From assembly GCF_044324875.1 (NCBI RefSeq), contig NZ_CP172188.1: a stretch of 64,000 nucleotides of DNA; one strand, 5' to 3'. A program made the position numbers and the translations under genes. The stretch is from Escherichia coli (GTDB lineage Bacteria > Pseudomonadota > Gammaproteobacteria > Enterobacterales > Enterobacteriaceae). This document shows, piece after piece, positions 1-64,000 of this stretch (position 1 is its first letter; each line of letters begins with the position of its first letter). The notes beneath the pieces were generated by a model that was not told where the DNA came from, ran no database searches, and worked only from the letters and a program-made list of their open reading frames with translations.

Positions 1-192
1 ATTTTCGGCGCCGCGATCGATAAGGTCGCCAACCGATATCAGTAAATCCTGTGTCGGGTCAAAATCCACACGATGGAGTTCATTCATAAGTAGGGTGTAG
101 CAACCGTGCAAATCACCAATAACCCATATGTTTCTGTAGCCTGAACCATCAATACGGCTATATAAATTCACTTCATGCAGAGCCTGGATCAT
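1..192 (-). CDS. Ser/Thr protein phosphatase (lambda PPase/PrpA-like metallophosphatase), 3' end cut by window edge
   Basis: Minus-strand ATG at 192 overlaps upstream stop (ATGA); N-terminus read from DNA has GDLHG and GDLIDRG metallophosphatase motifs. Confidence 0.7.
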
Positions 193-500
193 GCGGCAAC
201 CTTCTCCCGCAGCCAGATACAAACTGGACCATCTTCAGTGTCATGAATAGAGCCAACAAACCAGCCTTCACCCTCTGGTCGCTCCGGTTCCCAGGCGGCA
301 ATATCGGGACCAGCTGCGTCCAGATCAAAATCATCTTCATCCATACTGCGAATAGTCCACTGAAGATTATTTTCCTTCATCCAGGCGTCAAATTCCTCAG
401 TGGATATATATTCACGACCTGCGCAAAACTTTTCATACTCCGGATGTGTCCAGCAGCCATATTCATCACGTTCTACCGGCATTTCTTTAATGATGCTCAC
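189..500 (-). CDS. hypothetical protein (103 aa), acidic
   Basis: ORF translationally coupled (start/stop overlap) to neighbours in a minus-strand operon. Confidence 0.45.
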
Positions 501-721
501 TCTTCATCCTCCAAGTCGGCAACGGCATCCATCACATCAGAACCGCGAATAACCTCAAAAGCACGGCAGGCCATTTCAAACACCTGTTGTTCTTGCGGAT
601 GCGGTGACTCCCAATACTTAAAACCAGGTCGATGCTCGTAACCCATCATGGAATAAAAATCGCCAGCAAGTTCAATCGCGGCATCAACAAGTTCGCGATT
701 TGTCATCGTCTGTTCTGTCAT
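497..721 (-). CDS. hypothetical protein (74 aa)
   Basis: ORF with ATGA-type overlap to flanking genes in same operon. Confidence 0.45.
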   Translation of the reverse strand: MTEQTMTNRELVDAAIELAGDFYSMMGYEHRPGFKYWESPHPQEQQVFEMACRAFEVIRGSDVMDAVADLEDEE

Positions 722-993
722 TTGGTTTTCTCCTGTCTGAACATCACTATCATCAGGTCGCCTTTTGTCGCTATCCTCGCTGTTGTGCCTGGTTCAATGC
801 GGCTAAGTTCAAATGCGTCATAGAACGCCTCCAACGCTTTCTGGCGTTTTTCCTGTTTGCGGCGCTTTCCCCACTGCTTTAGAAAAACAGAGGCCGCCCA
901 CTTCCCCGCACTGAACATGATGTAAAACCAACCGAGAAGTGCCAGACCGGTATTTAGGAGCGTATCGATCGTTATTGTCGTGTCGATATTCAC
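718..993 (-). CDS. small membrane protein (91 aa)
   Basis: Hydrophobic N-terminal segment followed by basic tail; coupled to flanking genes. Confidence 0.45.
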   Translation of the reverse strand: MNIDTTITIDTLLNTGLALLGWFYIMFSAGKWAASVFLKQWGKRRKQEKRQKALEAFYDAFELSRIEPGTTARIATKGDLMIVMFRQEKTK

Positions 994-1706
994 TGGTTGC
1001 CTCCTTTGCGAAGCTGGTCGGCGAACAAACGTACACCAGACGCTTCACTGCGTAGAAACTTAACGGCATAATCAAAACCACCTCGTTCTGCGTCGTCTGC
1101 TGCGTTGTCGAGGTTATCTGCGTACATCTCTACCCCCTGCGCACGCACTTCAGCCAGGAAAGCGTCGGTGGCTGGGGTTTCAACACGGATGCTGTCGCGC
1201 AAGATGAAAAATGCATTGAGCATTCCTGTCTCTGGCACTTCATCCTGATGCTTCTCATACGCATCAAGAGCCTTCATCATCTCAGCTCCGAATGGTTGAG
1301 GGTGCACAGACTTCAGCTCCGCATTCTCCGCCGCCAGCACCACGCGTTCGCTCTCCAGTTCTGCAATGCGCTGTTTTGCGGCATCAAGTTCAATCGATAA
1401 TTTTTCCAACTGCTCTTTATGCTTCTTGTATTCCTGATATGCGTGCCAAGACTGACCTTTGCGCACACTATCCGTGATATCAGTAATCTGTTCTGGTGTT
1501 AGCGTGGTCAGTGGCTGTGCTGGGAAAATCAGCACTTTCCCGGAATCCCAATCAAAACCAGCGTGAATTGACTGAACCTCAACTGAAGGTGTTGAACCAA
1601 TGCTGCCAGGCGAATGAACAACGATCGTTACATCCATATCGCGACGATGGCTGTGGTTGTTGGACAAAATACGATTCACCAACTCAGAAAATTTGGAAAA
1701 TTTCAT
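990..1706 (-). CDS. hypothetical coiled-coil protein (238 aa)
   Basis: ORF 990..1757; likely start is ATG at 1706 overlapping the upstream stop (ATGA); central coiled-coil segment. Confidence 0.5.
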
Positions 1707-2065
1707 GCTGATTCCCTTTGCTCTTCCTGGATAATGTTGTTGCAATCTTTCACGCACTCGTTGCAGATGAAAACGTTGTCCCCGGCAATTAACTTTTTAA
1801 CGGTGTGCTGGGATTTGTTGCAGAAGCTGCAATAAAGCGTTGGACTGGCTGATACGGATGGTGCGCCAGATGTCAGCCGCGCGATGTCGTTCTTGCGACG
1901 CAATATCACACGGCTGCACTCGACCAGCATCTCCGGGGATATCTCCTCCTCCGTAGCGAGCGTTTCTAATCGTTCGAGTATGTGGAAGGCTTTTTCCTGG
2001 GTAATCCTGGGTAATTCAGCGTTACGCTCTGCCAGTTGTGCGGGCGTTAAACCTTCAGACTTCAT
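1703..2065 (-). CDS. ClpX-type C4 zinc-finger (zinc-binding domain) protein
   Basis: C-terminal [36 protein letters not shown] closely matches the ClpX N-terminal zinc-binding domain motif; no AAA+ module. Confidence 0.6.
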
Positions 2066-2339
2066 ACACTCTCCTTTCGAAATAAACGTACTGATTAATC
2101 ATGCCCAGGGGCATTTCGAGTTTTTCCGCGATCTCACGGCGGGGAACACCACACTGATGAAGCTGCCGTGCCAGTTCTATATCGCTCTGCCGGTATTTGG
2201 CTGACGGATGAAAGTCACCTTTCAGAATCATTCTGATCCCCAGTTCCCGCGCTTTAGTCCTGACAGCATCTCCGGTACGCCCGATCAGCCTCCCTATACT
2301 CTCGACTGTCATAGTTCCGGCACACTGGCGGAGTATCAT
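2055..2339 (-). CDS. putative DNA-binding regulatory protein (94 aa)
   Basis: ORF 2055..2372; likely ATG at 2339; helix-turn-helix-like segments; first gene of the operon downstream of the IS. Confidence 0.4.
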
Positions 2340-2519
2340 GATTTCTGCCCTTCTCCATCCCCGCCATCTCACGCTGACATCCTCTTAGACATAAACTCAA
2401 CAAAACGAACTGCATCTTCAGAAACAACGCCGCATGACTTCAGCGAAAAACCGCCGAGAACCCTCGCCCAATGCGGGCGGGGAGGAAAGGCGGAAAAGCC
2501 CGAAGGGCTTTAAAAAAAA

Positions 2520-2945
2520 TCATTCCGGCGTTGACTGGTTTTGAACGTAAGCCCTGAGTGTTTCAATCGTTGCTCCTCCGGTACTACATGCAAAGTAGGC
2601 TCTCGACCAAAGCAAGCCTGTTTTGCTCTGTGTTCGTAAATGTGTGTTTTGTTGACGTAGCAGACGTGACGATACTGATTTCAAATTATTCACCATTACG
2701 CTGACTGCCAGCTTTGGCGGATAGGCAACCAGTAGATGTACATGATCTGCTTCTCCATCCATTTCAAGAATTTCGCATTCAAGTTTTGCAGCAGCGGAAC
2801 AAAAAGCTTCCCGTAGTTGCTCTATCATGCAGCCGTCAAAAAGTTTTCTGCGGTATTTTGTAGTGAAAATTAAATGCACAACGAGCTTACTCACGCTGTG
2901 ACGTTTCCGAAGGAATCCCTCAAGGGATTCATGCTGTTCGCTCAA
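2520..2945 (-). CDS. tnpA: IS200/IS605 TnpA (Y1 HUH transposase)
   Basis: HVHLLV (HUH) motif, KYRRK motif, about 140 aa; followed on the minus strand by a hairpin plus T-run. Confidence 0.85.
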   Translation of the reverse strand: MSEQHESLEGFLRKRHSVSKLVVHLIFTTKYRRKLFDGCMIEQLREAFCSAAAKLECEILEMDGEADHVHLLVAYPPKLAVSVMVNNLKSVSSRLLRQQNTHLRTQSKTGLLWSRAYFACSTGGATIETLRAYVQNQSTPE

Positions 2946-3001
2946 TTGAAAAAACGCCTCAATTTGTTAAAATGATTGAATAATATCAATGAGCGCTGAG
3001 T

Positions 3002-4180
3002 ATGTTAAGAGCGACAAAAGTACGCATATATCCCACTACTGAACAGGCTGAGTATCTCAATGCCCAGTTCGGTGCGGTACGTTTTGCGTACAATAAAGCT
3101 CTTCACATCAAAAAACATGCTTACCAGCGATACGGGGTGAATTTAAGTCCGCGCAAAGATTTAAAGCCGTTGCTGTCTATAGCGAAGAAGTCCCGTAAGT
3201 ATGCCTGGCTCAAAGAGTTTGATTCAATGGCATTGCAACAGGCAGTAATTAATCTTGATGCGGCATTTTCCAACTTTTTTAATCCGAAGCTGAAAGCACG
3301 GTTCCCGACGTTTAAACGTAAACACGGGAGACAATCGAGCTATCACTGCACCGGAATCAAGGTGCTGGATGATGCCATTAAGATCCCTAAACTGAATCTG
3401 CCGATAAAGGCGCGTATACACCGTGTAATTACGGGAAAAGTAACGAGCATAACAATTACTCGCAATGCCGCTGGGGAATATCACGCATCCATCCTTTGTG
3501 ATGACGGTATTCCCGCGCCAGAGAAACCCACGTATCTGGAAGAAGAAAAGATTACTGGTGTGGACATGGGATTAACAGATTATGCCATCAAATCGGATGG
3601 TAATAAGGTTGGTAATCCTCGTCATCTCATCAATGCCAGTCGTAATCTGCGACGCAAACAAAAAGCGTTATCCCGCAAGCAAAAGGGAAGCGCGAACCGT
3701 AAAAAGGCCAGAATCCGTCTGGCAGCGTTACACGAACGGGTGGCTAATGCCCGTGCTGATTTTCAACACAAGCTCTCTCGTGCAATTGTTGACGAAAACC
3801 AAGCGGTAATTGTCGAGACGCTGAAAACAGCCAACATGATGAAAAACCACAATCTGGCAAGAGCGATAGGTGATGCAGGCTGGCATAGCTTCATCACAAA
3901 GCTGGAGTACAAGGCAGCGGAAAAAGGCGTTCACCTGGTAAAACTCGACCAGTGGTTTGCCAGTTCGAAAACGTGCCATTGTTGTGGTTACAAAATGCCG
4001 GAAATGCCGCTTCATAAACGCATCTGGCGATGCCCTGAATGTGGAGCAGAGCACGACCGCGATATCAATGCGGCGCTCAATATCCGGCAAAAAGGAATAC
4101 TGGAACTAAAGGCGGCGGGACTCGTCGTTTCTGTCCATGGAGGCCAGCGTAAATCCGTCGAACAGACGGTAGCGGCCTGA
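3002..4180 (+). CDS. tnpB: TnpB (OrfB) RNA-guided nuclease of IS200/IS605
   Basis: 392 aa; C-terminal zinc finger CHCCGYK...CPECGAEHDRDINAALNI typical of TnpB/OrfB; divergent from tnpA. Confidence 0.9.
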   Translation: MLRATKVRIYPTTEQAEYLNAQFGAVRFAYNKALHIKKHAYQRYGVNLSPRKDLKPLLSIAKKSRKYAWLKEFDSMALQQAVINLDAAFSNFFNPKLKARFPTFKRKHGRQSSYHCTGIKVLDDAIKIPKLNLPIKARIHRVITGKVTSITITRNAAGEYHASILCDDGIPAPEKPTYLEEEKITGVDMGLTDYAIKSDGNKVGNPRHLINASRNLRRKQKALSRKQKGSANRKKARIRLAALHERVANARADFQHKLSRAIVDENQAVIVETLKTANMMKNHNLARAIGDAGWHSFITKLEYKAAEKGVHLVKLDQWFASSKTCHCCGYKMPEMPLHKRIWRCPECGAEHDRDINAALNIRQKGILELKAAGLVVSVHGGQRKSVEQTVAA

Positions 4181-4240
4181 GAAGTGGGAAGCCTCGCCCG
4201 ACAGGGCGGGGAGCAGTCACATAATTCATTGCGTCATTAG
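4060..4240 (+). ncRNA. putative TnpB-associated omega RNA / right-end element (boundaries approximate)
   Basis: Inferred from established TnpB biology (guide RNA from the tnpB 3' end and right end); subterminal hairpin at 4193-4212. Confidence 0.3.
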
Positions 4241-4769
4241 GTAGCGGATTAGTTGGTTCGGCATTTGCCAGGGATTGAGATAAACGCGTGATTAATTTGA
4301 CCATTCTCCGCTGCCGGAGGTTGTATCCTTCAGCTAAAGACAGGTAACTGGAAAGGGTATTGCTTAAGCGGGCGCGAAGCTGATCCGTGCCGTGACATTC
4401 AATAGCAACATCACGTAACGCATCGACCAGTTCACGGTAAAGATGCGCTGCCATTCTGCAATCTGTGTCAGATGGTGCTTCATAAATTACCGTCAACCCC
4501 AGTTTTTCAGCCAGAGCGTGTTCTGCACGTGCTCCTGCGGACACATCCCATCCCTTAAGCAGATAGATCGCATCAGCAGAACGCACCATTGCCAGGCAAA
4601 TATCCATGTATTCACTCTGGCAAAGGCCACCAGGTAACACAGCTGGATTCAGAACGATATGCCCTTCAGACATCAGCTCGCTCGCTTTCGCATTAAACGC
4701 CGCACGGTTGTAGTCTGGATAACCAGTCATCGGCCCCGCGATGTAAATTTTCAAAACACGTTTCACCAT
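4077..4769 (-). CDS. DUF4406 / nucleoside 2-deoxyribosyltransferase-like protein, 3' end interrupted by the IS right end
   Basis: N-terminal KIYIAGPMTG...GWDVSAGARAEHALAEKLGL fold signature; reading frame runs without stop across the IS boundary (about 4225), so the last ~50 codons are IS-derived. Confidence 0.5.
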   Translation of the reverse strand: MVKRVLKIYIAGPMTGYPDYNRAAFNAKASELMSEGHIVLNPAVLPGGLCQSEYMDICLAMVRSADAIYLLKGWDVSAGARAEHALAEKLGLTVIYEAPSDTDCRMAAHLYRELVDALRDVAIECHGTDQLRARLSNTLSSYLSLAEGYNLRQRRMVKLITRLSQSLANAEPTNPLPNDAMNYVTAPRPVGRGFPLLRPLPSVRRIYAGLHGQKRRVPPPLVPVFLFAGY

Positions 4770-4962
4770 CAAAATTTCCCCAAAATCGTGACGCAAAACA
4801 TAAGCACTGCGAAAAGCTCAATACCAAGCTCAAGTAGCGCCAACGCCCCGAAAAACAACACATAGAACAGGCCAATCTCATTCACAGATGGCTGGTGGAT
4901 CGCACTTAAAGCTATAAGCATCATGTCCTCCAAACAGTTATCAGGAATGATATTAATGTTTT

Positions 4963-4982
4963 GTGTTAGAAAATCAATTTTG
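4963..4982. promoter_or_regulatory. operator-like motif (TGTGTTAGAAAA...TTT family), upstream of ref
   Basis: One of seven occurrences of a shared motif, all intergenic; loosely resembles the P1 C1 operator. Confidence 0.35.
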
Positions 4983-5041
4983 AATATCTAACTGTTTTGA
5001 TCAATCATAGAAAAATAGCTGAAAAGTAAGAGGCAGCCATC

Positions 5042-5620
5042 ATGCAGAAACAGAGCTATTGGGAGAAACAGAGACAAAAAGCCATGCAAAAATTGGCTGA
5101 CCCAGCCTGGCGAGAGGAACAAAGGGCAAAGCGCCTTCAACAAGCTCAACGCCAGCAGCAGCGAGCGAGAGAAAAAGCCGCATCGCCTGAATATCGGCAA
5201 AAGAAAATTGAAAAAGCAAAGCAATATGAACAGCGGAGAAAAGATAAAGCTGTATCCGCTCCGCCCAAAAAAACACGCACGTCACGCGGCCTGAAGGGCA
5301 GATCACTCACAGCCGATGAACGCCGGATACAGACCGCTATCGGTACTCTCCCCTGCATTGCCTGCCATATTCACGGGCAACATAGCCCAGTGGTATCCCT
5401 GCACCATATCTTCGGGAGAACGGCAGAGAACGCACATAAATATGTCCTCCCTTTGTGTAAATGGCACCACCAGTACGCAGCGCCAGCCGAGGTCCGAGAA
5501 CAATATCCCTGGCTGGTCCCTGTTCATGCTGATGGAAAAATAGGCGGAAAAGCAGATTTCATACGGCACAATGCCGATGAAATGGCGTTGTATCAGATGG
5601 CGATTGAATTAATAAATTAG
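5042..5620 (+). CDS. ref: Ref-like HNH endonuclease (recombination enhancement function)
   Basis: Highly charged K/R/Q-rich N-terminus followed by HNH core CIACHIHG...SLHHI...CKWHH; architecture as in P1 Ref. Confidence 0.6.
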   Translation: MQKQSYWEKQRQKAMQKLADPAWREEQRAKRLQQAQRQQQRAREKAASPEYRQKKIEKAKQYEQRRKDKAVSAPPKKTRTSRGLKGRSLTADERRIQTAIGTLPCIACHIHGQHSPVVSLHHIFGRTAENAHKYVLPLCKWHHQYAAPAEVREQYPWLVPVHADGKIGGKADFIRHNADEMALYQMAIELIN

Positions 5621-5631
5621 TTTTCTAACAT
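5621..5631. promoter_or_regulatory. operator-like motif copy (ttttctaacat)
   Basis: Core TTCTAACA motif immediately after the ref stop. Confidence 0.25.
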
Positions 5632-5951
5632 TTTAAGTTGAATTGTAAATTTCTCCGATGTACATTCACTACCGATTGGCACACCGGTCAACTTTTTGAG
5701 ACAAACTGTTTAGTTTTTCGTATTATTGCCCCCGCCATACCTATGGCGGTGCAATATAGGTGGCTGAAAAGCCCCCGTTGACTCACGGTGTTCCAGCCTT
5801 TATTGCGCCGCCACCAGACCGTGGAACAGTCGATGGCGGCTCCGAAAGCAAGGAGTCACTACACTATGAACAACTACAGTCTTTTCCCATCACTCGTCGT
5901 CCACCACTCACGCGATAATCTGCATTCTTTATTCGCGCTGGGGGAGTCAAA

Positions 5952-6119
5952 ATGACTGTTCGCTACCTCAACTTTCAAATCAAGAACATTACTGGCGGTT
6001 GCTATGACTGGTTTGTCACTCTCGGAAAAGAAGTGATTACCGGGAAGCTGGATGAAGTGAAAGCTAAAGCAATGGCCTACGCCTGCAAGCAAGCCCGGAA
6101 GAAATCCGCCAAAGCATAA
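5952..6119 (+). CDS. small hypothetical protein (55 aa)
   Basis: ATG preceded by GGGGAG; overlaps (ATGA) a 29-codon ORF at 5866..5955 that has an AAGGAG RBS; below the 60 aa ORF-track cutoff. Confidence 0.3.
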   Translation: MTVRYLNFQIKNITGGCYDWFVTLGKEVITGKLDEVKAKAMAYACKQARKKSAKA

Positions 6120-6431
6120 AATACTGACTGTTGCGCCCTGGCATTATCGTGGGGTATATTTCTACGGCACCTTAGAAAAACGGGTGCCGGGATTGGAACC
6201 CCGGATAATGCAAAAGGCGACACAGACGCCGAAAGCGTCTTTTCTTGTGTCATGCCATCGCACAGCCATACGTAGCGTTTAGCTCAGAGATCAATGGTAG
6301 TGCTGGCTGGGCTGCCGAAAGGCAGGCCGGTTCCCTTTTGCGCCGGTAGTTCCAACCCAGTCAGTGCTACCGCCATTGAGATTGGAACCTCACGCGGTAG
6401 CTCCTTAAATTAGCAAAAGGAGGCTGCCAAT

Positions 6432-6647
6432 ATGGCTACTATCCCTACCCCAACTCATTCTGAATTTATCTGGCGTTTCTATTCCTGCCAAAAACACCTG
6501 TATATCTGCGTCATGGCTGCAACCGAAGCAGAAGCTCGTTCATACCTTCCTGAAGAACCCTGCATTTTTGCCGCACGCTTCACTCTTGATGCGATGGAGA
6601 TCCTCAATTACTGGAATCTGCCAATGAACTGCGTGGAGGTGCACTGA
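6432..6647 (+). CDS. icd: Icd-like small protein (host cell division inhibitor family)
   Basis: About 71 aa, paralogous to two other copies in the window (EFIWRFYSC...AATEAEARS...CVEVH); stop overlaps the ant start. Confidence 0.7.
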   Translation: MATIPTPTHSEFIWRFYSCQKHLYICVMAATEAEARSYLPEEPCIFAARFTLDAMEILNYWNLPMNCVEVH

Positions 6648-7588
6648 TGAATCTGTCCATCTCTCAAAAAGCGACAATGACCAGCATTGAGATCGCGGAA
6701 CTGGTAGGAAGTCGCCAAGATAGTGTGAAGAGAACTATCGAAACACTGGCTAAAAAGAGTGTGATCCAATTTCCACAATCTGTGGAAATTGAAAATAAAC
6801 AATCAGTTGGCCCTCGTCGATTTTCCAAGGCTTACATCTTTGAAGGCGAACAAGGCAAGCGCGATAGTATCATTGTCGTCGCACAGCTCTCTCCGGAATT
6901 CACCGCCCGGCTGGTGGACCGCTGGCGCGAACTGGAGAATGCCAGGGGACCGTTAAAATCAAAAGCCGAAATCCTGGCTGAAATGGCGCAAATGCATCTT
7001 GAGCATGAACGCCGGATCAACGCCGTAAATGCCCAGGTAGCCGAGGTATCAGCACAAGTATCGATGGTCGCTGAAACACTCGAGCAAATAAAGAAAGGCA
7101 ATATGCCGGAAGGCTACATTGGCTACCGCCAGCTGGCGGCGAAATGCGGCCTGACTGAAGCCAAATGTCGCAACCTGGTTAACGCTTACCGGATACCCAC
7201 TGATACGCATGAGTTTTTGACTCCCGACGGTTTGCTTGCGCGACGCTCAATTGTGGCCCTGGCCCCCTTCCGGAAAGCCTTTAAGCAGGTTATGTCGGAG
7301 GCAGAACCACGCAACAAACGCTGGTATCATCCAAAGATGGGGATGTTTCAGGCAATCCACCATCCTGTGCCTGAAAGTCCAAAGGCAAACCTGTCGTTGC
7401 ATACCGCCAGAGAGAGGATTAAAACAGGGTATGCAATCGTATGCCGTCGAGCATCTTGGCCTGAAGGTGTATGGGTATGGCCCGAAGGTGGATCACGAAA
7501 GCACTGGCGCACTATCCGGGATGGGAAAATCCATGCGATTGATTTAGCTCCAGAGGATGTTGTTGCTACGGACTGGATTGTTAGTTAA
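6647..7588 (+). CDS. ant: Rha-family phage antirepressor (Ant), copy 1
   Basis: N-terminal Rha-like TSIEIAELVGSRQDSVKR; C-terminal ~200 aa near-identical to the copy at 39035..40033. Confidence 0.8.
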   Translation: MNLSISQKATMTSIEIAELVGSRQDSVKRTIETLAKKSVIQFPQSVEIENKQSVGPRRFSKAYIFEGEQGKRDSIIVVAQLSPEFTARLVDRWRELENARGPLKSKAEILAEMAQMHLEHERRINAVNAQVAEVSAQVSMVAETLEQIKKGNMPEGYIGYRQLAAKCGLTEAKCRNLVNAYRIPTDTHEFLTPDGLLARRSIVALAPFRKAFKQVMSEAEPRNKRWYHPKMGMFQAIHHPVPESPKANLSLHTARERIKTGYAIVCRRASWPEGVWVWPEGGSRKHWRTIRDGKIHAIDLAPEDVVATDWIVS

Positions 7589-7596
7589 TTACTGTT

Positions 7597-7618
7597 GCCC
7601 CGGCCTGTCCGGGGCTTT
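7597..7618 (+). terminator. rho-independent terminator hairpin after ant
   Basis: gccccggcctgtccggggc stem-loop followed by TTT; same hairpin after the other two ant copies. Confidence 0.6.
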
Positions 7619-7647
7619 AACTACTAAATAACCGGATTCTCCGCACG

Positions 7648-7932
7648 ATGAAGAAAATAGATTTCACTTACTCTGCTGCCACAATCCAGCGACGTTTCAG
7701 TCTCATAAGGGAAGTGGAACTATCAAAAAACTGGTATCAAATTCTACTGGATGAAGAGTTTTCACTGATGGTTATAGCAGAAAAATTGGCTATGCCGAAT
7801 GACCGGCACAAGGTCATAGCCAGCCTGGATCTGGTGACAAACAGATACTGGGAATCCGAGGAACTACTTGAAGTTGGCTTGATACGCGAGATGATAGAAC
7901 AGGCTGTTCCCCTCCACTTACAGCAACCATAA
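7648..7932 (+). CDS. hypothetical protein (94 aa)
   Basis: ORF at the start of a low-GC island; no recognisable motif. Confidence 0.4.
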   Translation: MKKIDFTYSAATIQRRFSLIREVELSKNWYQILLDEEFSLMVIAEKLAMPNDRHKVIASLDLVTNRYWESEELLEVGLIREMIEQAVPLHLQQP

Positions 7933-8068
7933 TTGAAAGGTCTTAACGATAGTCTGCCACGAATAGTTACTTTCACTGCCTAAAGTTATTTAATTGCATT
8001 ACAAAGTGTAAATTAGTAACATTAGAATCTCACACAGCACTATAACTATATGTTTTTTATGTAAAAGG

Positions 8069-8428
8069 ATGATAATCGTGGCTACTAAAATTAAACTTGA
8101 AAACCCTCAAACTGGCGAATCAATCACCGGTTTTTATGGTTTTTCCTGGACTACATTCTTGTTTGGTGCTTTTCCAGCTTTGTTCAGGAAAGACTTTATA
8201 ACTTTTATTGGGGTATTCGTAGTGATGCTGATACTGGCATTCCTCACAGCCGGAATTGGCCCGTGGATTGCCTCATTTATCTGGGCGTTCATGTATAATA
8301 AATATTTCACCGTAAATAAGATAAAACAAGGCTTCATTTTTGCTGGTTCTCACACAGAAAATGAGTTGGCTGCTAGCAAGCTAGGATTGTCATTAAATCA
8401 AAACAACTGCAAAACTATTACCGAGTAA
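8069..8428 (+). CDS. small integral membrane protein (119 aa)
   Basis: Two to three hydrophobic helices (FLFGAFPALF, IGVFVVMLILAFLTAGIGPWIASFIWAF); low-GC region. Confidence 0.5.
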   Translation: MIIVATKIKLENPQTGESITGFYGFSWTTFLFGAFPALFRKDFITFIGVFVVMLILAFLTAGIGPWIASFIWAFMYNKYFTVNKIKQGFIFAGSHTENELAASKLGLSLNQNNCKTITE

Positions 8429-8468
8429 TAGCCAAAAAGCAGGCTTAATAGTAAGCCTGCTATGTCAA

Positions 8469-9290
8469 TCACGAATCTCTCTGACAATTCAGAAACATAA
8501 ACGCCCGCTTGTCTGTTAAATCCGTAACATAATACTCTCTCATGCCTGTAGGTTTTATTCTACGAGCATATACAAACTTATGAACTGGTTGTTTTTCCCC
8601 ATAACTTACATCAGTCCTAAATTCATCAACCACGCTACCATCTTTTTCGACTTCCTTCCTCACCAGCTTATTTTCTAATGCTGGCTTTAATTCGTCCATG
8701 CCACTAAAAGCATCCTGGCCTGTACTATTGCCTCGATTTCCGCGCGGCAAATCCCAGGAGAAATAAGTGCCATAGTCAGTAATCACACGATCCCAGACTC
8801 CGGTATCCCCCATATAGTTAGAGCGCTTTCCATTGTAGGTTACAGCCACTTTACAGGAGTACGTTTCTTCATTCCCTCCAGCCTTACTCGCTGTGGTTGC
8901 AGGGATATTTTGGATAGATGCGCTTACGTCATCTTGCGTTAATTCCTCAACTGGAGCAAATTCATATATGGGTGTGCCGAGGCTATTTAAATATAACTTA
9001 TATCTAACCCTAAGCGCACTTCCATCTGAGAATTCATACGTTCCCAGGCATTGGAGCTTATTTTTTTCTCTTATCTCATTGATCTGATAATAAGCATCAA
9101 TTACAGAGATTGCTTCCTGATCGTCCTTCAGCAGTTCATTATAATCATCAATTAACATCTGTCTGGTTTTAGGGGCATTGCAGTCAATTTTGCTAAAATC
9201 ATAAGCAAAGGCAAATGTGGGAACAGAGAGAGCAACAACAGTAGCAAGTATTGTTGAGGAACATCTTTTTCCATTTTTTATAAAAAACAT
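8469..9290 (-). CDS. secreted/periplasmic protein of unknown function (273 aa)
   Basis: ORF 8469..9353; likely start is ATG at 9290 with GGAG RBS, giving signal peptide MFFIKNGKRCSSTILATVVALSVPTFAFA; low-GC. Confidence 0.5.
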   Translation of the reverse strand: MFFIKNGKRCSSTILATVVALSVPTFAFAYDFSKIDCNAPKTRQMLIDDYNELLKDDQEAISVIDAYYQINEIREKNKLQCLGTYEFSDGSALRVRYKLYLNSLGTPIYEFAPVEELTQDDVSASIQNIPATTASKAGGNEETYSCKVAVTYNGKRSNYMGDTGVWDRVITDYGTYFSWDLPRGNRGNSTGQDAFSGMDELKPALENKLVRKEVEKDGSVVDEFRTDVSYGEKQPVHKFVYARRIKPTGMREYYVTDLTDKRAFMFLNCQRDS

Positions 9291-9530
9291 TTCATTAACT
9301 CCATACTTTACCATCTTAGCCGCGAGCGCGGTCCCTAAAACCATTAACTTCACTGCACCGTTCCTTCATGCAATCAAAATGACTTTTATGTTATAAAAAT
9401 AATCAGCCAAATCAACATGATTTAGGCCAAATGCGTATTCCGCTCTATTCGATCACGGATTGGCATCGAAGTCCGATCAGCGATTCGCATCCATTCGATC
9501 AACCGGGAACTTAACTTTTTCTACCGCTTT

Positions 9531-10286
9531 TTAACGCGTTTTTTCGCTGCTTTCCACTACCGGGGGATTTTTCCTCAGTGACTCTCCCTGAAGGACCACT
9601 CGGTGTGAGTTATGTACCAGTCTGTCCAGGATGGCATCTGCTGTTGTTGGGTTCTCCATCAGACCATGCCATTTATCTACCGGGAACTGGCTTACCACTA
9701 TCGTGCTGCTTTGTCCGTAACGATCCTCTATGAGCTCCAGAAGGTCATTACACTGGGCGTTACTTAACTGTTCCAGCCCCAGATCGTCCAGGATTAGAAC
9801 CTGTATTTTTTGCAACTGTTTCAGATATTTCAGCCAGCTGCCATCAACACGTCCCTGAGCCAGTTGTTCCAGTAATCGCCCGGTTCTACAGTACCGGACG
9901 CTGTGTTTCTGTCGACATGCCTGTTCGCCCAGCGCATTGGCTATCCAGCTCTTGCCACATCCTGTCGGACCGGTTATCAGCAGGTTTTTCCTGTGGGTTA
10001 TGTAGTGGCCGTTCAGCAGTTCTCTCATCTGTTCAGCCCGCAGACCTCTTGAGGCCGGATAGCGCAGCCCTTCCGGTGTTGCCTGGTATTTCAGGCCGGC
10101 ATTTTTTCTCAACCGTGCCACACGGCTGTTTTCCCTGCTCAGAAGCTCGTCATCAACCAGCAGCGTCAGCCTTTCCTCGAACGACAGTTCGTCGTAGGTC
10201 TGAGGCGTTTCCCGCTGCCGTATCAGGCTCCCGGCCATCGCCGGGAGTTTCAGTTGGGTCAGTTTGTTTAACAGGTTATCACTCAT
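9531..10286 (-). CDS. istB: IS21 helper ATPase IstB
   Basis: Walker A GPTGCGKS, DnaC-like; ORF 9531..10529 but the start matching family length is ATG at 10286 (MSDNLLNKLTQLKLP). Confidence 0.85.
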   Translation of the reverse strand: MSDNLLNKLTQLKLPAMAGSLIRQRETPQTYDELSFEERLTLLVDDELLSRENSRVARLRKNAGLKYQATPEGLRYPASRGLRAEQMRELLNGHYITHRKNLLITGPTGCGKSWIANALGEQACRQKHSVRYCRTGRLLEQLAQGRVDGSWLKYLKQLQKIQVLILDDLGLEQLSNAQCNDLLELIEDRYGQSSTIVVSQFPVDKWHGLMENPTTADAILDRLVHNSHRVVLQGESLRKNPPVVESSEKTR

Positions 10287-10302
10287 ACTGTTGTTCCTTC
10301 TG

Positions 10303-11838
10303 TCAGTGGTAGTAGCCCGGACCACGCAGGTTTTCATGCTCTGAAGCATATGCCGGATGTTGTTCGCCCTGGCGGGATAATGGAAGCTCCAGGTTCTCCC
10401 GATGGTGACGCAGCAGATTGTCGATAAAGCGTCTGTCAGGGGCGTTATAGTGCAGGGCAACGTAACAGGCCTTTTCCAGCCGTTCCGGGCCGTATTTTTT
10501 CTGAAGTGCCAGCAGCCCCAGAACTGCACGATAAGCCAGTTCCGGATGGGGTTTTGCCTTCAGCATGGATTCAACCACCCGGCCTGTGGACGGGCCCGTA
10601 CGTTTTCCCTGCTCGATCAGGCGTTCCGGTGTCCATGTCCCGTGCTGCCGGTGGCGCTCTGGCATGTGAAGCGGATTGGTTGTGTGTTTATATTCATGTG
10701 TGCTGCGCGGATGTTGCGCCACACACTGCCCCTTGTGCCAGAGCTGTACCACCGACTGCCCCGCCTTCAGTGACAGACGCTGACCGACCAGTTCGTGTGG
10801 AACGGAGTACCAGTGACGGGCATATTCAACGTGGTAGTCAGGGCCAACCTTCACAGCTTTGTATTCCGTGTATTCATAAGGTGCCAGAGGCAGCGGAGAG
10901 AGTGCTGGCGCATCCAGTATGCGGAAGCGTTCTGCACGGGTTTGATTGCCGTACCCCTTCATTGGCCGGTTATTCATGTCTGTCAGTAACTCCCTAAGGC
11001 GCGCATTCAGCGCCCTGAGCGTGTGGAAGGTTTCATTACGGATGCGGGCAAGAAGCCATCGTTCAACGATGAGGACGCCGTTTTCTGCTTTTGGTTTATC
11101 TTTAGGTTTGCGTGGTCGGGCCGGGATGATAACCGTGCCATAGTGCTCAGCCAGTGCCTGATAACTGTCGTTGATGACAGGCTCATATCGATCGGCCTTT
11201 TTCACTGCGCTTCTGAGGTTATCGGGGATGAGCAGCTTCGGTACGCCGCCCAGGAAGGTCAGGCAACGGCTGTGGGCATTTAACCATGACATCATGTCCT
11301 GACCTTCGCACGCTTCAACGTAGGTATAGTTGGACGCCCCCATTACGGCCACGAAGATTGCCACGCGGCGTATCTCACCGGTGTCCGGATTAATAACAGG
11401 AACCGTAGGACCACAGAAGTCGATAAAAAGCTTTTCGCCGGCACGATGCTCCTGGCGCATGGAGAGACGTCGCGTTTTTTTCCACTCCCGGTAGCAACGG
11501 CAGAAGTGCGAGTATCCCATCGCTTTGTTACCCGCCTGTGCCTTGTATTCCATCCACAACAGTTGCCGCGTCACACCTGGTTTTCTCATTTCCGTATCGA
11601 AGTACAACATGTCAGGCATTACAAGCTCTGATGCAAAGGTGTCTTTGGGCGGAAAAATGAGTTTCTCCAGCGTGTCATGGGATATATCAGCAGGTAATGG
11701 CCATGACAGAGAAGAGGCTTTGAAGCGGGCAAGAACCTCAAAAACGGTTGAGGCGCTGATGTGTAACGTCAGTCCGATACAACGGTTAGTCAGCTTCTTG
11801 TCGAACTTGAGCTGAAGGATCTTAAAACAGGTTTCCAT
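10303..11838 (-). CDS. istA: IS21 transposase IstA
   Basis: DDE transposase with N-terminal HTH; ORF 10303..11949, likely start ATG at 11838 (METCFKIL). Confidence 0.8.
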   Translation of the reverse strand: METCFKILQLKFDKKLTNRCIGLTLHISASTVFEVLARFKASSLSWPLPADISHDTLEKLIFPPKDTFASELVMPDMLYFDTEMRKPGVTRQLLWMEYKAQAGNKAMGYSHFCRCYREWKKTRRLSMRQEHRAGEKLFIDFCGPTVPVINPDTGEIRRVAIFVAVMGASNYTYVEACEGQDMMSWLNAHSRCLTFLGGVPKLLIPDNLRSAVKKADRYEPVINDSYQALAEHYGTVIIPARPRKPKDKPKAENGVLIVERWLLARIRNETFHTLRALNARLRELLTDMNNRPMKGYGNQTRAERFRILDAPALSPLPLAPYEYTEYKAVKVGPDYHVEYARHWYSVPHELVGQRLSLKAGQSVVQLWHKGQCVAQHPRSTHEYKHTTNPLHMPERHRQHGTWTPERLIEQGKRTGPSTGRVVESMLKAKPHPELAYRAVLGLLALQKKYGPERLEKACYVALHYNAPDRRFIDNLLRHHRENLELPLSRQGEQHPAYASEHENLRGPGYYH

Positions 11839-12228
11839 AGTGCTCCTGGATTTTCTCTTTCTGGACATTGACGTCTCCACTGGTTTAAACACGGCAATGG
11901 AGACTGTGGTGAAAAGAGTTAATTCCCGGAGTGACTGGCAGGATGCCAATCAATGATCGGAAGCATGCCAAATCGTGATCGATTGTGATGCCAAACTGTG
12001 ATCGGAGATGGATGCCAAATCATGATCGATTCGAATGCCAAACTGCGATCGATTCAGATGCCATTTTGCAGCCAAATTTCTGTCAAAAAATAAAATCCAC
12101 AAAAAGTGGTTGACACTATTTTGGAAATCACAAACTGCACATAATCCATCGCGCTAACGGCTCCCGTTGAAGGTTCTTTTGACGATTAACTTTCAGCCGA
12201 AGCGCGGTAGGGAGTCATAACGCCAAAG

Positions 12229-12256
12229 CAGGCCGCCATGTGCGGCCTTTTTTTGT
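12229..12256 (+). terminator. rho-independent terminator
   Basis: ggccgc-catgt-gcggcc hairpin followed by a run of seven T. Confidence 0.55.
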
Positions 12257-12281
12257 ATCCGTCATCCGTGGAGGAAGGACA

Positions 12282-12935
12282 ATGGAAAAGATCGCAATAT
12301 TCAGCCTGACCACCAGCAAGCCTCAAATGCTCACTGCAATACTGAAAGACGGTGCTCTCATTATTAACGAAGTAAAACCCCTTCCCGCGTCAGCATTGGA
12401 GCAAAAGCAAAAAATTCCTCCAGCTATAGCAGCCCTGCGGAAAAGCAAATTTAAGGTACTGGTAGACGAAATTACGCCAACGATCTCCGCTGGCACCGGA
12501 GCAAGCCAGGTTACTCTCAAGACCCGTCATGCCGATGGCAGAGCAGCAATCATCGTCGGGATGGAAAGATACAGAGAGTTAAAACTCCAGAAGCTATTAT
12601 CCCTGCCGCAAAATAACAAAGGTGCTTTCGAAATCCCTGACTCCATCGTTGACACCGAATACAACGGTAACGGAGAAGAAGTCTACCGGGTGAACTGGCA
12701 GGATATCAGGCCGGAACATATTCTGATGGTCCTGTGTTGCTACGCGACCGTATACCACAACGTTGCCAGTGCAGATTACGTAGAGCAGATGACCGGCACA
12801 GTCGAGAAAGAGCAAAAAACAGGCATACTCGCTTCGTTCCTGTCCATTATTGGGCATGAAAAAGTTGAAGCAGGCACCTCCCAGCCAAAGTCACTGGCTG
12901 GGAAAGAAGTTGATGAAGATACCGTGATACTTTGA
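12282..12935 (+). CDS. hypothetical protein (217 aa)
   Basis: ATG at 12282 with GGAGGAAGG RBS (ORF track begins at GTG 12240); no recognisable family. Confidence 0.5.
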   Translation: MEKIAIFSLTTSKPQMLTAILKDGALIINEVKPLPASALEQKQKIPPAIAALRKSKFKVLVDEITPTISAGTGASQVTLKTRHADGRAAIIVGMERYRELKLQKLLSLPQNNKGAFEIPDSIVDTEYNGNGEEVYRVNWQDIRPEHILMVLCCYATVYHNVASADYVEQMTGTVEKEQKTGILASFLSIIGHEKVEAGTSQPKSLAGKEVDEDTVIL

Positions 12936-13272
12936 TCACATTAGTAGCTTTGTTAACTCCCTCAATACCAGGTAGAAGAGTAACAAAAACACTGACGTGG
13001 ATACCTGCTGAGTTAAAGAAGCACTAATGAATTTATTCAATAAATCAATCAGCTTATTAAAAATATTCATCTTTTCGAATCCATTCGATCGGTAAATAAC
13101 ACCCAGCTCACTATCGAGCTGGTCCACGCCTTAAGATTAATGAAAGTCACTTGTTGACAGTCAATAAATTCCAGGGTGGCGAAAAAACTCTGTCTATACG
13201 GATAGTGCTTGCATTTTACTCTTTCTGCGTGTAGCGTATATACACAGGTTGCACGCACGAATGGAATTATTT

Positions 13273-13553
13273 TGATTAAGTCATTTCGCCATAAAGGGCT
13301 TGAACGCTTTTTCAAGACAGGTTCAACCGCAGGCATTCAGGCCAAACATGCGGTTAAGCTACGCATTCAATTGACTGCGCTTAATACAGCTAAACGCCCG
13401 GACGATATGTCTGCGCCTGGATGGGAATTGCACCCTCTAAAGGGGGCGGACCTTAAAGGTCACTGGGCAATATCGGTAAACGGTAACTGGCGACTTACCT
13501 TCCGATTTGAAGGAGAAGACGCAATTCTAGTTGACTATCAGGATTATCATTGA
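13273..13553 (+). CDS. higB: HigB-type toxin (plasmid maintenance killer protein family)
   Basis: (M)[13 protein letters not shown]...[40 protein letters not shown] matches this toxin family; family-typical start is TTG 13273 (ORF track ATG 13209). Confidence 0.75.
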
Positions 13554-13561
13554 GGAACACT

Positions 13562-13843
13562 ATGAGTCGTATGCATAATCCCGCGCATCCAGGCGCGGTT
13601 CTTCGTGAATATTTGGGAGACATGTCAGTCACAGACGCCGCTGCGGCATTAGGCATTACTCGCACGGCGCTTTCCCGAATTCTGAATGAAAAAGCAGGTA
13701 TATCTGCTGATATGGCACTTCGTCTGGAGTCCGCTCTTGGAACCAGTGCCGAAATGTGGACCGGTATGCAATCCCAGTATGAGCTTTGGGTTGCTTCGCA
13801 AACCACTCGCCCAAACATCCGTCCATTATTTTTCCACGCATAA
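13562..13843 (+). CDS. higA: HigA-type antitoxin (XRE helix-turn-helix)
   Basis: HTH region [42 protein letters not shown] directly after the toxin; ATG 13562 with GAGGAA RBS. Confidence 0.75.
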
Positions 13844-13935
13844 TTTCACAGCGTCACCAGGCCTGGTGACGCTGCTTTCTCGCATTTCACACCCTGCATA
13901 CAGTTTTCCCCAGGTTATGACTGAGGGGCTTTGTT

Positions 13936-14265
13936 ATGGGCTATAGCAGACTCGACGATAGGTACATTGAAGACGATATTTTTCGTGCGCTGTTTCACCA
14001 GGAAATGATTAAGCGGGTATCGGAGTATCACTCTGATAATTTCCAGTACACGATAAAGATTGATGAAGTATATCGTTCAGACCTTGCAGCCTACAGGGCG
14101 TATGGCAATGCAGATTTGCGCTGGGTATTCCGGGTGCTGGTGGGCCATGAGTCAGAAATGGAAGAAATGCCCGCCGGGACCACGTTAACTCTTCCTGATG
14201 TGGCATGGCTGAGGAATAAGATCCGTGATTACGCGAGCGCGGAACCGGAGATAGAAAATGCCTGA
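13936..14265 (+). CDS. hypothetical protein (109 aa)
   Basis: ORF whose stop overlaps the start of the next gene (operon). Confidence 0.45.
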   Translation: MGYSRLDDRYIEDDIFRALFHQEMIKRVSEYHSDNFQYTIKIDEVYRSDLAAYRAYGNADLRWVFRVLVGHESEMEEMPAGTTLTLPDVAWLRNKIRDYASAEPEIENA

Positions 14266-15448
14266 TTTCCTGAAAAACCAGGACGGGCGCTATATCACTG
14301 ACGGCCTGTCCTCTAAGGACTTCACGCGTTTATTCGACCTTATCAGGAAAGAACAAACCCGTAAGCGCCGGCAAGCTCACCGGACGCTGACGCCAGGTAG
14401 ACTGAGGAACAAATCCGCCGAAGATATTCTCAAGTTAGGGAAGAAAAAAGGCGGCACGTTCTTCACGCGAGACGACCTGAAAGGTTTCGAAAAGCTACGG
14501 AGTAAAACGCGCGAAAAATATGACAGCAAGACGGCTGGCATCACATACGCCCAGCTGGTGGCATCCAGCCAGGCAATCGATATTAAGCGTGCAAATAACG
14601 CCGTGGATGACGGATCTGGTATCAAAAGAGCTACACCCGTATCTCTTCGCCACAATGTGATTAATATCCGCGTAGAAGCATCGGATATATCCGTCCACCA
14701 GCACCATATCGTCCGGATACGCTTTGAAGAATGGGATCAGATGGTTGATGATATCGCAGAAGACGATAAATCAGCTCTCAAAATCACTAAATCACTGTGC
14801 GCCGGGCGAGTGTCTTTCGATTGTGACTGTGGTCGTCATCAATACTGGTATCGTTACATCGCCACTGCGGGTAACTTTGCCCTGGCACCGCCAAAAGAAT
14901 ACGCCTATCCAAAAGTTCGCAACCCGAAGCTGCAAGGCGTCGCCTGTAAACACGTGATCCACTCAATGACGCGGTTACAGTCCGCCAGTTGGCAAATGAG
15001 TATTGCTCGTGCGCTACAAAAGGCTGCAACGCAAATTGCATTTGGTGACGATCGCCGCCGTACAACCAAACACTTCTCAAAAGAAGACGAGAAGGAGTTT
15101 AATCGCAATCGTAGCAGTAAAACAAACGTTGAAGCCGCCAAACGCGAATGGAGGCTCTATCAGAAGCGCCAGGCAGCTTTAAGTACAAAACTGGCAAAGG
15201 ACAACGGCAATATCGACAAGCTACGTGACCAATTGACCAGGGCCAGAAAGTTGTCAGACGCACAGAAAAAACGGGCGGCTGCAAAAGAAGCGGCCTTGCA
15301 ACGTGAGAAACAGAAAAATAAGGAACTTCAGCAACGCCTTGCCGATCAGTTCGCACTGAAGAAGCAGGCGTTCATTGATGCGCTTGTCATGGCTGGAACA
15401 CCACCAGCACAAGCTGAAAAAATGTTCATGGAGTACATAAAAAATTAA
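14258..15448 (+). CDS. SWIM zinc-finger-containing protein with basic coiled-coil C-terminus (396 aa)
   Basis: CxC...CxH pattern (FDCDCGRHQYW...GVACKHVIH) consistent with a SWIM finger; K/R/Q-rich coiled-coil tail. Confidence 0.5.
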   Translation: MPDFLKNQDGRYITDGLSSKDFTRLFDLIRKEQTRKRRQAHRTLTPGRLRNKSAEDILKLGKKKGGTFFTRDDLKGFEKLRSKTREKYDSKTAGITYAQLVASSQAIDIKRANNAVDDGSGIKRATPVSLRHNVINIRVEASDISVHQHHIVRIRFEEWDQMVDDIAEDDKSALKITKSLCAGRVSFDCDCGRHQYWYRYIATAGNFALAPPKEYAYPKVRNPKLQGVACKHVIHSMTRLQSASWQMSIARALQKAATQIAFGDDRRRTTKHFSKEDEKEFNRNRSSKTNVEAAKREWRLYQKRQAALSTKLAKDNGNIDKLRDQLTRARKLSDAQKKRAAAKEAALQREKQKNKELQQRLADQFALKKQAFIDALVMAGTPPAQAEKMFMEYIKN

Positions 15449-15459
15449 CAAAGGTGGGT

Positions 15460-16200
15460 TTATCCCACCTTTTTATTAGCATCGCATTTAATTTTTTCAA
15501 GTGAATCAGAAAGCTTTGAGAGAATCTCCTCAAGTGTCTCCCTGTCATTTGTATCACCCGAACGAAAAGATGAGTTTTTCACGGCAGTAAAAAATTCATA
15601 AAAATCATCCAACGAATTTAAGCTCTCACCTTTCTCTCTATATAATTTAATAACATGACGGATATCGCTATCCACACATTCAATCTGTTCCCTAACTTCT
15701 TCTACCTTTCTTTTTAATGATTCATGTTCTTCTTTTTCTTTTTCAAGACGCTCTTCAACGTCTTTCCGTTTCTTAGTAAGATCATTAATGTCTCTGTTAA
15801 TTTTTCTTACTTGTTCTTTTTTGTCTTCAATTTTATCTATCTCTCTCAATTTAGCGTATATTGTGCCAGTCACCATAGAAATTAGTAAAGTTAACATTGG
15901 GGCTAATATTGAAGCCACAACACCATAAATAAAAGGCAAGACAAAATGAGCTACGAATGAGGGTACAAAAACATTCCCAAATAATGGAATCTTTTCCCCA
16001 ACAAACACCATAGATAATGTATACATAACATCATCTTTTGACTTCAACAATATAAATATATCTCGCCAGTTAGAAATTAAAAATGAAATAAAAATGTAGG
16101 CAAAAACCTTATTAAACAACTTATCTTTTACAGCATCTTCTATCAGATTTTGGGCGGATGATTTTTCATTTTCCTTTTCTATTGATGAATCAGTGCTCAT
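15460..16200 (-). CDS. membrane-anchored coiled-coil protein of unknown function (246 aa)
   Basis: Very AT-rich gene; N-terminal hydrophobic helices then a long charged coiled-coil (KEQVRKINRDINDLTKKRKDVEERLEKEKEEHESLKRK). Confidence 0.5.
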   Translation of the reverse strand: MSTDSSIEKENEKSSAQNLIEDAVKDKLFNKVFAYIFISFLISNWRDIFILLKSKDDVMYTLSMVFVGEKIPLFGNVFVPSFVAHFVLPFIYGVVASILAPMLTLLISMVTGTIYAKLREIDKIEDKKEQVRKINRDINDLTKKRKDVEERLEKEKEEHESLKRKVEEVREQIECVDSDIRHVIKLYREKGESLNSLDDFYEFFTAVKNSSFRSGDTNDRETLEEILSKLSDSLEKIKCDANKKVG

Positions 16201-16260
16201 ATAATCACCAAATATTTAAACCTTGATTTTATGTAAAATCGGCCCTCCAGACTGCCAAAC

Positions 16261-16641
16261 TTAAACACCAACTAGGCTTTCAAGAGGAATGCCAAACTGG
16301 GAATGTAAACGACGAATCATAGGTAACGTTAAATTTCGTGTCCCATTTAGCACTTCGTAAACACGATTTGACTTACCAATCGCCGGTTCCAGATCCTTCA
16401 CGGTCAACCCTTGCTATTCCATACGGGATTTAATGGCTTCAATAGGTGATGGCGGCTCAATTGGGTAATGTTTTTTCTCGTACTCCTCAATGAGAAGACA
16501 CATAACCTCCAAGAAATTACCTTCCGGGGTGTTCGTTTCCGGTTCGTTATCGAACATCGGTTCTACCGCACGCAGTGCGGCCTCATAATCTTGTTCTGTA
16601 CGGATAGTTTTAATGTTCATTAATTCCAAAGGAAAGCCCAC
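16261..16641 (-). pseudogene. HigA-like HTH antitoxin/regulator interrupted by an in-frame amber codon
   Basis: ORF 16414..16641 ends at TAG (16414-16416); same frame continues QGLTVKDLEPAIGKSNRVYEVLNGTRNLTLPMIRRLHSQFGIPLESLVGV to TAA at 16261 (hand-translated). Confidence 0.55.
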
Positions 16642-16676
16642 TTGTTAAGTGGGCTTTTTGTATGTGTTTTACTATA

Positions 16677-17015
16677 TCAGGCTGCTTTTTTATTCAGGTT
16701 CCGCTGAGAAATAAATTTTTCAGCAGTATTGATACGACTTAACTCTTCCTGAACGCGCATGTCATTTTCGACTTCCCACAGGTCTACTGCGGTCTGGAGA
16801 TTAATCCAAAAATCTACAGAAGTATCGAATGCTTTTGCCAGGCGATATGCCATATCCATCGTTAGCTTACGATTATTATTAACAAGAGCACTTACGGTGT
16901 TACGATGAACATGAAGTATTTCTGCTAACTCGTTGATCTTCAGCTCTAACGGCTCCAGGTATTCGTACAGCAGGATATCACCTACGGTCGTCGGTTTTCT
17001 GGTTGCCTGTTTCAT
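16677..17015 (-). CDS. higA: HigA-type antitoxin (HTH), second module
   Basis: HTH LAEILHVHRNTVSALVNNNRKLTMDMAYRLAKAF; immediately downstream of the toxin gene. Confidence 0.75.
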   Translation of the reverse strand: MKQATRKPTTVGDILLYEYLEPLELKINELAEILHVHRNTVSALVNNNRKLTMDMAYRLAKAFDTSVDFWINLQTAVDLWEVENDMRVQEELSRINTAEKFISQRNLNKKAA

Positions 17016-17085
17016 TTTTTGCCCTTACTAGCGTGCGTATTAAGTGGACTCTGGTCAGAACCCGGTCCGTAACCGGGTATCTGTT

Positions 17086-17388
17086 TTAGTATTTGTGAGG
17101 GTCGAGATACAAGTCCTCGGCCTTTCCGTTAACCCACTTAAAAATTAACCTATATTGCTTATTCACCCTTACTGATGAATAGCCATTTAGCTTCCCTGAC
17201 AGTTCCTCATACCGATTACCTGGTGGTGATCTTAAATCCTTACAGGTAGTTGCGGCATTGATAATGTCCAACTTCCGTGACAATGTCATATGAATATCAG
17301 GAGGTATCTTTCTATGTGGTGTTGAAAATTCAAAAAAATCATCAAGCCACGCATCCCTGAAATCCTTTATGTTAATTTTTTTGGTCAT
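17086..17388 (-). CDS. higB: HigB-type toxin (killer protein family), second module
   Basis: NRYEELSGKLNGYSSVRVNKQYRLIFKW...LYLDPHKY fits the toxin family; palindromic operator-like gcgcactgttgcactgtgcgc upstream. Confidence 0.75.
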   Translation of the reverse strand: MTKKINIKDFRDAWLDDFFEFSTPHRKIPPDIHMTLSRKLDIINAATTCKDLRSPPGNRYEELSGKLNGYSSVRVNKQYRLIFKWVNGKAEDLYLDPHKY

Positions 17389-17550
17389 TAGTCATTTGAT
17401 CCTCCGTGATGATTACCGAATGCCATAACTATAGCGCACTGTTGCACTGTGCGCAAGTGCATTTTATGAATTCCCCCTCCTTCATCCAAAATCACAATCT
17501 CCCGAAAATCTTCCTTTCGATACCTGACAGATCGACCTTTGAGGATGCTT

Positions 17551-18342
17551 ATGGGCCGTTTTGACGAATGGTTTGCTGACGATGCAAACCTGGCAAGTAA
17601 GGAGTCAGAACATGACAGCACGCAGAGAGAAACGCCAGCACCGATTGAAGCGAATGCAGGAGGCGCGCCGGAACATGGCAATACCGGTTCGGATTCATTC
17701 AGCATTCTGGAAGAGCAACCCGCCGCCAAAGCTGATAGCCATGATAATTTTGCTGATAGCAACGGTGGCCTTACTTCGGATGCTGGCGAATCAGATATAG
17801 CCATACTTCCATCTTCCCTGGCTGGCAGAGAACCGACTCCACAGTTAAAAGCACGCTATAACGGGCATAAAGCCTTTAACGACCAAATCCGCGCAGACTG
17901 GATGCTGATTATTGAATCCAGCCCAGACGCGTTTCAGGCTCTCTTATATCGACCAGATGTTGGCACATATGGGGTAGTCAGCGACGAAACAGGAGAAGAG
18001 TCATTCACCGAACTGGATAACAACCAACGCGAACTGACTTACCAGGAACCTGAAATCGTTTATGTGCTGGATAACCCTGACGGGCGTGACTCTTTCCATG
18101 CGATTGACGCAGACGGTGAGCAGGATGGCTTAACCGATGATGTTCTGATTCTGCGTATTGCAGCAAATAACGTCCCCGTCGGCTCAATTCTTGAATGGAA
18201 TGAAGAGATGGTAAACGGCGTAGCGCGCCGCTGGTGGTACGTGCACCGTATTTTTAGCTACGGCACACAGCATGTTGGTTCGCTTTACTACTGCATACCT
18301 GCCAGGAATTTTGATACGACTCAAAACGGAGTGATCGAATGA
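17551..18342 (+). CDS. acidic phage structural/baseplate-module protein (264 aa)
   Basis: ATG 17551 with TGAGG RBS; first gene of four translationally coupled genes ending in a spike-like protein. Confidence 0.45.
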   Translation: MGRFDEWFADDANLASKESEHDSTQRETPAPIEANAGGAPEHGNTGSDSFSILEEQPAAKADSHDNFADSNGGLTSDAGESDIAILPSSLAGREPTPQLKARYNGHKAFNDQIRADWMLIIESSPDAFQALLYRPDVGTYGVVSDETGEESFTELDNNQRELTYQEPEIVYVLDNPDGRDSFHAIDADGEQDGLTDDVLILRIAANNVPVGSILEWNEEMVNGVARRWWYVHRIFSYGTQHVGSLYYCIPARNFDTTQNGVIE

Positions 18343-19106
18343 CTTCAAATAAAACCCTCCTGGCGCGAACAGGTGAATGGCAAACCTCACGCACAGGAAA
18401 ATTCCAGACCACGGGCTTTGAAAACGTGGATAACGCGTTTGCGACGCTAATCAGCAACATTTTTTCTGATATCTTACTGGTGGCCCCCGCGCCGGAAGAA
18501 AAACGCTTTGCGTCATTCCTGAATCGTCCACCAGCAGAGCGTGTCTATGTGGCCCGTTTCGACAATGCGATCGAGTTTCTTAAAGCAGTTCGTCGCGCAA
18601 ATGCCGGGCAAGGGAGAAAACCTGAAAACCAGAACATTAACCGGGATGCTCTCCCCCTGGTCAATATCTCACGCAATATGGATATCAATTATATCAACGA
18701 TGATCAGCAGATTGACCGCAAAAAAGTAGCCAGTTTTTGCGAACCGGATACCGGAATGCCTTTAGCAGAACTGGAATACACCCAGGCCATTCTGACGTAT
18801 GACGTTACGTTAATGGCAACTGATAAAGCGACCATGAGTCTGATGTGTAATTCGCTGGGCGCACGGCTTCGCCTGATGACAGGTACACAATTTGAAGCAA
18901 CCACTCACCTTGTTCGTGTCCCGGTCCCGCTGATTAGCTCGATACAGGATGCCAAAGAAGTCGGCTTTACGGATGTTTCAGCACCAATTGGAGAAGAGCG
19001 TATTTATGCCACACAAGCGCCGATAAGTGTGATTGCAGACGTGATCACAGCATGGGAGTTGGACGCAAAACGTATTATTACCGAAACCTCGATATCTATG
19101 GGGTGA
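18339..19106 (+). CDS. phage baseplate-module protein (255 aa)
   Basis: ATGA overlap with the upstream gene; operon context. Confidence 0.45.
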   Translation: MTSNKTLLARTGEWQTSRTGKFQTTGFENVDNAFATLISNIFSDILLVAPAPEEKRFASFLNRPPAERVYVARFDNAIEFLKAVRRANAGQGRKPENQNINRDALPLVNISRNMDINYINDDQQIDRKKVASFCEPDTGMPLAELEYTQAILTYDVTLMATDKATMSLMCNSLGARLRLMTGTQFEATTHLVRVPVPLISSIQDAKEVGFTDVSAPIGEERIYATQAPISVIADVITAWELDAKRIITETSISMG

Positions 19107-19109
19107 TAA

Positions 19110-20090
19110 GTGGCCCAGGAGTTACAACAATATTTTCTACAGTCAGTGCTCATTAACGATAACAAAGTGCCACGAGACTGGATTTTTACCGCAGTATATG
19201 TAGAAAAAACCAGCCTCAAAGCCCCTTTGCTAAAACTGGAAATTCATGACGCTACCGGCACCGTAATTGATGACTGGAAAGCCAAATACGGTGCATCGCT
19301 GGTGGCTGAAATGGGCGATCCAAACGGTAATGCAGGCACTTTTAAAACAGATTTCTTTGTTACGTCTGCAATGCTGGCTGGTGATGTTGTTACCGTTATT
19401 GCTGTCAGTGAAGACGTGCGCAGGTTTAAGATCCCCTCCCCGCGCACAAATTTACATACCAACAAAACACCAGACGCTATATTCAAGGCATATTCCGGCA
19501 AGCTTAAAATTACCAGCAGCGTGCTAAAACGCGCAGTTACATATCATCTGAATGCCGGTGACAAACCGTCAAAAATGCTTTCGGAGATAGCGCGAGACAA
19601 AGGTGCATTATGTTGGGTATGCCGGGGGGAATTTAACTTTTACACCCTGGATGATCTGATGAAGCAAACGCCATCATTTACCTACGAGGGGAATAACCCT
19701 AAAGCAGAATACACTTTGTCCAAAATGCGCCTACTCCAACAGGAACATGCGACAACAGCAAAGAATCAATATCGTTTTGTTGGGTATTCCATGACCGATG
19801 GCTACGTCGAATATGGCGATAGCTCACTCCCAGTGCGTTATATATCCGACTCTGATATGGAAACTCTTCGCAATATGCAGCTGTCTCTCGTCCCCAAAAT
19901 GGATATAGAAGTCGCAGGCAATCCGGATATAAAACCGGGAATGGTAATAGAGATTATCGTATACCGCTATGACCAGGAAAACCGCATTGATGAATCAATG
20001 CCCCGCAAGCTGATAGTAAAAAATGTTGCGCACTTTGAAGACCGCGTAGGCTACACAACACGAATGATATTAGGAGTGCCGAACAAATGA
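19110..20090 (+). CDS. phage baseplate-module protein (326 aa)
   Basis: GTG start directly after the upstream stop; operon context. Confidence 0.45.
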   Translation: MAQELQQYFLQSVLINDNKVPRDWIFTAVYVEKTSLKAPLLKLEIHDATGTVIDDWKAKYGASLVAEMGDPNGNAGTFKTDFFVTSAMLAGDVVTVIAVSEDVRRFKIPSPRTNLHTNKTPDAIFKAYSGKLKITSSVLKRAVTYHLNAGDKPSKMLSEIARDKGALCWVCRGEFNFYTLDDLMKQTPSFTYEGNNPKAEYTLSKMRLLQQEHATTAKNQYRFVGYSMTDGYVEYGDSSLPVRYISDSDMETLRNMQLSLVPKMDIEVAGNPDIKPGMVIEIIVYRYDQENRIDESMPRKLIVKNVAHFEDRVGYTTRMILGVPNK

Positions 20091-20740
20091 AGCGTAGAGC
20101 GCAAATTGTTGGAACTGTGCACCCGGCAGGGCTTATGCGTGCTCAGGTCCGTGTTTTACCAGACTGGAATGGCGTTCCTGATGACGATCTACCCTGGGCA
20201 GAATACCTGTTACCCATAGGTAACGCGTTTGTACCTACAGTAAAAGGCGACCTGGTATGGGTAGAGTTTCCTTATCTGGATGTTAATGGTCGAATTGATA
20301 CCAGACGCCCAATGATAGTTGGCGCAGCTCAGGATGCGCCTGGCGGAGTACCAAACGTCGCGCCGGAGGCGTCAGGCAATGGTAGCGGCTGGACGCCACC
20401 AGAAGTAGACGGAGCGCCTCCCCGCCCGCAATTTTCGGCGACAAAAGATTTCGTGATTCACCGCAACAATGTGCTCGAAGTGCGAACGGCTGGCGGTGGA
20501 TATGAAATAGCGAATACGGCAGCAGGCTCAAGGATTGGAATGAATGAATCAGGGCAGATATACATCATTGGTCCGGCTGATGTAGTAGTGAATGCGGGAG
20601 GGAGTGTTAACGTCAAATCAGCCGATAACATCAGCGTTAATGGCAAAAACATTACTGTGACAGCCGACGAAAATATTGATTTCAAGGCTGGAGGCACCTT
20701 CCAGGCTATCGCAAGCAACTTTGATTTCAAGAAGGGATAG
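20087..20740 (+). CDS. baseplate central spike protein (gpV/gp5 OB-fold type)
   Basis: N-terminal GDLVWVEFPYLDVNGR OB-fold-like motif and C-terminal repetitive beta-helix-like VNVKSADNISVNGKNITVTADENIDF. Confidence 0.5.
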   Translation: MKRRAQIVGTVHPAGLMRAQVRVLPDWNGVPDDDLPWAEYLLPIGNAFVPTVKGDLVWVEFPYLDVNGRIDTRRPMIVGAAQDAPGGVPNVAPEASGNGSGWTPPEVDGAPPRPQFSATKDFVIHRNNVLEVRTAGGGYEIANTAAGSRIGMNESGQIYIIGPADVVVNAGGSVNVKSADNISVNGKNITVTADENIDFKAGGTFQAIASNFDFKKG

Positions 20741-20773
20741 AAAACACATCCAATTGTGTTAGATAATTGAACA

Positions 20774-20793
20774 GAATTTTCTAACACAATTGG
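20774..20793. promoter_or_regulatory. operator-like motif copy upstream of rdgC
   Basis: gaattttctaacacaattgg; member of the 7-site motif family. Confidence 0.35.
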
Positions 20794-20799
20794 TGAAAC

Positions 20800-21705
20800 A
20801 TGAGATCAGTCGCTTTCAAAAACATCTTCATCTATCGTCTTTCACGTGAAGTTAACTGGAGTGCCGCAGAAGTATCCGATGCTCTTAGCAAATTCGTGTT
20901 TACTCCTTGCGGTTCTCAGGACACAGCTAAAGTCGGTTGGACACCTGTTCTTGGTGACAACCTCACCCATGAATACCAGGGTTTTCTGCTAATACAGCAT
21001 AAGCGAGAAGAAAAAATTCTCCCCTCGCAGGTGCTCAAGGAAGAGTTGCAGAAAAAAGTCCTGAAACTCGAAGAAGAGCAAGCCCGCAAGCTGAAGAAAA
21101 CGGAAAGAGACAGTCTTAAAGATGAAGTCCTGCATTCCCTTTTGCCTCGCGCGTTCACGAGAAAATCACTCGCCAAAATCCTGATCGACCGCAGCAACCA
21201 TCTGGTATTCGTTGAGGCAAGCAGCGCCAAAAAGGCAGAGGACCAGCTGGCTTTATTGCGAAAATCGCTCGGCAGCCTGCCTGTCATTCCATTCACACCA
21301 CGCGAACCGCTGGAAATTACAATGACCGAGTGGTTTAAAAACGGCTTCCCTGCCGGATTTACAGCAGGTGAAGACGCCACATTAAAGGGTCTGCTCGATA
21401 ATGGTGGTGCCGTTCGCTGCAACAAAGTTGATCTACAGTCCGACGAGATTATGTCTCACATTGAGGCGGGGAAAGTAGCTACGACCGTTGCAATTAACTG
21501 GATGGAACGCGCGTCGTTCAGAGTCAACGATGATATGAGTATCAAAGCCCTGACATTCTGTGATGATCTCTATGACCAGAACGACGATATCGACCGGGAG
21601 GATGTAGCACAACGATTTGATGCTGATTTCGTGCTCTTTACGGGCGAATTATCTGCACTGTTTAACGCGCTGGTGGAGGCCATTGGCGGTGAAGCAGAAC
21701 GATAA
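20800..21705 (+). CDS. rdgC: recombination-associated protein RdgC
   Basis: Full-length collinear similarity to E. coli RdgC (FTPCGSQD..., [57 protein letters not shown]). Confidence 0.85.
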
Positions 21706-21721
21706 TAACCGACAGCTTGTT

Positions 21722-22369
21722 GTGAGTCTTTGTGATTTTACGGGGGCAATGGTTGCCCCCTGGCTGGAATACGGTGTCGATGCCGCTATCGTCGATCCAC
21801 AGCACTTATCGACCAGTGACGAGCGGATGCAATCAGGTGCCGTTCTGACGCGTATTAGTGCGATCATCGATAGCGATGAAGTATACGCTTTTCTTCGTAA
21901 GAATTTGCAGCGCATCGTGTTTCTGGCCGGGTTCCCACCGTGTACTGACCTGGCTGTTTCCGGCGCGCGCTGGTTTTCTGACAAGGCTAATAAAGATCCG
22001 GTTTTCCAGTTCAAAGCAATGCAGGTTGTCTGGCAGTGTTACGACATTGCAAAGATGATTGGTTGCCCGTACATGATTGAAAACCCGGTCAGCCAAATAT
22101 CGACATTCTGGCGTAAACCTGATCACATCTTCCATCCTTACCACTTCACTGCATATTGCAAGGAAGACAATTACACCAAAAAAACATGCCTCTGGAGCGG
22201 GCAAGGCTTTGTCATGCCTGATGCCCTAATGGACGAATCATTAGGCAAGCCAGATAACAGAATCCATACCGCGCCACCTGGACCTGAAAGGGCTAATTTT
22301 CGAAGTGCTACTCCGCATGGATTCGCAAAGGCAGTTTTCGAAGCGAATAAGGGGGTGCTCTATGAGTAA
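21722..22369 (+). CDS. small C5-cytosine methyltransferase-like protein
   Basis: Motifs resembling C5-MTase I (LCDFTGAM), IV (GFPPCTD) and VI (MIENPV); start assumed GTG 21722 (ORF track 21617 overlaps the rdgC end). Confidence 0.5.
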   Translation: MSLCDFTGAMVAPWLEYGVDAAIVDPQHLSTSDERMQSGAVLTRISAIIDSDEVYAFLRKNLQRIVFLAGFPPCTDLAVSGARWFSDKANKDPVFQFKAMQVVWQCYDIAKMIGCPYMIENPVSQISTFWRKPDHIFHPYHFTAYCKEDNYTKKTCLWSGQGFVMPDALMDESLGKPDNRIHTAPPGPERANFRSATPHGFAKAVFEANKGVLYE

Positions 22370-23267
22370 ATCTATAGCAAGCATAGCCATAGAAAAACAG
22401 GATACGATGGCTGAAATTAGCTATATGCGCACCATTCGGACTCAGGATGAATATGAGCGCCCGATCTTCAAATGGGTAGGCGGTAAATTCTCAGAGTTGC
22501 CTACAGTGCTTGAGCATCTACCACACGGCAAGCGGTTAATAGAACCATTCGTTGGTGGCGGTTCCGTATTTACAAATGCAGGATTTCGCCACAACCTGCT
22601 TAATGATATTAACGGTGACCTGATTAACTTCTATCAGACATTGCAGCGAGAAGGACATTCGCTCGTCACGCTGTCATATAGTTTTTTCCAAAATTACAAC
22701 AACGCTGACGCTTACCTCGAAGTGCGTGAGGCATTTAACAGAGGAAAGTATGACCAGCTACATCATGCTGCCGCCTTTTTGTACCTTAATCGGCACTGTT
22801 TTAATGGCGTAACGCGGTACAACCAAAATGGCGAGTTCAACGTGGGGTATGGCAAATACAAAGCGCCCTACTTCCCACATGCAGAGATGGAGGCATTTTT
22901 GGCTGATGACGTACTCAAAAACACGTCCTTTGTATCAGGTGACTTTGCTGGCGTCATCGAGGCGGCTGGTGAAGGCGATGTGATTTTTTGCGATCCGCCG
23001 TATGAACCGCTGCCGGATACAGAAGGGTTTACCAGTTATTCAGGAAATAGCTTCCGTTTCGACGAACAGAAACGGCTGGTATCTCTATTGGTGGAAGCCC
23101 ACCAGCGCGGCGCTAAGGTAGTGATAACAAATAGTGGTGCGCCAAACATCCGTGAACTATATGAAGGAAACGGGTTTAAAGTACATCATATGGCAGCCAG
23201 ACGGTCGGTTTCCTGCAAGGCGTCAACACGTGTAGTTGCTAACGATATAATTGCAATAATGAAGTAA
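22362..23267 (+). CDS. dam: DNA adenine methyltransferase (Dam family)
   Basis: FKWVGGK N-terminal motif and catalytic DPPY; ATG 22362 with AAGGGGG RBS overlaps the upstream stop. Confidence 0.8.
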   Translation: MSKSIASIAIEKQDTMAEISYMRTIRTQDEYERPIFKWVGGKFSELPTVLEHLPHGKRLIEPFVGGGSVFTNAGFRHNLLNDINGDLINFYQTLQREGHSLVTLSYSFFQNYNNADAYLEVREAFNRGKYDQLHHAAAFLYLNRHCFNGVTRYNQNGEFNVGYGKYKAPYFPHAEMEAFLADDVLKNTSFVSGDFAGVIEAAGEGDVIFCDPPYEPLPDTEGFTSYSGNSFRFDEQKRLVSLLVEAHQRGAKVVITNSGAPNIRELYEGNGFKVHHMAARRSVSCKASTRVVANDIIAIMK

Positions 23268-23269
23268 AA

Positions 23270-23296
23270 AACGCCGCAGTAGCGGCGTTTACTTTT
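23270..23296. terminator. bidirectional terminator between dam and glnS
   Basis: aacgccgc-agta-gcggcgtt hairpin flanked by A-run and T-run. Confidence 0.6.
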
Positions 23297-23315
23297 TCAT
23301 GTGGCGAAATACCTA

Positions 23316-24977
23316 TTAACCTAACTTCGCCCAGGTATCACGCAGCCCAACGGTGCGGTTAAATACCGGTTTTTCCGCCGTAGAATGGCGGCTATCGAGG
23401 CAGAAGTAACCTTCACGCTCAAACTGGAATGCTTTACCCGCAACCGCATCTTTCAGCGACGGTTCAGCAAAGCCCTGTTTGATCACCAGCGATTCCGGGT
23501 TAATCACCGACAGGAAATCATCCGCAGCACCTGGGTTAGGCACGCTGAACAGACGATCGTACAGGCGGATTTCAACCGGCAGCGCATGTGCCGCGCTCAC
23601 CCAGTGAATAACGCCTTTCACTTTACGACCATCTGCCGGATCTTTGCTTAAGGTGTCGGCGTCATAAGTACAGAAGATGGTGGTGATATTGCCTTCGGCA
23701 TCTTTCTCCACGCGTTCAGCCTTAATGACGTAAGCATTACGCAGACGCACTTCTTTACCCAGCACCAGACGTTTGTACTGCTTGTTAGCTTCTTCGCGGA
23801 AATCGGCGCGGTCGATCCAAATCTCACCGCTAAACGGCACCTGACGGCTACCCATTTCCGGTTTGTTCGGATGGTTCGGCATGGTGACCATTTCGCCTTC
23901 GCCCTGGTAGTTTTCGATAACCAGTTTCACCGGATCGATAACCGCCATTGCGCGCGGCGCATTTTCGTTGAGATCTTCACGGATGCAGGATTCCAGCGAC
24001 GCCATCTCAATGGTGTTGTCCTGCTTGGTCACGCCGATGCGTTTGCAGAACTCACGAATAGAAGCCGCAGTGTAACCACGACGACGCAGACCGGAAATGG
24101 TCGGCATACGCGGGTCATCCCAGCCTTCAACGTGTTTGTCGGTCACCAGCAGGTTCAGCTTACGCTTGGACATCACGGTGTATTCCAGATTCAGGCGCGA
24201 GAATTCGTACTGGCGCGGGTGAACAGGAATGGTGATGTTGTCCAGCACCCAGTCGTACAGGCGACGGTTGTCCTGGAACTCAAGCGTACACAGAGAGTGC
24301 GTAATACCTTCCAGCGCATCGCTGATGCAATGGGTGAAGTCGTACATCGGGTAGATGCACCACTTGTTGCCAGTCTGGTGGTGTTCAGCAAATTTAATGC
24401 GGTACAGCACCGGATCGCGCATTACGATAAATGGCGACGCCATGTCGATTTTCGCACGCAGGCAGGCTTTACCTTCTTCAAAACCACCGGCACGCATTTT
24501 TTCGAACAGCGCCAGGTTCTCTTCAACGCTGCGATCGCGGTACGGGCTGTTTTTACCCGGCTGCGTCAGGGTGCCGCGGTATTCGCGGATCTGTTCCGGC
24601 GTCAGTTCGTCAACATACGCCAGGCCTTTGTTGATCAGTTCAACAGCATAGGCGTGGAGCTGATCAAAATAATCGGAGGAGTAACGGATGTTGCCAGACC
24701 AGTGAAAACCTAACCATTCAACGTCGTTTTTAATCGACTCGACGTACTCGATATCTTCTTTTACCGGGTTAGTGTCGTCGAAACGCAGGTTGCACTGGCC
24801 TTTATAGTCCTGGGCGATCCCGAAGTTCAGGCAGATAGATTTCGCATGACCAATATGCAGATAGCCATTCGGTTCCGGCGGGAAACGGGTATGTACTGTG
24901 GTGTGCTTACCACTGGCCAGATCTTCATCGATGATCTGACGAATAAAGTTAGTCGGGCGGGCTTCTGCCTCACTCAT
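23316..24977 (-). CDS. glnS: glutaminyl-tRNA synthetase
   Basis: 553 aa; class I aaRS HIGH ([13 protein letters not shown]) and KMSKS-like (VMSKRK) motifs; essentially collinear with E. coli GlnS as recalled from memory. Confidence 0.95.
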
Positions 24978-25129
24978 TGTGGATTCCTCAAAGCGTAAAC
25001 AACGTATAACAGCGTATGATCTTATAAGCCGAATAGGCTGACAACCACTAGTTGATTAGAAATTGCTTTCTATCGTTATTTCAATAATGAGCTTTTTCAT
25101 TAAGCCCACTTTTGCGCATAAGTAAATTA

Positions 25130-25215
25130 ATGACAAATGGTACACAATTGGAACCAAAAAGGATGTAAAGGTGCACCAAATTAGTGGTGTATTGGTGCAC
25201 CTTTGGTTCAAGACT
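25130..25215. repeat. GGAACC/GGTGCACC repeat cluster with a 10-bp inverted repeat, downstream of parG
   Basis: ttggaaccaaa, ggtgcaccaa...ttggtgcacc, tttggttc; related to the repeats upstream of parF. Confidence 0.4.
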
Positions 25216-25245
25216 TTTTAAGTTCTAAAACCAACCTGAAAGACT

Positions 25246-25533
25246 TTATTTTGCTTCCTCAGACTCCGCTAACATGAGGATAGCATGGCGGATCATATTC
25301 AATTTGCTACGATTATGCTTTTTACTTAACGCATCAAGTACCTGGTACTCGTATTCATTGAAACCAACACGAATAGATTTAAAATCACGTGGAGCGTCCT
25401 TATCGAGCACTTTGTTGTCTTCTGGTTGCTCACCCGGCACCAAATCAGCCTTACTTGCAAAATCCTCAATTCGGCGTTCAAGATCGGGGTCTTTTACTTC
25501 GGGGGCTTTTACCGATTTACGAGGCTTAATCAC
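25246..25533 (-). CDS. ParG-like ribbon-helix-helix centromere-binding protein
   Basis: C-terminal RHH-like segment (SIRVGFNEYEYQVLDALSKKHNRSKLNMIRHAILML); overlaps the ParA-type ATPase gene. Confidence 0.65.
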   Translation of the reverse strand: MIKPRKSVKAPEVKDPDLERRIEDFASKADLVPGEQPEDNKVLDKDAPRDFKSIRVGFNEYEYQVLDALSKKHNRSKLNMIRHAILMLAESEEAK

Positions 25534-26167
25534 TTAATAACTCCTTAACCAACATCTGGATTTCACCTTTAGCTTTCCCGTTGTCCATCTCAACAACGCC
25601 CTTCCCTTCAGCCATGCAATCGCGGTAAACCTTACGATCACGAATGATGGTTTTCAGCAACTTCAGTTGCGGATATTCAGCCAGGTACTCTTTGGCCTCA
25701 TTGGTTTCATTCACAACCGGATTGGATGGGGCCATTGTTAAGACTGCGAACGCCTTAATGCTAGGATTAGGCATCAGGTCCAAAGCCTCTTCAAACACTT
25801 CAACAAAGTGTGCCAGCGTGTCTAAATCTGGTTGAGATGGTCTGAATGGGACCAACACAATATCTGCAGCGGTTATGCCTGTACGCATCTCTTTGCTATC
25901 GCGCCCGGCTGTATCAACAACTACAAATTCATAACGCTTATCCAGATCGAGAAGTGTTTCTCGAATATTACCAAACTTCTGGACACAATGAATTACAGGA
26001 GAAACCTCTGCCGTGTTACGGTCAGCGGCCCAGCGGGCAGCTGTTCCTTGCTTGTCTGCATCTAGTAACACTACATCCTTATTTTCGCGGGCAAGCTCCG
26101 CACAGATGTTTACGCTTGTGGTTGATTTTCCACAGCCACCTTTTTGGCTGACTACCAATATAATCAT
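25526..26167 (-). CDS. ParA/ParF-type partition ATPase (type Ib)
   Basis: Deviant Walker A KGGCGKST, about 213 aa, no N-terminal HTH domain. Confidence 0.85.
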   Translation of the reverse strand: MIILVVSQKGGCGKSTTSVNICAELARENKDVVLLDADKQGTAARWAADRNTAEVSPVIHCVQKFGNIRETLLDLDKRYEFVVVDTAGRDSKEMRTGITAADIVLVPFRPSQPDLDTLAHFVEVFEEALDLMPNPSIKAFAVLTMAPSNPVVNETNEAKEYLAEYPQLKLLKTIIRDRKVYRDCMAEGKGVVEMDNGKAKGEIQMLVKELLSD

Positions 26168-26189
26168 ATCCGTTCCTCGGTGTTATTTT

Positions 26190-26430
26190 GGTATCAAACT
26201 GGTTCCAAACAGAAGCCTTATTGATGCGGTTTTGGCTCTATAGTGGAGTCATTATGCTTTGCAAAAGTATAACACTAATCATTCTAAATTTGCCCTCTGT
26301 TGCATCCTGTTTAACACGAAATCAGCACTAAATTGGAACCAGATACAAAGCAGCACCATAACAACACCGTTTTGGTACTAAAAGAGCACCAAACTAGAAC
26401 CATAACGGTATAAAAAAGGCTGCAAATTGC
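26190..26430. repeat. candidate centromere-like repeat array for the ParF/ParG system
   Basis: Several TGGTTCC/TGGAACC/TGGTACT/TAGAACC-type motifs upstream of the parF-like gene. Confidence 0.4.
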
Positions 26431-26452
26431 AGCCTTTGAAGATGTAGATTGG

Positions 26453-26824
26453 TTAATCAGGGAGTGAGTTTGCCAAATTCTGAGCAGAGCGGCTTTTCGG
26501 AACGCCTGGTTTTTTTACATCCTCTGAGACAGAGGTTTTTCCTTCAGTAGGTTCCCGAACTTCATGCGAAATTTCAAGAAACGAAACCAGCATTTTTCTG
26601 ATCACTTCAGAGCTATTATCACCGGATAAAAGCGATGCCAACATGGGAGGTAATCTGCTATCAACCTCGCCAAGAGCGATACCTGCAAGCATCGCAGTGC
26701 GCACCATATCATTGCGATCACTTAATGGATGGGCCTCAATTTTTGCCACAGCATATTGCTCACTGGCGTAAGCGTTAAGATCTGAACGAAGATAAAACAT
26801 TATTTTTCGACGTTCTTTAGACAT
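26453..26824 (-). CDS. parR: ParR-like partition adaptor (type II system)
   Basis: Small protein downstream of parM; N-terminal RRKIMFYLRSDLN...RTAMLAGIALG resembles ParR of R1. Confidence 0.55.
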   Translation of the reverse strand: MSKERRKIMFYLRSDLNAYASEQYAVAKIEAHPLSDRNDMVRTAMLAGIALGEVDSRLPPMLASLLSGDNSSEVIRKMLVSFLEISHEVREPTEGKTSVSEDVKKPGVPKSRSAQNLANSLPD

Positions 26825-26834
26825 GGCAACCTCA

Positions 26835-27794
26835 TCAACCGATAGATTTTAGACCATATACAAGAGCAAGTTGTGGATCATCAGCAACGAAAAACCTATC
26901 GTCACGAATGTTTACCTGCTCACGGATAGCATCAGCAACAAGCGGCGCGCCGCCACCAATTACCATAACATGTGTGTATCCTTTGAAATCACTGATCACA
27001 TCCAGTACGCGTGTACGGAGTCGCTCTATGCTTGACGAAATGGCTTTCTTAACATCATCAATAGCAGACGGATCGTTAATATTGTCGGTCAGATAATCCT
27101 CATCATCTCGATTAATGATTAATTGATCGACGTTATAATTAGAGGTTTCGGTATTAGCTTTTGCAAGTGCCTGTCTGACCTCTTTAGTTACCAGCGAAAC
27201 GCCGAGATTAGAATCGCCAAATACGCGAGAAACGGCGGTCATTTGCCCGGCAACCATCGACACATCCAGAGTAGTCCCGCCAAGATCAACAATAAGCACA
27301 GAATGCGCTGGCACAAGGCTGTCGCACAGACCGATCCCTGCGGGTATTGACTCCGGGCGCACAGTCACTTTTTTGATAGTAAAAACCTGACCTTTGTTAA
27401 GGGTGACTGGTCGCATCAGGCTGGCCTTTTTCCGCTCAATATTTTTCATGTTGTATTGTGCGTCGTCGTCATAAAACTCTGCCAGTGGCAACGTGACTAC
27501 TATTTCCACTTCTTGAGGCTCAATGCCACTTGTAAGCAGGGCATGATGAACAGCAAGCACATTAAGCGGGCTGTATTGCCATTCAACGTTATTCGTTGGC
27601 AGAGCATCCGGCGAGATCAAGTCATATGAATATTTTTCGTCATCAATGATGTAGTTAAACGTTTTTCCTGCGCCAAATGTGGCGGACCATCCACGTTTAA
27701 AACTGTTCGGGCAGATATGGGTTCGAGTTTCCCCGTCTTGTTCCCACAGCATTTTGATATTGGTAGAACCATCGTCGATAAAAATGCGCATCAT
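26835..27794 (-). CDS. parM: ParM/StbA actin-like partition ATPase
   Basis: MRIFIDDGSTNIK N-terminal phosphate-1 motif as in ParM; ATG 27794/27791 with GGAG RBS (ORF track 27920 extends into the iterons). Confidence 0.8.
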   Translation of the reverse strand: MMRIFIDDGSTNIKMLWEQDGETRTHICPNSFKRGWSATFGAGKTFNYIIDDEKYSYDLISPDALPTNNVEWQYSPLNVLAVHHALLTSGIEPQEVEIVVTLPLAEFYDDDAQYNMKNIERKKASLMRPVTLNKGQVFTIKKVTVRPESIPAGIGLCDSLVPAHSVLIVDLGGTTLDVSMVAGQMTAVSRVFGDSNLGVSLVTKEVRQALAKANTETSNYNVDQLIINRDDEDYLTDNINDPSAIDDVKKAISSSIERLRTRVLDVISDFKGYTHVMVIGGGAPLVADAIREQVNIRDDRFFVADDPQLALVYGLKSIG

Positions 27795-27884
27795 ATTGCT
27801 CCACTTCTGAGACACATTTGAGAAAGAATTGAATCTTATATGAGAAAACAAAATAAAACCAGAAGTTGAGAGAGCAAAAAGCAC

Positions 27885-27955
27885 CAGATTTGAGACAAAC
27901 CAGAGACAAACCAGAGACAAACTAGAGACACACTAGAGACAAGTATGAGAAACAA
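27885..27955. promoter_or_regulatory. parC-like centromere/promoter iterons
   Basis: About six tandem 11-bp repeats (accagagacaa / actagagacac) directly upstream of parM. Confidence 0.6.
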
Positions 27956-28013
27956 GAAATCTTAAGAGTGAAAATCACAAAGTGGAGAAGATTTAAGAAA
28001 AAGGAGGTGTTAG

Positions 28014-28298
28014 ATGAGTGCAATAGCGACCTGTGACACAGTTTGTTCCGGTCATGGAGGATTCCCTCCGCGACCTGTAGCAGAAACAGTTTCCTGGTTT
28101 ACCGTAAATGGAAAGCCAGTTGTTGTAGATGGTGCCATGTTTCCCAGTCACACTGACGGTAACAGTGCACATCCAGGGGCAGCTGTATCGACGCGAGTAT
28201 GGTTTTCGATAGGTGGAAAGGGAGTTGTCTGTGTAGGCGATCCGCTTTCTTGTGGTTCTGTTATCGCCAACGGCGAGGATATTTTTCAGGTTGCATAA
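28014..28298 (+). CDS. PAAR-like spike-tip protein
   Basis: CSGHGG...VNGKPVVVDGAMFPSH...IGGKGVVCVGDPLSCGSVIANG pattern resembles PAAR-repeat proteins such as T4 gp5.4. Confidence 0.5.
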   Translation: MSAIATCDTVCSGHGGFPPRPVAETVSWFTVNGKPVVVDGAMFPSHTDGNSAHPGAAVSTRVWFSIGGKGVVCVGDPLSCGSVIANGEDIFQVA

Positions 28299-29104
28299 TG
28301 CTTGATTCAATAGGTGAAGTTAAAGCCTTCAAAATTCTGTCAGATGCCGGTATCTCTACACCAGAATCTATAACCATAAGCCGGGCAGCTTCTGTAAAAG
28401 CCTCATCGCTCGCCAGCGCCATACAGGGAATAGTTCACGCCGATAAAACCTATCCTGATTCTGTTTCGGCCTGGACTACTCAATTGCTTGGCTTTTCTGA
28501 ACAGCTCAATGAGGCCAGCAAAGCGTCTTCATCACTGGCTGATTCTCTTTCCCCATACACCAAGCCATCAGAGCTGTTACAGATGAAGATTGGCTGGGAA
28601 TGCTACGCAAAAGGTAACGAGCTGACCCCCATACCTGCTTTCGCCCTTGTTGAGGGAATGGGGAATGTTTCCATTCCGCAATCTCTAACGGACGCATTGA
28701 CGGCGCTAAAACTTGATGCTCTGAAAACCGCCATGAACGCCATTAACGCAAAAATTGAAGCTGCCGGAAGTGCTGGTGGTGGTGAAAGCAATGGTGGACA
28801 GGGTGGTGCTGGGGGCGCTCAGGCTCCAGTCATTACTCAGGATGAAATTGATGCTTTACGGGAAGCAGTGACAGCCGCCGAAGTTTTACTCTCCGAAATT
28901 AACTCAGCAAGTGAGGGTGTCGTAGCCCTTACAGGTCGCATTAAAACGTCAACCACTCAGGCAACCAAAGGTTTAGAGAACGCTGTCGCCATCACGTTAA
29001 CTGGTTCTCTACTGGATGATGCAGTAATGAGTCCGGCAATCAGTTTAATCATGCCACAAGGCGTTATTGATGCGCTCCAAAAGAACACCAAAAAGGAACC
29101 ATAG
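28298..29104 (+). CDS. hypothetical phage protein (268 aa), Ala/Ser/Thr-rich
   Basis: ATG 28298 overlaps the upstream stop (TAATG); ORF track 28199 is an upstream extension. Confidence 0.45.
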   Translation: MLDSIGEVKAFKILSDAGISTPESITISRAASVKASSLASAIQGIVHADKTYPDSVSAWTTQLLGFSEQLNEASKASSSLADSLSPYTKPSELLQMKIGWECYAKGNELTPIPAFALVEGMGNVSIPQSLTDALTALKLDALKTAMNAINAKIEAAGSAGGGESNGGQGGAGGAQAPVITQDEIDALREAVTAAEVLLSEINSASEGVVALTGRIKTSTTQATKGLENAVAITLTGSLLDDAVMSPAISLIMPQGVIDALQKNTKKEP

Positions 29105-29159
29105 AAACACCACTTAGGCACACAAAAGGATGTATATTGGTACATGTTTAACACCAAAA

Positions 29160-29633
29160 ATGAACCTGAAGAGGATGGTTTTGAAAAAGATAATTTTGAT
29201 TGTAATTGCGCTTTTAGCCATTTCTGGAATTTACCGAACAACGACGGCAGTTATCGAACACATCAGGTATGTCCGATCGCTTGAAGACTCAAAATCACAA
29301 CTGGAAAGCACGAACAACACGCTTTCTACCGCATTACAGTTAAGTGAGAACGCTCGCTCAGCCATGCTGACCGAAAACGAAAGAATTAAAGCACTGGAAA
29401 AGGAGTACCAGCGCAAAACAGCAGAACTGAATGCCAACCTAATCAAACAACGAGAGGAAAGCCAGAATGAAATCACTCGCCTTGAAAATGCGTTGCGCCG
29501 TGCTGGGATTAACGATGTGCGTGTGCCTGATGACGTTATCAGGATGCAGCGGGAACGGGCAAAAGCCATCAACCAGCGTGCCAGTGAAAATTACCGTAGA
29601 AGCCACCAGCAAGCCGCAGGCAAATCTGATTGA
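29160..29633 (+). CDS. i-spanin (Rz-like) candidate
   Basis: N-terminal TM helix (KKIILIVIALLAISGIY) followed by coiled coil; contains an embedded out-of-frame lipoprotein ORF. Confidence 0.45.
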   Translation: MNLKRMVLKKIILIVIALLAISGIYRTTTAVIEHIRYVRSLEDSKSQLESTNNTLSTALQLSENARSAMLTENERIKALEKEYQRKTAELNANLIKQREESQNEITRLENALRRAGINDVRVPDDVIRMQRERAKAINQRASENYRRSHQQAAGKSD

Positions 29634-29793
29634 TTACTCCCCTTGTTTAGTGCCAGAGGACACGCCAGTGCTGTTAAACAAGTATCCGACATACGCTGAA
29701 CAGTTATTCAGCACGATCGACGAATGCAACCAACGAAACGCACTGAATAACCAAAGAAACAGGGAGATTTGGGAAGGGAAGGGGCGGCAGTGA
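29467..29793 (+). CDS. o-spanin (Rz1-like) lipoprotein candidate, overlapping Rz in another frame
   Basis: Signal peptide with lipobox LSGC; starts inside and extends past the Rz-like gene. Confidence 0.45.
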   Translation: MKSLALKMRCAVLGLTMCVCLMTLSGCSGNGQKPSTSVPVKITVEATSKPQANLIDYSPCLVPEDTPVLLNKYPTYAEQLFSTIDECNQRNALNNQRNREIWEGKGRQ

Positions 29794-29820
29794 GCTTCAC
29801 AAAATCTATATAGCTATTTT

Positions 29821-29846
29821 ATGTTAGAAAAATAATTTGAATTTTC
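29821..29846. promoter_or_regulatory. operator-like motif upstream of immunity module 2
   Basis: atgttagaaaaataatttgaattttc; near-identical inverted copy at 40562..40592 upstream of module 3. Confidence 0.4.
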
Positions 29847-30019
29847 GAACATAAACAATAAAATAAATCATCAAAAATTTGATGTTGATCTTCCATGTTT
29901 TCAGGCTTATATTCACGCCGTTGCAGCAAATTCTGCGACCGGGTTTAGCAGCCTGAATGTACATGCGGACAACCGCAGATATCCGATATTGCGGTATTTT
30001 TGTGTCCGTAAAACCATGT

Positions 30020-30110
30020 TACGCCCGAATTATGGTGGGGCGTGATGGGGAGGCTTCGGCCTGCTGGTTTCATGTACGCCAGTCTGCTAACCCCGTCACG
30101 TCCTGCCACC
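30020..30110 (+). ncRNA. c4-like antisense RNA region of immunity module 2 (boundaries approximate)
   Basis: Element ctgctaa (about 30083) is complementary to ttagcag at 29945 and 30116 in the icd leader; compensatory changes in module 3. Confidence 0.45.
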
Positions 30111-30160
30111 CGTTTAGCAGCGGGTAGCAGGTTGTTAAACCTGTACATGAGGCCGTAACT

Positions 30161-30385
30161 ATGGTTAATGCCAATCCTTGCTCACGTCCAGAATTCATCT
30201 GGCGTTTTCACTCCCTGCAAAAACACTGCGATCACTTCGCAATTGCCGCAACTGAAAAAGAAGCCCGTTCTCTGATCCCTGATCAGTATGGTGTTCTTAC
30301 TGGTCGTTTCTCTACTTCCCCACAACCAAACACTAATCCCTGGTATCGCAATATTACCAATCCCGGAATTGCGGAGGCACACTGA
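30161..30385 (+). CDS. icd: Icd-like protein, module 2
   Basis: Paralog of the 6432 and 40248 copies; stop overlaps the ant start. Confidence 0.7.
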   Translation: MVNANPCSRPEFIWRFHSLQKHCDHFAIAATEKEARSLIPDQYGVLTGRFSTSPQPNTNPWYRNITNPGIAEAH

Positions 30386-31305
30386 TGGATATCTGCATTC
30401 TTGAAAAGCCATCAATGACCAGCATTGAGATCGCGGAGCTGGTGGGAAGTCGTCCAGATAACGTAAAAATATCAATAGAGCGCCTGGCTAAATCTGGAGT
30501 TATTCAACTTCCTGCATTGCAGGTTTTCGAAAAAATCAATAACTTAGGACTACGCCGTAGTGTCGAGGCTTACGTCTTCGAAGGCGAGCAAGGCAAACGA
30601 GACAGCATTATTGTCGTTGCGCAGCTCTCTCCCGAATTCACCGCCCGGCTGGTGGACCGCTGGCGCGAACTGGAAGAACAAGTACGCCAGCCGTTGACCG
30701 AAATAGAGATGATCGCCGCAATGGCTGCAAATGCAGTTCAGCAGCAAAAGCGGCTTCATGTTGTTGAGTCAAAGGTTAGCCAGGTTGCTGAAACCGTCGA
30801 GCAGATCAAGAAGGGCAACATGCCAGAAGGTTACATTGGCTACCGCCAGCTGGCGGCGAAATGTGGCCTGACTGAAGCCAAATGTCGCAACCTGGTTAAC
30901 GCTTTCCGGATTCCCACCGATACGCATGAGTTTTTAACTCCAGATGGTTTGCTTGCGCGACGCTCCATTGTGGCCCTGGCCCCCTTCCGGAAAGCCTTTA
31001 AGCAGGTGATGTCGGAGGCAGAACCACGCAACAAACGCTGGTATCATCCGAAGATGGGGCTGTTTCAGGCAATCCATCATCCTGTGCCTGAAAGCCCAAA
31101 GGATAATCTGTCACTACATACCGTCAGAGAGAAGATCAGGACTGGATACGCAACAGTGTGTCGTCGTTCTTCCTGGCCTGAAGGTATATGGGTGTGGCCC
31201 GAAGGTGGATCACGAAAGCACTGGCGCACTATCCGGGACGGGAAAATCCATGCTATTGATTTAGCGCCAGAGGATATTGTTGCTACGGACTGGATTGTTA
31301 GTTAA
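30385..31305 (+). CDS. ant: Rha-family antirepressor (Ant), copy 2
   Basis: Rha-like N-terminus; C-terminal domain homologous to the other two copies. Confidence 0.8.
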   Translation: MDICILEKPSMTSIEIAELVGSRPDNVKISIERLAKSGVIQLPALQVFEKINNLGLRRSVEAYVFEGEQGKRDSIIVVAQLSPEFTARLVDRWRELEEQVRQPLTEIEMIAAMAANAVQQQKRLHVVESKVSQVAETVEQIKKGNMPEGYIGYRQLAAKCGLTEAKCRNLVNAFRIPTDTHEFLTPDGLLARRSIVALAPFRKAFKQVMSEAEPRNKRWYHPKMGLFQAIHHPVPESPKDNLSLHTVREKIRTGYATVCRRSSWPEGIWVWPEGGSRKHWRTIRDGKIHAIDLAPEDIVATDWIVS

Positions 31306-31313
31306 TTACTGTT

Positions 31314-31336
31314 GCCCCGGCCTGTCCGGGGCTTTC
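31314..31336 (+). terminator. rho-independent terminator after ant copy 2
   Basis: gccccggcctgtccggggc hairpin followed by TTT. Confidence 0.6.
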
Positions 31337-31340
31337 GTGA

Positions 31341-31745
31341 CTAAAAATCTGTTCGCTGTCGCCATGCGTTTTTTAACTCAGGAATATCCGCCATTTCAAT
31401 TAACTTGCGAAGTCCAGCACTGACTTTCCCATTGCCAACCATAGCAAGCCAATCTCTTACAGCTTTCGGCATGTAGAGCGTTGCAGTTACCGGCTCTTCA
31501 ACCCTGGCAGGACATCCGCATACAGGCCATTTAATTGATTCCATAACTTCGGATGCCGGGGTGAGGGCGGGGACATTGAGTATATCTCTACCAGAAAACT
31601 GGATAACGATCCGTTCAGCGAGCGAGAGTATCTCACTTTCGGCAAGAATTGATGCCAACTGCGCCTCAACAAGAAAGCGACTTGTTGTGTTCAGAGAGTG
31701 GCTCTTAGCGCCATTTTTATACGAAACAAAGATTCGATACGCCAT
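31341..31745 (-). CDS. hypothetical protein (134 aa), operator-proximal
   Basis: ORF with an operator-like motif immediately upstream of its start. Confidence 0.45.
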   Translation of the reverse strand: MAYRIFVSYKNGAKSHSLNTTSRFLVEAQLASILAESEILSLAERIVIQFSGRDILNVPALTPASEVMESIKWPVCGCPARVEEPVTATLYMPKAVRDWLAMVGNGKVSAGLRKLIEMADIPELKNAWRQRTDF

Positions 31746-31754
31746 AACTCTAAT

Positions 31755-31778
31755 GATTTGTGTTAGAAAACTAAAATT
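31755..31778. promoter_or_regulatory. operator-like motif copy
   Basis: gatttgtgttagaaaactaaaatt, between divergent genes. Confidence 0.35.
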
Positions 31779-31903
31779 AAATCACATAACAACATGTGTG
31801 TTAATAGATTTTATTTTACTAAACCTATTGACTAAATCACAAAGTAGGTATTGTTAGCCCGTCAAAAGAACCTTCACGCCGCGCCCGAATTTAGGGCTTA
31901 ACC

Positions 31904-33601
31904 GTGAATAAAAACATTCAGCCAGCTCGTGATCGCGAGCGCGAGATTATGAATCGGGCGGCAAGCGTCATGGCTATGACCGTCGATCCGACCACCGATG
32001 CAGCAGGCAACATGATTGCTGACCAGGCAGTAATGATGGAAAACCTGGATAAAGCAATCCAGAAAGTGCCTATGTTTGAAGGCGTAAATCCAGAGGTCGC
32101 TCGTCAGATCACTGGTGGGTGGGCTATGTCTCTGCATGAGTATAAACGTCAACATGGTCATTACCCGGCAAGTGACATCCTGGCGAACGCACACATGGCT
32201 CTTGAACGCCTGATGACTGAATGTGCCAGTGATACCCATGAAGGCACGGGTAAGGCAATGTTTGAGTCTGTCGCGCAATCAATGCGTAGCTCTGACGGCG
32301 TAATGAAAGTTGCTCAATATGCTGCTCTAATTCTGCCTGCCTCTCTGGGCGCTGCTACCAGTGATGCCTGTACTTTTGTTCCTTGTGATCGTGACGAGTC
32401 AAATATTTATGAACTGGTCAACGTAGCAGGCACAAAATTCGGCACCTTCAAACAAGGTGACGAACTGAATATGCAGTCAGCTGGTGTTTATTCTCAAATG
32501 AAGCGCCTGTATACCCTTTCCACTAAAGGGGATGGCAGCACCAAAACCTTCCAGTTCGACATCCAAAATTTTGAGGGACAATCCTGCCCGCTTCGCGCTG
32601 GTTATAACAAACTGCTGATCAACCGCAAACCGTCCAAAGTTGACGACGGCGATGGCAACCTTTATTTCAATGCTAAAGACAGCAAAGGTAATGCTTTCTC
32701 AGCGACTGCCAAAGTTGCCTATGACACTGGTGTCATTGACATTACATTTACCCAGGCTCCGCCAGAAGGTACTGAAATTGCTGTTCAGGTCGAAATTAAC
32801 ATCGAGCGCAATCCAAGCCTGATTCCGGTGATCAACCAGGCTATGCGTAAGTACGAAGTTCGTCCGTCCCAGTACGTAATTGCTTCCGAACACACCGTAA
32901 TGTCCGCTTCCGATTTAAGCCGTGAACACGGCCTTGAATTGGCGGCACTTCAGTTCTCCGCAATGCGGAACTGGATCTCCCATGAAACCGACATCATGCG
33001 TCTGCGCACCCTGGTATTCCATACCGTTTATGGTCGTGAATTTGATGTGGCTCTGCCTGAAGCTCAAAACTATGAGTCCTGGGTCGGCCTCCTGCGCCAC
33101 GCAGTAAACGCCCTGTCTCAGGAAATGGCAAACCGCACCCTGACCACAGGTATTCGCGGTGGCTTCGCAGGTGGTGACGCAGCTAACTTCCTGCGTTCTC
33201 TGCCTCCACAGCACTTCCAAATCGCGCCGGGCTACGTTCAGTCACCGTATGTGCAGTACATCGGCACCCTGTTTGGCACGATTCGTATTTACGAAGTGCC
33301 GCAGCCTGTGTGTGAGCAATTCAAGGCTCAGGGATATGACTTAGGTCTGGATGACATTTATTTCTATGGTCGCGGTGAAGGCATCGGTAAAGCCGGGCTG
33401 ATCGCTGGTGATGCGGTCCCAGCAATCCCGTATGTGCACGAAACCAATCCATCTCTCGTTAACCGCACCACTCTCTGGGGTAGTGCTATCAACGAAGTCC
33501 ACCCGCGCAACGGTGAGAATTATTTCGCCCGCCTGCGTCTGACTCGTGCCAAAGAAGGTGCTATCGACATGCTGACAGGCAAGGTTAACGAAAAAAAGTG
33601 A
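31904..33601 (+). CDS. large phage structural protein (565 aa), function unassigned
   Basis: Long ORF heading the sheath/tube block (GTG start); no diagnostic motif recognised by eye. Confidence 0.5.
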   Translation: MNKNIQPARDREREIMNRAASVMAMTVDPTTDAAGNMIADQAVMMENLDKAIQKVPMFEGVNPEVARQITGGWAMSLHEYKRQHGHYPASDILANAHMALERLMTECASDTHEGTGKAMFESVAQSMRSSDGVMKVAQYAALILPASLGAATSDACTFVPCDRDESNIYELVNVAGTKFGTFKQGDELNMQSAGVYSQMKRLYTLSTKGDGSTKTFQFDIQNFEGQSCPLRAGYNKLLINRKPSKVDDGDGNLYFNAKDSKGNAFSATAKVAYDTGVIDITFTQAPPEGTEIAVQVEINIERNPSLIPVINQAMRKYEVRPSQYVIASEHTVMSASDLSREHGLELAALQFSAMRNWISHETDIMRLRTLVFHTVYGREFDVALPEAQNYESWVGLLRHAVNALSQEMANRTLTTGIRGGFAGGDAANFLRSLPPQHFQIAPGYVQSPYVQYIGTLFGTIRIYEVPQPVCEQFKAQGYDLGLDDIYFYGRGEGIGKAGLIAGDAVPAIPYVHETNPSLVNRTTLWGSAINEVHPRNGENYFARLRLTRAKEGAIDMLTGKVNEKK

Positions 33602-33747
33602 TGGTGGCGAACGTGTCGGTATCACCAACGTCACTTGACGTAGATGAAGGTGAAACTATCGCCGCGAACACTTCAAAGGCACAGAAAAAAACAAAGCAGA
33701 AGTAAGGCAAAAACACGCCCCTGATTAAGGGGCGTTCAGGAGAAAAA

Positions 33748-34026
33748 ATGGCAAACATTCAAGTAACTATCACGCCATCTGACGCAACAGACAAATCTTT
33801 CACTGTTGAGTCAGATCACCCTGAAATTGTCCGGGTTGATGGCACTACATGTACCGCTCTTAAGGCCGGGCAGGCAGTGCTGACAATCAAAACAAATGAC
33901 GGCAATAAAACCGCACAGTGCACAGTCACTGTTAGGGAGGCACATAAAAGCGTAAGCACCGTCAGTGTTGAACCAACTACGAAAGAAGTAACCGTAGGCG
34001 ATAACTTCACGGTAAGCGAATCCTGA
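33748..34026 (+). CDS. bacterial Ig-like (Big_2-type) domain protein (92 aa)
   Basis: ITPSDATD...FTVESDHPEIVRVDGTTCTALKAGQAVLTIKT pattern typical of Big_2 domains; AGGAG RBS. Confidence 0.5.
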   Translation: MANIQVTITPSDATDKSFTVESDHPEIVRVDGTTCTALKAGQAVLTIKTNDGNKTAQCTVTVREAHKSVSTVSVEPTTKEVTVGDNFTVSES

Positions 34027-34093
34027 TCAGAGGCTGCCCATTAACCGTGGGTAGCCTTGCCTCGTTCTCTCGCTTTAGAGGATAAGAACCAGC

Positions 34094-35752
34094 ATGAATA
34101 AGATTAGTTTTTCGGTAGGGCAGGCAGCTGGCGTTGCTGTAATGTCAGTAAATGCTGACGCTACCCTCACCAATACCAGCGGTGGCGCATCCGTCTTTGC
34201 TGGGCTTGTAATATCGCGTCGTGGCGCACCGGGTAAGGTACTGAAAGTTGACGATGCGACTTATCAAAGCGTATTAGGTTCACCGATTCACCCTCGCCAG
34301 GGCGCGGCATTTGAACCATATCGCCACGTGGAGCGTGCAGTAAAAGGCGGCTCTGGATATGTCGTTCGAGTTTGCGCTAAAGACATGAAGGTGCCGGGTA
34401 TTTCTGTTTCCGTTGTGGGCAGAGCAAAAGCGGCAAAGGCGAGTAAAGAACTTTCCGTTGAACCAACTGAAACCACAGTAAATCCAGGTGACACATTAAG
34501 CGTTGGTGTTGCTTCAACTGCAACGACTCAATCAGTGACCTTCACACCCAAAGAGACGCCCCAGATTAAAGGTGGAGAGAAGGCATTATTCTTCATCAAA
34601 GATGGTGATGCATCTCAAAATCGCACGTTATCACTAACTCGCGATGATGAAGAAAGCGAACTCTTTACGCTGACGCTGAAAGAAAAACAAACCGATGGGT
34701 CCATTGAGGTGCTGGAAAGCCACCAAGTGTCTTTCAATCCAGAAGGCACCAACGACATGGGCCAACCAGCATGGATTCCGACACTGCTTGAAAGCCAGTC
34801 CTCTCGCATTGGTGCCGTACTGGCAGATAATGCAGAAGCATCCGCTGCTCAACTCATTTTTGAGGATGTAGCTTTTGAAGGTGGTACTGATGGAAATCTG
34901 TCCGAAATTAACGCTGCAGACTATCTGGAAGCATTAAAGGTTCTCGAAGCTTCAGAGGTTAATTACACCGCATTGCTGTCACTGGGTTGTTATGACGCAT
35001 CCGCCTTAGCCGCAATCAAAAAGCTGGCTGAAGATGTTCGCGTAGACATGTTCTATGACCTGAAGGGCAACCAGACACCTGAAAACGCTATTTCAGAAGC
35101 GAAAAGCCATAGTTTTGGCGGCTCACATCAACCAAGCCGTTACTACTTCCCACTTTCCTGCCGAGATACCTTCACTGGGATGAATGTCGTCTATGGCATT
35201 AGTTGCGACGCATTCGTAGCGAAAGCAAAAGGAGTTGCGCTGGTACCGGATGTTGGTGGTTGGCATTACGCACCCGCAGGTATATCACGCGCGATTATTG
35301 ATCGACAGAACATTGCCCGAATTCCAAATATCGGTGCGGTTGATCGTGAAGCGTTCGTTCTTGCGCGCATTAATCCAGTTTCAGTTGCTGCTGACGGGTC
35401 CGTTTACATTGACGACTCTTTAACAACTTACAGCAAAAACAACTATCTGCGATTCCAGCATGTGTCTTCCTTGATGAACGCCATCGCCAGAGATTTCTAT
35501 GAAGTAGCTCAGGCGATTAAGCACGAACCGGATGGCATTACCAAAGAAACGCTAATGAAAGCAATGACTGAATTGCTTGACCGTTACGTTGCAGCCGGTG
35601 CGCTGGTTACTCCACGTGACAAGTCCCAGGGTGAAGATCCATATGTTGTTCAGGTTGTCCAAAAGGACATCGATCTGTGGGAAGTGTCCTGGTCTGTTTG
35701 TCCGACCGGTACAGCTCGCCGAATCGTCGGTAAGCCAATTCTGATGCGCTGA
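34094..35752 (+). CDS. tail sheath protein with internal Ig-like insertion
   Basis: C-terminal region parallels the P2 FI sheath as recalled from memory; 552 aa; GAGGA RBS. Confidence 0.55.
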   Translation: MNKISFSVGQAAGVAVMSVNADATLTNTSGGASVFAGLVISRRGAPGKVLKVDDATYQSVLGSPIHPRQGAAFEPYRHVERAVKGGSGYVVRVCAKDMKVPGISVSVVGRAKAAKASKELSVEPTETTVNPGDTLSVGVASTATTQSVTFTPKETPQIKGGEKALFFIKDGDASQNRTLSLTRDDEESELFTLTLKEKQTDGSIEVLESHQVSFNPEGTNDMGQPAWIPTLLESQSSRIGAVLADNAEASAAQLIFEDVAFEGGTDGNLSEINAADYLEALKVLEASEVNYTALLSLGCYDASALAAIKKLAEDVRVDMFYDLKGNQTPENAISEAKSHSFGGSHQPSRYYFPLSCRDTFTGMNVVYGISCDAFVAKAKGVALVPDVGGWHYAPAGISRAIIDRQNIARIPNIGAVDREAFVLARINPVSVAADGSVYIDDSLTTYSKNNYLRFQHVSSLMNAIARDFYEVAQAIKHEPDGITKETLMKAMTELLDRYVAAGALVTPRDKSQGEDPYVVQVVQKDIDLWEVSWSVCPTGTARRIVGKPILMR

Positions 35753-35795
35753 TTTATAACCCCCGCTAAATGATGCGGGGGAGAGAGGTTTGAAT

Positions 35796-36530
35796 ATGAA
35801 AAATTATACTGCTGATCCTTTTATGCGTGCGATTTTCGGTTCTGGCTGCTTTGAAAGCGGTGATAAATCCACGCAGGACAATAATGATAACGCCATGCTG
35901 GAAAGCGCAGGACAGAAAGGAAAGGACACTCAACCAAAGCCCAAAGACGACATTGAAACCGCGATGATGGAAGCGGTTGAATCCCGTGCACAAGGTGATA
36001 TGCGCAGCCTGGCAGCTTCCATGATTGCTGGTTGGGTTGAAGATGGTGATCCGGAGGCTGACTCATTTGATGCATTAGCAATCACTATGGCTGGCCTGGC
36101 TGATATCGATGAAGACACCGATTTCACCGATGAGCAAATCGATGCTTATAACGATGCTCTCGCAGCTCTTGCTGATGCAGCTGTTGCGCTTGGCGCTGAT
36201 CAGGACGATGTAACCGAAATGATCGACGATGAAGATGACTCAGCTGCCGAACGTGTTTATGACGCTCTTTCCGAAAGCGACACCGACATGATGGAAACAG
36301 CTATTGCCATTTACACCGTTGCTGGTGGTGATAGCGCAATGCTGGAAGCGGTACGTAAAAAAGTGGTTCGTGATGGCAAGGTTACCATCATCCGTAAACG
36401 CCCGCGTCCTCGCCGCATGACGTCATTGCAAAAACAGGCGCTGAAAAAAGCACGCCGCAAAGCACATACATCCGTAGCGAATATCAACCGCAAAAAATCA
36501 ATGCGCATTCGCAAAAAACGCGGTTTGTAA
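35796..36530 (+). CDS. acidic phage protein with basic C-terminal tail (244 aa)
   Basis: ATG 35796 after a GGGGGAGAGAGG RBS; strongly acidic body, K/R-rich C-terminus. Confidence 0.45.
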   Translation: MKNYTADPFMRAIFGSGCFESGDKSTQDNNDNAMLESAGQKGKDTQPKPKDDIETAMMEAVESRAQGDMRSLAASMIAGWVEDGDPEADSFDALAITMAGLADIDEDTDFTDEQIDAYNDALAALADAAVALGADQDDVTEMIDDEDDSAAERVYDALSESDTDMMETAIAIYTVAGGDSAMLEAVRKKVVRDGKVTIIRKRPRPRRMTSLQKQALKKARRKAHTSVANINRKKSMRIRKKRGL

Positions 36531-36578
36531 GTGACATAGGCCGCCTGCAAAGGTGGCCTCTACCTGGGAGAAATAGCT

Positions 36579-37175
36579 GTGTATTGCGGAGCAAGTTTAG
36601 CTGATGGCATAAGCCCTTTTTTAAAGGTTTATATTATAAACGAGTCCAATACAGATATGGTGGTCGGCTATATTGGAGAAGGTTCGTCGGCGGAATTAGC
36701 ATCACTATGGCAATCCCCATTTGAAGATAAAGCTATGGGAAGTTTGTTAGGCTCAATTAGTGAAGCAGCGTCATCATTTGCCAGCATAGTTCAAAATTTA
36801 AGTGGACTGACAAGCAAAAGCCGATTCAATTCCACGTTAATCTGGGAAGGACAACAGCCACCAGAGTTCAATCTTGTGCTGGATTTCTTAGCAACATCCA
36901 ATGCAAAAATTGAAGTTAATGACGCAATTACAACCTTATTGAAAATGGCCTCTCCAGAGTTAAATGACGTTGCGCCAATGGGAAGGATTCCTGAAACAGT
37001 CACAATTAATATTGGCAGAAACGTCCTGCTAACTGGCGTTGTTATCAAAAGCGTGAGTTACCAACTGGACGCCCCGCGCACACCGGAAGGCTATTTCACT
37101 CATAACACGGTAACCCTGCAATGCAGCGGTAACACATCGATCAACCGTAGCAATATCTCATCTGTTTTTGTGTAG
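36579..37175 (+). CDS. phage structural protein (198 aa)
   Basis: ORF with GTG start and TGGGAG RBS in the tail gene block. Confidence 0.4.
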   Translation: MYCGASLADGISPFLKVYIINESNTDMVVGYIGEGSSAELASLWQSPFEDKAMGSLLGSISEAASSFASIVQNLSGLTSKSRFNSTLIWEGQQPPEFNLVLDFLATSNAKIEVNDAITTLLKMASPELNDVAPMGRIPETVTINIGRNVLLTGVVIKSVSYQLDAPRTPEGYFTHNTVTLQCSGNTSINRSNISSVFV

Positions 37176-37183
37176 GAGTATTT

Positions 37184-37675
37184 ATGTCCGGTTTTGCAAA
37201 TACAAAAGCCGATATGGCCTTTCTAAAATCCCGGTTTAATAAAAACCTGGCTGCAGGCGAAAAACTTATTGGTTCTGAATATTGGATGACCATTAAGGGT
37301 TACGAACATCTGTCTGTACTAGTTCGTACAGCTCAGTTACCAGAAATGACACGTGAAGATGTGGAGGATTACGCCCCTGGTGGCATGAAATTCAACCAGC
37401 ACGGACCATTACGCAACTCTGGTGAATTTCAGGTCACATGCGCGGAAACTATCGAAGGCGCAGTTCTCGCCGCTGTAAAACAGATGGTATACGGAAAAGA
37501 ATATCTGGAAATTACCTTACAGGCGGCGGCTGAATCGAATAGCGGTAACCATAAAGGTCTGATCCGCACATATTCTCATTGCAAAGTGTATTCCGACGCC
37601 GTGGACTTCTCATCCGAAGACGTAACGGCGGTCGTTAAACCTTCCCTGCGCATTGTTTACAACTGGGCGGAATAA
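37184..37675 (+). CDS. tail tube protein candidate (163 aa)
   Basis: Size and position downstream of the sheath gene; AGGAG RBS. Confidence 0.45.
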   Translation: MSGFANTKADMAFLKSRFNKNLAAGEKLIGSEYWMTIKGYEHLSVLVRTAQLPEMTREDVEDYAPGGMKFNQHGPLRNSGEFQVTCAETIEGAVLAAVKQMVYGKEYLEITLQAAAESNSGNHKGLIRTYSHCKVYSDAVDFSSEDVTAVVKPSLRIVYNWAE

Positions 37676-37729
37676 TCCCTATCCCGCCCTTGTGGCGGGA
37701 ACATCCTTGTTATTGAGTTGTAGGCAACA

Positions 37730-38281
37730 ATGACACCAATTGAATTATTAGAAAGCGTTAAAGAGCGATTTAATCCGCTGCTTGTGCGTGAAGAAGAAAC
37801 GTTGAAAGCATTCCTGATCAAAGCTCTGACCACGTATCAGGACAGGGCAGGGGTAGTGAAAACGTTAAAACTTGAAAGAGCTGGTGGTACTGCAATCCCG
37901 TTGCCAGAAGATTATCTCTCTCTGGTTCATGTTACCGACAACAACGGCCTGTTGGTCTATTCGGATGAATTATCCGGCTTTATTGAATTAGAGCTAACAG
38001 GTTCAGAACGCTGGCCTTTTCGAATGCTGTATCTGGTTAATCTACGCGACAGAAAGCTGGATGAATGGCAAGTGCCTCCTGCAATCATTGGAATGCTAGA
38101 GGAATATCTGGAGGCGCTTATCAATGTAAGAAATGTCGCCCGGCAGCGTAGAGCGTCCATCGACGGGAAATTTGACTACTCCGATCTGCCCGATGAAGCC
38201 ACGCTATATGCCCGCGTGCAGGAGATTGAGGAAAAAATGTCCTCAAACCGGGCCATTATTCCGGGGGCTACCATTTTTTAA
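37730..38281 (+). CDS. phage tail-associated protein (183 aa)
   Basis: ORF in the structural block. Confidence 0.4.
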   Translation: MTPIELLESVKERFNPLLVREEETLKAFLIKALTTYQDRAGVVKTLKLERAGGTAIPLPEDYLSLVHVTDNNGLLVYSDELSGFIELELTGSERWPFRMLYLVNLRDRKLDEWQVPPAIIGMLEEYLEALINVRNVARQRRASIDGKFDYSDLPDEATLYARVQEIEEKMSSNRAIIPGATIF

Positions 38282-38296
38282 CGCTGGAGGCGCAGA

Positions 38297-39004
38297 GTGA
38301 GTATTTTCAGCAGCGTTGGTAGAACGTTGACCACCGCATTGTCATTTAACACGAAATCATTCACCAGCAACCTCATTAGCGACATTCTTGATAAAGCCAT
38401 ATCAGGCGGCGGGGTAAGCGGGAATTACAGTAGCGATATTGCCTACGGGAAAAATATTGTTGCTGCCGCTATGCGCATCCGTTACGCCCAGGGGTGGCAG
38501 TGGACCGTTGAAGTGGATGGTCTGAACGGCTTCGATATGTTCGTGAAGGATATCACCTACAGCAGTGGGAACATCGAGACAGAAAGCAAGGTGATCGGTA
38601 GCGTAGAATTCAGCAAGCCAACCTATGTTAGCGCCGGACCGGTCACTATGACCGTGAGGGATACCGAAGATGGCAAGATCATGGACTGGTTCAAAGAGCG
38701 TCGTTCTCGTGTAACAAATCCTGATGGAACAATAAACCTTCCTCCGGAATATCTGATGAAAATCCGTGTCTACCGGGTAACTCAGGACGGCGGAAAAGAA
38801 CTGGAAGAAGAAATGCGCGTATTTCCTACACAACTTGGGGAAATCACTCGCTCACGTGATCAGGTGTCAGAGTTCTTGTCATACCCAATCACTTTCCAGA
38901 AATACACATCCGCAGGCTCAGGTGTTTCTGCTTTGGTCAACGGTGCCGCTGGCATGGCTACAAGTGCCCTGAAAAATACTGCCAGTAACATAATTAAATT
39001 TTAA
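38297..39004 (+). CDS. phage tail-associated protein (235 aa)
   Basis: GTG start with GGAGG RBS; structural block. Confidence 0.4.
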   Translation: MSIFSSVGRTLTTALSFNTKSFTSNLISDILDKAISGGGVSGNYSSDIAYGKNIVAAAMRIRYAQGWQWTVEVDGLNGFDMFVKDITYSSGNIETESKVIGSVEFSKPTYVSAGPVTMTVRDTEDGKIMDWFKERRSRVTNPDGTINLPPEYLMKIRVYRVTQDGGKELEEEMRVFPTQLGEITRSRDQVSEFLSYPITFQKYTSAGSGVSALVNGAAGMATSALKNTASNIIKF

Positions 39005-39007
39005 AAA

Positions 39008-39026
39008 GCCCCGGACAGGCCGGGGC
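39008..39026. terminator. bidirectional terminator hairpin shared by the tail operon and ant copy 3
   Basis: gccccggacaggccggggc hairpin between convergent genes. Confidence 0.55.
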
Positions 39027-39034
39027 AACAGTAA

Positions 39035-40033
39035 TTAACTAACAATCCAGTCCATAGCAATAACATCCTCTGGAGCTAAATCAATAGCATGGATTTTCCC
39101 GTCACGGATGGTGCGCCAGTGCTTTCGTGATCCACCTTCGGGCCATACCCATACACCTTCAGGCCAGGAAGAACGACGACACACTGTTGCGTATCCAGTC
39201 CTGATCTTCTCTCTGACGGTATGCAGTGACAGATTATCTTTTGGGATTTCCGGTAAAGGATGATGGATTGCCTGAAACAGCCCCATCTTCGGATGATACC
39301 AGCGTTTGTTGCGTGGTTCTGCCTCCGACATAACCTGCTTGAAGGCTTTCCGGAAGGGGGCCAGGGCCACAATGGAGCGTCGGGCAAGCAAACCATCTGG
39401 AGTTAAAAACTCATGCGTATCGGTGGGAATCCGGTAAGCGTTGACAAGGTTGCGGCATTTGGCTTCAGTCAGGCCACATTTCGCCGCCAGCTGGCGGTAG
39501 CCAATGTAGCCTTCCGGCATATTGCCTTTCTTGATTTGCTCGACGGTTTCAGCGACTTTGGACACTTGTGCCGATACCTCGGCTACCTGGGCATTTACGG
39601 CGTTAATCCGGCGTTCATGTTCAAGATGCATTTGCGCCATTTCAGCCAGGATTTCGGCTTTTGATTTTAGCGGTGAGTGCTCCGGTATTAATTGCTTAAT
39701 ACGAAAATAGCTGTTTACCAGCTCACGTTGCACTTGCCAGGCCAGATCGTCATTGAATGACTTAACAATCATTAGATAACCGGACTCAGTGAACACGCGC
39801 AAACCGCGCGGGGGGACATTAATTCCAAAAGTGTCAAAAACGCCCTTTTCAGAGTAATCAATAAGATAGGTATCTACACCATCAACAAAACGGTGCTTGT
39901 TACGATGGAAAGTTGTTTTAGCTAATCCTTTTGGTCGCTCGTGCACCTCATCAATCATCTCAAAGGTCACTACACGCTGATTTTTATATTCGAGAGTCGG
40001 GAATGGTTTGTTATTGATAGTTACTGCGTCCAT
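39035..40033 (-). CDS. ant: antirepressor (Ant), copy 3, with a different N-terminal domain
   Basis: C-terminal ~200 aa near-identical to copy 1; N-terminal 130 aa unrelated to Rha (KilA-N/ORF6N-like); ATG 40033 overlaps the icd stop. Confidence 0.8.
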   Translation of the reverse strand: MDAVTINNKPFPTLEYKNQRVVTFEMIDEVHERPKGLAKTTFHRNKHRFVDGVDTYLIDYSEKGVFDTFGINVPPRGLRVFTESGYLMIVKSFNDDLAWQVQRELVNSYFRIKQLIPEHSPLKSKAEILAEMAQMHLEHERRINAVNAQVAEVSAQVSKVAETVEQIKKGNMPEGYIGYRQLAAKCGLTEAKCRNLVNAYRIPTDTHEFLTPDGLLARRSIVALAPFRKAFKQVMSEAEPRNKRWYHPKMGLFQAIHHPLPEIPKDNLSLHTVREKIRTGYATVCRRSSWPEGVWVWPEGGSRKHWRTIRDGKIHAIDLAPEDVIAMDWIVS

Positions 40034-40248
40034 TAATGCACCTCCACGCAGTTCATTGGGCGGTTCCAGTAGGTCAAAACGTCCAGGGCATCGAGTTTGA
40101 AGCGAGCCGCAAAAATGCACGGATCTGTAGGAAGAAATGAACGCGCTTCAGCCTCAGTAGCTGCCATTACGGTGATATAGGTGTGTTTTGTGCAGGAATA
40201 AAAGCGCCAGATGAATTCTGGACGTGAGCAAGGATTGGCATTAACCAT
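40033..40248 (-). CDS. icd: Icd-like protein, module 3
   Basis: Paralog (MVNANPCSRPEFIWRFYSC...CVEVH). Confidence 0.7.
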   Translation of the reverse strand: MVNANPCSRPEFIWRFYSCTKHTYITVMAATEAEARSFLPTDPCIFAARFKLDALDVLTYWNRPMNCVEVH

Positions 40249-40299
40249 AGTTACGGCCTCATGTACAGGTTTAACAACCTGCTACCCGCTGTCAAACAG

Positions 40300-40390
40300 G
40301 TGGCAGGGCGTGACAGGGTTGACAGACTGGCGTACATGAAACCAGCAGGCCGAAGCCTCCCCATCACGCCCCACCATAATTCGGGCGTAA
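40300..40390 (-). ncRNA. c4-like antisense RNA region of immunity module 3 (boundaries approximate)
   Basis: Paralogous to 30020..30110, with the pairing element changed to ctgtcaa and both target sites changed to ttgacag. Confidence 0.45.
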
Positions 40391-40561
40391 CGTGGTTTAC
40401 GGACACAAAAATACCGCAATATCGGAAATCTGCGGATGTCCGCATGTACATTCAGGCTGTCAAACCTGGTCGCAGAATTTGCTACGACGGCGTGAATATA
40501 AGCCTGAACATCTGGAAGATCAACATCAAATTGTTGATGATTTATTTTATTATTCATGTTT

Positions 40562-40592
40562 GAAAATTCAAATTATTTTTCTAACACAATAC
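40562..40592. promoter_or_regulatory. operator-like motif upstream of immunity module 3
   Basis: gaaaattcaaattatttttctaacacaatac; inverted copy of the module 2 site. Confidence 0.4.
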
Positions 40593-40699
40593 GAAAGGGA
40601 GTGAAAATTATTCTCCAGCGTTAACCCAAACAAAATTATGTGTGCTGGAGGGTTGCTCATTTCCCGTCAGCACCCACGCCCTCAACGATAGCGGGTAGG

Positions 40700-41005
40700 G
40701 AAGGAAGCGCAATTTTGAGGGCATTTTTTACATCATCAATCCATATGTAATGAAGGCATTCTTTACACATTTCAATAATATCAATCAGTTAGCACAGTGA
40801 ATGATAATAAAAAAGCGCAATAAGAATGCACGATACGCACGATATTGGTTGAGGGTAATTTTTACATAATCCTTATATATCAATATGTTATATAAAAACA
40901 CAACTTACCAATAACAAGATACATGCAATTAAGATGTAAAAATTGCCCTCAATTGCCGATCGTTAAGGGCAAATTCTACACCTTGAGAGGGGTGTAAAAA
41001 TTGCC
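40700..41005. repeat. iteron cluster plus AT-rich region downstream of repA (incC-like)
   Basis: Copies of the TGAGGGCAA(T)TTTTACA iteron in both orientations (about 40713, 40842, 40937, 40961, 40987) around an AT-rich stretch. Confidence 0.6.
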
Positions 41006-41006
41006 C

Positions 41007-41762
41007 TTAAGACTGCTGATAGGTAAATTTTATCCTGGTAACTTTGCCGCCTTCCGTCACCTCTGAGAAGACTATTTTCATTTTTGTATTTTTTTCAATC
41101 TCTGCTACAGCCTTCGTTAAAAAACTTCTCTTAAATTCGGCATACCGCTGATAGCTTTTTGGTAACCCATAACGCTCCCGCATCCATTCGACGCCAAGTA
41201 TGGCAAAGCCGCTTCCATCATCCTTCCTGTACTGGCATAAGGACTCATAAAGCCGCATAGAATAAGGATTTGTAAGGCGAGATACTTCGGTAAAATTCAG
41301 CCTTGTGAATCTCTTATCAAGCAGAGTAAAAAACGGCATGAGATATGGATTAAGATGAATAATGTAAGTCCCACGCCGTGGTGAATAGGCATCCTTAATC
41401 ATCCAAGGATAAGACTCATAACTGTCTTCTGATTCGGTCGATTCATCAGGGTTATATATCGTAACTTTCTTCTCGCTAAGACCTGAAATGGCCTTACGAA
41501 TATCCTTGCTGGCTTCAGCAGAGGGCAAATTATACATCTCTGCATATTCGTTGACCGTCAACTCACAGGCACCTGAACCAAGAACGCCATCCTTAGAAGC
41601 ATAGCGAAGCCTTCCCACCACAATAAACAACAGTCGCTTTTGGTCGCGAGTCAGGTGATAAGCAGCCTCCGTGATCTCATTGGCTTGTGCCAAACTACGA
41701 CTAATAGGTGTCGCTGACTCAATCAGGCTGACGGCTTTTGCTGTTAATTCCGCTCTGTTCAT
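41007..41762 (-). CDS. repA: RepE(F)-like plasmid replication initiator
   Basis: Collinear with F-plasmid RepE as recalled (EAAYHLTRDQKRLLF..., EASKDIRKAI, NPYLMPFF, RLNFTEVSRLTNPYSMRLYESLCQYRK); likely start ATG 41762 gives 251 aa. Confidence 0.8.
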   Translation of the reverse strand: MNRAELTAKAVSLIESATPISRSLAQANEITEAAYHLTRDQKRLLFIVVGRLRYASKDGVLGSGACELTVNEYAEMYNLPSAEASKDIRKAISGLSEKKVTIYNPDESTESEDSYESYPWMIKDAYSPRRGTYIIHLNPYLMPFFTLLDKRFTRLNFTEVSRLTNPYSMRLYESLCQYRKDDGSGFAILGVEWMRERYGLPKSYQRYAEFKRSFLTKAVAEIEKNTKMKIVFSEVTEGGKVTRIKFTYQQS

Positions 41763-41783
41763 AACCCTGTGTGATCCTTCAAA

Positions 41784-41910
41784 TGGTGAGGGCAATTTTT
41801 ACATCACTTTGAGGGCAATTACTACACCTTTTGAGGGCAAATCTTACACCTTCTGAGGGCAAATCTTACACCGATCGTATCTAATTGAGGGCAAATCTTA
41901 CACCAGACTC
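41784..41910. repeat. five direct iterons upstream of repA (origin / autoregulation)
   Basis: Direct repeats of about 22-24 bp (ttgagggcaa(a)tcttacacc) at 41784, 41808, 41832, 41856, 41886; one inverted copy near 42027. Confidence 0.7.
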
Positions 41911-42150
41911 CTCTACAGCCCGCGCCACTACTGGCTCCAGCGACGCCTAAAAAGGATCTAAAAAGGATTAAAAATGGAAAAAGGTTTATAAAAATACTCT
42001 GTGGATATGTGAGTAGCGTCACTTAAGGTGTAAAAATCACCCTCAATAATCGCTTCTCGACCGGCAAAGATCTTCATTCAATCCCCATCGCAAATCACAC
42101 ACTCCCTATCCTCTGGAAAATGAACAGATACCTGCTTTTCGGAGGAATAA

Positions 42151-42972
42151 TTGAACATTCCAAAATTTCCATTGCCTTCCCGTCCTGAGACAGAAATTCA
42201 GTTCCACGCCCCTACCGTGAAGGATGCGCTGAAATATTCTGACCTGAACCCGGCAGAAGATGAGGCAACTACTACAGAGTACCTTAACTCGATGCAGGAT
42301 GGTGAAATTAACGACAGTGCTAACTGGACAGTTCAGGATCGCAGAACTGCTCTTTGGTGGATATTTGTTAATTCGCGCCCCGATGCAGTAATGACCTACT
42401 CCTATGAGTGCAGTCACTGCGGTAATACGCATCATGCAGATATTAACCTAAGCGACCTGGCCCAAACAGTAGAAATACTCACTGTACCTCCTTACGTGAA
42501 AACCAACGTACCAGTAAATGGAGTACCAACTAACTGGATACTTAAACCATTAACCGGGAAAGGCGCGGAACTCCTTGAACGAATGCGAGCGTCACTTCCT
42601 GATATGAAAAGCCCCGAATACAGTGCTGGCGTGGCACGGATGCGGATTGCTGAACTCGCTTTATGCACGGCGCTTGAAGACGATCCGGAGGACTTCACGC
42701 AGGCCGCTAACCGACGCTTTGACATCATTGAAAGCATGGCGCTTGAAACCGAATTTACACCGCTTGTGGCTCGCATACAGCTTATGCAAAAAGACCTACG
42801 CCACGGCCTGAAGATGTCTATTGAGAGAGGCAAAAGCCGCCTGATCCTGCCTCCGCAACATTGCAAAAACGCTAAGGAGGGTGCAGACGTGACTACCACG
42901 CTGTACGTCACCTTTCACAATAGAGAGTTTATCCCATCAATTAGATCTGAATGGATGGCTAACCATTATTAA
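42151..42972 (+). CDS. hypothetical protein (273 aa) with Cys/His cluster
   Basis: TTG start with GGAGG RBS; CSHCGNTHH motif. Confidence 0.45.
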   Translation: MNIPKFPLPSRPETEIQFHAPTVKDALKYSDLNPAEDEATTTEYLNSMQDGEINDSANWTVQDRRTALWWIFVNSRPDAVMTYSYECSHCGNTHHADINLSDLAQTVEILTVPPYVKTNVPVNGVPTNWILKPLTGKGAELLERMRASLPDMKSPEYSAGVARMRIAELALCTALEDDPEDFTQAANRRFDIIESMALETEFTPLVARIQLMQKDLRHGLKMSIERGKSRLILPPQHCKNAKEGADVTTTLYVTFHNREFIPSIRSEWMANHY

Positions 42973-43026
42973 CAACCTGACTCTGTATGGATATCAGCCC
43001 GTTAGTGACGTTGAACAATTGCCACA

Positions 43027-46000
43027 ATGGCGAGCACTCCATATGTCAAAAGCCCTAGAAGAAAAATACAAAGCTCAAGCCGGGAAACGTTGATCGCCGC
43101 TGGCAAAAGAGAGGTTATTTTGAAAGAGAATAAAGACCGTATCGCAATAATTGACGCTATTCAGGGGGCGAGCACAAACGAACTTAAGGCTCTTGCTGAG
43201 ATCAAAGACGCCATTCTCTCTGGTAGAGGGTCTATAACTCAACTTGGTGAAAATCAAGGTAAAGTAAGTCAAAGACTATCCCGTAGACGCATAGCAAGCG
43301 AACCCTATGTCTCTGGTGATGCCAAGAATACCCAAGCTAACCCATATATAAAACGCCTTCCGATGAAAAAAGGGAGGACGCAGGTCAACAACGGAGAAGA
43401 ACGTCTCATTGTTGCAACCAACACATCAGAGCGCGTTCATTTTGCGTCATCACGCCAGTCCGCCCAAAAGTTGAAAGGTTCTGTGCCAGTAGCCGCTAAT
43501 TCTGCTCCTCTTGAACCACAATCCCCCCAAAGCCAAAAAGGACCGCTTCGGGATAGTAATGGACGCTTTGTATCCCAGAAAAACAACGAAGATATAGCCA
43601 GAAAAAAAGAATGGCAGAACGCACGTAAGGCCGACGCCAAACTACAAGAAGGCTTCCTCCGGAAATTAGGCTCCATTATAGGGGTAGATGGCAATCAGTC
43701 TTCCAGTGAAGAGTCTTTAACAGATGCCGCAGGTGTCGGCGCTGGTGGTCCGTTGTGGATGGCTGCTCGCGGCATGTACGACATTACTAAAGAGATCACA
43801 GGTAAAGCAGAATCTCTTAAAGAATGGGTAGAAAAGGGGAAAGGTGAGGCTTTATCTTCGAAAGCGACATCACCAGCTATCACTTATCCGGCGGTGGTGA
43901 ATACTCAAAAAGCAACCTCTGCAACAGCATTTAATAATGCTGTTGAGACAAAATCAGCACAAGCAGTAGAAGAGCAAACAAAAATTCTTCAGACCAATGA
44001 CAACAAAATAATTGATGGTCTGGAAAATGTCTCCGACGAAGTAGTTAAGCTACGCAAATCAGTATCTTCTGGGAATAAGTTCGGCTTAAGTGATCTCTGG
44101 AGAAATCGAGCAAGCAGAAGAAATAAAATCAATATTGGCGATCAGGCTGGTAAAAATAAACGGAACAAACCGAAAAGGAAAGGTCGCAATCTGGGGAAAA
44201 ATGCCCTTTCTGTTGGTGAAAAAGCCGCTGCCGGAACCGCTGCTGCTGGAGCTGGTGCCGGAGCTGCAAAGACTGTTAAAACAAAGGTTAGTAAAGCCAA
44301 AGACATCAGCACCACAAGCGACGCATCTAAGGGTATTGCTAAAGAAACAAAAAACACAGCAAAGGCAGTTAAGCCAGCAGGTGTTGTTGCCGAAGAGGCC
44401 ACAATTAAAACAGGTGAAACTGTTGCAAAGAAAAAAACCGAATCCGTAGCCCTCAAAAGTGCTGCAAAAATAGGTGTTAAATCAGCTGCTTCTACAGCTG
44501 CAAGAGCTATCCCGATCATCGGATCGCTGGCTATGGCGGGATATGACGCTATAGATGGTTACACTGATACAGATGCGCAAAAGGCAGCCTTTGGATTAAG
44601 TGACGATGATGCTGTATCCGAACAGCAAAAAACGGCTTACGCAACAGCTAATGTGCTCGATATGGGGGGCTTGGTGTCGGGCGCAACGAACTTGATAGGG
44701 AAAGGAATTTCTGCGCTAGGATTTGAAAGAGCAGGTGAAAAACTTCAGAATTTTGATACCGGAGATATTGCTCGTGGTGTTAACGGCGCGGTAGATATCA
44801 CCAAATCTGTTTTTGGTAACCTTAAGGATACATTTTTATCCACTGACGAAAACACGAAACAAGTAAAAAAAGCTGTTGAAGACGGCACAAAAAAAACTGT
44901 CGATGCGATTCATTCTCTTGGTGAACAATTACAAGGTGGGCGTAATGGCGAGGATGGAGTTGGTGAGCACGGGTATACTTCTCCAACTGAATTTAGTGCA
45001 CCTGCCAACAACACCATTGCAGCGGATCTGAATATTGGCGGCAGCAACGCTAAAAACCGCAATTACCGAAATAATAATCTCGGCAATCTTGTTTTTGCCA
45101 ACCAGGAAGGGGCGACGCTGGAATCGCCAAATGCAAAAGGTGAACAACGTTTTGCGCGATTTAACACACCTGAAGAAGGGATCAGGGCACTGGCAAACCA
45201 GGTTTCCAGCTATTACAACGGCACCAGTGCCGCAGCGGGATATCAGAAGTTACAGACGGTATCCAGCATCATTTCAAAATGGGCACCGCCAAATGAGAAC
45301 AATACTAACCAATATATTGATAACGTCAGTAAATATCTTGGTGTATCGCCTAATGAAAAAATAGATGTCAGCAAACCAGAAGTTATGACGCAATTAGTTC
45401 GTGCAATTGCGACGAAAGAAGGCGGAAATCCGGCAGTTAATAATGAGTTCATTAAGAACGCACTTGGAGCATTTAACACAAACACTGGTCGATGGGAGGG
45501 ACAATTCTCTGACGAAACATTGGCGCGGATTAATAAAATTCAGAAAGAAAATGGTGGTCAGCTAATTGCCCGCGATTCGCAATATAGTGTTGGTCGCAAG
45601 GTAAAATATGCTAATGGAAAATCTCCAGCTCAACCAGTTTTGAATGCCGTTCCGACAGCAACACAACAGCCAATTGAGGTTGCACAACATGCCCAGGCAG
45701 TCAAAAAGCCACAAAAAACAGGTAACCAACCACAACCGATTAATCCAGAGAACGCTGATGTTAATACCGGCTCTCCATCGAGTTTGCTTGAGCGGTTAAT
45801 CACAATAAATGAAAGCGGAATCAGTGGTGCAAGTAATTTATTTGGCGGCGCGGCTACCAGCCTTGCTGGAACAAGTCTGGACCTGGTAAAGGATTTTGCG
45901 TTAGCTACTTCGTTTGGTTCTATATCTTCGCTTTCCGAAAAAGCGAAAGGAATGGATCAGGCTCTTACTGAAAAGATATCCAGCTTAACCGGTAAATCTT

Positions 46001-47091
46001 TTGGATTTAAAAAAGCTTCTCAAGTGGCTGATATCGCAACAGCCATACAACAAAAACGCACTGTTAATCACGATACAGAAATCATTGATCTACTTCCGGG
46101 AGATCAAGTATCCCCTTCTACTCCGAAAACTCCACAGCAGGAGCAGGCTCTGGCAATCAACCAGGCTATGGAGGGCTTTTCGTCTGCAGCGCCAGCACCG
46201 AAAACCCCACAGCAGGAGCAGGCTCTGGCAATCAGCCAGGCTATGGCGGGCTTTTCGTCTGCAGCGCCAGCACCGAAAACCCCACAGCAGGAGCAGGCTC
46301 TGGCAATCAACCCGGCTATGGAGGGCTTTTCGTCTGCAGCGCCAGCACCGAAAACCCCACAGCAGGAGCAGGCTCTGGCAATCAGCCAGGCTATGGCGGG
46401 CTTTTCGTCTGCAGCGCCAGTAGTTACCTCTGGAAAACGAACTATCACGGCACCAAGTGATGTGCAGATTTATGACAACGGCTACAAGGTGGTTACAGGT
46501 GAGGATAAGAGCTTCTTTGGTTCGCTATTTGATTCCACGGTGTCAGGGCTTAAACAGACAGGAACCGCAGTAATTCCTGCCGTTGGCGATAACCTTTCAC
46601 GACTTGTTGGGGGGATTGATAGTACAGGGATATTGAACGATCTTGTAATGCAGTCTACTGGGCAGAATAGTGCGATTGCGCGAGCTATTAGCCCATTAAC
46701 AAGAAATGTTGGAGACTGGTTGAATGGGGGGATTCAACAAACCGCTAATAGCATTAGGGGAATAGCAACTGGTGCCAATAACGCCATATTTGGCTCTGCT
46801 TCAGCTGTGCAAGAACCTTTTCTTGCTATGCCGCCACAACTCCCTACTGTAACCGATCTCGCACGAAGCGGAATAAGACAACCATTAACTACTGACACTA
46901 TAAATAACGATCCTGCTATGTTGAAGGCGCTGGATAACATCTGCTCTATCCTGAACGATCTGCTGAATGTGAACAAGAACAATACAAAAGGCGATCCGGA
47001 TAATGTTGTCAAAACATCGCAGCCGCAGCCGCGACCACGTGCGAGCACAACTATTAATGACCAGTCGCTGGATGCTCTGCTTGAGGATTAA
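43027..47091 (+). CDS. large virion protein (1354 aa), Sit/tape-measure-like
   Basis: Very long ORF directly upstream of baseplate genes; Lys/Ala-rich N-terminal third; internal 25-aa tandem repeats. Confidence 0.55.
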   Translation: MASTPYVKSPRRKIQSSSRETLIAAGKREVILKENKDRIAIIDAIQGASTNELKALAEIKDAILSGRGSITQLGENQGKVSQRLSRRRIASEPYVSGDAKNTQANPYIKRLPMKKGRTQVNNGEERLIVATNTSERVHFASSRQSAQKLKGSVPVAANSAPLEPQSPQSQKGPLRDSNGRFVSQKNNEDIARKKEWQNARKADAKLQEGFLRKLGSIIGVDGNQSSSEESLTDAAGVGAGGPLWMAARGMYDITKEITGKAESLKEWVEKGKGEALSSKATSPAITYPAVVNTQKATSATAFNNAVETKSAQAVEEQTKILQTNDNKIIDGLENVSDEVVKLRKSVSSGNKFGLSDLWRNRASRRNKINIGDQAGKNKRNKPKRKGRNLGKNALSVGEKAAAGTAAAGAGAGAAKTVKTKVSKAKDISTTSDASKGIAKETKNTAKAVKPAGVVAEEATIKTGETVAKKKTESVALKSAAKIGVKSAASTAARAIPIIGSLAMAGYDAIDGYTDTDAQKAAFGLSDDDAVSEQQKTAYATANVLDMGGLVSGATNLIGKGISALGFERAGEKLQNFDTGDIARGVNGAVDITKSVFGNLKDTFLSTDENTKQVKKAVEDGTKKTVDAIHSLGEQLQGGRNGEDGVGEHGYTSPTEFSAPANNTIAADLNIGGSNAKNRNYRNNNLGNLVFANQEGATLESPNAKGEQRFARFNTPEEGIRALANQVSSYYNGTSAAAGYQKLQTVSSIISKWAPPNENNTNQYIDNVSKYLGVSPNEKIDVSKPEVMTQLVRAIATKEGGNPAVNNEFIKNALGAFNTNTGRWEGQFSDETLARINKIQKENGGQLIARDSQYSVGRKVKYANGKSPAQPVLNAVPTATQQPIEVAQHAQAVKKPQKTGNQPQPINPENADVNTGSPSSLLERLITINESGISGASNLFGGAATSLAGTSLDLVKDFALATSFGSISSLSEKAKGMDQALTEKISSLTGKSFGFKKASQVADIATAIQQKRTVNHDTEIIDLLPGDQVSPSTPKTPQQEQALAINQAMEGFSSAAPAPKTPQQEQALAISQAMAGFSSAAPAPKTPQQEQALAINPAMEGFSSAAPAPKTPQQEQALAISQAMAGFSSAAPVVTSGKRTITAPSDVQIYDNGYKVVTGEDKSFFGSLFDSTVSGLKQTGTAVIPAVGDNLSRLVGGIDSTGILNDLVMQSTGQNSAIARAISPLTRNVGDWLNGGIQQTANSIRGIATGANNAIFGSASAVQEPFLAMPPQLPTVTDLARSGIRQPLTTDTINNDPAMLKALDNICSILNDLLNVNKNNTKGDPDNVVKTSQPQPRPRASTTINDQSLDALLED
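46125..46430 (+). repeat. four tandem 75-bp coding repeats (PAPKTPQQEQALAI-N/S-QAM-E/A-GFSSAA)
   Basis: Near-identical 75-bp units in tandem within the 1354-aa gene. Confidence 0.8.
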
Positions 47092-47096
47092 TACTG

Positions 47097-47471
47097 ATGC
47101 TTTACGAAATAGACGCAAGACTTCAAACGAATGAGAGCGGTGTCATTATTGCAGAAGGAAGTACCGCAGCATGGATGGCCCGACTTGACGAGTGGCTACG
47201 AACCCCTGAAGGGAGTGTTTATGGTTTACCCTCTTGGGGGAGTCCAATGGAAGAATTTAAGCATGAACCATTCGGCTCTGAAACTTCGCACATAGTTGAA
47301 GTGGCTATTGAAGGGAGAATGATGAAAAAACTACGACAAGACTTGCCAGGTTTGGATGTGCAGGGGATTCGTTGCACATCAATTTCTGAAGATTCTTTAT
47401 TAATTAGTTTTTATGCGAAAGGTGGGAGCATGGATATTGTTATGCAGAAATCAAGTGGGGTGGGCGCGTGA
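47097..47471 (+). CDS. baseplate protein (gpW/gp25-like candidate)
   Basis: About 124 aa, immediately after the large virion protein; assignment by size and position. Confidence 0.4.
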   Translation: MLYEIDARLQTNESGVIIAEGSTAAWMARLDEWLRTPEGSVYGLPSWGSPMEEFKHEPFGSETSHIVEVAIEGRMMKKLRQDLPGLDVQGIRCTSISEDSLLISFYAKGGSMDIVMQKSSGVGA

Positions 47472-48898
47472 CGATTACAGAATTACTGGACAAATTTAAC
47501 GCTAAGTTAAATGAAAACACATGGTGGTCACGATTTGTAAATAGTCAGTTTGTGCAGATGCACGCTATATTCGGATCACAGCTTATTTATATTGCCCGTA
47601 CATTTGCAAGCCGCGGCCTCACTGAGGGACTTATTTCAACGGCTACGCGCCGCTCAAGTATTTTAGCGGTTGCTGAAGACCGTAGCTACGTAGGGCGATT
47701 TGTTAGTGCTTCATACGGAACAACGTCTATAACCAATAAAACTGATCGGGATATTACATTACCAGCCGGGGCTGAATTGCTTGCCAATGACCAAACACCT
47801 TTGGCAATTATTAACAGTGTTGTAATTCCTGCTGGAGGAACTGTTTCTGGCGTAGAAACTAAACAGCATGAAGCTGTTAGCGTTACATTTGATATTGAGA
47901 AGGAAACTTTATTTCTGACATTGTTGCTTTCCAGAGAGTTAACAAAAGAAGTCTCTAGCCTGGATGTTTATGTTATTACAGATGGCGTAGAAGAAAAATG
48001 GACATATAACCCATTATTTAGAATGTCCAGAGACAAGAGTAAGCACTATTCATTGGCATATAAACCTACAGAACAACTTGGAGTCAAGTTTGGTGATGGT
48101 TCTATGGGTATGATGCCTCCAGCAGGCTGTCAGGTTCGAATCGATGTTATGGCTAGCCTTGGCGACTATACTTTGGCTGAAGGACAAAAGTTAGAACCGG
48201 CTGGAAATATCGCTCAATATGTGGAGTCACTTGAGTTTAAAACTGATTCGATCATTACCGGTGGTAGTGGTATGGAAACTACAGAAGAAACTCGAAATCG
48301 TGCTCAGTATTATGTTGCATACGATGAACAAGTGGTATGGGGCGGTGATTATCGCCAATTCATTCAGAATGTTGTTCATGGAACTTCATGGTTGAACGTT
48401 TGGGGCGAAGCGTTACAAGAGAAAATAACTGGGTTTGACGTTCGAAACATCAACAAAATTTTCTTTTGCGGACATAAGCCGGGTGTAAGCCAGGCTCAGC
48501 TAAAATCAGAAATACTGAAAGCTCTAGAGAATGTTCCAAATGAGTTGAACAAGCGGTTCGAGTATGTAGATACAAATGAACAGCCATTTACTATAAATTT
48601 TACAGGTATTGCACGTAAAAATGTTCTGATAGACGACGCTCAAAATGCTATTAAAGCAGCATTGGAAGATAATTTTGGTCGTGATTCGTCATCATTTAGT
48701 TTATTACTACAGAGTGATGATGATTCTCAGCAATGTTATGCACAGGTAAAAGTTAAAGATATTTGGCGAGTAATAGAATCGCTGGATATGTTTCTCTCTT
48801 ATGACATAACAATACAAAATATGAAAGATGCAGTTTACTTTAATGACTTCATTTATCTTGACGTGAAATCTTCCACGTTCAGCATTTCTTACCCGTAA
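47468..48898 (+). CDS. baseplate protein (gpJ-like candidate)
   Basis: 476 aa; GTG start overlaps the upstream stop; position in the baseplate block. Confidence 0.45.
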   Translation: MTITELLDKFNAKLNENTWWSRFVNSQFVQMHAIFGSQLIYIARTFASRGLTEGLISTATRRSSILAVAEDRSYVGRFVSASYGTTSITNKTDRDITLPAGAELLANDQTPLAIINSVVIPAGGTVSGVETKQHEAVSVTFDIEKETLFLTLLLSRELTKEVSSLDVYVITDGVEEKWTYNPLFRMSRDKSKHYSLAYKPTEQLGVKFGDGSMGMMPPAGCQVRIDVMASLGDYTLAEGQKLEPAGNIAQYVESLEFKTDSIITGGSGMETTEETRNRAQYYVAYDEQVVWGGDYRQFIQNVVHGTSWLNVWGEALQEKITGFDVRNINKIFFCGHKPGVSQAQLKSEILKALENVPNELNKRFEYVDTNEQPFTINFTGIARKNVLIDDAQNAIKAALEDNFGRDSSSFSLLLQSDDDSQQCYAQVKVKDIWRVIESLDMFLSYDITIQNMKDAVYFNDFIYLDVKSSTFSISYP

Positions 48899-48908
48899 TG
48901 AGGTTAGC

Positions 48909-49754
48909 ATGAAAGATAATTGGCTTAAGGAACGATTAACTAAAGTAAAGCAGGATTCACATCTCTGGAGTGCCTTTATAGACGCTTTACAGGATGTCTG
49001 GAATGAGGCAGTAGAACCAATATTAACAAGAATAAGTAACAGAAAATCCTTCTTCACTATGGACAGTGAGGATATGGATGCCCGCATTGCTGAATACGGG
49101 CGTTTTTTCGTTATCACTGAAAAAGATAATGCCCGTAGGCCAATGCTTCTGGCGCAGCGTTTAGATGAAGTGCACTTTAAAGGTACTATCTTGCCTATTG
49201 AGCAGACATTCTGGCGTGAATTCGGTTGTATTCCTGTTAGTTGGGAACCGCTGTATGCACCTGTAAATATAGAAAAACACCCCTATGGTTCATATTTTGC
49301 GACCGAAATAGAAATACCTACGGCACAGGCTCAATTCGGTGAGTTCTTCCTGACATCAAGGGGGCTGGTCGTTGTTGATCAGAACAAGCTATATCGCTCA
49401 TATGGAGAGCAGGATAAAGAAGCCGCTGTGCAGAAATTGTTATCTGACTTCGAAACAGTAATAGCCCCTTTGTTGCCATTGCATATTGTTTTTGATGGCG
49501 TCTCGTTTCGGCTTAGTGCTGTATTCCCTGAAGTGGCAGAAATACTAAATTGCCTGTCTACGGATGTTTCGGTAATTGAAGGTGTTTATGTTACTGAGAG
49601 TATGGCTGATATGCTATCCCGTAGTGATACCTCCTGCCAGGTAAACAATATTTCTCTTAACGCCATACCGAACAGAACGGCAGAAAAGCAATTACATCTT
49701 GATGTAACCCCACTCGATGCGTGGCCTTTGGATTACCACCTTCAACCTGTTTAA
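48909..49754 (+). CDS. baseplate/tail-fiber-proximal protein (281 aa)
   Basis: GAGG RBS; position between the J-like gene and the tail fiber. Confidence 0.4.
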   Translation: MKDNWLKERLTKVKQDSHLWSAFIDALQDVWNEAVEPILTRISNRKSFFTMDSEDMDARIAEYGRFFVITEKDNARRPMLLAQRLDEVHFKGTILPIEQTFWREFGCIPVSWEPLYAPVNIEKHPYGSYFATEIEIPTAQAQFGEFFLTSRGLVVVDQNKLYRSYGEQDKEAAVQKLLSDFETVIAPLLPLHIVFDGVSFRLSAVFPEVAEILNCLSTDVSVIEGVYVTESMADMLSRSDTSCQVNNISLNAIPNRTAEKQLHLDVTPLDAWPLDYHLQPV

Positions 49755-49848
49755 TAATTCTTCCCCCAAATGCGGGGGAAGAACAACGGAAATCACAAAC
49801 TGAGCATACTCTCCTTTGGTTCATTGCTTATGAAGGGGCTATGTTCGT

Positions 49849-50295
49849 ATGGCTGAAAATTTAAAGGCAAGAGATGGTAACCGCCTGTATAAGGCGCAAT
49901 TGCTTTCCTACTATTATTCACGCCGCGCTGAGTCGGCGATCGGCAAAGGTGCGCGTTTTGTTATCTCTAAGGCGTATTGGTGCAAATCTAGTCTGGTAAC
50001 TGCTAATGGTGCAGGAGGCTGGAATATAGCGGACATTCCACTCGATTTTAAATTGAGTAACGCTCAACAGTTTGCTGTGTCCGATCTGATATTGTCCAGT
50101 GTGGATGGGATTATCACTATCAATGCAGCCTTCCCTCAAGAAAGAATGCCGGATAACACGCCTTACGACTTTAACACGCTTGTGCTTGTGGATGCTGAGG
50201 AACAGGCTTTTGCTGTGCTTTGCACCCAGCAAGACACCCTCTATAAAGGTAAACGTTACAGTATTCTCATGACAATCGAGCAAGTTGAGGGTTGA
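49849..50295 (+). CDS. phage tail protein (148 aa)
   Basis: ORF directly upstream of and overlapping the tail fiber gene start. Confidence 0.4.
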   Translation: MAENLKARDGNRLYKAQLLSYYYSRRAESAIGKGARFVISKAYWCKSSLVTANGAGGWNIADIPLDFKLSNAQQFAVSDLILSSVDGIITINAAFPQERMPDNTPYDFNTLVLVDAEEQAFAVLCTQQDTLYKGKRYSILMTIEQVEG

Positions 50296-50297
50296 TT

Positions 50298-53180
50298 ATG
50301 GGTGCTGATAAAACGAACAACATAATGACACTATCCTCTGGTGTCTCACAGCCGTTGCTTGCTGATGTTCAATATTTCGAACTCTATAGTAGTTCGGCTC
50401 TTAACAGAAAACTTAAAAATATTGTTTTGCCGGGCTTTTACTGTGGATTTGAACCGGTTCCCGGCACAGGGTTGAGTGTCCGTATAACTTCTGAAAACTC
50501 AGAAGGTAAAGGGGCTGCTTCAGTAGATGTAAATAATGTTCAGATATCCGTTCAGCAAATAGAAGATGTGACTGTCTCGGTAAAGGCAGGGGCTACCAAC
50601 ATTATTGTGCTGGAAGCCAATTTTGAACATGGTGTAAAAACGACACAGGTAGATAGCGCATCTTCTGTCAGTGCTGCAAGAATTTACGCGCGTACGGACA
50701 ATACTATTGGGCAGAATCAAATTGAATTATGTCGAGTTATCGTGCCTAGCGGCGCAACGGCTGTGACTAAAGAAATGATTGTGCTTAAATACCGGGTTAA
50801 CCGTGCTGTTGGTGTCGAATTCTCTAATGAAATAAGCAGTACAGAAGAAAGAAAAGCGGCTACACCTCTGGCTGTCAAAACTCTCCATGATTTGGTTGAT
50901 ACAAAAGCCCCGATCAACAGCCCGAATCTGACAGGAACGCCAACAACACCAACAGCGCCACAGGGGACTAATAATACCCAGATCGCAAGCACGGCTTTCG
51001 TTATGGCCGCGATTGCCGCACTTGTAGATTCGTCACCTGATGCACTTAACACTCTGAACGAACTGGCCGCCGCGCTTGGTAATGATCCGAACTTTTCCGC
51101 GACAGTGACTCGCCTGATTGGAGAAAAAGTTGCCAAAGATGGCGACACCATGACAGGTAAACTTAATCTGCCGCAGACCTCTGCATTCGGCATCAATACC
51201 AACAACAGACTGGGGGGGAACTCTCTGACGCTGGGCGATCACGATACCGGAATTAAACAGGAAGGAGACGGCGTATTGTCCGTGTTCGCCAACGGCCAGC
51301 GTGTGTTCCTTTTCACGGAAAGAAGTATTACCTCATTAAAAGAGCTTCTGATAGGGGATGCACGTTATAGCACCGGTGGTGATGTGTATGGCAGTCAGTG
51401 GGGAGACGGTTGGTTGAGTTCCTGGTTAAGTGCTCGCTTTGCAGAGTGTGCCAACGCCAGCCATAACCACCCTTGGAGCCAGATTACCGACGTACCAGCA
51501 GCCAGCCTCACTCAGAGCGGCATTGTACAACTTAGTAGTGCCATCAACAGCACTTCTGAAACATTAGCTGCAACTCCAAAAGCGGTTAAAGCTGCATACG
51601 ATCTAGCAGCCGGAAAGGCACCATCCAGTCATACACACCCCTGGAATCAGATCACTGGTGTGCCAACAGCTTCATTGACAGCGAAAGGCATCACTCAGCT
51701 CAGTAGTGCTACTAACAGCACGTCTGAAGTGCTGGCCGCCACACCAAAAGCTGTCAAGGCTGCATATGACCTGGCTAACGGGAAGTATACAGCCCAGGAT
51801 GCAACCACGACACAAAAAGGGATAGTTCAGCTCAGTAGCGACACCAACAGCACTTCTGAAACATTAGCTGCAACTCCAAAAGCGGTTAAAGCTGCATACG
51901 ATCTAGCAGCCGGAAAGGCACCATCCAGTCATACACACCCCTGGAATCAGATCACTGGTGTGCCAACAGCTTCATTGACAGCGAAAGGCATCACTCAGCT
52001 CAGTAGTGCTACTAACAGCACGTCTGAAGTGCTGGCCGCTACACCGAAAGCGGTTAAAGCTGCATACGATCTAGCAGCCGGAAAGGCACCATCCAATCAT
52101 ATACATCCCTGGAATCAGATCACTGGTGTGCCAACAGCTTCATTGACAGCGAAAGGCATCACTCAGCTCAGTAGTGCCACTAACAGCACGTCTGAAGTGC
52201 TGGCCGCTACACCGAAAGCGGTTAAAGCTGCATACGATCTAGCAGCCGGAAAGGCACCATCCAGTCATACACACCCCTGGAATCAGATCACTGGTGTGCC
52301 AACAGCTTCATTGACAGCGAAAGGCATCACTCAGCTCAGTAGTGCTACTAACAGCACGTCTGAAGTGCTGGCCGCTACACCGAAAGCGGTTAAAGCTGCA
52401 TACGATCTAGCAGCCGGAAAGGCACCATCCAATCATATACATCCCTGGAATCAGATCACTGGTGTGCCAACAGCTTCATTGACAGCGAAAGGCATCACTC
52501 AGCTCAGTAGTGCCACTAACAGCACGTCTGAAGTGCTGGCCGCTACACCGAAAGCGGTTAAAGCTGCATACGATCTAGCAGCCGGAAAGGCACCATCCAA
52601 TCATATACATCCCTGGAATCAGATCACTGGTGTGCCAACAGCTTCATTGACAGCGAAAGGCATCACTCAGCTCAGTAGTGCCACTAACAGCACGTCTGAA
52701 GTGCTGGCCGCTACACCGAAAGCTGTCAAGGCTGCATACGATCTGGCAAACGGAAAACAACCGGCAGATGCCACGCTCACTGCTCTGGCAGGACTTGCCA
52801 CTGCAGCAGATCGGTTGCCTTATTTTACCGGAGCAGACCGCGCAGCGCTGACAACCCTTACAGCTATTGGTCGCGCTATTATCGCTAAGGGCAGTATAAA
52901 AGATGTCCTCAATTACCTTGGTTTAGGAGAAGGCTCGGCGCTACCCGTTGGTGTGCCTGTTCCATGGCCCACCGCCACACCGCCAGCAGGCTGGTTAAAG
53001 TGCGACGGGCGCGCCTTTACAAAAGAACAATATCCTGTTCTGGCCAGAGTCTACCCGACCCTCCGTCTTCCCGATTTACGCGGTGAGTTTATCCGTGGAT
53101 GGGACGACGGGCGAAAAGTTGATACAGGGCGCGATTGCTTTCACGGCAAGGGGTACAAGTTTTTCTCATTACGGAGGTAA
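50298..53180 (+). CDS. tail fiber protein (S-like) ending inside the invertible-region repeat
   Basis: Tandem fiber repeats (ATPKAVKAAYDLA, HTHPWNQITGVPTASLT) and the conserved C-terminal junction PAGWLKCDGRAFTKEQYPVLAR...LRGEFIRGWDDGR. Confidence 0.85.
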   Translation: MGADKTNNIMTLSSGVSQPLLADVQYFELYSSSALNRKLKNIVLPGFYCGFEPVPGTGLSVRITSENSEGKGAASVDVNNVQISVQQIEDVTVSVKAGATNIIVLEANFEHGVKTTQVDSASSVSAARIYARTDNTIGQNQIELCRVIVPSGATAVTKEMIVLKYRVNRAVGVEFSNEISSTEERKAATPLAVKTLHDLVDTKAPINSPNLTGTPTTPTAPQGTNNTQIASTAFVMAAIAALVDSSPDALNTLNELAAALGNDPNFSATVTRLIGEKVAKDGDTMTGKLNLPQTSAFGINTNNRLGGNSLTLGDHDTGIKQEGDGVLSVFANGQRVFLFTERSITSLKELLIGDARYSTGGDVYGSQWGDGWLSSWLSARFAECANASHNHPWSQITDVPAASLTQSGIVQLSSAINSTSETLAATPKAVKAAYDLAAGKAPSSHTHPWNQITGVPTASLTAKGITQLSSATNSTSEVLAATPKAVKAAYDLANGKYTAQDATTTQKGIVQLSSDTNSTSETLAATPKAVKAAYDLAAGKAPSSHTHPWNQITGVPTASLTAKGITQLSSATNSTSEVLAATPKAVKAAYDLAAGKAPSNHIHPWNQITGVPTASLTAKGITQLSSATNSTSEVLAATPKAVKAAYDLAAGKAPSSHTHPWNQITGVPTASLTAKGITQLSSATNSTSEVLAATPKAVKAAYDLAAGKAPSNHIHPWNQITGVPTASLTAKGITQLSSATNSTSEVLAATPKAVKAAYDLAAGKAPSNHIHPWNQITGVPTASLTAKGITQLSSATNSTSEVLAATPKAVKAAYDLANGKQPADATLTALAGLATAADRLPYFTGADRAALTTLTAIGRAIIAKGSIKDVLNYLGLGEGSALPVGVPVPWPTATPPAGWLKCDGRAFTKEQYPVLARVYPTLRLPDLRGEFIRGWDDGRKVDTGRDCFHGKGYKFFSLRR
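51460..52750 (+). repeat. about seven tandem ~165-bp coding repeats inside the tail fiber gene
   Basis: Near-identical 55-aa units repeated; several DNA copies identical over more than 100 bp. Confidence 0.8.
52911..52933. promoter_or_regulatory. candidate invertase crossover site (cix/gix-like), left
   Basis: aattaccttGGTTTAGGAGAAgg at the outer edge of the left inverted repeat; mirrored at 54945..54970. Confidence 0.45.
52920..53133. repeat. left inverted repeat of the invertible region (~215 bp, ~98% identical to 54746..54960)
   Basis: Hand reverse-complement comparison shows only about four mismatches. Confidence 0.8.
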
Positions 53181-53334
53181 TTTCGACATTGGGTCTGGTT
53201 ATTCAATCAATAACTACGACCAATAGTTGTTTCTAACAACCAAGATTTTCCCGACCTTCATGAGGGCCTTTAACGAGGTGATGGGGTTAACATGTAACCA
53301 TTCGTCCTGGTAACATTGTTTAATTATATGGTAT

Positions 53335-53560
53335 GCAGGCTATAAACGTTGGTTTAGGAGAAGCGGCGCTATGCGTTGGTGTGCCTGTTCAGTGGCCCCC
53401 GCCACACCGCCATTGCAGGCTTAATTAAATTGTGAGGGCGCGTTTACAAAAGAACAATATCAGTTCTGGCCAGAAAACCCGACCCTCCGCTTCCCGATTT
53501 AGCGGTGCGATATCCGTGGATCACTATGACGAGACGAAAGGTTGATACACGGGCGTGCCT
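53335..53560. repeat. degenerate third copy of the inverted repeat with its own crossover-like site (plus orientation)
   Basis: About 80-85% identity to 52920..53133 with indels; begins ctataaacgttggtttaggagaag. Confidence 0.55.
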
Positions 53561-54239
53561 CTTTGGAGTTTCGCCCTTGGGACTATCGTATCCGGTTTTG
53601 ATGCGCCGATGCATACCGGAGATTTCAGGTTACGTGGTCGGCTGCCACACAAACGGATGGTGACGCATTTAACCTGATCACCTGGGGGTATAAATGGCAA
53701 AAAGTGGATATTTGATGCATCCCAACCGGTGCACAAAGATATGACTGGCGGACTTACCACCAGCAAAACAGCCTGCCACAATATGGGATTTAACTATATC
53801 GTGAAGGCGGCGTATACCGTTACTGAACGGCATAGAGCCGCAGTGGCGCTGGCCAGCTGCAACGCCAGAAACCTTGTGATATCCAGGCGTTCAGCTCGTC
53901 GATATAATCCAGCACGGCGGGCAGTTTTGCCGTTTCTTCCAGTTTCAGACTGCGACCTGCCCGCCGTTTGGGTTGATAGGTCGACGGCTTCACGCCTGGA
54001 TCCACCCGGCACTGGCGTTGCAGTTGGCAAGTCTCCAGCTCTGCGGCTCTATGCCGGCTCAGTATCACGCCGCCCACGATTACCGTTCCAGGTATCCCAT
54101 GGTGTGGCAGGCTGTTTTGTGGTGGTGTCCGCCGGTAATCACCCGGTTGAGGTGCATCAGAACGGGGTTCCCGTTTTCCGTTTATACCGTCTCCCGCGGT
54201 GATTAGGGTTACATGCGTCCCAAATCCGTTCAGTGTGGC

Positions 54240-54480
54240 AGTCCGAAACCACGTAACCCGATATCCTCCGGTATGCATTATCATCACGAACCGGAGTACG
54301 ATAGTCCCAAGGGCGAGATACTGAAAGTAGCGCACGCCCGGTATCAACCTTTCGTCCGTCATATCCACGGATAAACTCACCGCGTAAATCGGGAAGACGG
54401 ATCGGTTAGACTCTGGCCAGAACAGGATATTGTTCTTTTGTAAACGCGCCCTCACAATGTAACCAGCCTGCTACGGCGGT
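54240..54480. repeat. degenerate fourth copy of the repeat (minus orientation), inverted partner of 53335..53560
   Basis: Reverse complement aligns to the 53335..53660 copy, including gcccttgggactatcgta. Confidence 0.5.
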
Positions 54481-54564
54481 GTGACGGTGATACCCTTCGC
54501 ATACAGGCTTCTGATAGAGGTCAGAATAGTAGCCTGCATACCATTGTCTGACATTACCACGATG

Positions 54565-54960
54565 TTACGAGGATCGCTGAATGTTGTCCCGTCCGGCATT
54601 TTGAAGGCCCTCACGAAGGTCTGTAATGGAATCTTCATTGTTGAATCCCATGCCGACTATCCCCGAGGTTCCCGTAGTGTCCTGGTTATAATAATCCAGC
54701 ATTGCTGTTCTTAACAGCGTTGCCCCTTGTGCGGACAGCAACTTACGTCCTGTATCAACTTTGCGCCCGTCGTCCCATCCACGGATAAACTCACCGCGTA
54801 AATCGGGAAGACGGAGGGTCGGGTAGGCTCTGGCCAGAACAGGATATTGTTCTTTTGTAAAGGCGCGCCCGTCGCACTTTAACCAGCCTGCTGGCGGTGT
54901 GGCGGTGGGCCACGGAACAGGCACACCAACGGGTAGCGCCGAGCCTTCTCCTAAACCAAC
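54565..54960 (-). CDS. alternative tail-fiber C-terminal cassette (start-less; joined to the fiber gene only after inversion)
   Basis: Minus-strand frame encodes the same PVPWPTATPPAGWLKCDGR...RGWDDGRKVDTGR junction followed by a different 57-aa tail. Confidence 0.5.
   Translation of the reverse strand, partial: VGLGEGSALPVGVPVPWPTATPPAGWLKCDGRAFTKEQYPVLARAYPTLRLPDLRGEFIRGWDDGRKVDTGRKLLSAQGATLLRTAMLDYYNQDTTGTSGIVGMGFNNEDSITDLREGLQNAGRDNIQRSS
54746..54960. repeat. right inverted repeat of the invertible region
   Basis: Reverse complement matches 52920..53133. Confidence 0.8.
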
Positions 54961-54970
54961 GTTTATCTCT
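54945..54970. promoter_or_regulatory. candidate invertase crossover site, right
   Basis: ccTTCTCCTAAACCaacgtttatctc adjacent to the invertase gene. Confidence 0.45.
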
Positions 54971-55025
54971 CAAATCCTCCCCACATTATCTCAGTACTTT
55001 AACCACTCAAAAGGGAGTATTTTTA

Positions 55026-55598
55026 ATGCTGATTGGCTACATACGTGTGTCAACAAATGACCAAAACACAGATTTGCAACGCAATGCATTAATGTGCGCA
55101 GGATGTGAACAGATTTTTGAGGACAAAATGAGCGGAACCAAGTCGGAACGACCAGGCCTGAAACGCGCTTTAAAGTGCCTTAAAAGAGGGGATACATTGG
55201 TGGTCTGGAAGCTGGATCGGTTGGGTAGAAGAATGAAACACCTCATTGCTCTCACAGAAGAGCTACGCGCAAAAGGTGTCAATTTTCGCAGTCTGACGGA
55301 TTCAATCGATACCAGCACTCCGATGGGAAGGTTCTTTTTTCATATGATGGGTGCACTGGCAGAAATGGAGCGTGAACTGATAGTTGAGCGCACGCTGGCA
55401 GGACTGGCTGCTGCGCGATCACAAGGAAGAGTTGGAGGACGTCGCCCGAAACTGACGAAGGAGCAGCATGAGCAGATCGCAAGATTGCTCCAGAAAGGGT
55501 ATGACAGAAAGCGGCTGGCAATTATCTATGATATTGGACTGTCAACGATCTACCGCTATCACCCTGTTGGGACTGTCATAACGCAACCTGAAATGTAA
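55026..55598 (+). CDS. cin: Cin/Gin/Hin-family serine DNA invertase
   Basis: MLIGYIRVSTNDQNTDLQRNAL...LVVWKLDRLGR...FRSLTDSIDTS collinear with Mu Gin as recalled; ATG 55026 (ORF track 54897 extends into the repeat). Confidence 0.9.
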   Translation: MLIGYIRVSTNDQNTDLQRNALMCAGCEQIFEDKMSGTKSERPGLKRALKCLKRGDTLVVWKLDRLGRRMKHLIALTEELRAKGVNFRSLTDSIDTSTPMGRFFFHMMGALAEMERELIVERTLAGLAAARSQGRVGGRRPKLTKEQHEQIARLLQKGYDRKRLAIIYDIGLSTIYRYHPVGTVITQPEM

Positions 55599-55814
55599 TT
55601 CTTTTTCAAATAATGAAACGCCGCGTGGATGCCATTTATCGCACAAGATAGAGTGCATTTATCGCGCGGCGCATCATCATTTGTTGATATGCGAATGTAT
55701 CCAATAAGCATATGTCTCCCTTGTATGCTAAGGATACGATCCTAGAAGATGTCCTGTAAGGAAATAACAAACTGACTAAGTTAGTGGCGCATTAGATGTT
55801 ATTTCTGGAGGGGT

Positions 55815-56141
55815 ATGTTTGCAGATTATGAAAATCTGGCTGTAGTAGTCATAACATCCCTACTAAGTGGAACCGGCGTATTCCTTCTCGGAGTTAGAGA
55901 CGGGCGCATTTCTGCGTCCCTGCTCAATCTTGCGAGTGAATTGTTTACTGCGGTAACAGCCGGGCTTGCGGGGTATGGGGTGGCGGTTAGCCAAGAATGG
56001 CCTGAAGGTATCATTTTCTGCGTTGTTCTGATTGCCAGTAACAACGGTAGTGAAATTTTACAGGGCTTGAAGTCCAGAGCTAGTAACGTCTTGAATCTCT
56101 TAAGCGTAATAGCGAATGGGGGAAAAGGTGGAGAGAAATAA
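55815..56141 (+). CDS. holin-like small membrane protein (LydA-like candidate)
   Basis: 108 aa with hydrophobic helices; first gene of an operon that continues into DarA-like genes, as in the P1 dar operon. Confidence 0.45.
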   Translation: MFADYENLAVVVITSLLSGTGVFLLGVRDGRISASLLNLASELFTAVTAGLAGYGVAVSQEWPEGIIFCVVLIASNNGSEILQGLKSRASNVLNLLSVIANGGKGGEK

Positions 56142-56587
56142 TGGGTAACTTTGGAAATTATTTCATTTTTATCATGGCATTTGTTGCCATCATTGACCGT
56201 TTCATTTTTCGTCGCAAGAGTGTTGAGATTTTGAGTATTGGTGACGCTGTAGTGAAAGAATCCGCTATAGCATTTCCTGTTTCGCTACGTGTTAAGCGAA
56301 GCTGGGTCAGCAATGCTCAAATCGAATATTGGTTGCAAGACCTGAAAAATCCATCTGTGGTTATTTCAGGGAAAACGCGACCAGTTGACGCCTCAAAACG
56401 CGGTGAGAGAGAAGAGTATTTGCTCATCGATACGAAATATCTTGAGCCAACGAAGTGGGATCTGAAAGTCACATTGACTAACGGTAACTGCCGACTGAAT
56501 CCGCTTTATCGCATTTTCCCTATCAATGACTGCATAGAGCGCCAGTTTACGATCGAAAAGCGTAAAGGAGACTGGGATGTCAAATAA
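56141..56587 (+). CDS. membrane-anchored protein (LydB-like candidate)
   Basis: N-terminal TM helix (FIFIMAFVAIIDRFIF); coupled to the upstream gene. Confidence 0.4.
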   Translation: MGNFGNYFIFIMAFVAIIDRFIFRRKSVEILSIGDAVVKESAIAFPVSLRVKRSWVSNAQIEYWLQDLKNPSVVISGKTRPVDASKRGEREEYLLIDTKYLEPTKWDLKVTLTNGNCRLNPLYRIFPINDCIERQFTIEKRKGDWDVK

Positions 56588-57197
56588 GAATAATTATGTT
56601 CTTCTTAATTATGATGAGTTAAACGAAAAGGGGCTGGCAAAACTCGTCAAAGAAATCAGCAAAGGTGGTTACAAGATAGCGAGGGTGATCCCTGCAAGTA
56701 ATGGCAGGAAGAAAGATGGGATCATGACGCGCACGTTTACCCTTATTGGTATTGATGAACAGACAATGGAAGTTCAGGTTAACGATACCGGTGATATATC
56801 TGGGATCAAACTGAATGGTAAAACAGTACCGTTCAAGCCAGTAAAAACAATGTCGGCTTTGGGGCAATCTCTTGCGGCTTTATTTAATCGCGGAGCAACT
56901 TCTTTCCAGAAGTCATTAGCTCGAAAACTTGCTCGTGCAGCAAAAAATATTGATGACGGAAATAAGAAGCGGCAGGGAGTTAAATCTAACGCTCAGAAAT
57001 TAGCTGAAGCGAAAGAATCACGTGATGCACTCCGTGAAGATATCGCTAATGCTAACGACAAACTGTCTAAACTCCAGAGCAAGTCAGACAAAGTAATACA
57101 AGATACGGGTAACGTTAAAGCTGCCTTGTCTCAGGAAGTAGCTAAGACACGTGCTCTTAAAGAAGAAATCGCGCGCCTGGAGGATGAGCATGATTAA
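56577..57197 (+). CDS. Hdf-like protein candidate (206 aa)
   Basis: Position before the DarA-like gene; C-terminal coiled coil. Confidence 0.35.
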   Translation: MSNKNNYVLLNYDELNEKGLAKLVKEISKGGYKIARVIPASNGRKKDGIMTRTFTLIGIDEQTMEVQVNDTGDISGIKLNGKTVPFKPVKTMSALGQSLAALFNRGATSFQKSLARKLARAAKNIDDGNKKRQGVKSNAQKLAEAKESRDALREDIANANDKLSKLQSKSDKVIQDTGNVKAALSQEVAKTRALKEEIARLEDEHD

Positions 57198-59115
57198 CAA
57201 TCCTTTACGAATTAATATTCAGTCTACTTTTGCTGATACGATCCCCGGCTATATGCCAAGTCGCTGGTCTTCAGAAGAATTAAGCGAAGATGACCTGATT
57301 TTTGAGGCGGCGACCTTAGAAGATATTGAGCTTGCCTATATGGGCAATGAAATTCTGGTTGTGTCTGACGAAGCTATGTTTGAGTCCATAACTACAACCA
57401 GAATTCGGTTAGCTCAAACAATGCGAGCTTTCGTCCGTGCGCTGAATCGTGGCCTGAATGGTACGAATATTATGGCAGGGACTGATGAAGCTGGGACCGA
57501 TGAAAATGGACGTAATTGTATTGGAGGTGCGATTATCGGTCGTGTACGTCGGGTAGCTAATATCCCTGTTTTGACCGCGCAGATACCGCTTACTGACGGG
57601 CAGAGTACAAGCATAATTTTCCACTCTCCAACAGCTGACGGGGCAAAAATAAAGAGTAACGACGAGCTTGTTGCATTTCAGTTTTTACTTAATAAACGTA
57701 ACGTAACTCACGTTGTCGCCCCGATTGGTGGGAGAGATGTTTCTTTAAGCCAGGTATGCCAGGCGCTATCTAATTTGATTGAGCGTAACAGCGAAAAATT
57801 TAAGAAAGCAAAAGAGCGCCAGGACAAAATGAAGGCAGATATTGAGAGTTATCTCAATGAAGCAGATAAACTGGCAGAAGAACGGTCAATAATGATTGAT
57901 CAGGTGGAAGTTGCGCAACGTGGGCTGACTGAAAAGCGTGCTGCTCTTACGGAGATGCAAAAAAAACTTGATGCCCAGAAAGCCATCAACGAGGAATTAC
58001 AAGCAAAACGCGATAAATTGTTGTCTGCTAAAGGTGAAAAAACGAAAGAACGAGCGTTTAGTGACCAGCTGCGACATGTAAAACATAATCTTGCCATTGA
58101 CGGAAAAACAGTGCTGGATAATGGCGCTGAAGTTAATTATGTCACGTCCGGCAGTGATAATTTCGTTACGATAGTAGCACCTGAAGGTAAATTCAGTATT
58201 GATGCCAGTGCTGTCAAAGGAGGCAGTTTGGCAGATGCTGCAACTAAATTACTTAAAGCCTACCGAGAGCATAACGCAGATAAATATAAAGTTGATGTGT
58301 TACCAGGCCAGCAGGAAGACCCCGAACCACCACAGACAGACCCCGAGACGAACCCAGTATCACAACCAGAGAGCCAGGATGTAGGTAAATACCACTATGC
58401 ACTTCAATCTCGCCCGGCTGGTGTTGGTGCTGTGCCGGATGGAAATAAAGCCGTGCTTGATCGTCCTGACCAGGCTGATCAGTATTACGAATATGCTCGT
58501 CACGGTATCATTACGTATGACCGTAAACTGACAGATGAAGAAGTCAGCCAGTACGAGTTGCTCTATCTTCCTGATGAAGATGAGCTGAAAGATTTTGCAG
58601 GCCAATTGGTTGTGTCCAGCATGTCGAAACATATTGATGGCTATGTAGACCTGTTTGGCAGTGACCTGAAAACATTCAAGGCGCAAGTGAAAATTCTTTT
58701 CCGCAAAGCGTTTCCAAATGTGGCGTATCCACTTGGTGATGGGGAGAACCTTTTCATTATGGACGTGTATAACGCCCTTCAAAATCATTCAAGCGAAGTA
58801 AAAACAGAGCATGTGGTTGAGCCGGAATCACAACCACAACCAGCACCAGAACAGGAGCCGGAGCCAGAAGAAGTTGGTGAATCAGCAAGTGAAGCTGATC
58901 AGGAAGCAGATAAAGCGCTGGAGTACCTGAAATCCGTGCCGGAGCAGTTTACATCCCGCGATCTGACGGTCATCAGTGCTGAACTTGATCATGTGCAGGA
59001 AGCAGCGAACGCTCTAATCAGTGCAGGTCGATACGACGAGAACGAAGCCACTGTGGGTGCAGCAGTTGACTACCTGATCAATATTCTGGCTGAAATTCAG
59101 CAGGGAGGTGTTTAA
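57190..59115 (+). CDS. DarA-like capsid-associated antirestriction protein candidate (641 aa)
   Basis: Size and operon position as in the P1 darA operon recalled from literature; ATG 57190 with GGAGG RBS. Confidence 0.4.
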   Translation: MINNPLRINIQSTFADTIPGYMPSRWSSEELSEDDLIFEAATLEDIELAYMGNEILVVSDEAMFESITTTRIRLAQTMRAFVRALNRGLNGTNIMAGTDEAGTDENGRNCIGGAIIGRVRRVANIPVLTAQIPLTDGQSTSIIFHSPTADGAKIKSNDELVAFQFLLNKRNVTHVVAPIGGRDVSLSQVCQALSNLIERNSEKFKKAKERQDKMKADIESYLNEADKLAEERSIMIDQVEVAQRGLTEKRAALTEMQKKLDAQKAINEELQAKRDKLLSAKGEKTKERAFSDQLRHVKHNLAIDGKTVLDNGAEVNYVTSGSDNFVTIVAPEGKFSIDASAVKGGSLADAATKLLKAYREHNADKYKVDVLPGQQEDPEPPQTDPETNPVSQPESQDVGKYHYALQSRPAGVGAVPDGNKAVLDRPDQADQYYEYARHGIITYDRKLTDEEVSQYELLYLPDEDELKDFAGQLVVSSMSKHIDGYVDLFGSDLKTFKAQVKILFRKAFPNVAYPLGDGENLFIMDVYNALQNHSSEVKTEHVVEPESQPQPAPEQEPEPEEVGESASEADQEADKALEYLKSVPEQFTSRDLTVISAELDHVQEAANALISAGRYDENEATVGAAVDYLINILAEIQQGGV

Positions 59116-59483
59116 TGACCATCTCTGTTTTAGACCGCCTGAAATTAGGTAAAGAGCTATCAGATCTAATGCAGGCGCAGAAAACTGCGCCAGTATTGCA
59201 ACGCGTCACCATTGGTAAGCAGATTGTTGATGTGATGCTGAAATTGGGCCTGGGGACTGCCGCGCAACCGGCAGCGGAACCGCAACAACAGGCTGATCCT
59301 GTTGTAGATGAAGTCCCTAAGATAGTGACTGACTTCCTGGGCGGTGTGTTCACAAAGTCCACACAAATGGAATTTATTGATGCGCTGCGTGGGATCTCAA
59401 ACTATGTTGGCGAGTTCCTTACGTTGGAGCAGGCTAAAGAGCAGACCATAAGCTGGGTGAAAGCTAACGGTTATGCCGGGTAA
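59115..59483 (+). CDS. DdrA-like small protein candidate (122 aa)
   Basis: Overlapping start with the upstream gene stop; operon context. Confidence 0.35.
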   Translation: MTISVLDRLKLGKELSDLMQAQKTAPVLQRVTIGKQIVDVMLKLGLGTAAQPAAEPQQQADPVVDEVPKIVTDFLGGVFTKSTQMEFIDALRGISNYVGEFLTLEQAKEQTISWVKANGYAG

Positions 59484-59577
59484 TCAAAAGGGGCTGAAAT
59501 GCCCCTTTCACTTATCTGTTCTCACATAAATCACACACTTTTTACACTCACAGCTTTCTCTATAGTTGGAGTGTATT

Positions 59578-60963
59578 TTGAACAAATCAGTTACTTCTGC
59601 GCTTTCCGAGGCCGCAGATATTAACAGCGTCATTGCTCTGGTTTCTTCATTAGAGAGGAAAGAAACACGCCTGGGGCGAAGTAGCTACGTAGTCACCAGC
59701 AAAGGTGCAGAGGTAAAGACGGCTTTTAAGGTCGTTGATGCCAGCAGTCTGATCATTTCGAACAACCTTGACGGTACGATTAACCCGGCCTTCCCGGAAG
59801 AACTCCAACCACGAGATCGTACCCGGCTATCCAGCAAACTCCAGGTTAACCGTATTGCCTCCAATTTACGCCCGGCACAATTAACGGATTCCGGTATGAG
59901 CAGCCACGGAGCGCCGATAGTTGGTCCGGACAACGTTGTTGAATCCGGCAACGGAAGGAGTATGGGTATCTGGCGTGCCTATGAGCAAGGACAGGCGGAT
60001 GAGTATCGCCAGTACCTGATCGACCATGCGAAAGAGTTTGGTCTGAATCCTGACGAAATTTCGCAAATGTCTATGCCTGTACTGGTGCGAGAAAGACTCA
60101 CAGATGTAGACCGCGCTCAATTTGCCCGCGATTCAAACATTAGTGATCTGCAAGAGATGGCAGCAAGTGAAAAAGCGTATGCGGATGCGCAATTTCTCAC
60201 TGAGAGCGTCATGGCGCTATTTAATCCTTCAGATGATGGAAATCTGCTGGCGCGGTCCAATGATGCGTTTATTCGTGCGTTTTTGCGCGAAATTGGCGAT
60301 ACAGCGACGGCAGGCTTGCTTACTGCCGATGGGCGTCCCACGAAACAGCTTATCGATCGCATCCAGAATGCAATTTTTGCCAAAGCGTACAAGGATGAAA
60401 GGCTTGTTCGGCTGGTGTCGGAAGAGCCAGATCCGGAAATGCGTAATATCCTGACCGCATTAAATACGGCAGCCAGCGATTTTGCGCAAATGCAGTCGCT
60501 GTCTGGCGACGCTCACCATGACGCAGTAACAGGCTTAGTGGACGGTATAGAGCAGGTTAATGGCCTGGATACACAGGCGATAGCAGCACTCCAGGAAGCA
60601 ATTAATCTTGTTCGTGAAGCCAAAGACAACGGTCAGGCCGTTGAAGAAGTGATCGCCCAAAGGGGGTTATTCGGCGACAGTACACCGGAAGCTGAGGCAT
60701 TGGCGTTATTCATCGTAGCAAATAATCGCAGTGCGAAGCGTATGGGGGCAGCATTCAAAAAAATGGCGCAAAAAATCAACGACGAGCTGACTCATAAACA
60801 ACAGGCATTGGGCGATATGTTCGGCGGTGGCGATGTTGATCTGCGTCGTATTTTGTCTGCTGTATCTGATGAAATTGAGGGTGAATTTGGCGAAGGGAAA
60901 GGTCTGAACTTTGCTATGTTTGAAAATTCTACAGATCTAAATAATTGCCGTACGGAAAACTAA
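59578..60963 (+). CDS. hypothetical virion/antirestriction-operon protein (about 460 aa)
   Basis: Long ORF with no ATG near its 5' end; probable TTG start at 59578 after GGAG. Confidence 0.4.
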   Translation: MNKSVTSALSEAADINSVIALVSSLERKETRLGRSSYVVTSKGAEVKTAFKVVDASSLIISNNLDGTINPAFPEELQPRDRTRLSSKLQVNRIASNLRPAQLTDSGMSSHGAPIVGPDNVVESGNGRSMGIWRAYEQGQADEYRQYLIDHAKEFGLNPDEISQMSMPVLVRERLTDVDRAQFARDSNISDLQEMAASEKAYADAQFLTESVMALFNPSDDGNLLARSNDAFIRAFLREIGDTATAGLLTADGRPTKQLIDRIQNAIFAKAYKDERLVRLVSEEPDPEMRNILTALNTAASDFAQMQSLSGDAHHDAVTGLVDGIEQVNGLDTQAIAALQEAINLVREAKDNGQAVEEVIAQRGLFGDSTPEAEALALFIVANNRSAKRMGAAFKKMAQKINDELTHKQQALGDMFGGGDVDLRRILSAVSDEIEGEFGEGKGLNFAMFENSTDLNNCRTEN

Positions 60964-61027
60964 ACCAACCGCTGAAATCACATACTGATTATGCTGCCGC
61001 AAAACTGGAAACAATTTGCGGTGATTC

Positions 61028-62710
61028 ATGGCAACGAAAGACAAAAACAAAGGCTTTCTGTCAGCATTGAAGAAAGCCTTCAACGGTGGTGATGTTACGC
61101 CCGCCGATCCGGTCGTTTTTACGAGCGGGCATAGTGTCGTTGCTCGTTCCGGCCTGTCTGCTTTACGTCCAGGTATACTGGGGAGCAACAGCGATGGCAT
61201 GACGAGTGCAGCAGATTCAATTTCTTTATCCGCTGAACTGCCCGGCGAGCGCCTGCAAAAGTACAACATCCTGGAAACGATGGCTAAAAGCCCGACTATC
61301 TCGACGGCTTTAAATATTCACATTGCACATGCGCTTGCGCCTTCAAAAAAAACCGGACAAGCATTCATCCTTTCGCCAAAGGATGGTTCCGATGCTGAGG
61401 CAGTAAGTAGATGTGAAGAGTTAACTGCTGATTTGGGGGCGATGATTAATGACGGACTTCCTTCATGGGCCATGATTATGGCGATCTTTGGGGTGTCTTA
61501 TGTCCGCCCTTATGCTGAACAGGGCAGGGGGATAACAGGCATTGAGTCCAGTTATTACACTCTGCCACACTTCGTCCAGGAGTTTTATCGTGGTAGCCAG
61601 CTGGTAGGTTTCAGTGGTGATTACATCCTGGATACGCATAGTTTGCGCAGAGTAATAACCGAACCGTGGAATCTGGTTTCCATGAAAAATCCCTATTGGA
61701 CGCCACAGCATAAAGTTATTCCGGTTAGCTACGGCACAAAAGGGTACTCACTGTTAAGTGATCAGGCTGATAAGCCGTTAATGGAGACGCAGAATTACGG
61801 GACTTCATTCCTGGAATACAGCTATGAACCTTACCTTAATTTATGTGCTTCGCTCGCCGCGCTGAAATCAACGCGAAATAATGCAGCCAAAATTGACCGC
61901 CTGATTGCTCTTACGACGAACACACTGGACCCGGTTAATGCGGCGAACTATACGCGTGGCGTCAGCCAGGCATTGAAGCGTCATAGTGACTTGGTGGCGC
62001 AAAGGTCGATTAATGCCAACGCTATTCCGACTGTGCTTAACCATCTGATACCTGTTATGGGAGACGGGAAGAACGGCATCACCATTGATACGCAATCCAT
62101 ACCCGCAGATATCAGTGGTATCGAAGACGTTATGTTTCACCTCCGGCAGCTTGCTGCAAGCCTCGGCATTGACGCAACAATGCTTGGCTGGGCTGATCAG
62201 ATGAGCGGAGGGCTTGGAGAAGGCGGCTGGCAGCAAACTGCTATCCAGGCTGCATTGCGTGCGAACTGGATCAGACAGGCCGCCCAGCGAACTATTTATC
62301 GGCTTCTGGACATTCACCTCGCTTATAAATACGGCAAGGTTTACACCGAAACAAACCGCCCTTATGACGTGCAATTCAACTCAATGAACACTGCTATCCA
62401 GGAAGAGGAAAACCGAGAACTGGATGCACGCGCCAACTTTGTTGCTGTCATCTCCCAAATTATGGACCAGATCCAGAATAACCCGAAACTGGCTGGTAGC
62501 GACGCGTTTATGCGTTATCTGTTCACTGAGCAGTTGCACATCGACGATGACACTCTCAACACCATGATCAAAGAGTTTAAGGCGAATGAATCAGAGCAAA
62601 ACAACGAGCATGGTATGTACGAATCCGCGCCGTTGTCGTCCGGTGACGATCCGGAAAACTGGACGCCAGAACAGTTAATAAACTTTGCAAAATTTGTGAT
62701 GAGCAATTAA
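61028..62710 (+). CDS. portal protein candidate (560 aa)
   Basis: Size and position directly upstream of a prohead protease/scaffold-like gene. Confidence 0.5.
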   Translation: MATKDKNKGFLSALKKAFNGGDVTPADPVVFTSGHSVVARSGLSALRPGILGSNSDGMTSAADSISLSAELPGERLQKYNILETMAKSPTISTALNIHIAHALAPSKKTGQAFILSPKDGSDAEAVSRCEELTADLGAMINDGLPSWAMIMAIFGVSYVRPYAEQGRGITGIESSYYTLPHFVQEFYRGSQLVGFSGDYILDTHSLRRVITEPWNLVSMKNPYWTPQHKVIPVSYGTKGYSLLSDQADKPLMETQNYGTSFLEYSYEPYLNLCASLAALKSTRNNAAKIDRLIALTTNTLDPVNAANYTRGVSQALKRHSDLVAQRSINANAIPTVLNHLIPVMGDGKNGITIDTQSIPADISGIEDVMFHLRQLAASLGIDATMLGWADQMSGGLGEGGWQQTAIQAALRANWIRQAAQRTIYRLLDIHLAYKYGKVYTETNRPYDVQFNSMNTAIQEEENRELDARANFVAVISQIMDQIQNNPKLAGSDAFMRYLFTEQLHIDDDTLNTMIKEFKANESEQNNEHGMYESAPLSSGDDPENWTPEQLINFAKFVMSN

Positions 62711-62723
62711 CCGGAGGGAAATA

Positions 62724-63722
62724 ATGCAATCACTGAATACTGTTACGGATCGCTTCTCCCTGGTAGAGAAAATCCGCAAACACACACCGCAGAACAACCG
62801 AAATTACGTCATTCAGTCGGTACGAGACACATTCAACTCGCCAGAAACAAAAGAGCGTATCGCGCTGGGTGAGATGTATGGTTATTACGGTCATGGTCGC
62901 CGGGCGATGCACTATAACAAAACGAAAAGCCTGAACTTGCCGGAAGTCTCTGTTGTGATGGTAGATGGGAAGCCTGTTGTATTGGAGAACGTGCCATCCA
63001 ACAGGACTATCGACATTTCGATTGACGACAACGGCATTGTTACCCATACGCAGGAAATACTGGATACAGACACCGGGCGTATTGTTCAGGGGATGATAAA
63101 TTCTGGCGCCGGTGGTTGGTCATGGGCTACATCTGGTCCAGACTCATCGGTATCCCTGGTAAAGTCTTTCCACGGCTTTGATTACGTAACTGTGCCTAAC
63201 TATATCAGCCTCGACAAGAAAAGCCTGATGCTTGAATCAGCAGAAGAGCGCGATGCGGCTATTCATGCAGCACTTATCGAACAAGGTTTTACCGATAACG
63301 CTGCCACGGATCTGGTTCACCACTTTTCAGCGATGAAAAATCAGCAAGCCATGCTCGAGTCTGCACATCGTGAAGCCCTGGAATCAGAATTAATGCTCCT
63401 TGAAGCGGAAAATATGCAACTTCGCGACAAATTACGAAACCAGGCTGCAATGATGGAAAGCCAGGGCGAAGATGCGAAGAAATGCCGCCGTATTTTGCGT
63501 GATGCTATCCAGGAAATGCCTGTTTTTATCAGTGCAGAACAACGCCGGGCGCTCTGCCGTATGCAGTCTGAAGATGATGCTCGCATAGTGGCTGCGATGC
63601 TTGAATCTCTGGGGGCAAATGCGACTTATGGCTTACCGATATCAGGCAAGAAAGAGGCGGAGTTATCACCGAAGGAGAACAAAAATACCACACCGTTACT
63701 CTTCGTTTCGCGACGGGCGTAA
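62724..63722 (+). CDS. prohead protease/scaffold-like protein candidate (332 aa)
   Basis: Gly-rich segments (GYYGHGRR, SGAGGWSW) followed by a coiled-coil scaffold-like C-terminus; follows the portal candidate. Confidence 0.4.
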   Translation: MQSLNTVTDRFSLVEKIRKHTPQNNRNYVIQSVRDTFNSPETKERIALGEMYGYYGHGRRAMHYNKTKSLNLPEVSVVMVDGKPVVLENVPSNRTIDISIDDNGIVTHTQEILDTDTGRIVQGMINSGAGGWSWATSGPDSSVSLVKSFHGFDYVTVPNYISLDKKSLMLESAEERDAAIHAALIEQGFTDNAATDLVHHFSAMKNQQAMLESAHREALESELMLLEAENMQLRDKLRNQAAMMESQGEDAKKCRRILRDAIQEMPVFISAEQRRALCRMQSEDDARIVAAMLESLGANATYGLPISGKKEAELSPKENKNTTPLLFVSRRA

Positions 63723-63734
63723 CCGTTACATGAA

Positions 63735-63754
63735 GTTAAATTTCTAACATAGTG
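63735..63754. promoter_or_regulatory. operator-like motif copy
   Basis: gttaaatttctaacatagtg downstream of the prohead gene. Confidence 0.3.
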
Positions 63755-63835
63755 TATTTATATACACTGTTGATCCTGTTCGATGTGATCGAGTAGGATC
63801 GCGGTCACTGCTCCGGTAGCGACTGCCAAAAAAGC

Positions 63836-63862
63836 AAAAGCCGCTGAGAAGCGGCTTTTGGG
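63836..63862 (+). terminator. rho-independent terminator
   Basis: aaagccgct-gaga-agcggcttt hairpin followed by TTT. Confidence 0.55.
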
Positions 63863-64000
63863 TGTATAAATCCTCGGACATAGATTTATACGGTAGATAG
63901 ATTTTTTTCACGGAACTATCTGGTGAGTATTTTAAATTCAGTTTCAGTAACTTTCAACACTTCTGAGTATAAAAACAACACTGAATACCACAAAAAAATC

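Follow-up and report, generated by a model that had tools for sequence, protein, structure and literature searches.

The darA operon (LPdar) of bacteriophage P1 comprises lydA-lydB-hdf-darA-ddrA-ddrB. The P1 proteins are packaged in the head, DarA is processed by Pro, and the proteins are co-ejected with the DNA and protect it in cis from type I restriction-modification (PMC12810830, PMC9024508). P1 DarA and Hdf are also structural: 55 pairs of them line the inside of the capsid, and most heads are small when they are lost (PMC12810830); Pro is thought to cleave both DarA and the capsid protein (PMC12810830). The C-terminal half of P1 DdrB (residues ~450-995) is a proposed zincin-like metallopeptidase region, and Iyer et al. 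suggested that this half of the protein processes DdrB before packaging (PMC5512222). The number of P1 late promoters that depend on Lpa is given as 11 (PMC10695390). In the GenBank record of phage D6 (NC_050154 / MF356679), orf30-orf25 carry the labels "similar to P1 lydA/lydB/hdf/darA/ddrA/ddrB". Here we compare with these systems a locus found in a 64-kb stretch of Escherichia coli DNA (the window).

The six-gene locus and its counterparts in P1 and D6

Six intact genes lie on the plus strand within 55815-60963 of the window:

55815-56141, + strand: lydA, holin, 108 aa (BLASTP against P1 LydA, PHROG 1527)
56141-56587, + strand: lydB, LydA antagonist and lysis-timing protein, 148 aa (Pfam LydB, BLASTP, PHROG 1898)
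56577-57197, + strand: hdf, paralogue with a DarA_N domain, 206 aa (Pfam DarA_N, BLASTP, PHROG 1620)
57190-59115, + strand: darA, internal head protein, 641 aa (Pfam DarA_N and DarA_C, BLASTP, PDB 9ukm_I)
59115-59483, + strand: ddrA, 122 aa (BLASTP against P1 DdrA, PHROG 1855)
59578-60963, + strand: ddrB, short form, 461 aa (Pfam ddrB-ParB, BLASTP against P1 DdrB)

Sequence comparison indicates, with a probability that we put at roughly 0.9, that this locus and the P1 darA operon are orthologous, the locus being the version of the phage D6 lineage and residing on a D6-like E. coli phage-plasmid. The first five genes, lydA to ddrA, overlap successively by 1, 11, 8 and 1 nt, and a 94-nt gap separates ddrA from ddrB. 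Each of the six products has a one-to-one P1 homologue, encoded in the same order (BLASTP E-values from 1e-24 to 0, with which tblastn agrees); DdrB reaches 64% identity, and the other five products 33-43%. Pfam matches above gathering scores were LydB, DarA_N (in both Hdf and DarA), DarA_C and ddrB-ParB, and the PHROGs were those named holin, lysis-determining protein, Hdf-like, DarA ('released from the phage upon host infection') and DdrA-like. Given the BLASTP E-values against P1 and a dN/dS against D6 of 0.08-0.28 across the six genes, we take them to be real genes rather than chance open reading frames. The first-pass annotation had proposed the P1 arrangement lydA-lydB-hdf-darA-ddrA from gene sizes and order, and every open reading frame was found at the place and of the size it gave. 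Its Dar-type assignment had been made from synteny, and BLASTP, tblastn, Pfam, PHROGs and the match to 9ukm_I agree with it; comparison with the P1 proteins by BLASTP, which it had set as the means of refuting the assignment, found similarity for all six. A reader using gene sizes and order alone had thus identified the operon correctly.

The holin gene lydA and its antagonist lydB head the operon, as in the P1 Dar system. LydA is 43% identical to P1 LydA (BLASTP, E = 1e-24) and matches the holin PHROG (E = 8e-39), and these two results are decisive for its assignment as a predicted holin despite a match to Pfam PF16083 of 18 bits, under the 28.4-bit cut-off; its amino acid sequence is 100% identical to that of D6. 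LydB matches Pfam LydB (E = 1e-24) and is 34% identical to P1 LydB (BLASTP, E = 2e-30). Both proteins have a strong N-terminal hydrophobic segment (residues 7-28 in LydA and 4-23 in LydB); Kyte-Doolittle values over 19 residues peak at 2.16 and 1.74, respectively.

The gene directly 5′ of darA, hdf, shares its last 8 nt with the beginning of darA. Its product matches Pfam DarA_N (E = 7e-18, 65 bits) and, over its full length, the Hdf-like PHROG (E = 7e-76), and is 40% identical to P1 Hdf across residues 4-147 (BLASTP, E = 4e-32). We place the darA start at the ATG at 57190, as in D6; the longest open reading frame begins at a GTG at 57151. DarA has the same full-length architecture as P1 DarA, with DarA_N at 4.9e-40 (136.6 bits) and DarA_C at 9e-19 (68.2 bits) against cut-offs of 27. 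It is 39% identical to P1 DarA over residues 36-641 (621 columns; BLASTP, E = 2e-143), matches the solved P1 chain PDB 9ukm_I, 'Defense against restriction protein A' (E = 2.4e-124), and is 96.9% identical to D6 DarA by global alignment (94.9% by tblastn). Directly 3′ of darA, as in the P1 Dar system, lies ddrA, whose product is 33% identical to P1 DdrA across 118 aa (BLASTP, E = 2e-23) and matches the DdrA-like PHROG (E = 5e-50); a Pfam search returned no family for it.

Genes, order, overlaps and start codons are the same in D6 orf30-orf25 as in the window. Nucleotide identity to D6 is 96.3% across 55700-61100, and amino acid identity is 94-100% for the six products. D6 also shares with the window the short DdrB, the hairpin, the promoter-like motifs and the downstream prt-pro genes discussed below. 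Most of the window aligns with D6; identity is mainly 90-99% and drops to 76-90% in a few segments. Taking a D6-like phage-plasmid to be collinear with D6 at ≥90% nucleotide identity, with a darA operon directly 5′ of prt-pro, we find the element to be one. The darA-to-pro segment occurs in 120 PLSDB records, 98 of them at ≥95% identity and one, NZ_OY754373.1, at 100.0%. D6-like plasmid prophages in PLSDB come from E. coli, Salmonella and Shigella (for example NZ_OY754373.1, NZ_AP019805.1, pYU39_89-type), and some annotate 'ddrB'. Since the D6 record annotates the same genes and about 120 PLSDB plasmids hold copies, one of them 100% identical, the locus is already known and carries little weight as a discovery.

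The surroundings of the operon include three further features:

55677-55711, - strand: remnant of a D6/P1-type cin gene, comprising 35 nt of its 5′ end (megablast boundary, inverted repeat)
61028-62710, + strand: prt, portal protein, 560 aa (50% identity to P1 Prt, portal PHROG 1497, D6 annotation)
62724-63722, + strand: pro, prohead protease, 332 aa (42% identity to P1 Pro; 'head processing protease' in the D6 GenBank record)

The position of prt-pro directly after ddrB is the D6 arrangement and not that of P1, in which prt-pro adjoin darB and are separated from ddrB by hxr, isaB, IS1, isaA, ssb, lyz and lydD/E. Here the first-pass annotation held in part: a large protein does precede the portal and protease genes in the window, but in P1 prt-pro lie elsewhere, and the protein corresponds to residues 2-442 of P1 DdrB only. 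The lydC and hxr genes that flank the P1 operon upstream and downstream, respectively, are both absent, and a tblastn search of the 64-kb window for DarB, Ulx, Hxr, LydC, Lyz and Ssb gave no match. In D6, homologues of darB and ulx lie 3-10 kb past pro, and the equivalent position falls beyond the 3′ end of the window.

Upstream of lydA, D6 contains an Sv/U/U′/Sv′ C-segment and a divergent cin of P1 type, which is 98% to P1 Cin, whereas the window retains just 35 nt of the D6 cin and has instead a JJ1886-type invertase and shufflon. This co-oriented invertase and short-cassette shufflon are 98% identical to a P2-like prophage in the chromosome of E. coli JJ1886. At 55677 a megablast boundary divides JJ1886-prophage-like sequence from D6-like sequence, and the cin remnant and the 5′ end of the resident invertase gene are inverted repeats of each other over 35 nt. 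Judged from these alignments, the remnant marks the left mosaic junction, where the D6-like backbone starts.

Candidate late promoters and a hairpin

The motif AAATCACAnAC-N4-TAnnnT recurs upstream of lydA, ddrB, prt and other late operons. The features of this kind at the locus, together with a hairpin, are as follows:

55762-55782, + strand: candidate late promoter of lydA, AAATAACAAAC-tgac-TAAGTT (PWM rank, D6 conservation)
59487-59508, + strand: G+C-rich hairpin, AAAGGGGC-tgaaat-GCCCCTTT (folding against shuffles)
59528-59548, + strand: candidate late promoter of ddrB, AAATCACACAC-tttt-TACACT (perfect motif match)
60975-60995, + strand: candidate late promoter of prt-pro, AAATCACATAC-tgat-TATGCT (motif search and PWM)

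The lydA candidate, which is kept in D6, ends 33 nt before the ATG, a position equivalent to that of P1 LPdar; in P1 and the window alike, a position of the late-promoter type falls 30-50 nt upstream of lydA. When a PWM was trained on six other sites, with the lydA site left out, the lydA site ranked 7th of 127,960 positions and was the top match outside the training set. The ddrB candidate ends 30 nt before the TTG start, is present in D6 with one mismatch, and shares its motif with the sites that precede prt, pmgB/sit, R/S and the capsid gene, among others. The prt-pro candidate is identical in D6 and equivalent in position to P1 LPpro. For the six-site pattern, 1.55 matches would be expected in the window and 6 were counted; for a relaxed pattern, loosened after the lydA site had been seen, the figures are 0.03 and 7. 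Every copy in the window is on the plus strand and upstream of late operons. Overall, the motif occurs upstream of lydA and of 8 other late operons. Applied to D6, the PWM found 11 sites, each of which lies upstream of late genes, darB included, and points the same way as they do.

The AAATCACAnAC element differs from the P1 -22 box, AAGTGACTT, which was not found upstream of lydA in usable geometry. A search for the P1-type late promoter AAGT[GT]A[CT]T-N4/5-TAnnnT gave 8 matches against 4 expected, which is near chance, and no lydA site, and for these reasons we prefer the D6-type motif. On the strength of this different, recurrent motif, the candidate promoters may depend on Lpa, whose gene lies outside the window. 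A sigma-70 scan found no consensus upstream of lydA, and overall fewer sites than in shuffled sequences. We had also considered a palindrome upstream of lydA, ACTAAGTTAGT, as a regulator site, and dropped it as a single, non-recurrent copy in the window.

The hairpin sits right after the ddrA stop codon and is kept in D6. The fold of 59478-59530 has a free energy of -17.9 kcal/mol (z = -3.8), and none of 200 shuffles was as good. A terminator scan did not flag the hairpin because it lacks a clean T-run, and an Rfam scan of 52500-64000 and ARAGORN returned no RNA family and no tRNA, respectively. Possible roles for the hairpin are those of an attenuator, a terminator or a stabiliser of an RNA 3′ end. 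Whereas in P1 the gap between ddrA and ddrB is 12 nt with neither a promoter nor a hairpin annotated, the 94 nt in the window hold candidates for both. From this layout a separate late promoter, placed behind the hairpin, appears to serve ddrB, and the 'operon' probably consists of two late transcription units.

A short DdrB and a variable junction ahead of prt

The ddrB start is the same TTG as in D6; an open reading frame called mechanically from the TTG at 59566 would encode 465 aa. DdrB matches Pfam ddrB-ParB (PF18763, E = 2.6e-42, 144 bits), keeps the GNGR motif in alignment with P1 DdrB, and is made up of a DdrB-type ParB/Srx-like domain and a helical region. At 461 aa, as against 995 in P1, it is 64% identical by BLASTP to the P1 protein over residues 2-442 of 995. 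P1 DdrB residues 443-995 have no tblastn match in the 64-kb window, and D6 has no match past about residue 475. The DdrB of the window thus lacks the proposed metallopeptidase half found at the C-terminus of the P1 protein; this half is a feature of P1 DdrB and not of the Pfam family. An antisense open reading frame within ddrB (60117-60392, - strand) is 61% identical to P1 iddB, and we did not take it as a gene because conservation of ddrB itself predicts such likeness and because it is shorter than that of P1.

Immediately around the end of ddrB lies a further feature:

60924-60974, + strand: variable junction, a cargo hot spot (break in D6 homology; cargo in relatives)

This stretch takes in the final 13 ddrB codons together with the spacer ahead of the prt promoter. 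Homology to D6 ends at 60923 and restarts at 60975 with 100% identity, so that the last ~13 ddrB codons differ between the two. D6 has orf24 (a weak DUF4145 match) and orf23 between ddrB and prt, whereas the junction in the window is 'empty'. In other plasmids it is occupied by TnpB, IS100, DUF4145, XRE-family genes or HicA, and in some it is likewise empty.

A tentative further reading, which we regard as doubtful though worth stating, is that D6-type loci represent a natural 'minimal' Dar system with a defence range of its own and a late-activator specificity distinct from that of P1 Lpa. It draws on the stand-alone DdrB of 461 aa, with the ParB-like module alone and a candidate promoter of its own behind the hairpin. 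The identity of DdrB to P1, 64% as against 33-43% for its neighbours, is noted alongside. The diverged set of Hdf, DarA and DdrA may address a range of host defences other than that of P1. Were the 'minimal' reading true, the N-terminal module would be the packaged, active part of DdrB, autoproteolysis would not be needed, and AAATCACAnAC-N4-TAnnnT would reflect a D6-specific late-activator specificity.

Proposed function and alternative readings

By analogy with P1, the products of the locus would serve as co-injected head proteins that counter type I restriction, as determinants of head size and as timers of lysis. Late in infection, LydA as holin and LydB as its antagonist would determine when lysis occurs. 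Hdf and DarA, paired on the inner capsid surface, would enter the procapsid first and favour full-size heads in assembly; Pro would trim the DarA N-terminus, and DdrA and DdrB would be recruited next, together with DarB and Ulx from a separate locus outside the window. All these head proteins would then be ejected with the DNA, giving the DNA of that head protection in cis from type I restriction enzymes. Points that weigh against this picture are the identity to P1 of only 33-43% in five of the six products, the missing C-terminal half of DdrB, the lack of a usable P1-type -22 box before lydA and of darB and ulx in the window, and the damaged look of the adjacent tail-fibre inversion region.

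It is also conceivable, although we think it rather unlikely, that D6-type Hdf, DarA, DdrA and DdrB are capsid-assembly or internal structural proteins with no antirestriction activity, or with activity against something other than type I enzymes, so that 'Dar' would be a name inherited from P1. The genes do lie immediately 5′ of those for the portal and protease, P1 DarA and Hdf are themselves structural (PMC12810830), identity to P1 is only 33-43%, and the searchable literature yielded no experiment on D6. All four Dar-type head proteins are, however, kept under purifying selection, and D6 retains darB and ulx, which have no known role in assembly. Moreover, assembly and antirestriction are not alternatives, because the same P1 proteins do both.

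That the operon is a silent relic in a decaying, non-inducible plasmid prophage strikes us as very unlikely. In its favour are the neighbouring tail-fibre shufflon, which has no intact cassette open reading frame and in which S is frameshifted 15 codons past the crossover block, and the IS200/IS605 and IS21 insertions found relative to D6 elsewhere in the window. Against it, the six genes and the adjacent prt and pro have all stayed intact, dN/dS is well under 1, and the locus is fully identical to that of another plasmid. The damaged region, moreover, has ~78% identity, with ~10 indel columns in every 100 nt, and gives way abruptly to flanks of 98-100%, a signature of sequence noise unlike gradual decay; if the damage to the tail-fibre inversion region is real, the element may make no infectious particles. 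Chance synteny of unrelated genes, for which we found no point in favour, is refuted as an explanation of the resemblance to P1 by the E-values for all six pairs and the above-threshold Pfam matches.

Taken as the D6-lineage orthologue of the P1 darA operon, the locus documents how D6 departs from P1, with a half-size DdrB, a separate candidate promoter for ddrB, adjacent portal and protease genes and a cargo hot spot. It also supplies a late-promoter motif that can be tested in D6-like phage-plasmids, which are widespread and of interest as vehicles of gene transfer in E. coli and Salmonella.

The darA operon and its counterparts in P1 and D6

Six open reading frames (ORFs) of 108, 148, 206, 641, 122 and 461 amino acids (aa) lie on the plus strand within 55815–60963, an interval that runs exactly from the start of lydA to the stop of ddrB. 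The first-pass annotation, which had read this interval from gene sizes and order as a P1-like Dar operon opening with small membrane proteins, was accurate in its coordinates, sizes and order, and the N-terminal segment is strongly hydrophobic in both LydA and LydB. Successive genes from lydA to ddrA overlap by 1, 11, 8 and 1 nt, a gap of 94 nt separates ddrA from ddrB, and ORFs of 560 and 332 aa come next. Pairwise protein comparison with the P1 reference (NC_005856) revealed similarity for all six products, contrary to the lack of P1 similarity that would have refuted the first-pass reading.

Similarity of the six products to their P1 namesakes
LydA: 43% identity, E = 1e-24
LydB: 34% identity, E = 2e-30
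Hdf: 40% identity, E = 4e-32
DarA: 39% identity across 621 columns, E = 2e-143
DdrA: 33% identity, E = 2e-23
DdrB: 64% identity over P1 residues 2–442 of 995 only, E = 0

Scores above the Pfam gathering thresholds were obtained for LydB, DarA_N (in both Hdf and DarA), DarA_C and ddrB-ParB; the holin model reached 18 bits with LydA, below its cut-off. PHROGs names are consistent for all products, and DarA matches the solved chain of P1 DarA (9ukm/9vz0; E = 2.4e-124). The 560-aa product is the portal protein (50% identical to P1 Prt) and the 332-aa product the prohead protease (42% to P1 Pro). The earlier observation is thus confirmed and its interpretation as a P1-type darA operon supported; homology, gene order, integrity and promoter-like signals are all evident at the locus.

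At the DNA level the locus shares 96.3% identity with Escherichia phage D6, whose GenBank and RefSeq records label the same six genes 'similar to P1 gene lydA, lydB, hfd, darA, ddrA, ddrB', with prt and pro next. The segment from darA to pro occurs in 120 PLSDB plasmids from E. coli, Salmonella and Shigella, and is 100.0% identical in NZ_OY754373.1, from a hen isolate. Because dN/dS relative to D6 is 0.08–0.28 across genes, we take the genes as maintained by selection.

We infer the function of the locus from P1, in which LydA is annotated (NC_005856) as a holin and LydB as its antagonist. The P1 Dar proteins are internal to the head, exit the capsid with the DNA and protect it in cis against type I restriction, with DarB, Ulx and DdrB active against EcoB and EcoK (PMC12810830; PMC9024508). 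Incorporation starts with Hdf and DarA, on which all other Dar proteins depend; by cryo-EM, 55 DNA-contacting DarA–Hdf pairs line the inside of the capsid at penton–hexon junctions. DarA apparently loses its first ~69 residues to the protease Pro, and loss of either DarA or Hdf shifts assembly to small heads (PMC12810830). DarA of the window aligns from P1 residue 36 to the C-terminus, spanning the modelled hexon-binding, helical and penton-binding regions. The most economical reading is that the Dar proteins encoded here would act in the same way as those of P1.

Departures from P1 and D6

The likeness to P1 holds for the six-gene order from lydA to ddrB but not for what follows. P1 has prt and pro next to darB, with hxr, isaB, IS1, isaA, ssb, lyz and lydD/E between them and ddrB, whereas here they come directly after ddrB. 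We found neither lydC nor hxr of P1 in the window; in D6, homologues of darB (43% to P1) and ulx (46%) are encoded 3–10 kb beyond pro, past the 3′ end of the window. DdrB here consists of the N-terminal module only, a ParB/Srx-like domain with its GNGR motif conserved and a helical region. The C-terminal half of P1 DdrB, to which Iyer et al. (PMC5512222) assign a zincin-like metallopeptidase with a proposed role in auto-processing of the protein, was not found in the window, nor in D6 past about P1 residue 475.

Identity to P1 jumps from 33–43% in the neighbouring products to 64% in DdrB, which points to a mosaic junction at the ddrA–ddrB boundary. In support of this, dS relative to D6 is 0 for lydA and 0.01–0.08 for lydB through darA but 0.26–0.29 for ddrA and ddrB. 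With prt at 0.02 and pro at 0.19, the pattern is patchy and indicates recent recombination patches in the late region. An antisense ORF inside ddrB (60117–60392, minus strand; 91 aa) resembles the 132-aa 'iddB' of P1 (61% over 80 aa); conservation of ddrB alone explains the similarity, which speaks against iddB as a genuine conserved gene.

Homology to D6 falls to 80% over the last 215 nt of ddrB, is absent over the 51 nt of 60924–60974, and is back at 100% from the very start of the prt promoter motif. At this junction D6 (9264–10355) carries two additional ORFs, of which one matches DUF4145 weakly, Salmonella plasmids likewise carry DUF4145 and a hypothetical gene, and other D6-like plasmids carry TnpB, IS100, XRE-family genes or HicA. 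The ddrB–prt junction is a cargo or insertion hot spot across D6-like plasmids, empty in the window and most relatives.

The 64-kb window is mostly collinear with D6, at 90–99% identity for the most part and 76–90% in a few segments. Collinearity is broken at, among other places, two elements inserted relative to D6 and the tail-fibre region.

Features at breaks in collinearity with D6
2520–4180: IS200/IS605 element (TnpA 2520–2945, minus; TnpB 3002–4180, plus)
9531–11949: IS21-family element (IstA-like 10303–11949, minus; IstB 9531–10529, minus)
50292–53180: tail-fibre gene S, with tandem 168-nt (56-aa) repeats at 51509–52780 (...HPWNQITGVPTASLTAKGITQLSSATNSTSEVLAATPKAVKAAYDLAAGKAPS...), called by the repeat finder as six overlapping 300-nt copies of 85–93% identity
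52915–54964: tail-fibre multiple-inversion region, interior 53150–54600
54441–55677: invertase (55026–55598, plus) and adjoining shufflon arm, ~98% identical to a chromosomal P2-like prophage adjoining aroA, in E. coli JJ1886 among other genomes

D6-like sequence opens at 55677, where the initial 35 nt of a cin gene lie on the minus strand. To its left, as far as the tail-fibre gene, intact stretches are ~98% identical to the chromosomal P2-like prophage of JJ1886 and include the co-oriented invertase; whole-query identity is 87%, lowered by a degraded interior. Replacement has removed the cin and C-segment of the D6 type, and its junction lies within the initial 35 nt of the invertase genes (35-nt inverted repeat, 55026–55060/55677–55711); a tail-fibre host-range module has been exchanged between a P1-like and a P2-like phage.

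The inversion region holds four copies of a crossover or constant block of 120–217 nt (52915 and 53342, plus; 54357–54472 and 54746–54962, minus) and nested inverted repeats centred near 53940. Intact relatives have C-terminal cassettes of ~143–160 aa, most ending ...NIAFNYIVRAA, and one tail-fibre assembly gene, whereas no intact cassette ORF is present here, and S is frameshifted 15 codons past the crossover block, with a stop at 53180. The interior is 75–85% identical to relatives with ~10 indel columns per 100 nt, and its flanks 98–100%. Its appearance is that of an artefact of mixed inversion isomers, made in consensus building or polishing, and not that of evolution, although real decay is a conceivable alternative.

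Candidate late promoters and transcription units

Upstream of lydA we found neither a sigma-70 consensus nor the P1 −22 box (AAGTGACTT). The sequence AAATCACA[CT]AC-N4-TAnnCT is common to the spacers preceding ddrB and prt, and as a search pattern it has 6 sites in the window against 1.55 expected, all on the plus strand and 30–95 nt 5′ of ORFs (the prt, ddrB, R/S, pmgB/sit and major-capsid homologues and an ORF at 12240). With a PWM built from these six, the site at 55762–55782, ending 33 nt 5′ of the lydA ATG, ranks 7 of 127,960 positions and is the best non-training match. A relaxed pattern gives 7 matches against 0.03 expected but was widened after the lydA site had been seen, and the independent test of that site is the PWM rank only. 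Applied to the complete D6 genome, the same PWM gave 11 sites. Each precedes a late or morphogenetic operon and points in its direction, with darB and the lysozyme gene among the genes so placed; for P1, 11 late promoters dependent on Lpa have been reported (PMC10695390).

Recurrent motifs in the window
12125, 17489 (weaker), 27972 (weaker), 31834, 42092, 49790, 55762, 59528, 60975, plus strand: AAATCACAnAC-N4-TAnnnT, 30–95 nt 5′ of late/morphogenetic operons
4963, 5614, 9388, 29821, 31760, 40570, 63733: 18-nt motif AAATTAnTTTTCTAACAT

From the window sites, the PWM rank of the lydA site and the 11 well-placed D6 sites, we read AAATCACAnAC-N4-TAnnnT as the candidate D6-type late promoter, distinct from the P1 AAGTGACTT box. 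P1 itself has one good copy (AAATCACAAAGTACATACCGT; NC_005856 23572–23592, minus; PWM 19.8 bits), 39 nt 5′ of lydC, a place without an annotated late promoter.

Between ddrA and the ddrB motif the sequence can form a stable hairpin (−17.9 kcal/mol, z = −3.8); in P1, only 12 nt separate ddrA from ddrB, with no annotated signal. The likely layout is late promoter–lydA–lydB–hdf–darA–ddrA–hairpin, late promoter–ddrB, and late promoter–prt–pro.

The seven copies of AAATTAnTTTTCTAACAT compare with 0.39 expected in the window, and the one at 63733 comes right after pro, on the side towards repL. In reverse complement (ATGTTAGAAAAnTAATTT) the motif resembles the P1 C1-operator consensus, and the seven copies are probably the D6-type C1 repressor operators.

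The operon as such is no novelty: the D6 records annotate it, and many deposited plasmids carry it. Its inferred regulatory anatomy is the part new in this analysis, and the split transcription units and recurrent motif proposed from it are, like the short DdrB, modest refinements that can be tested.
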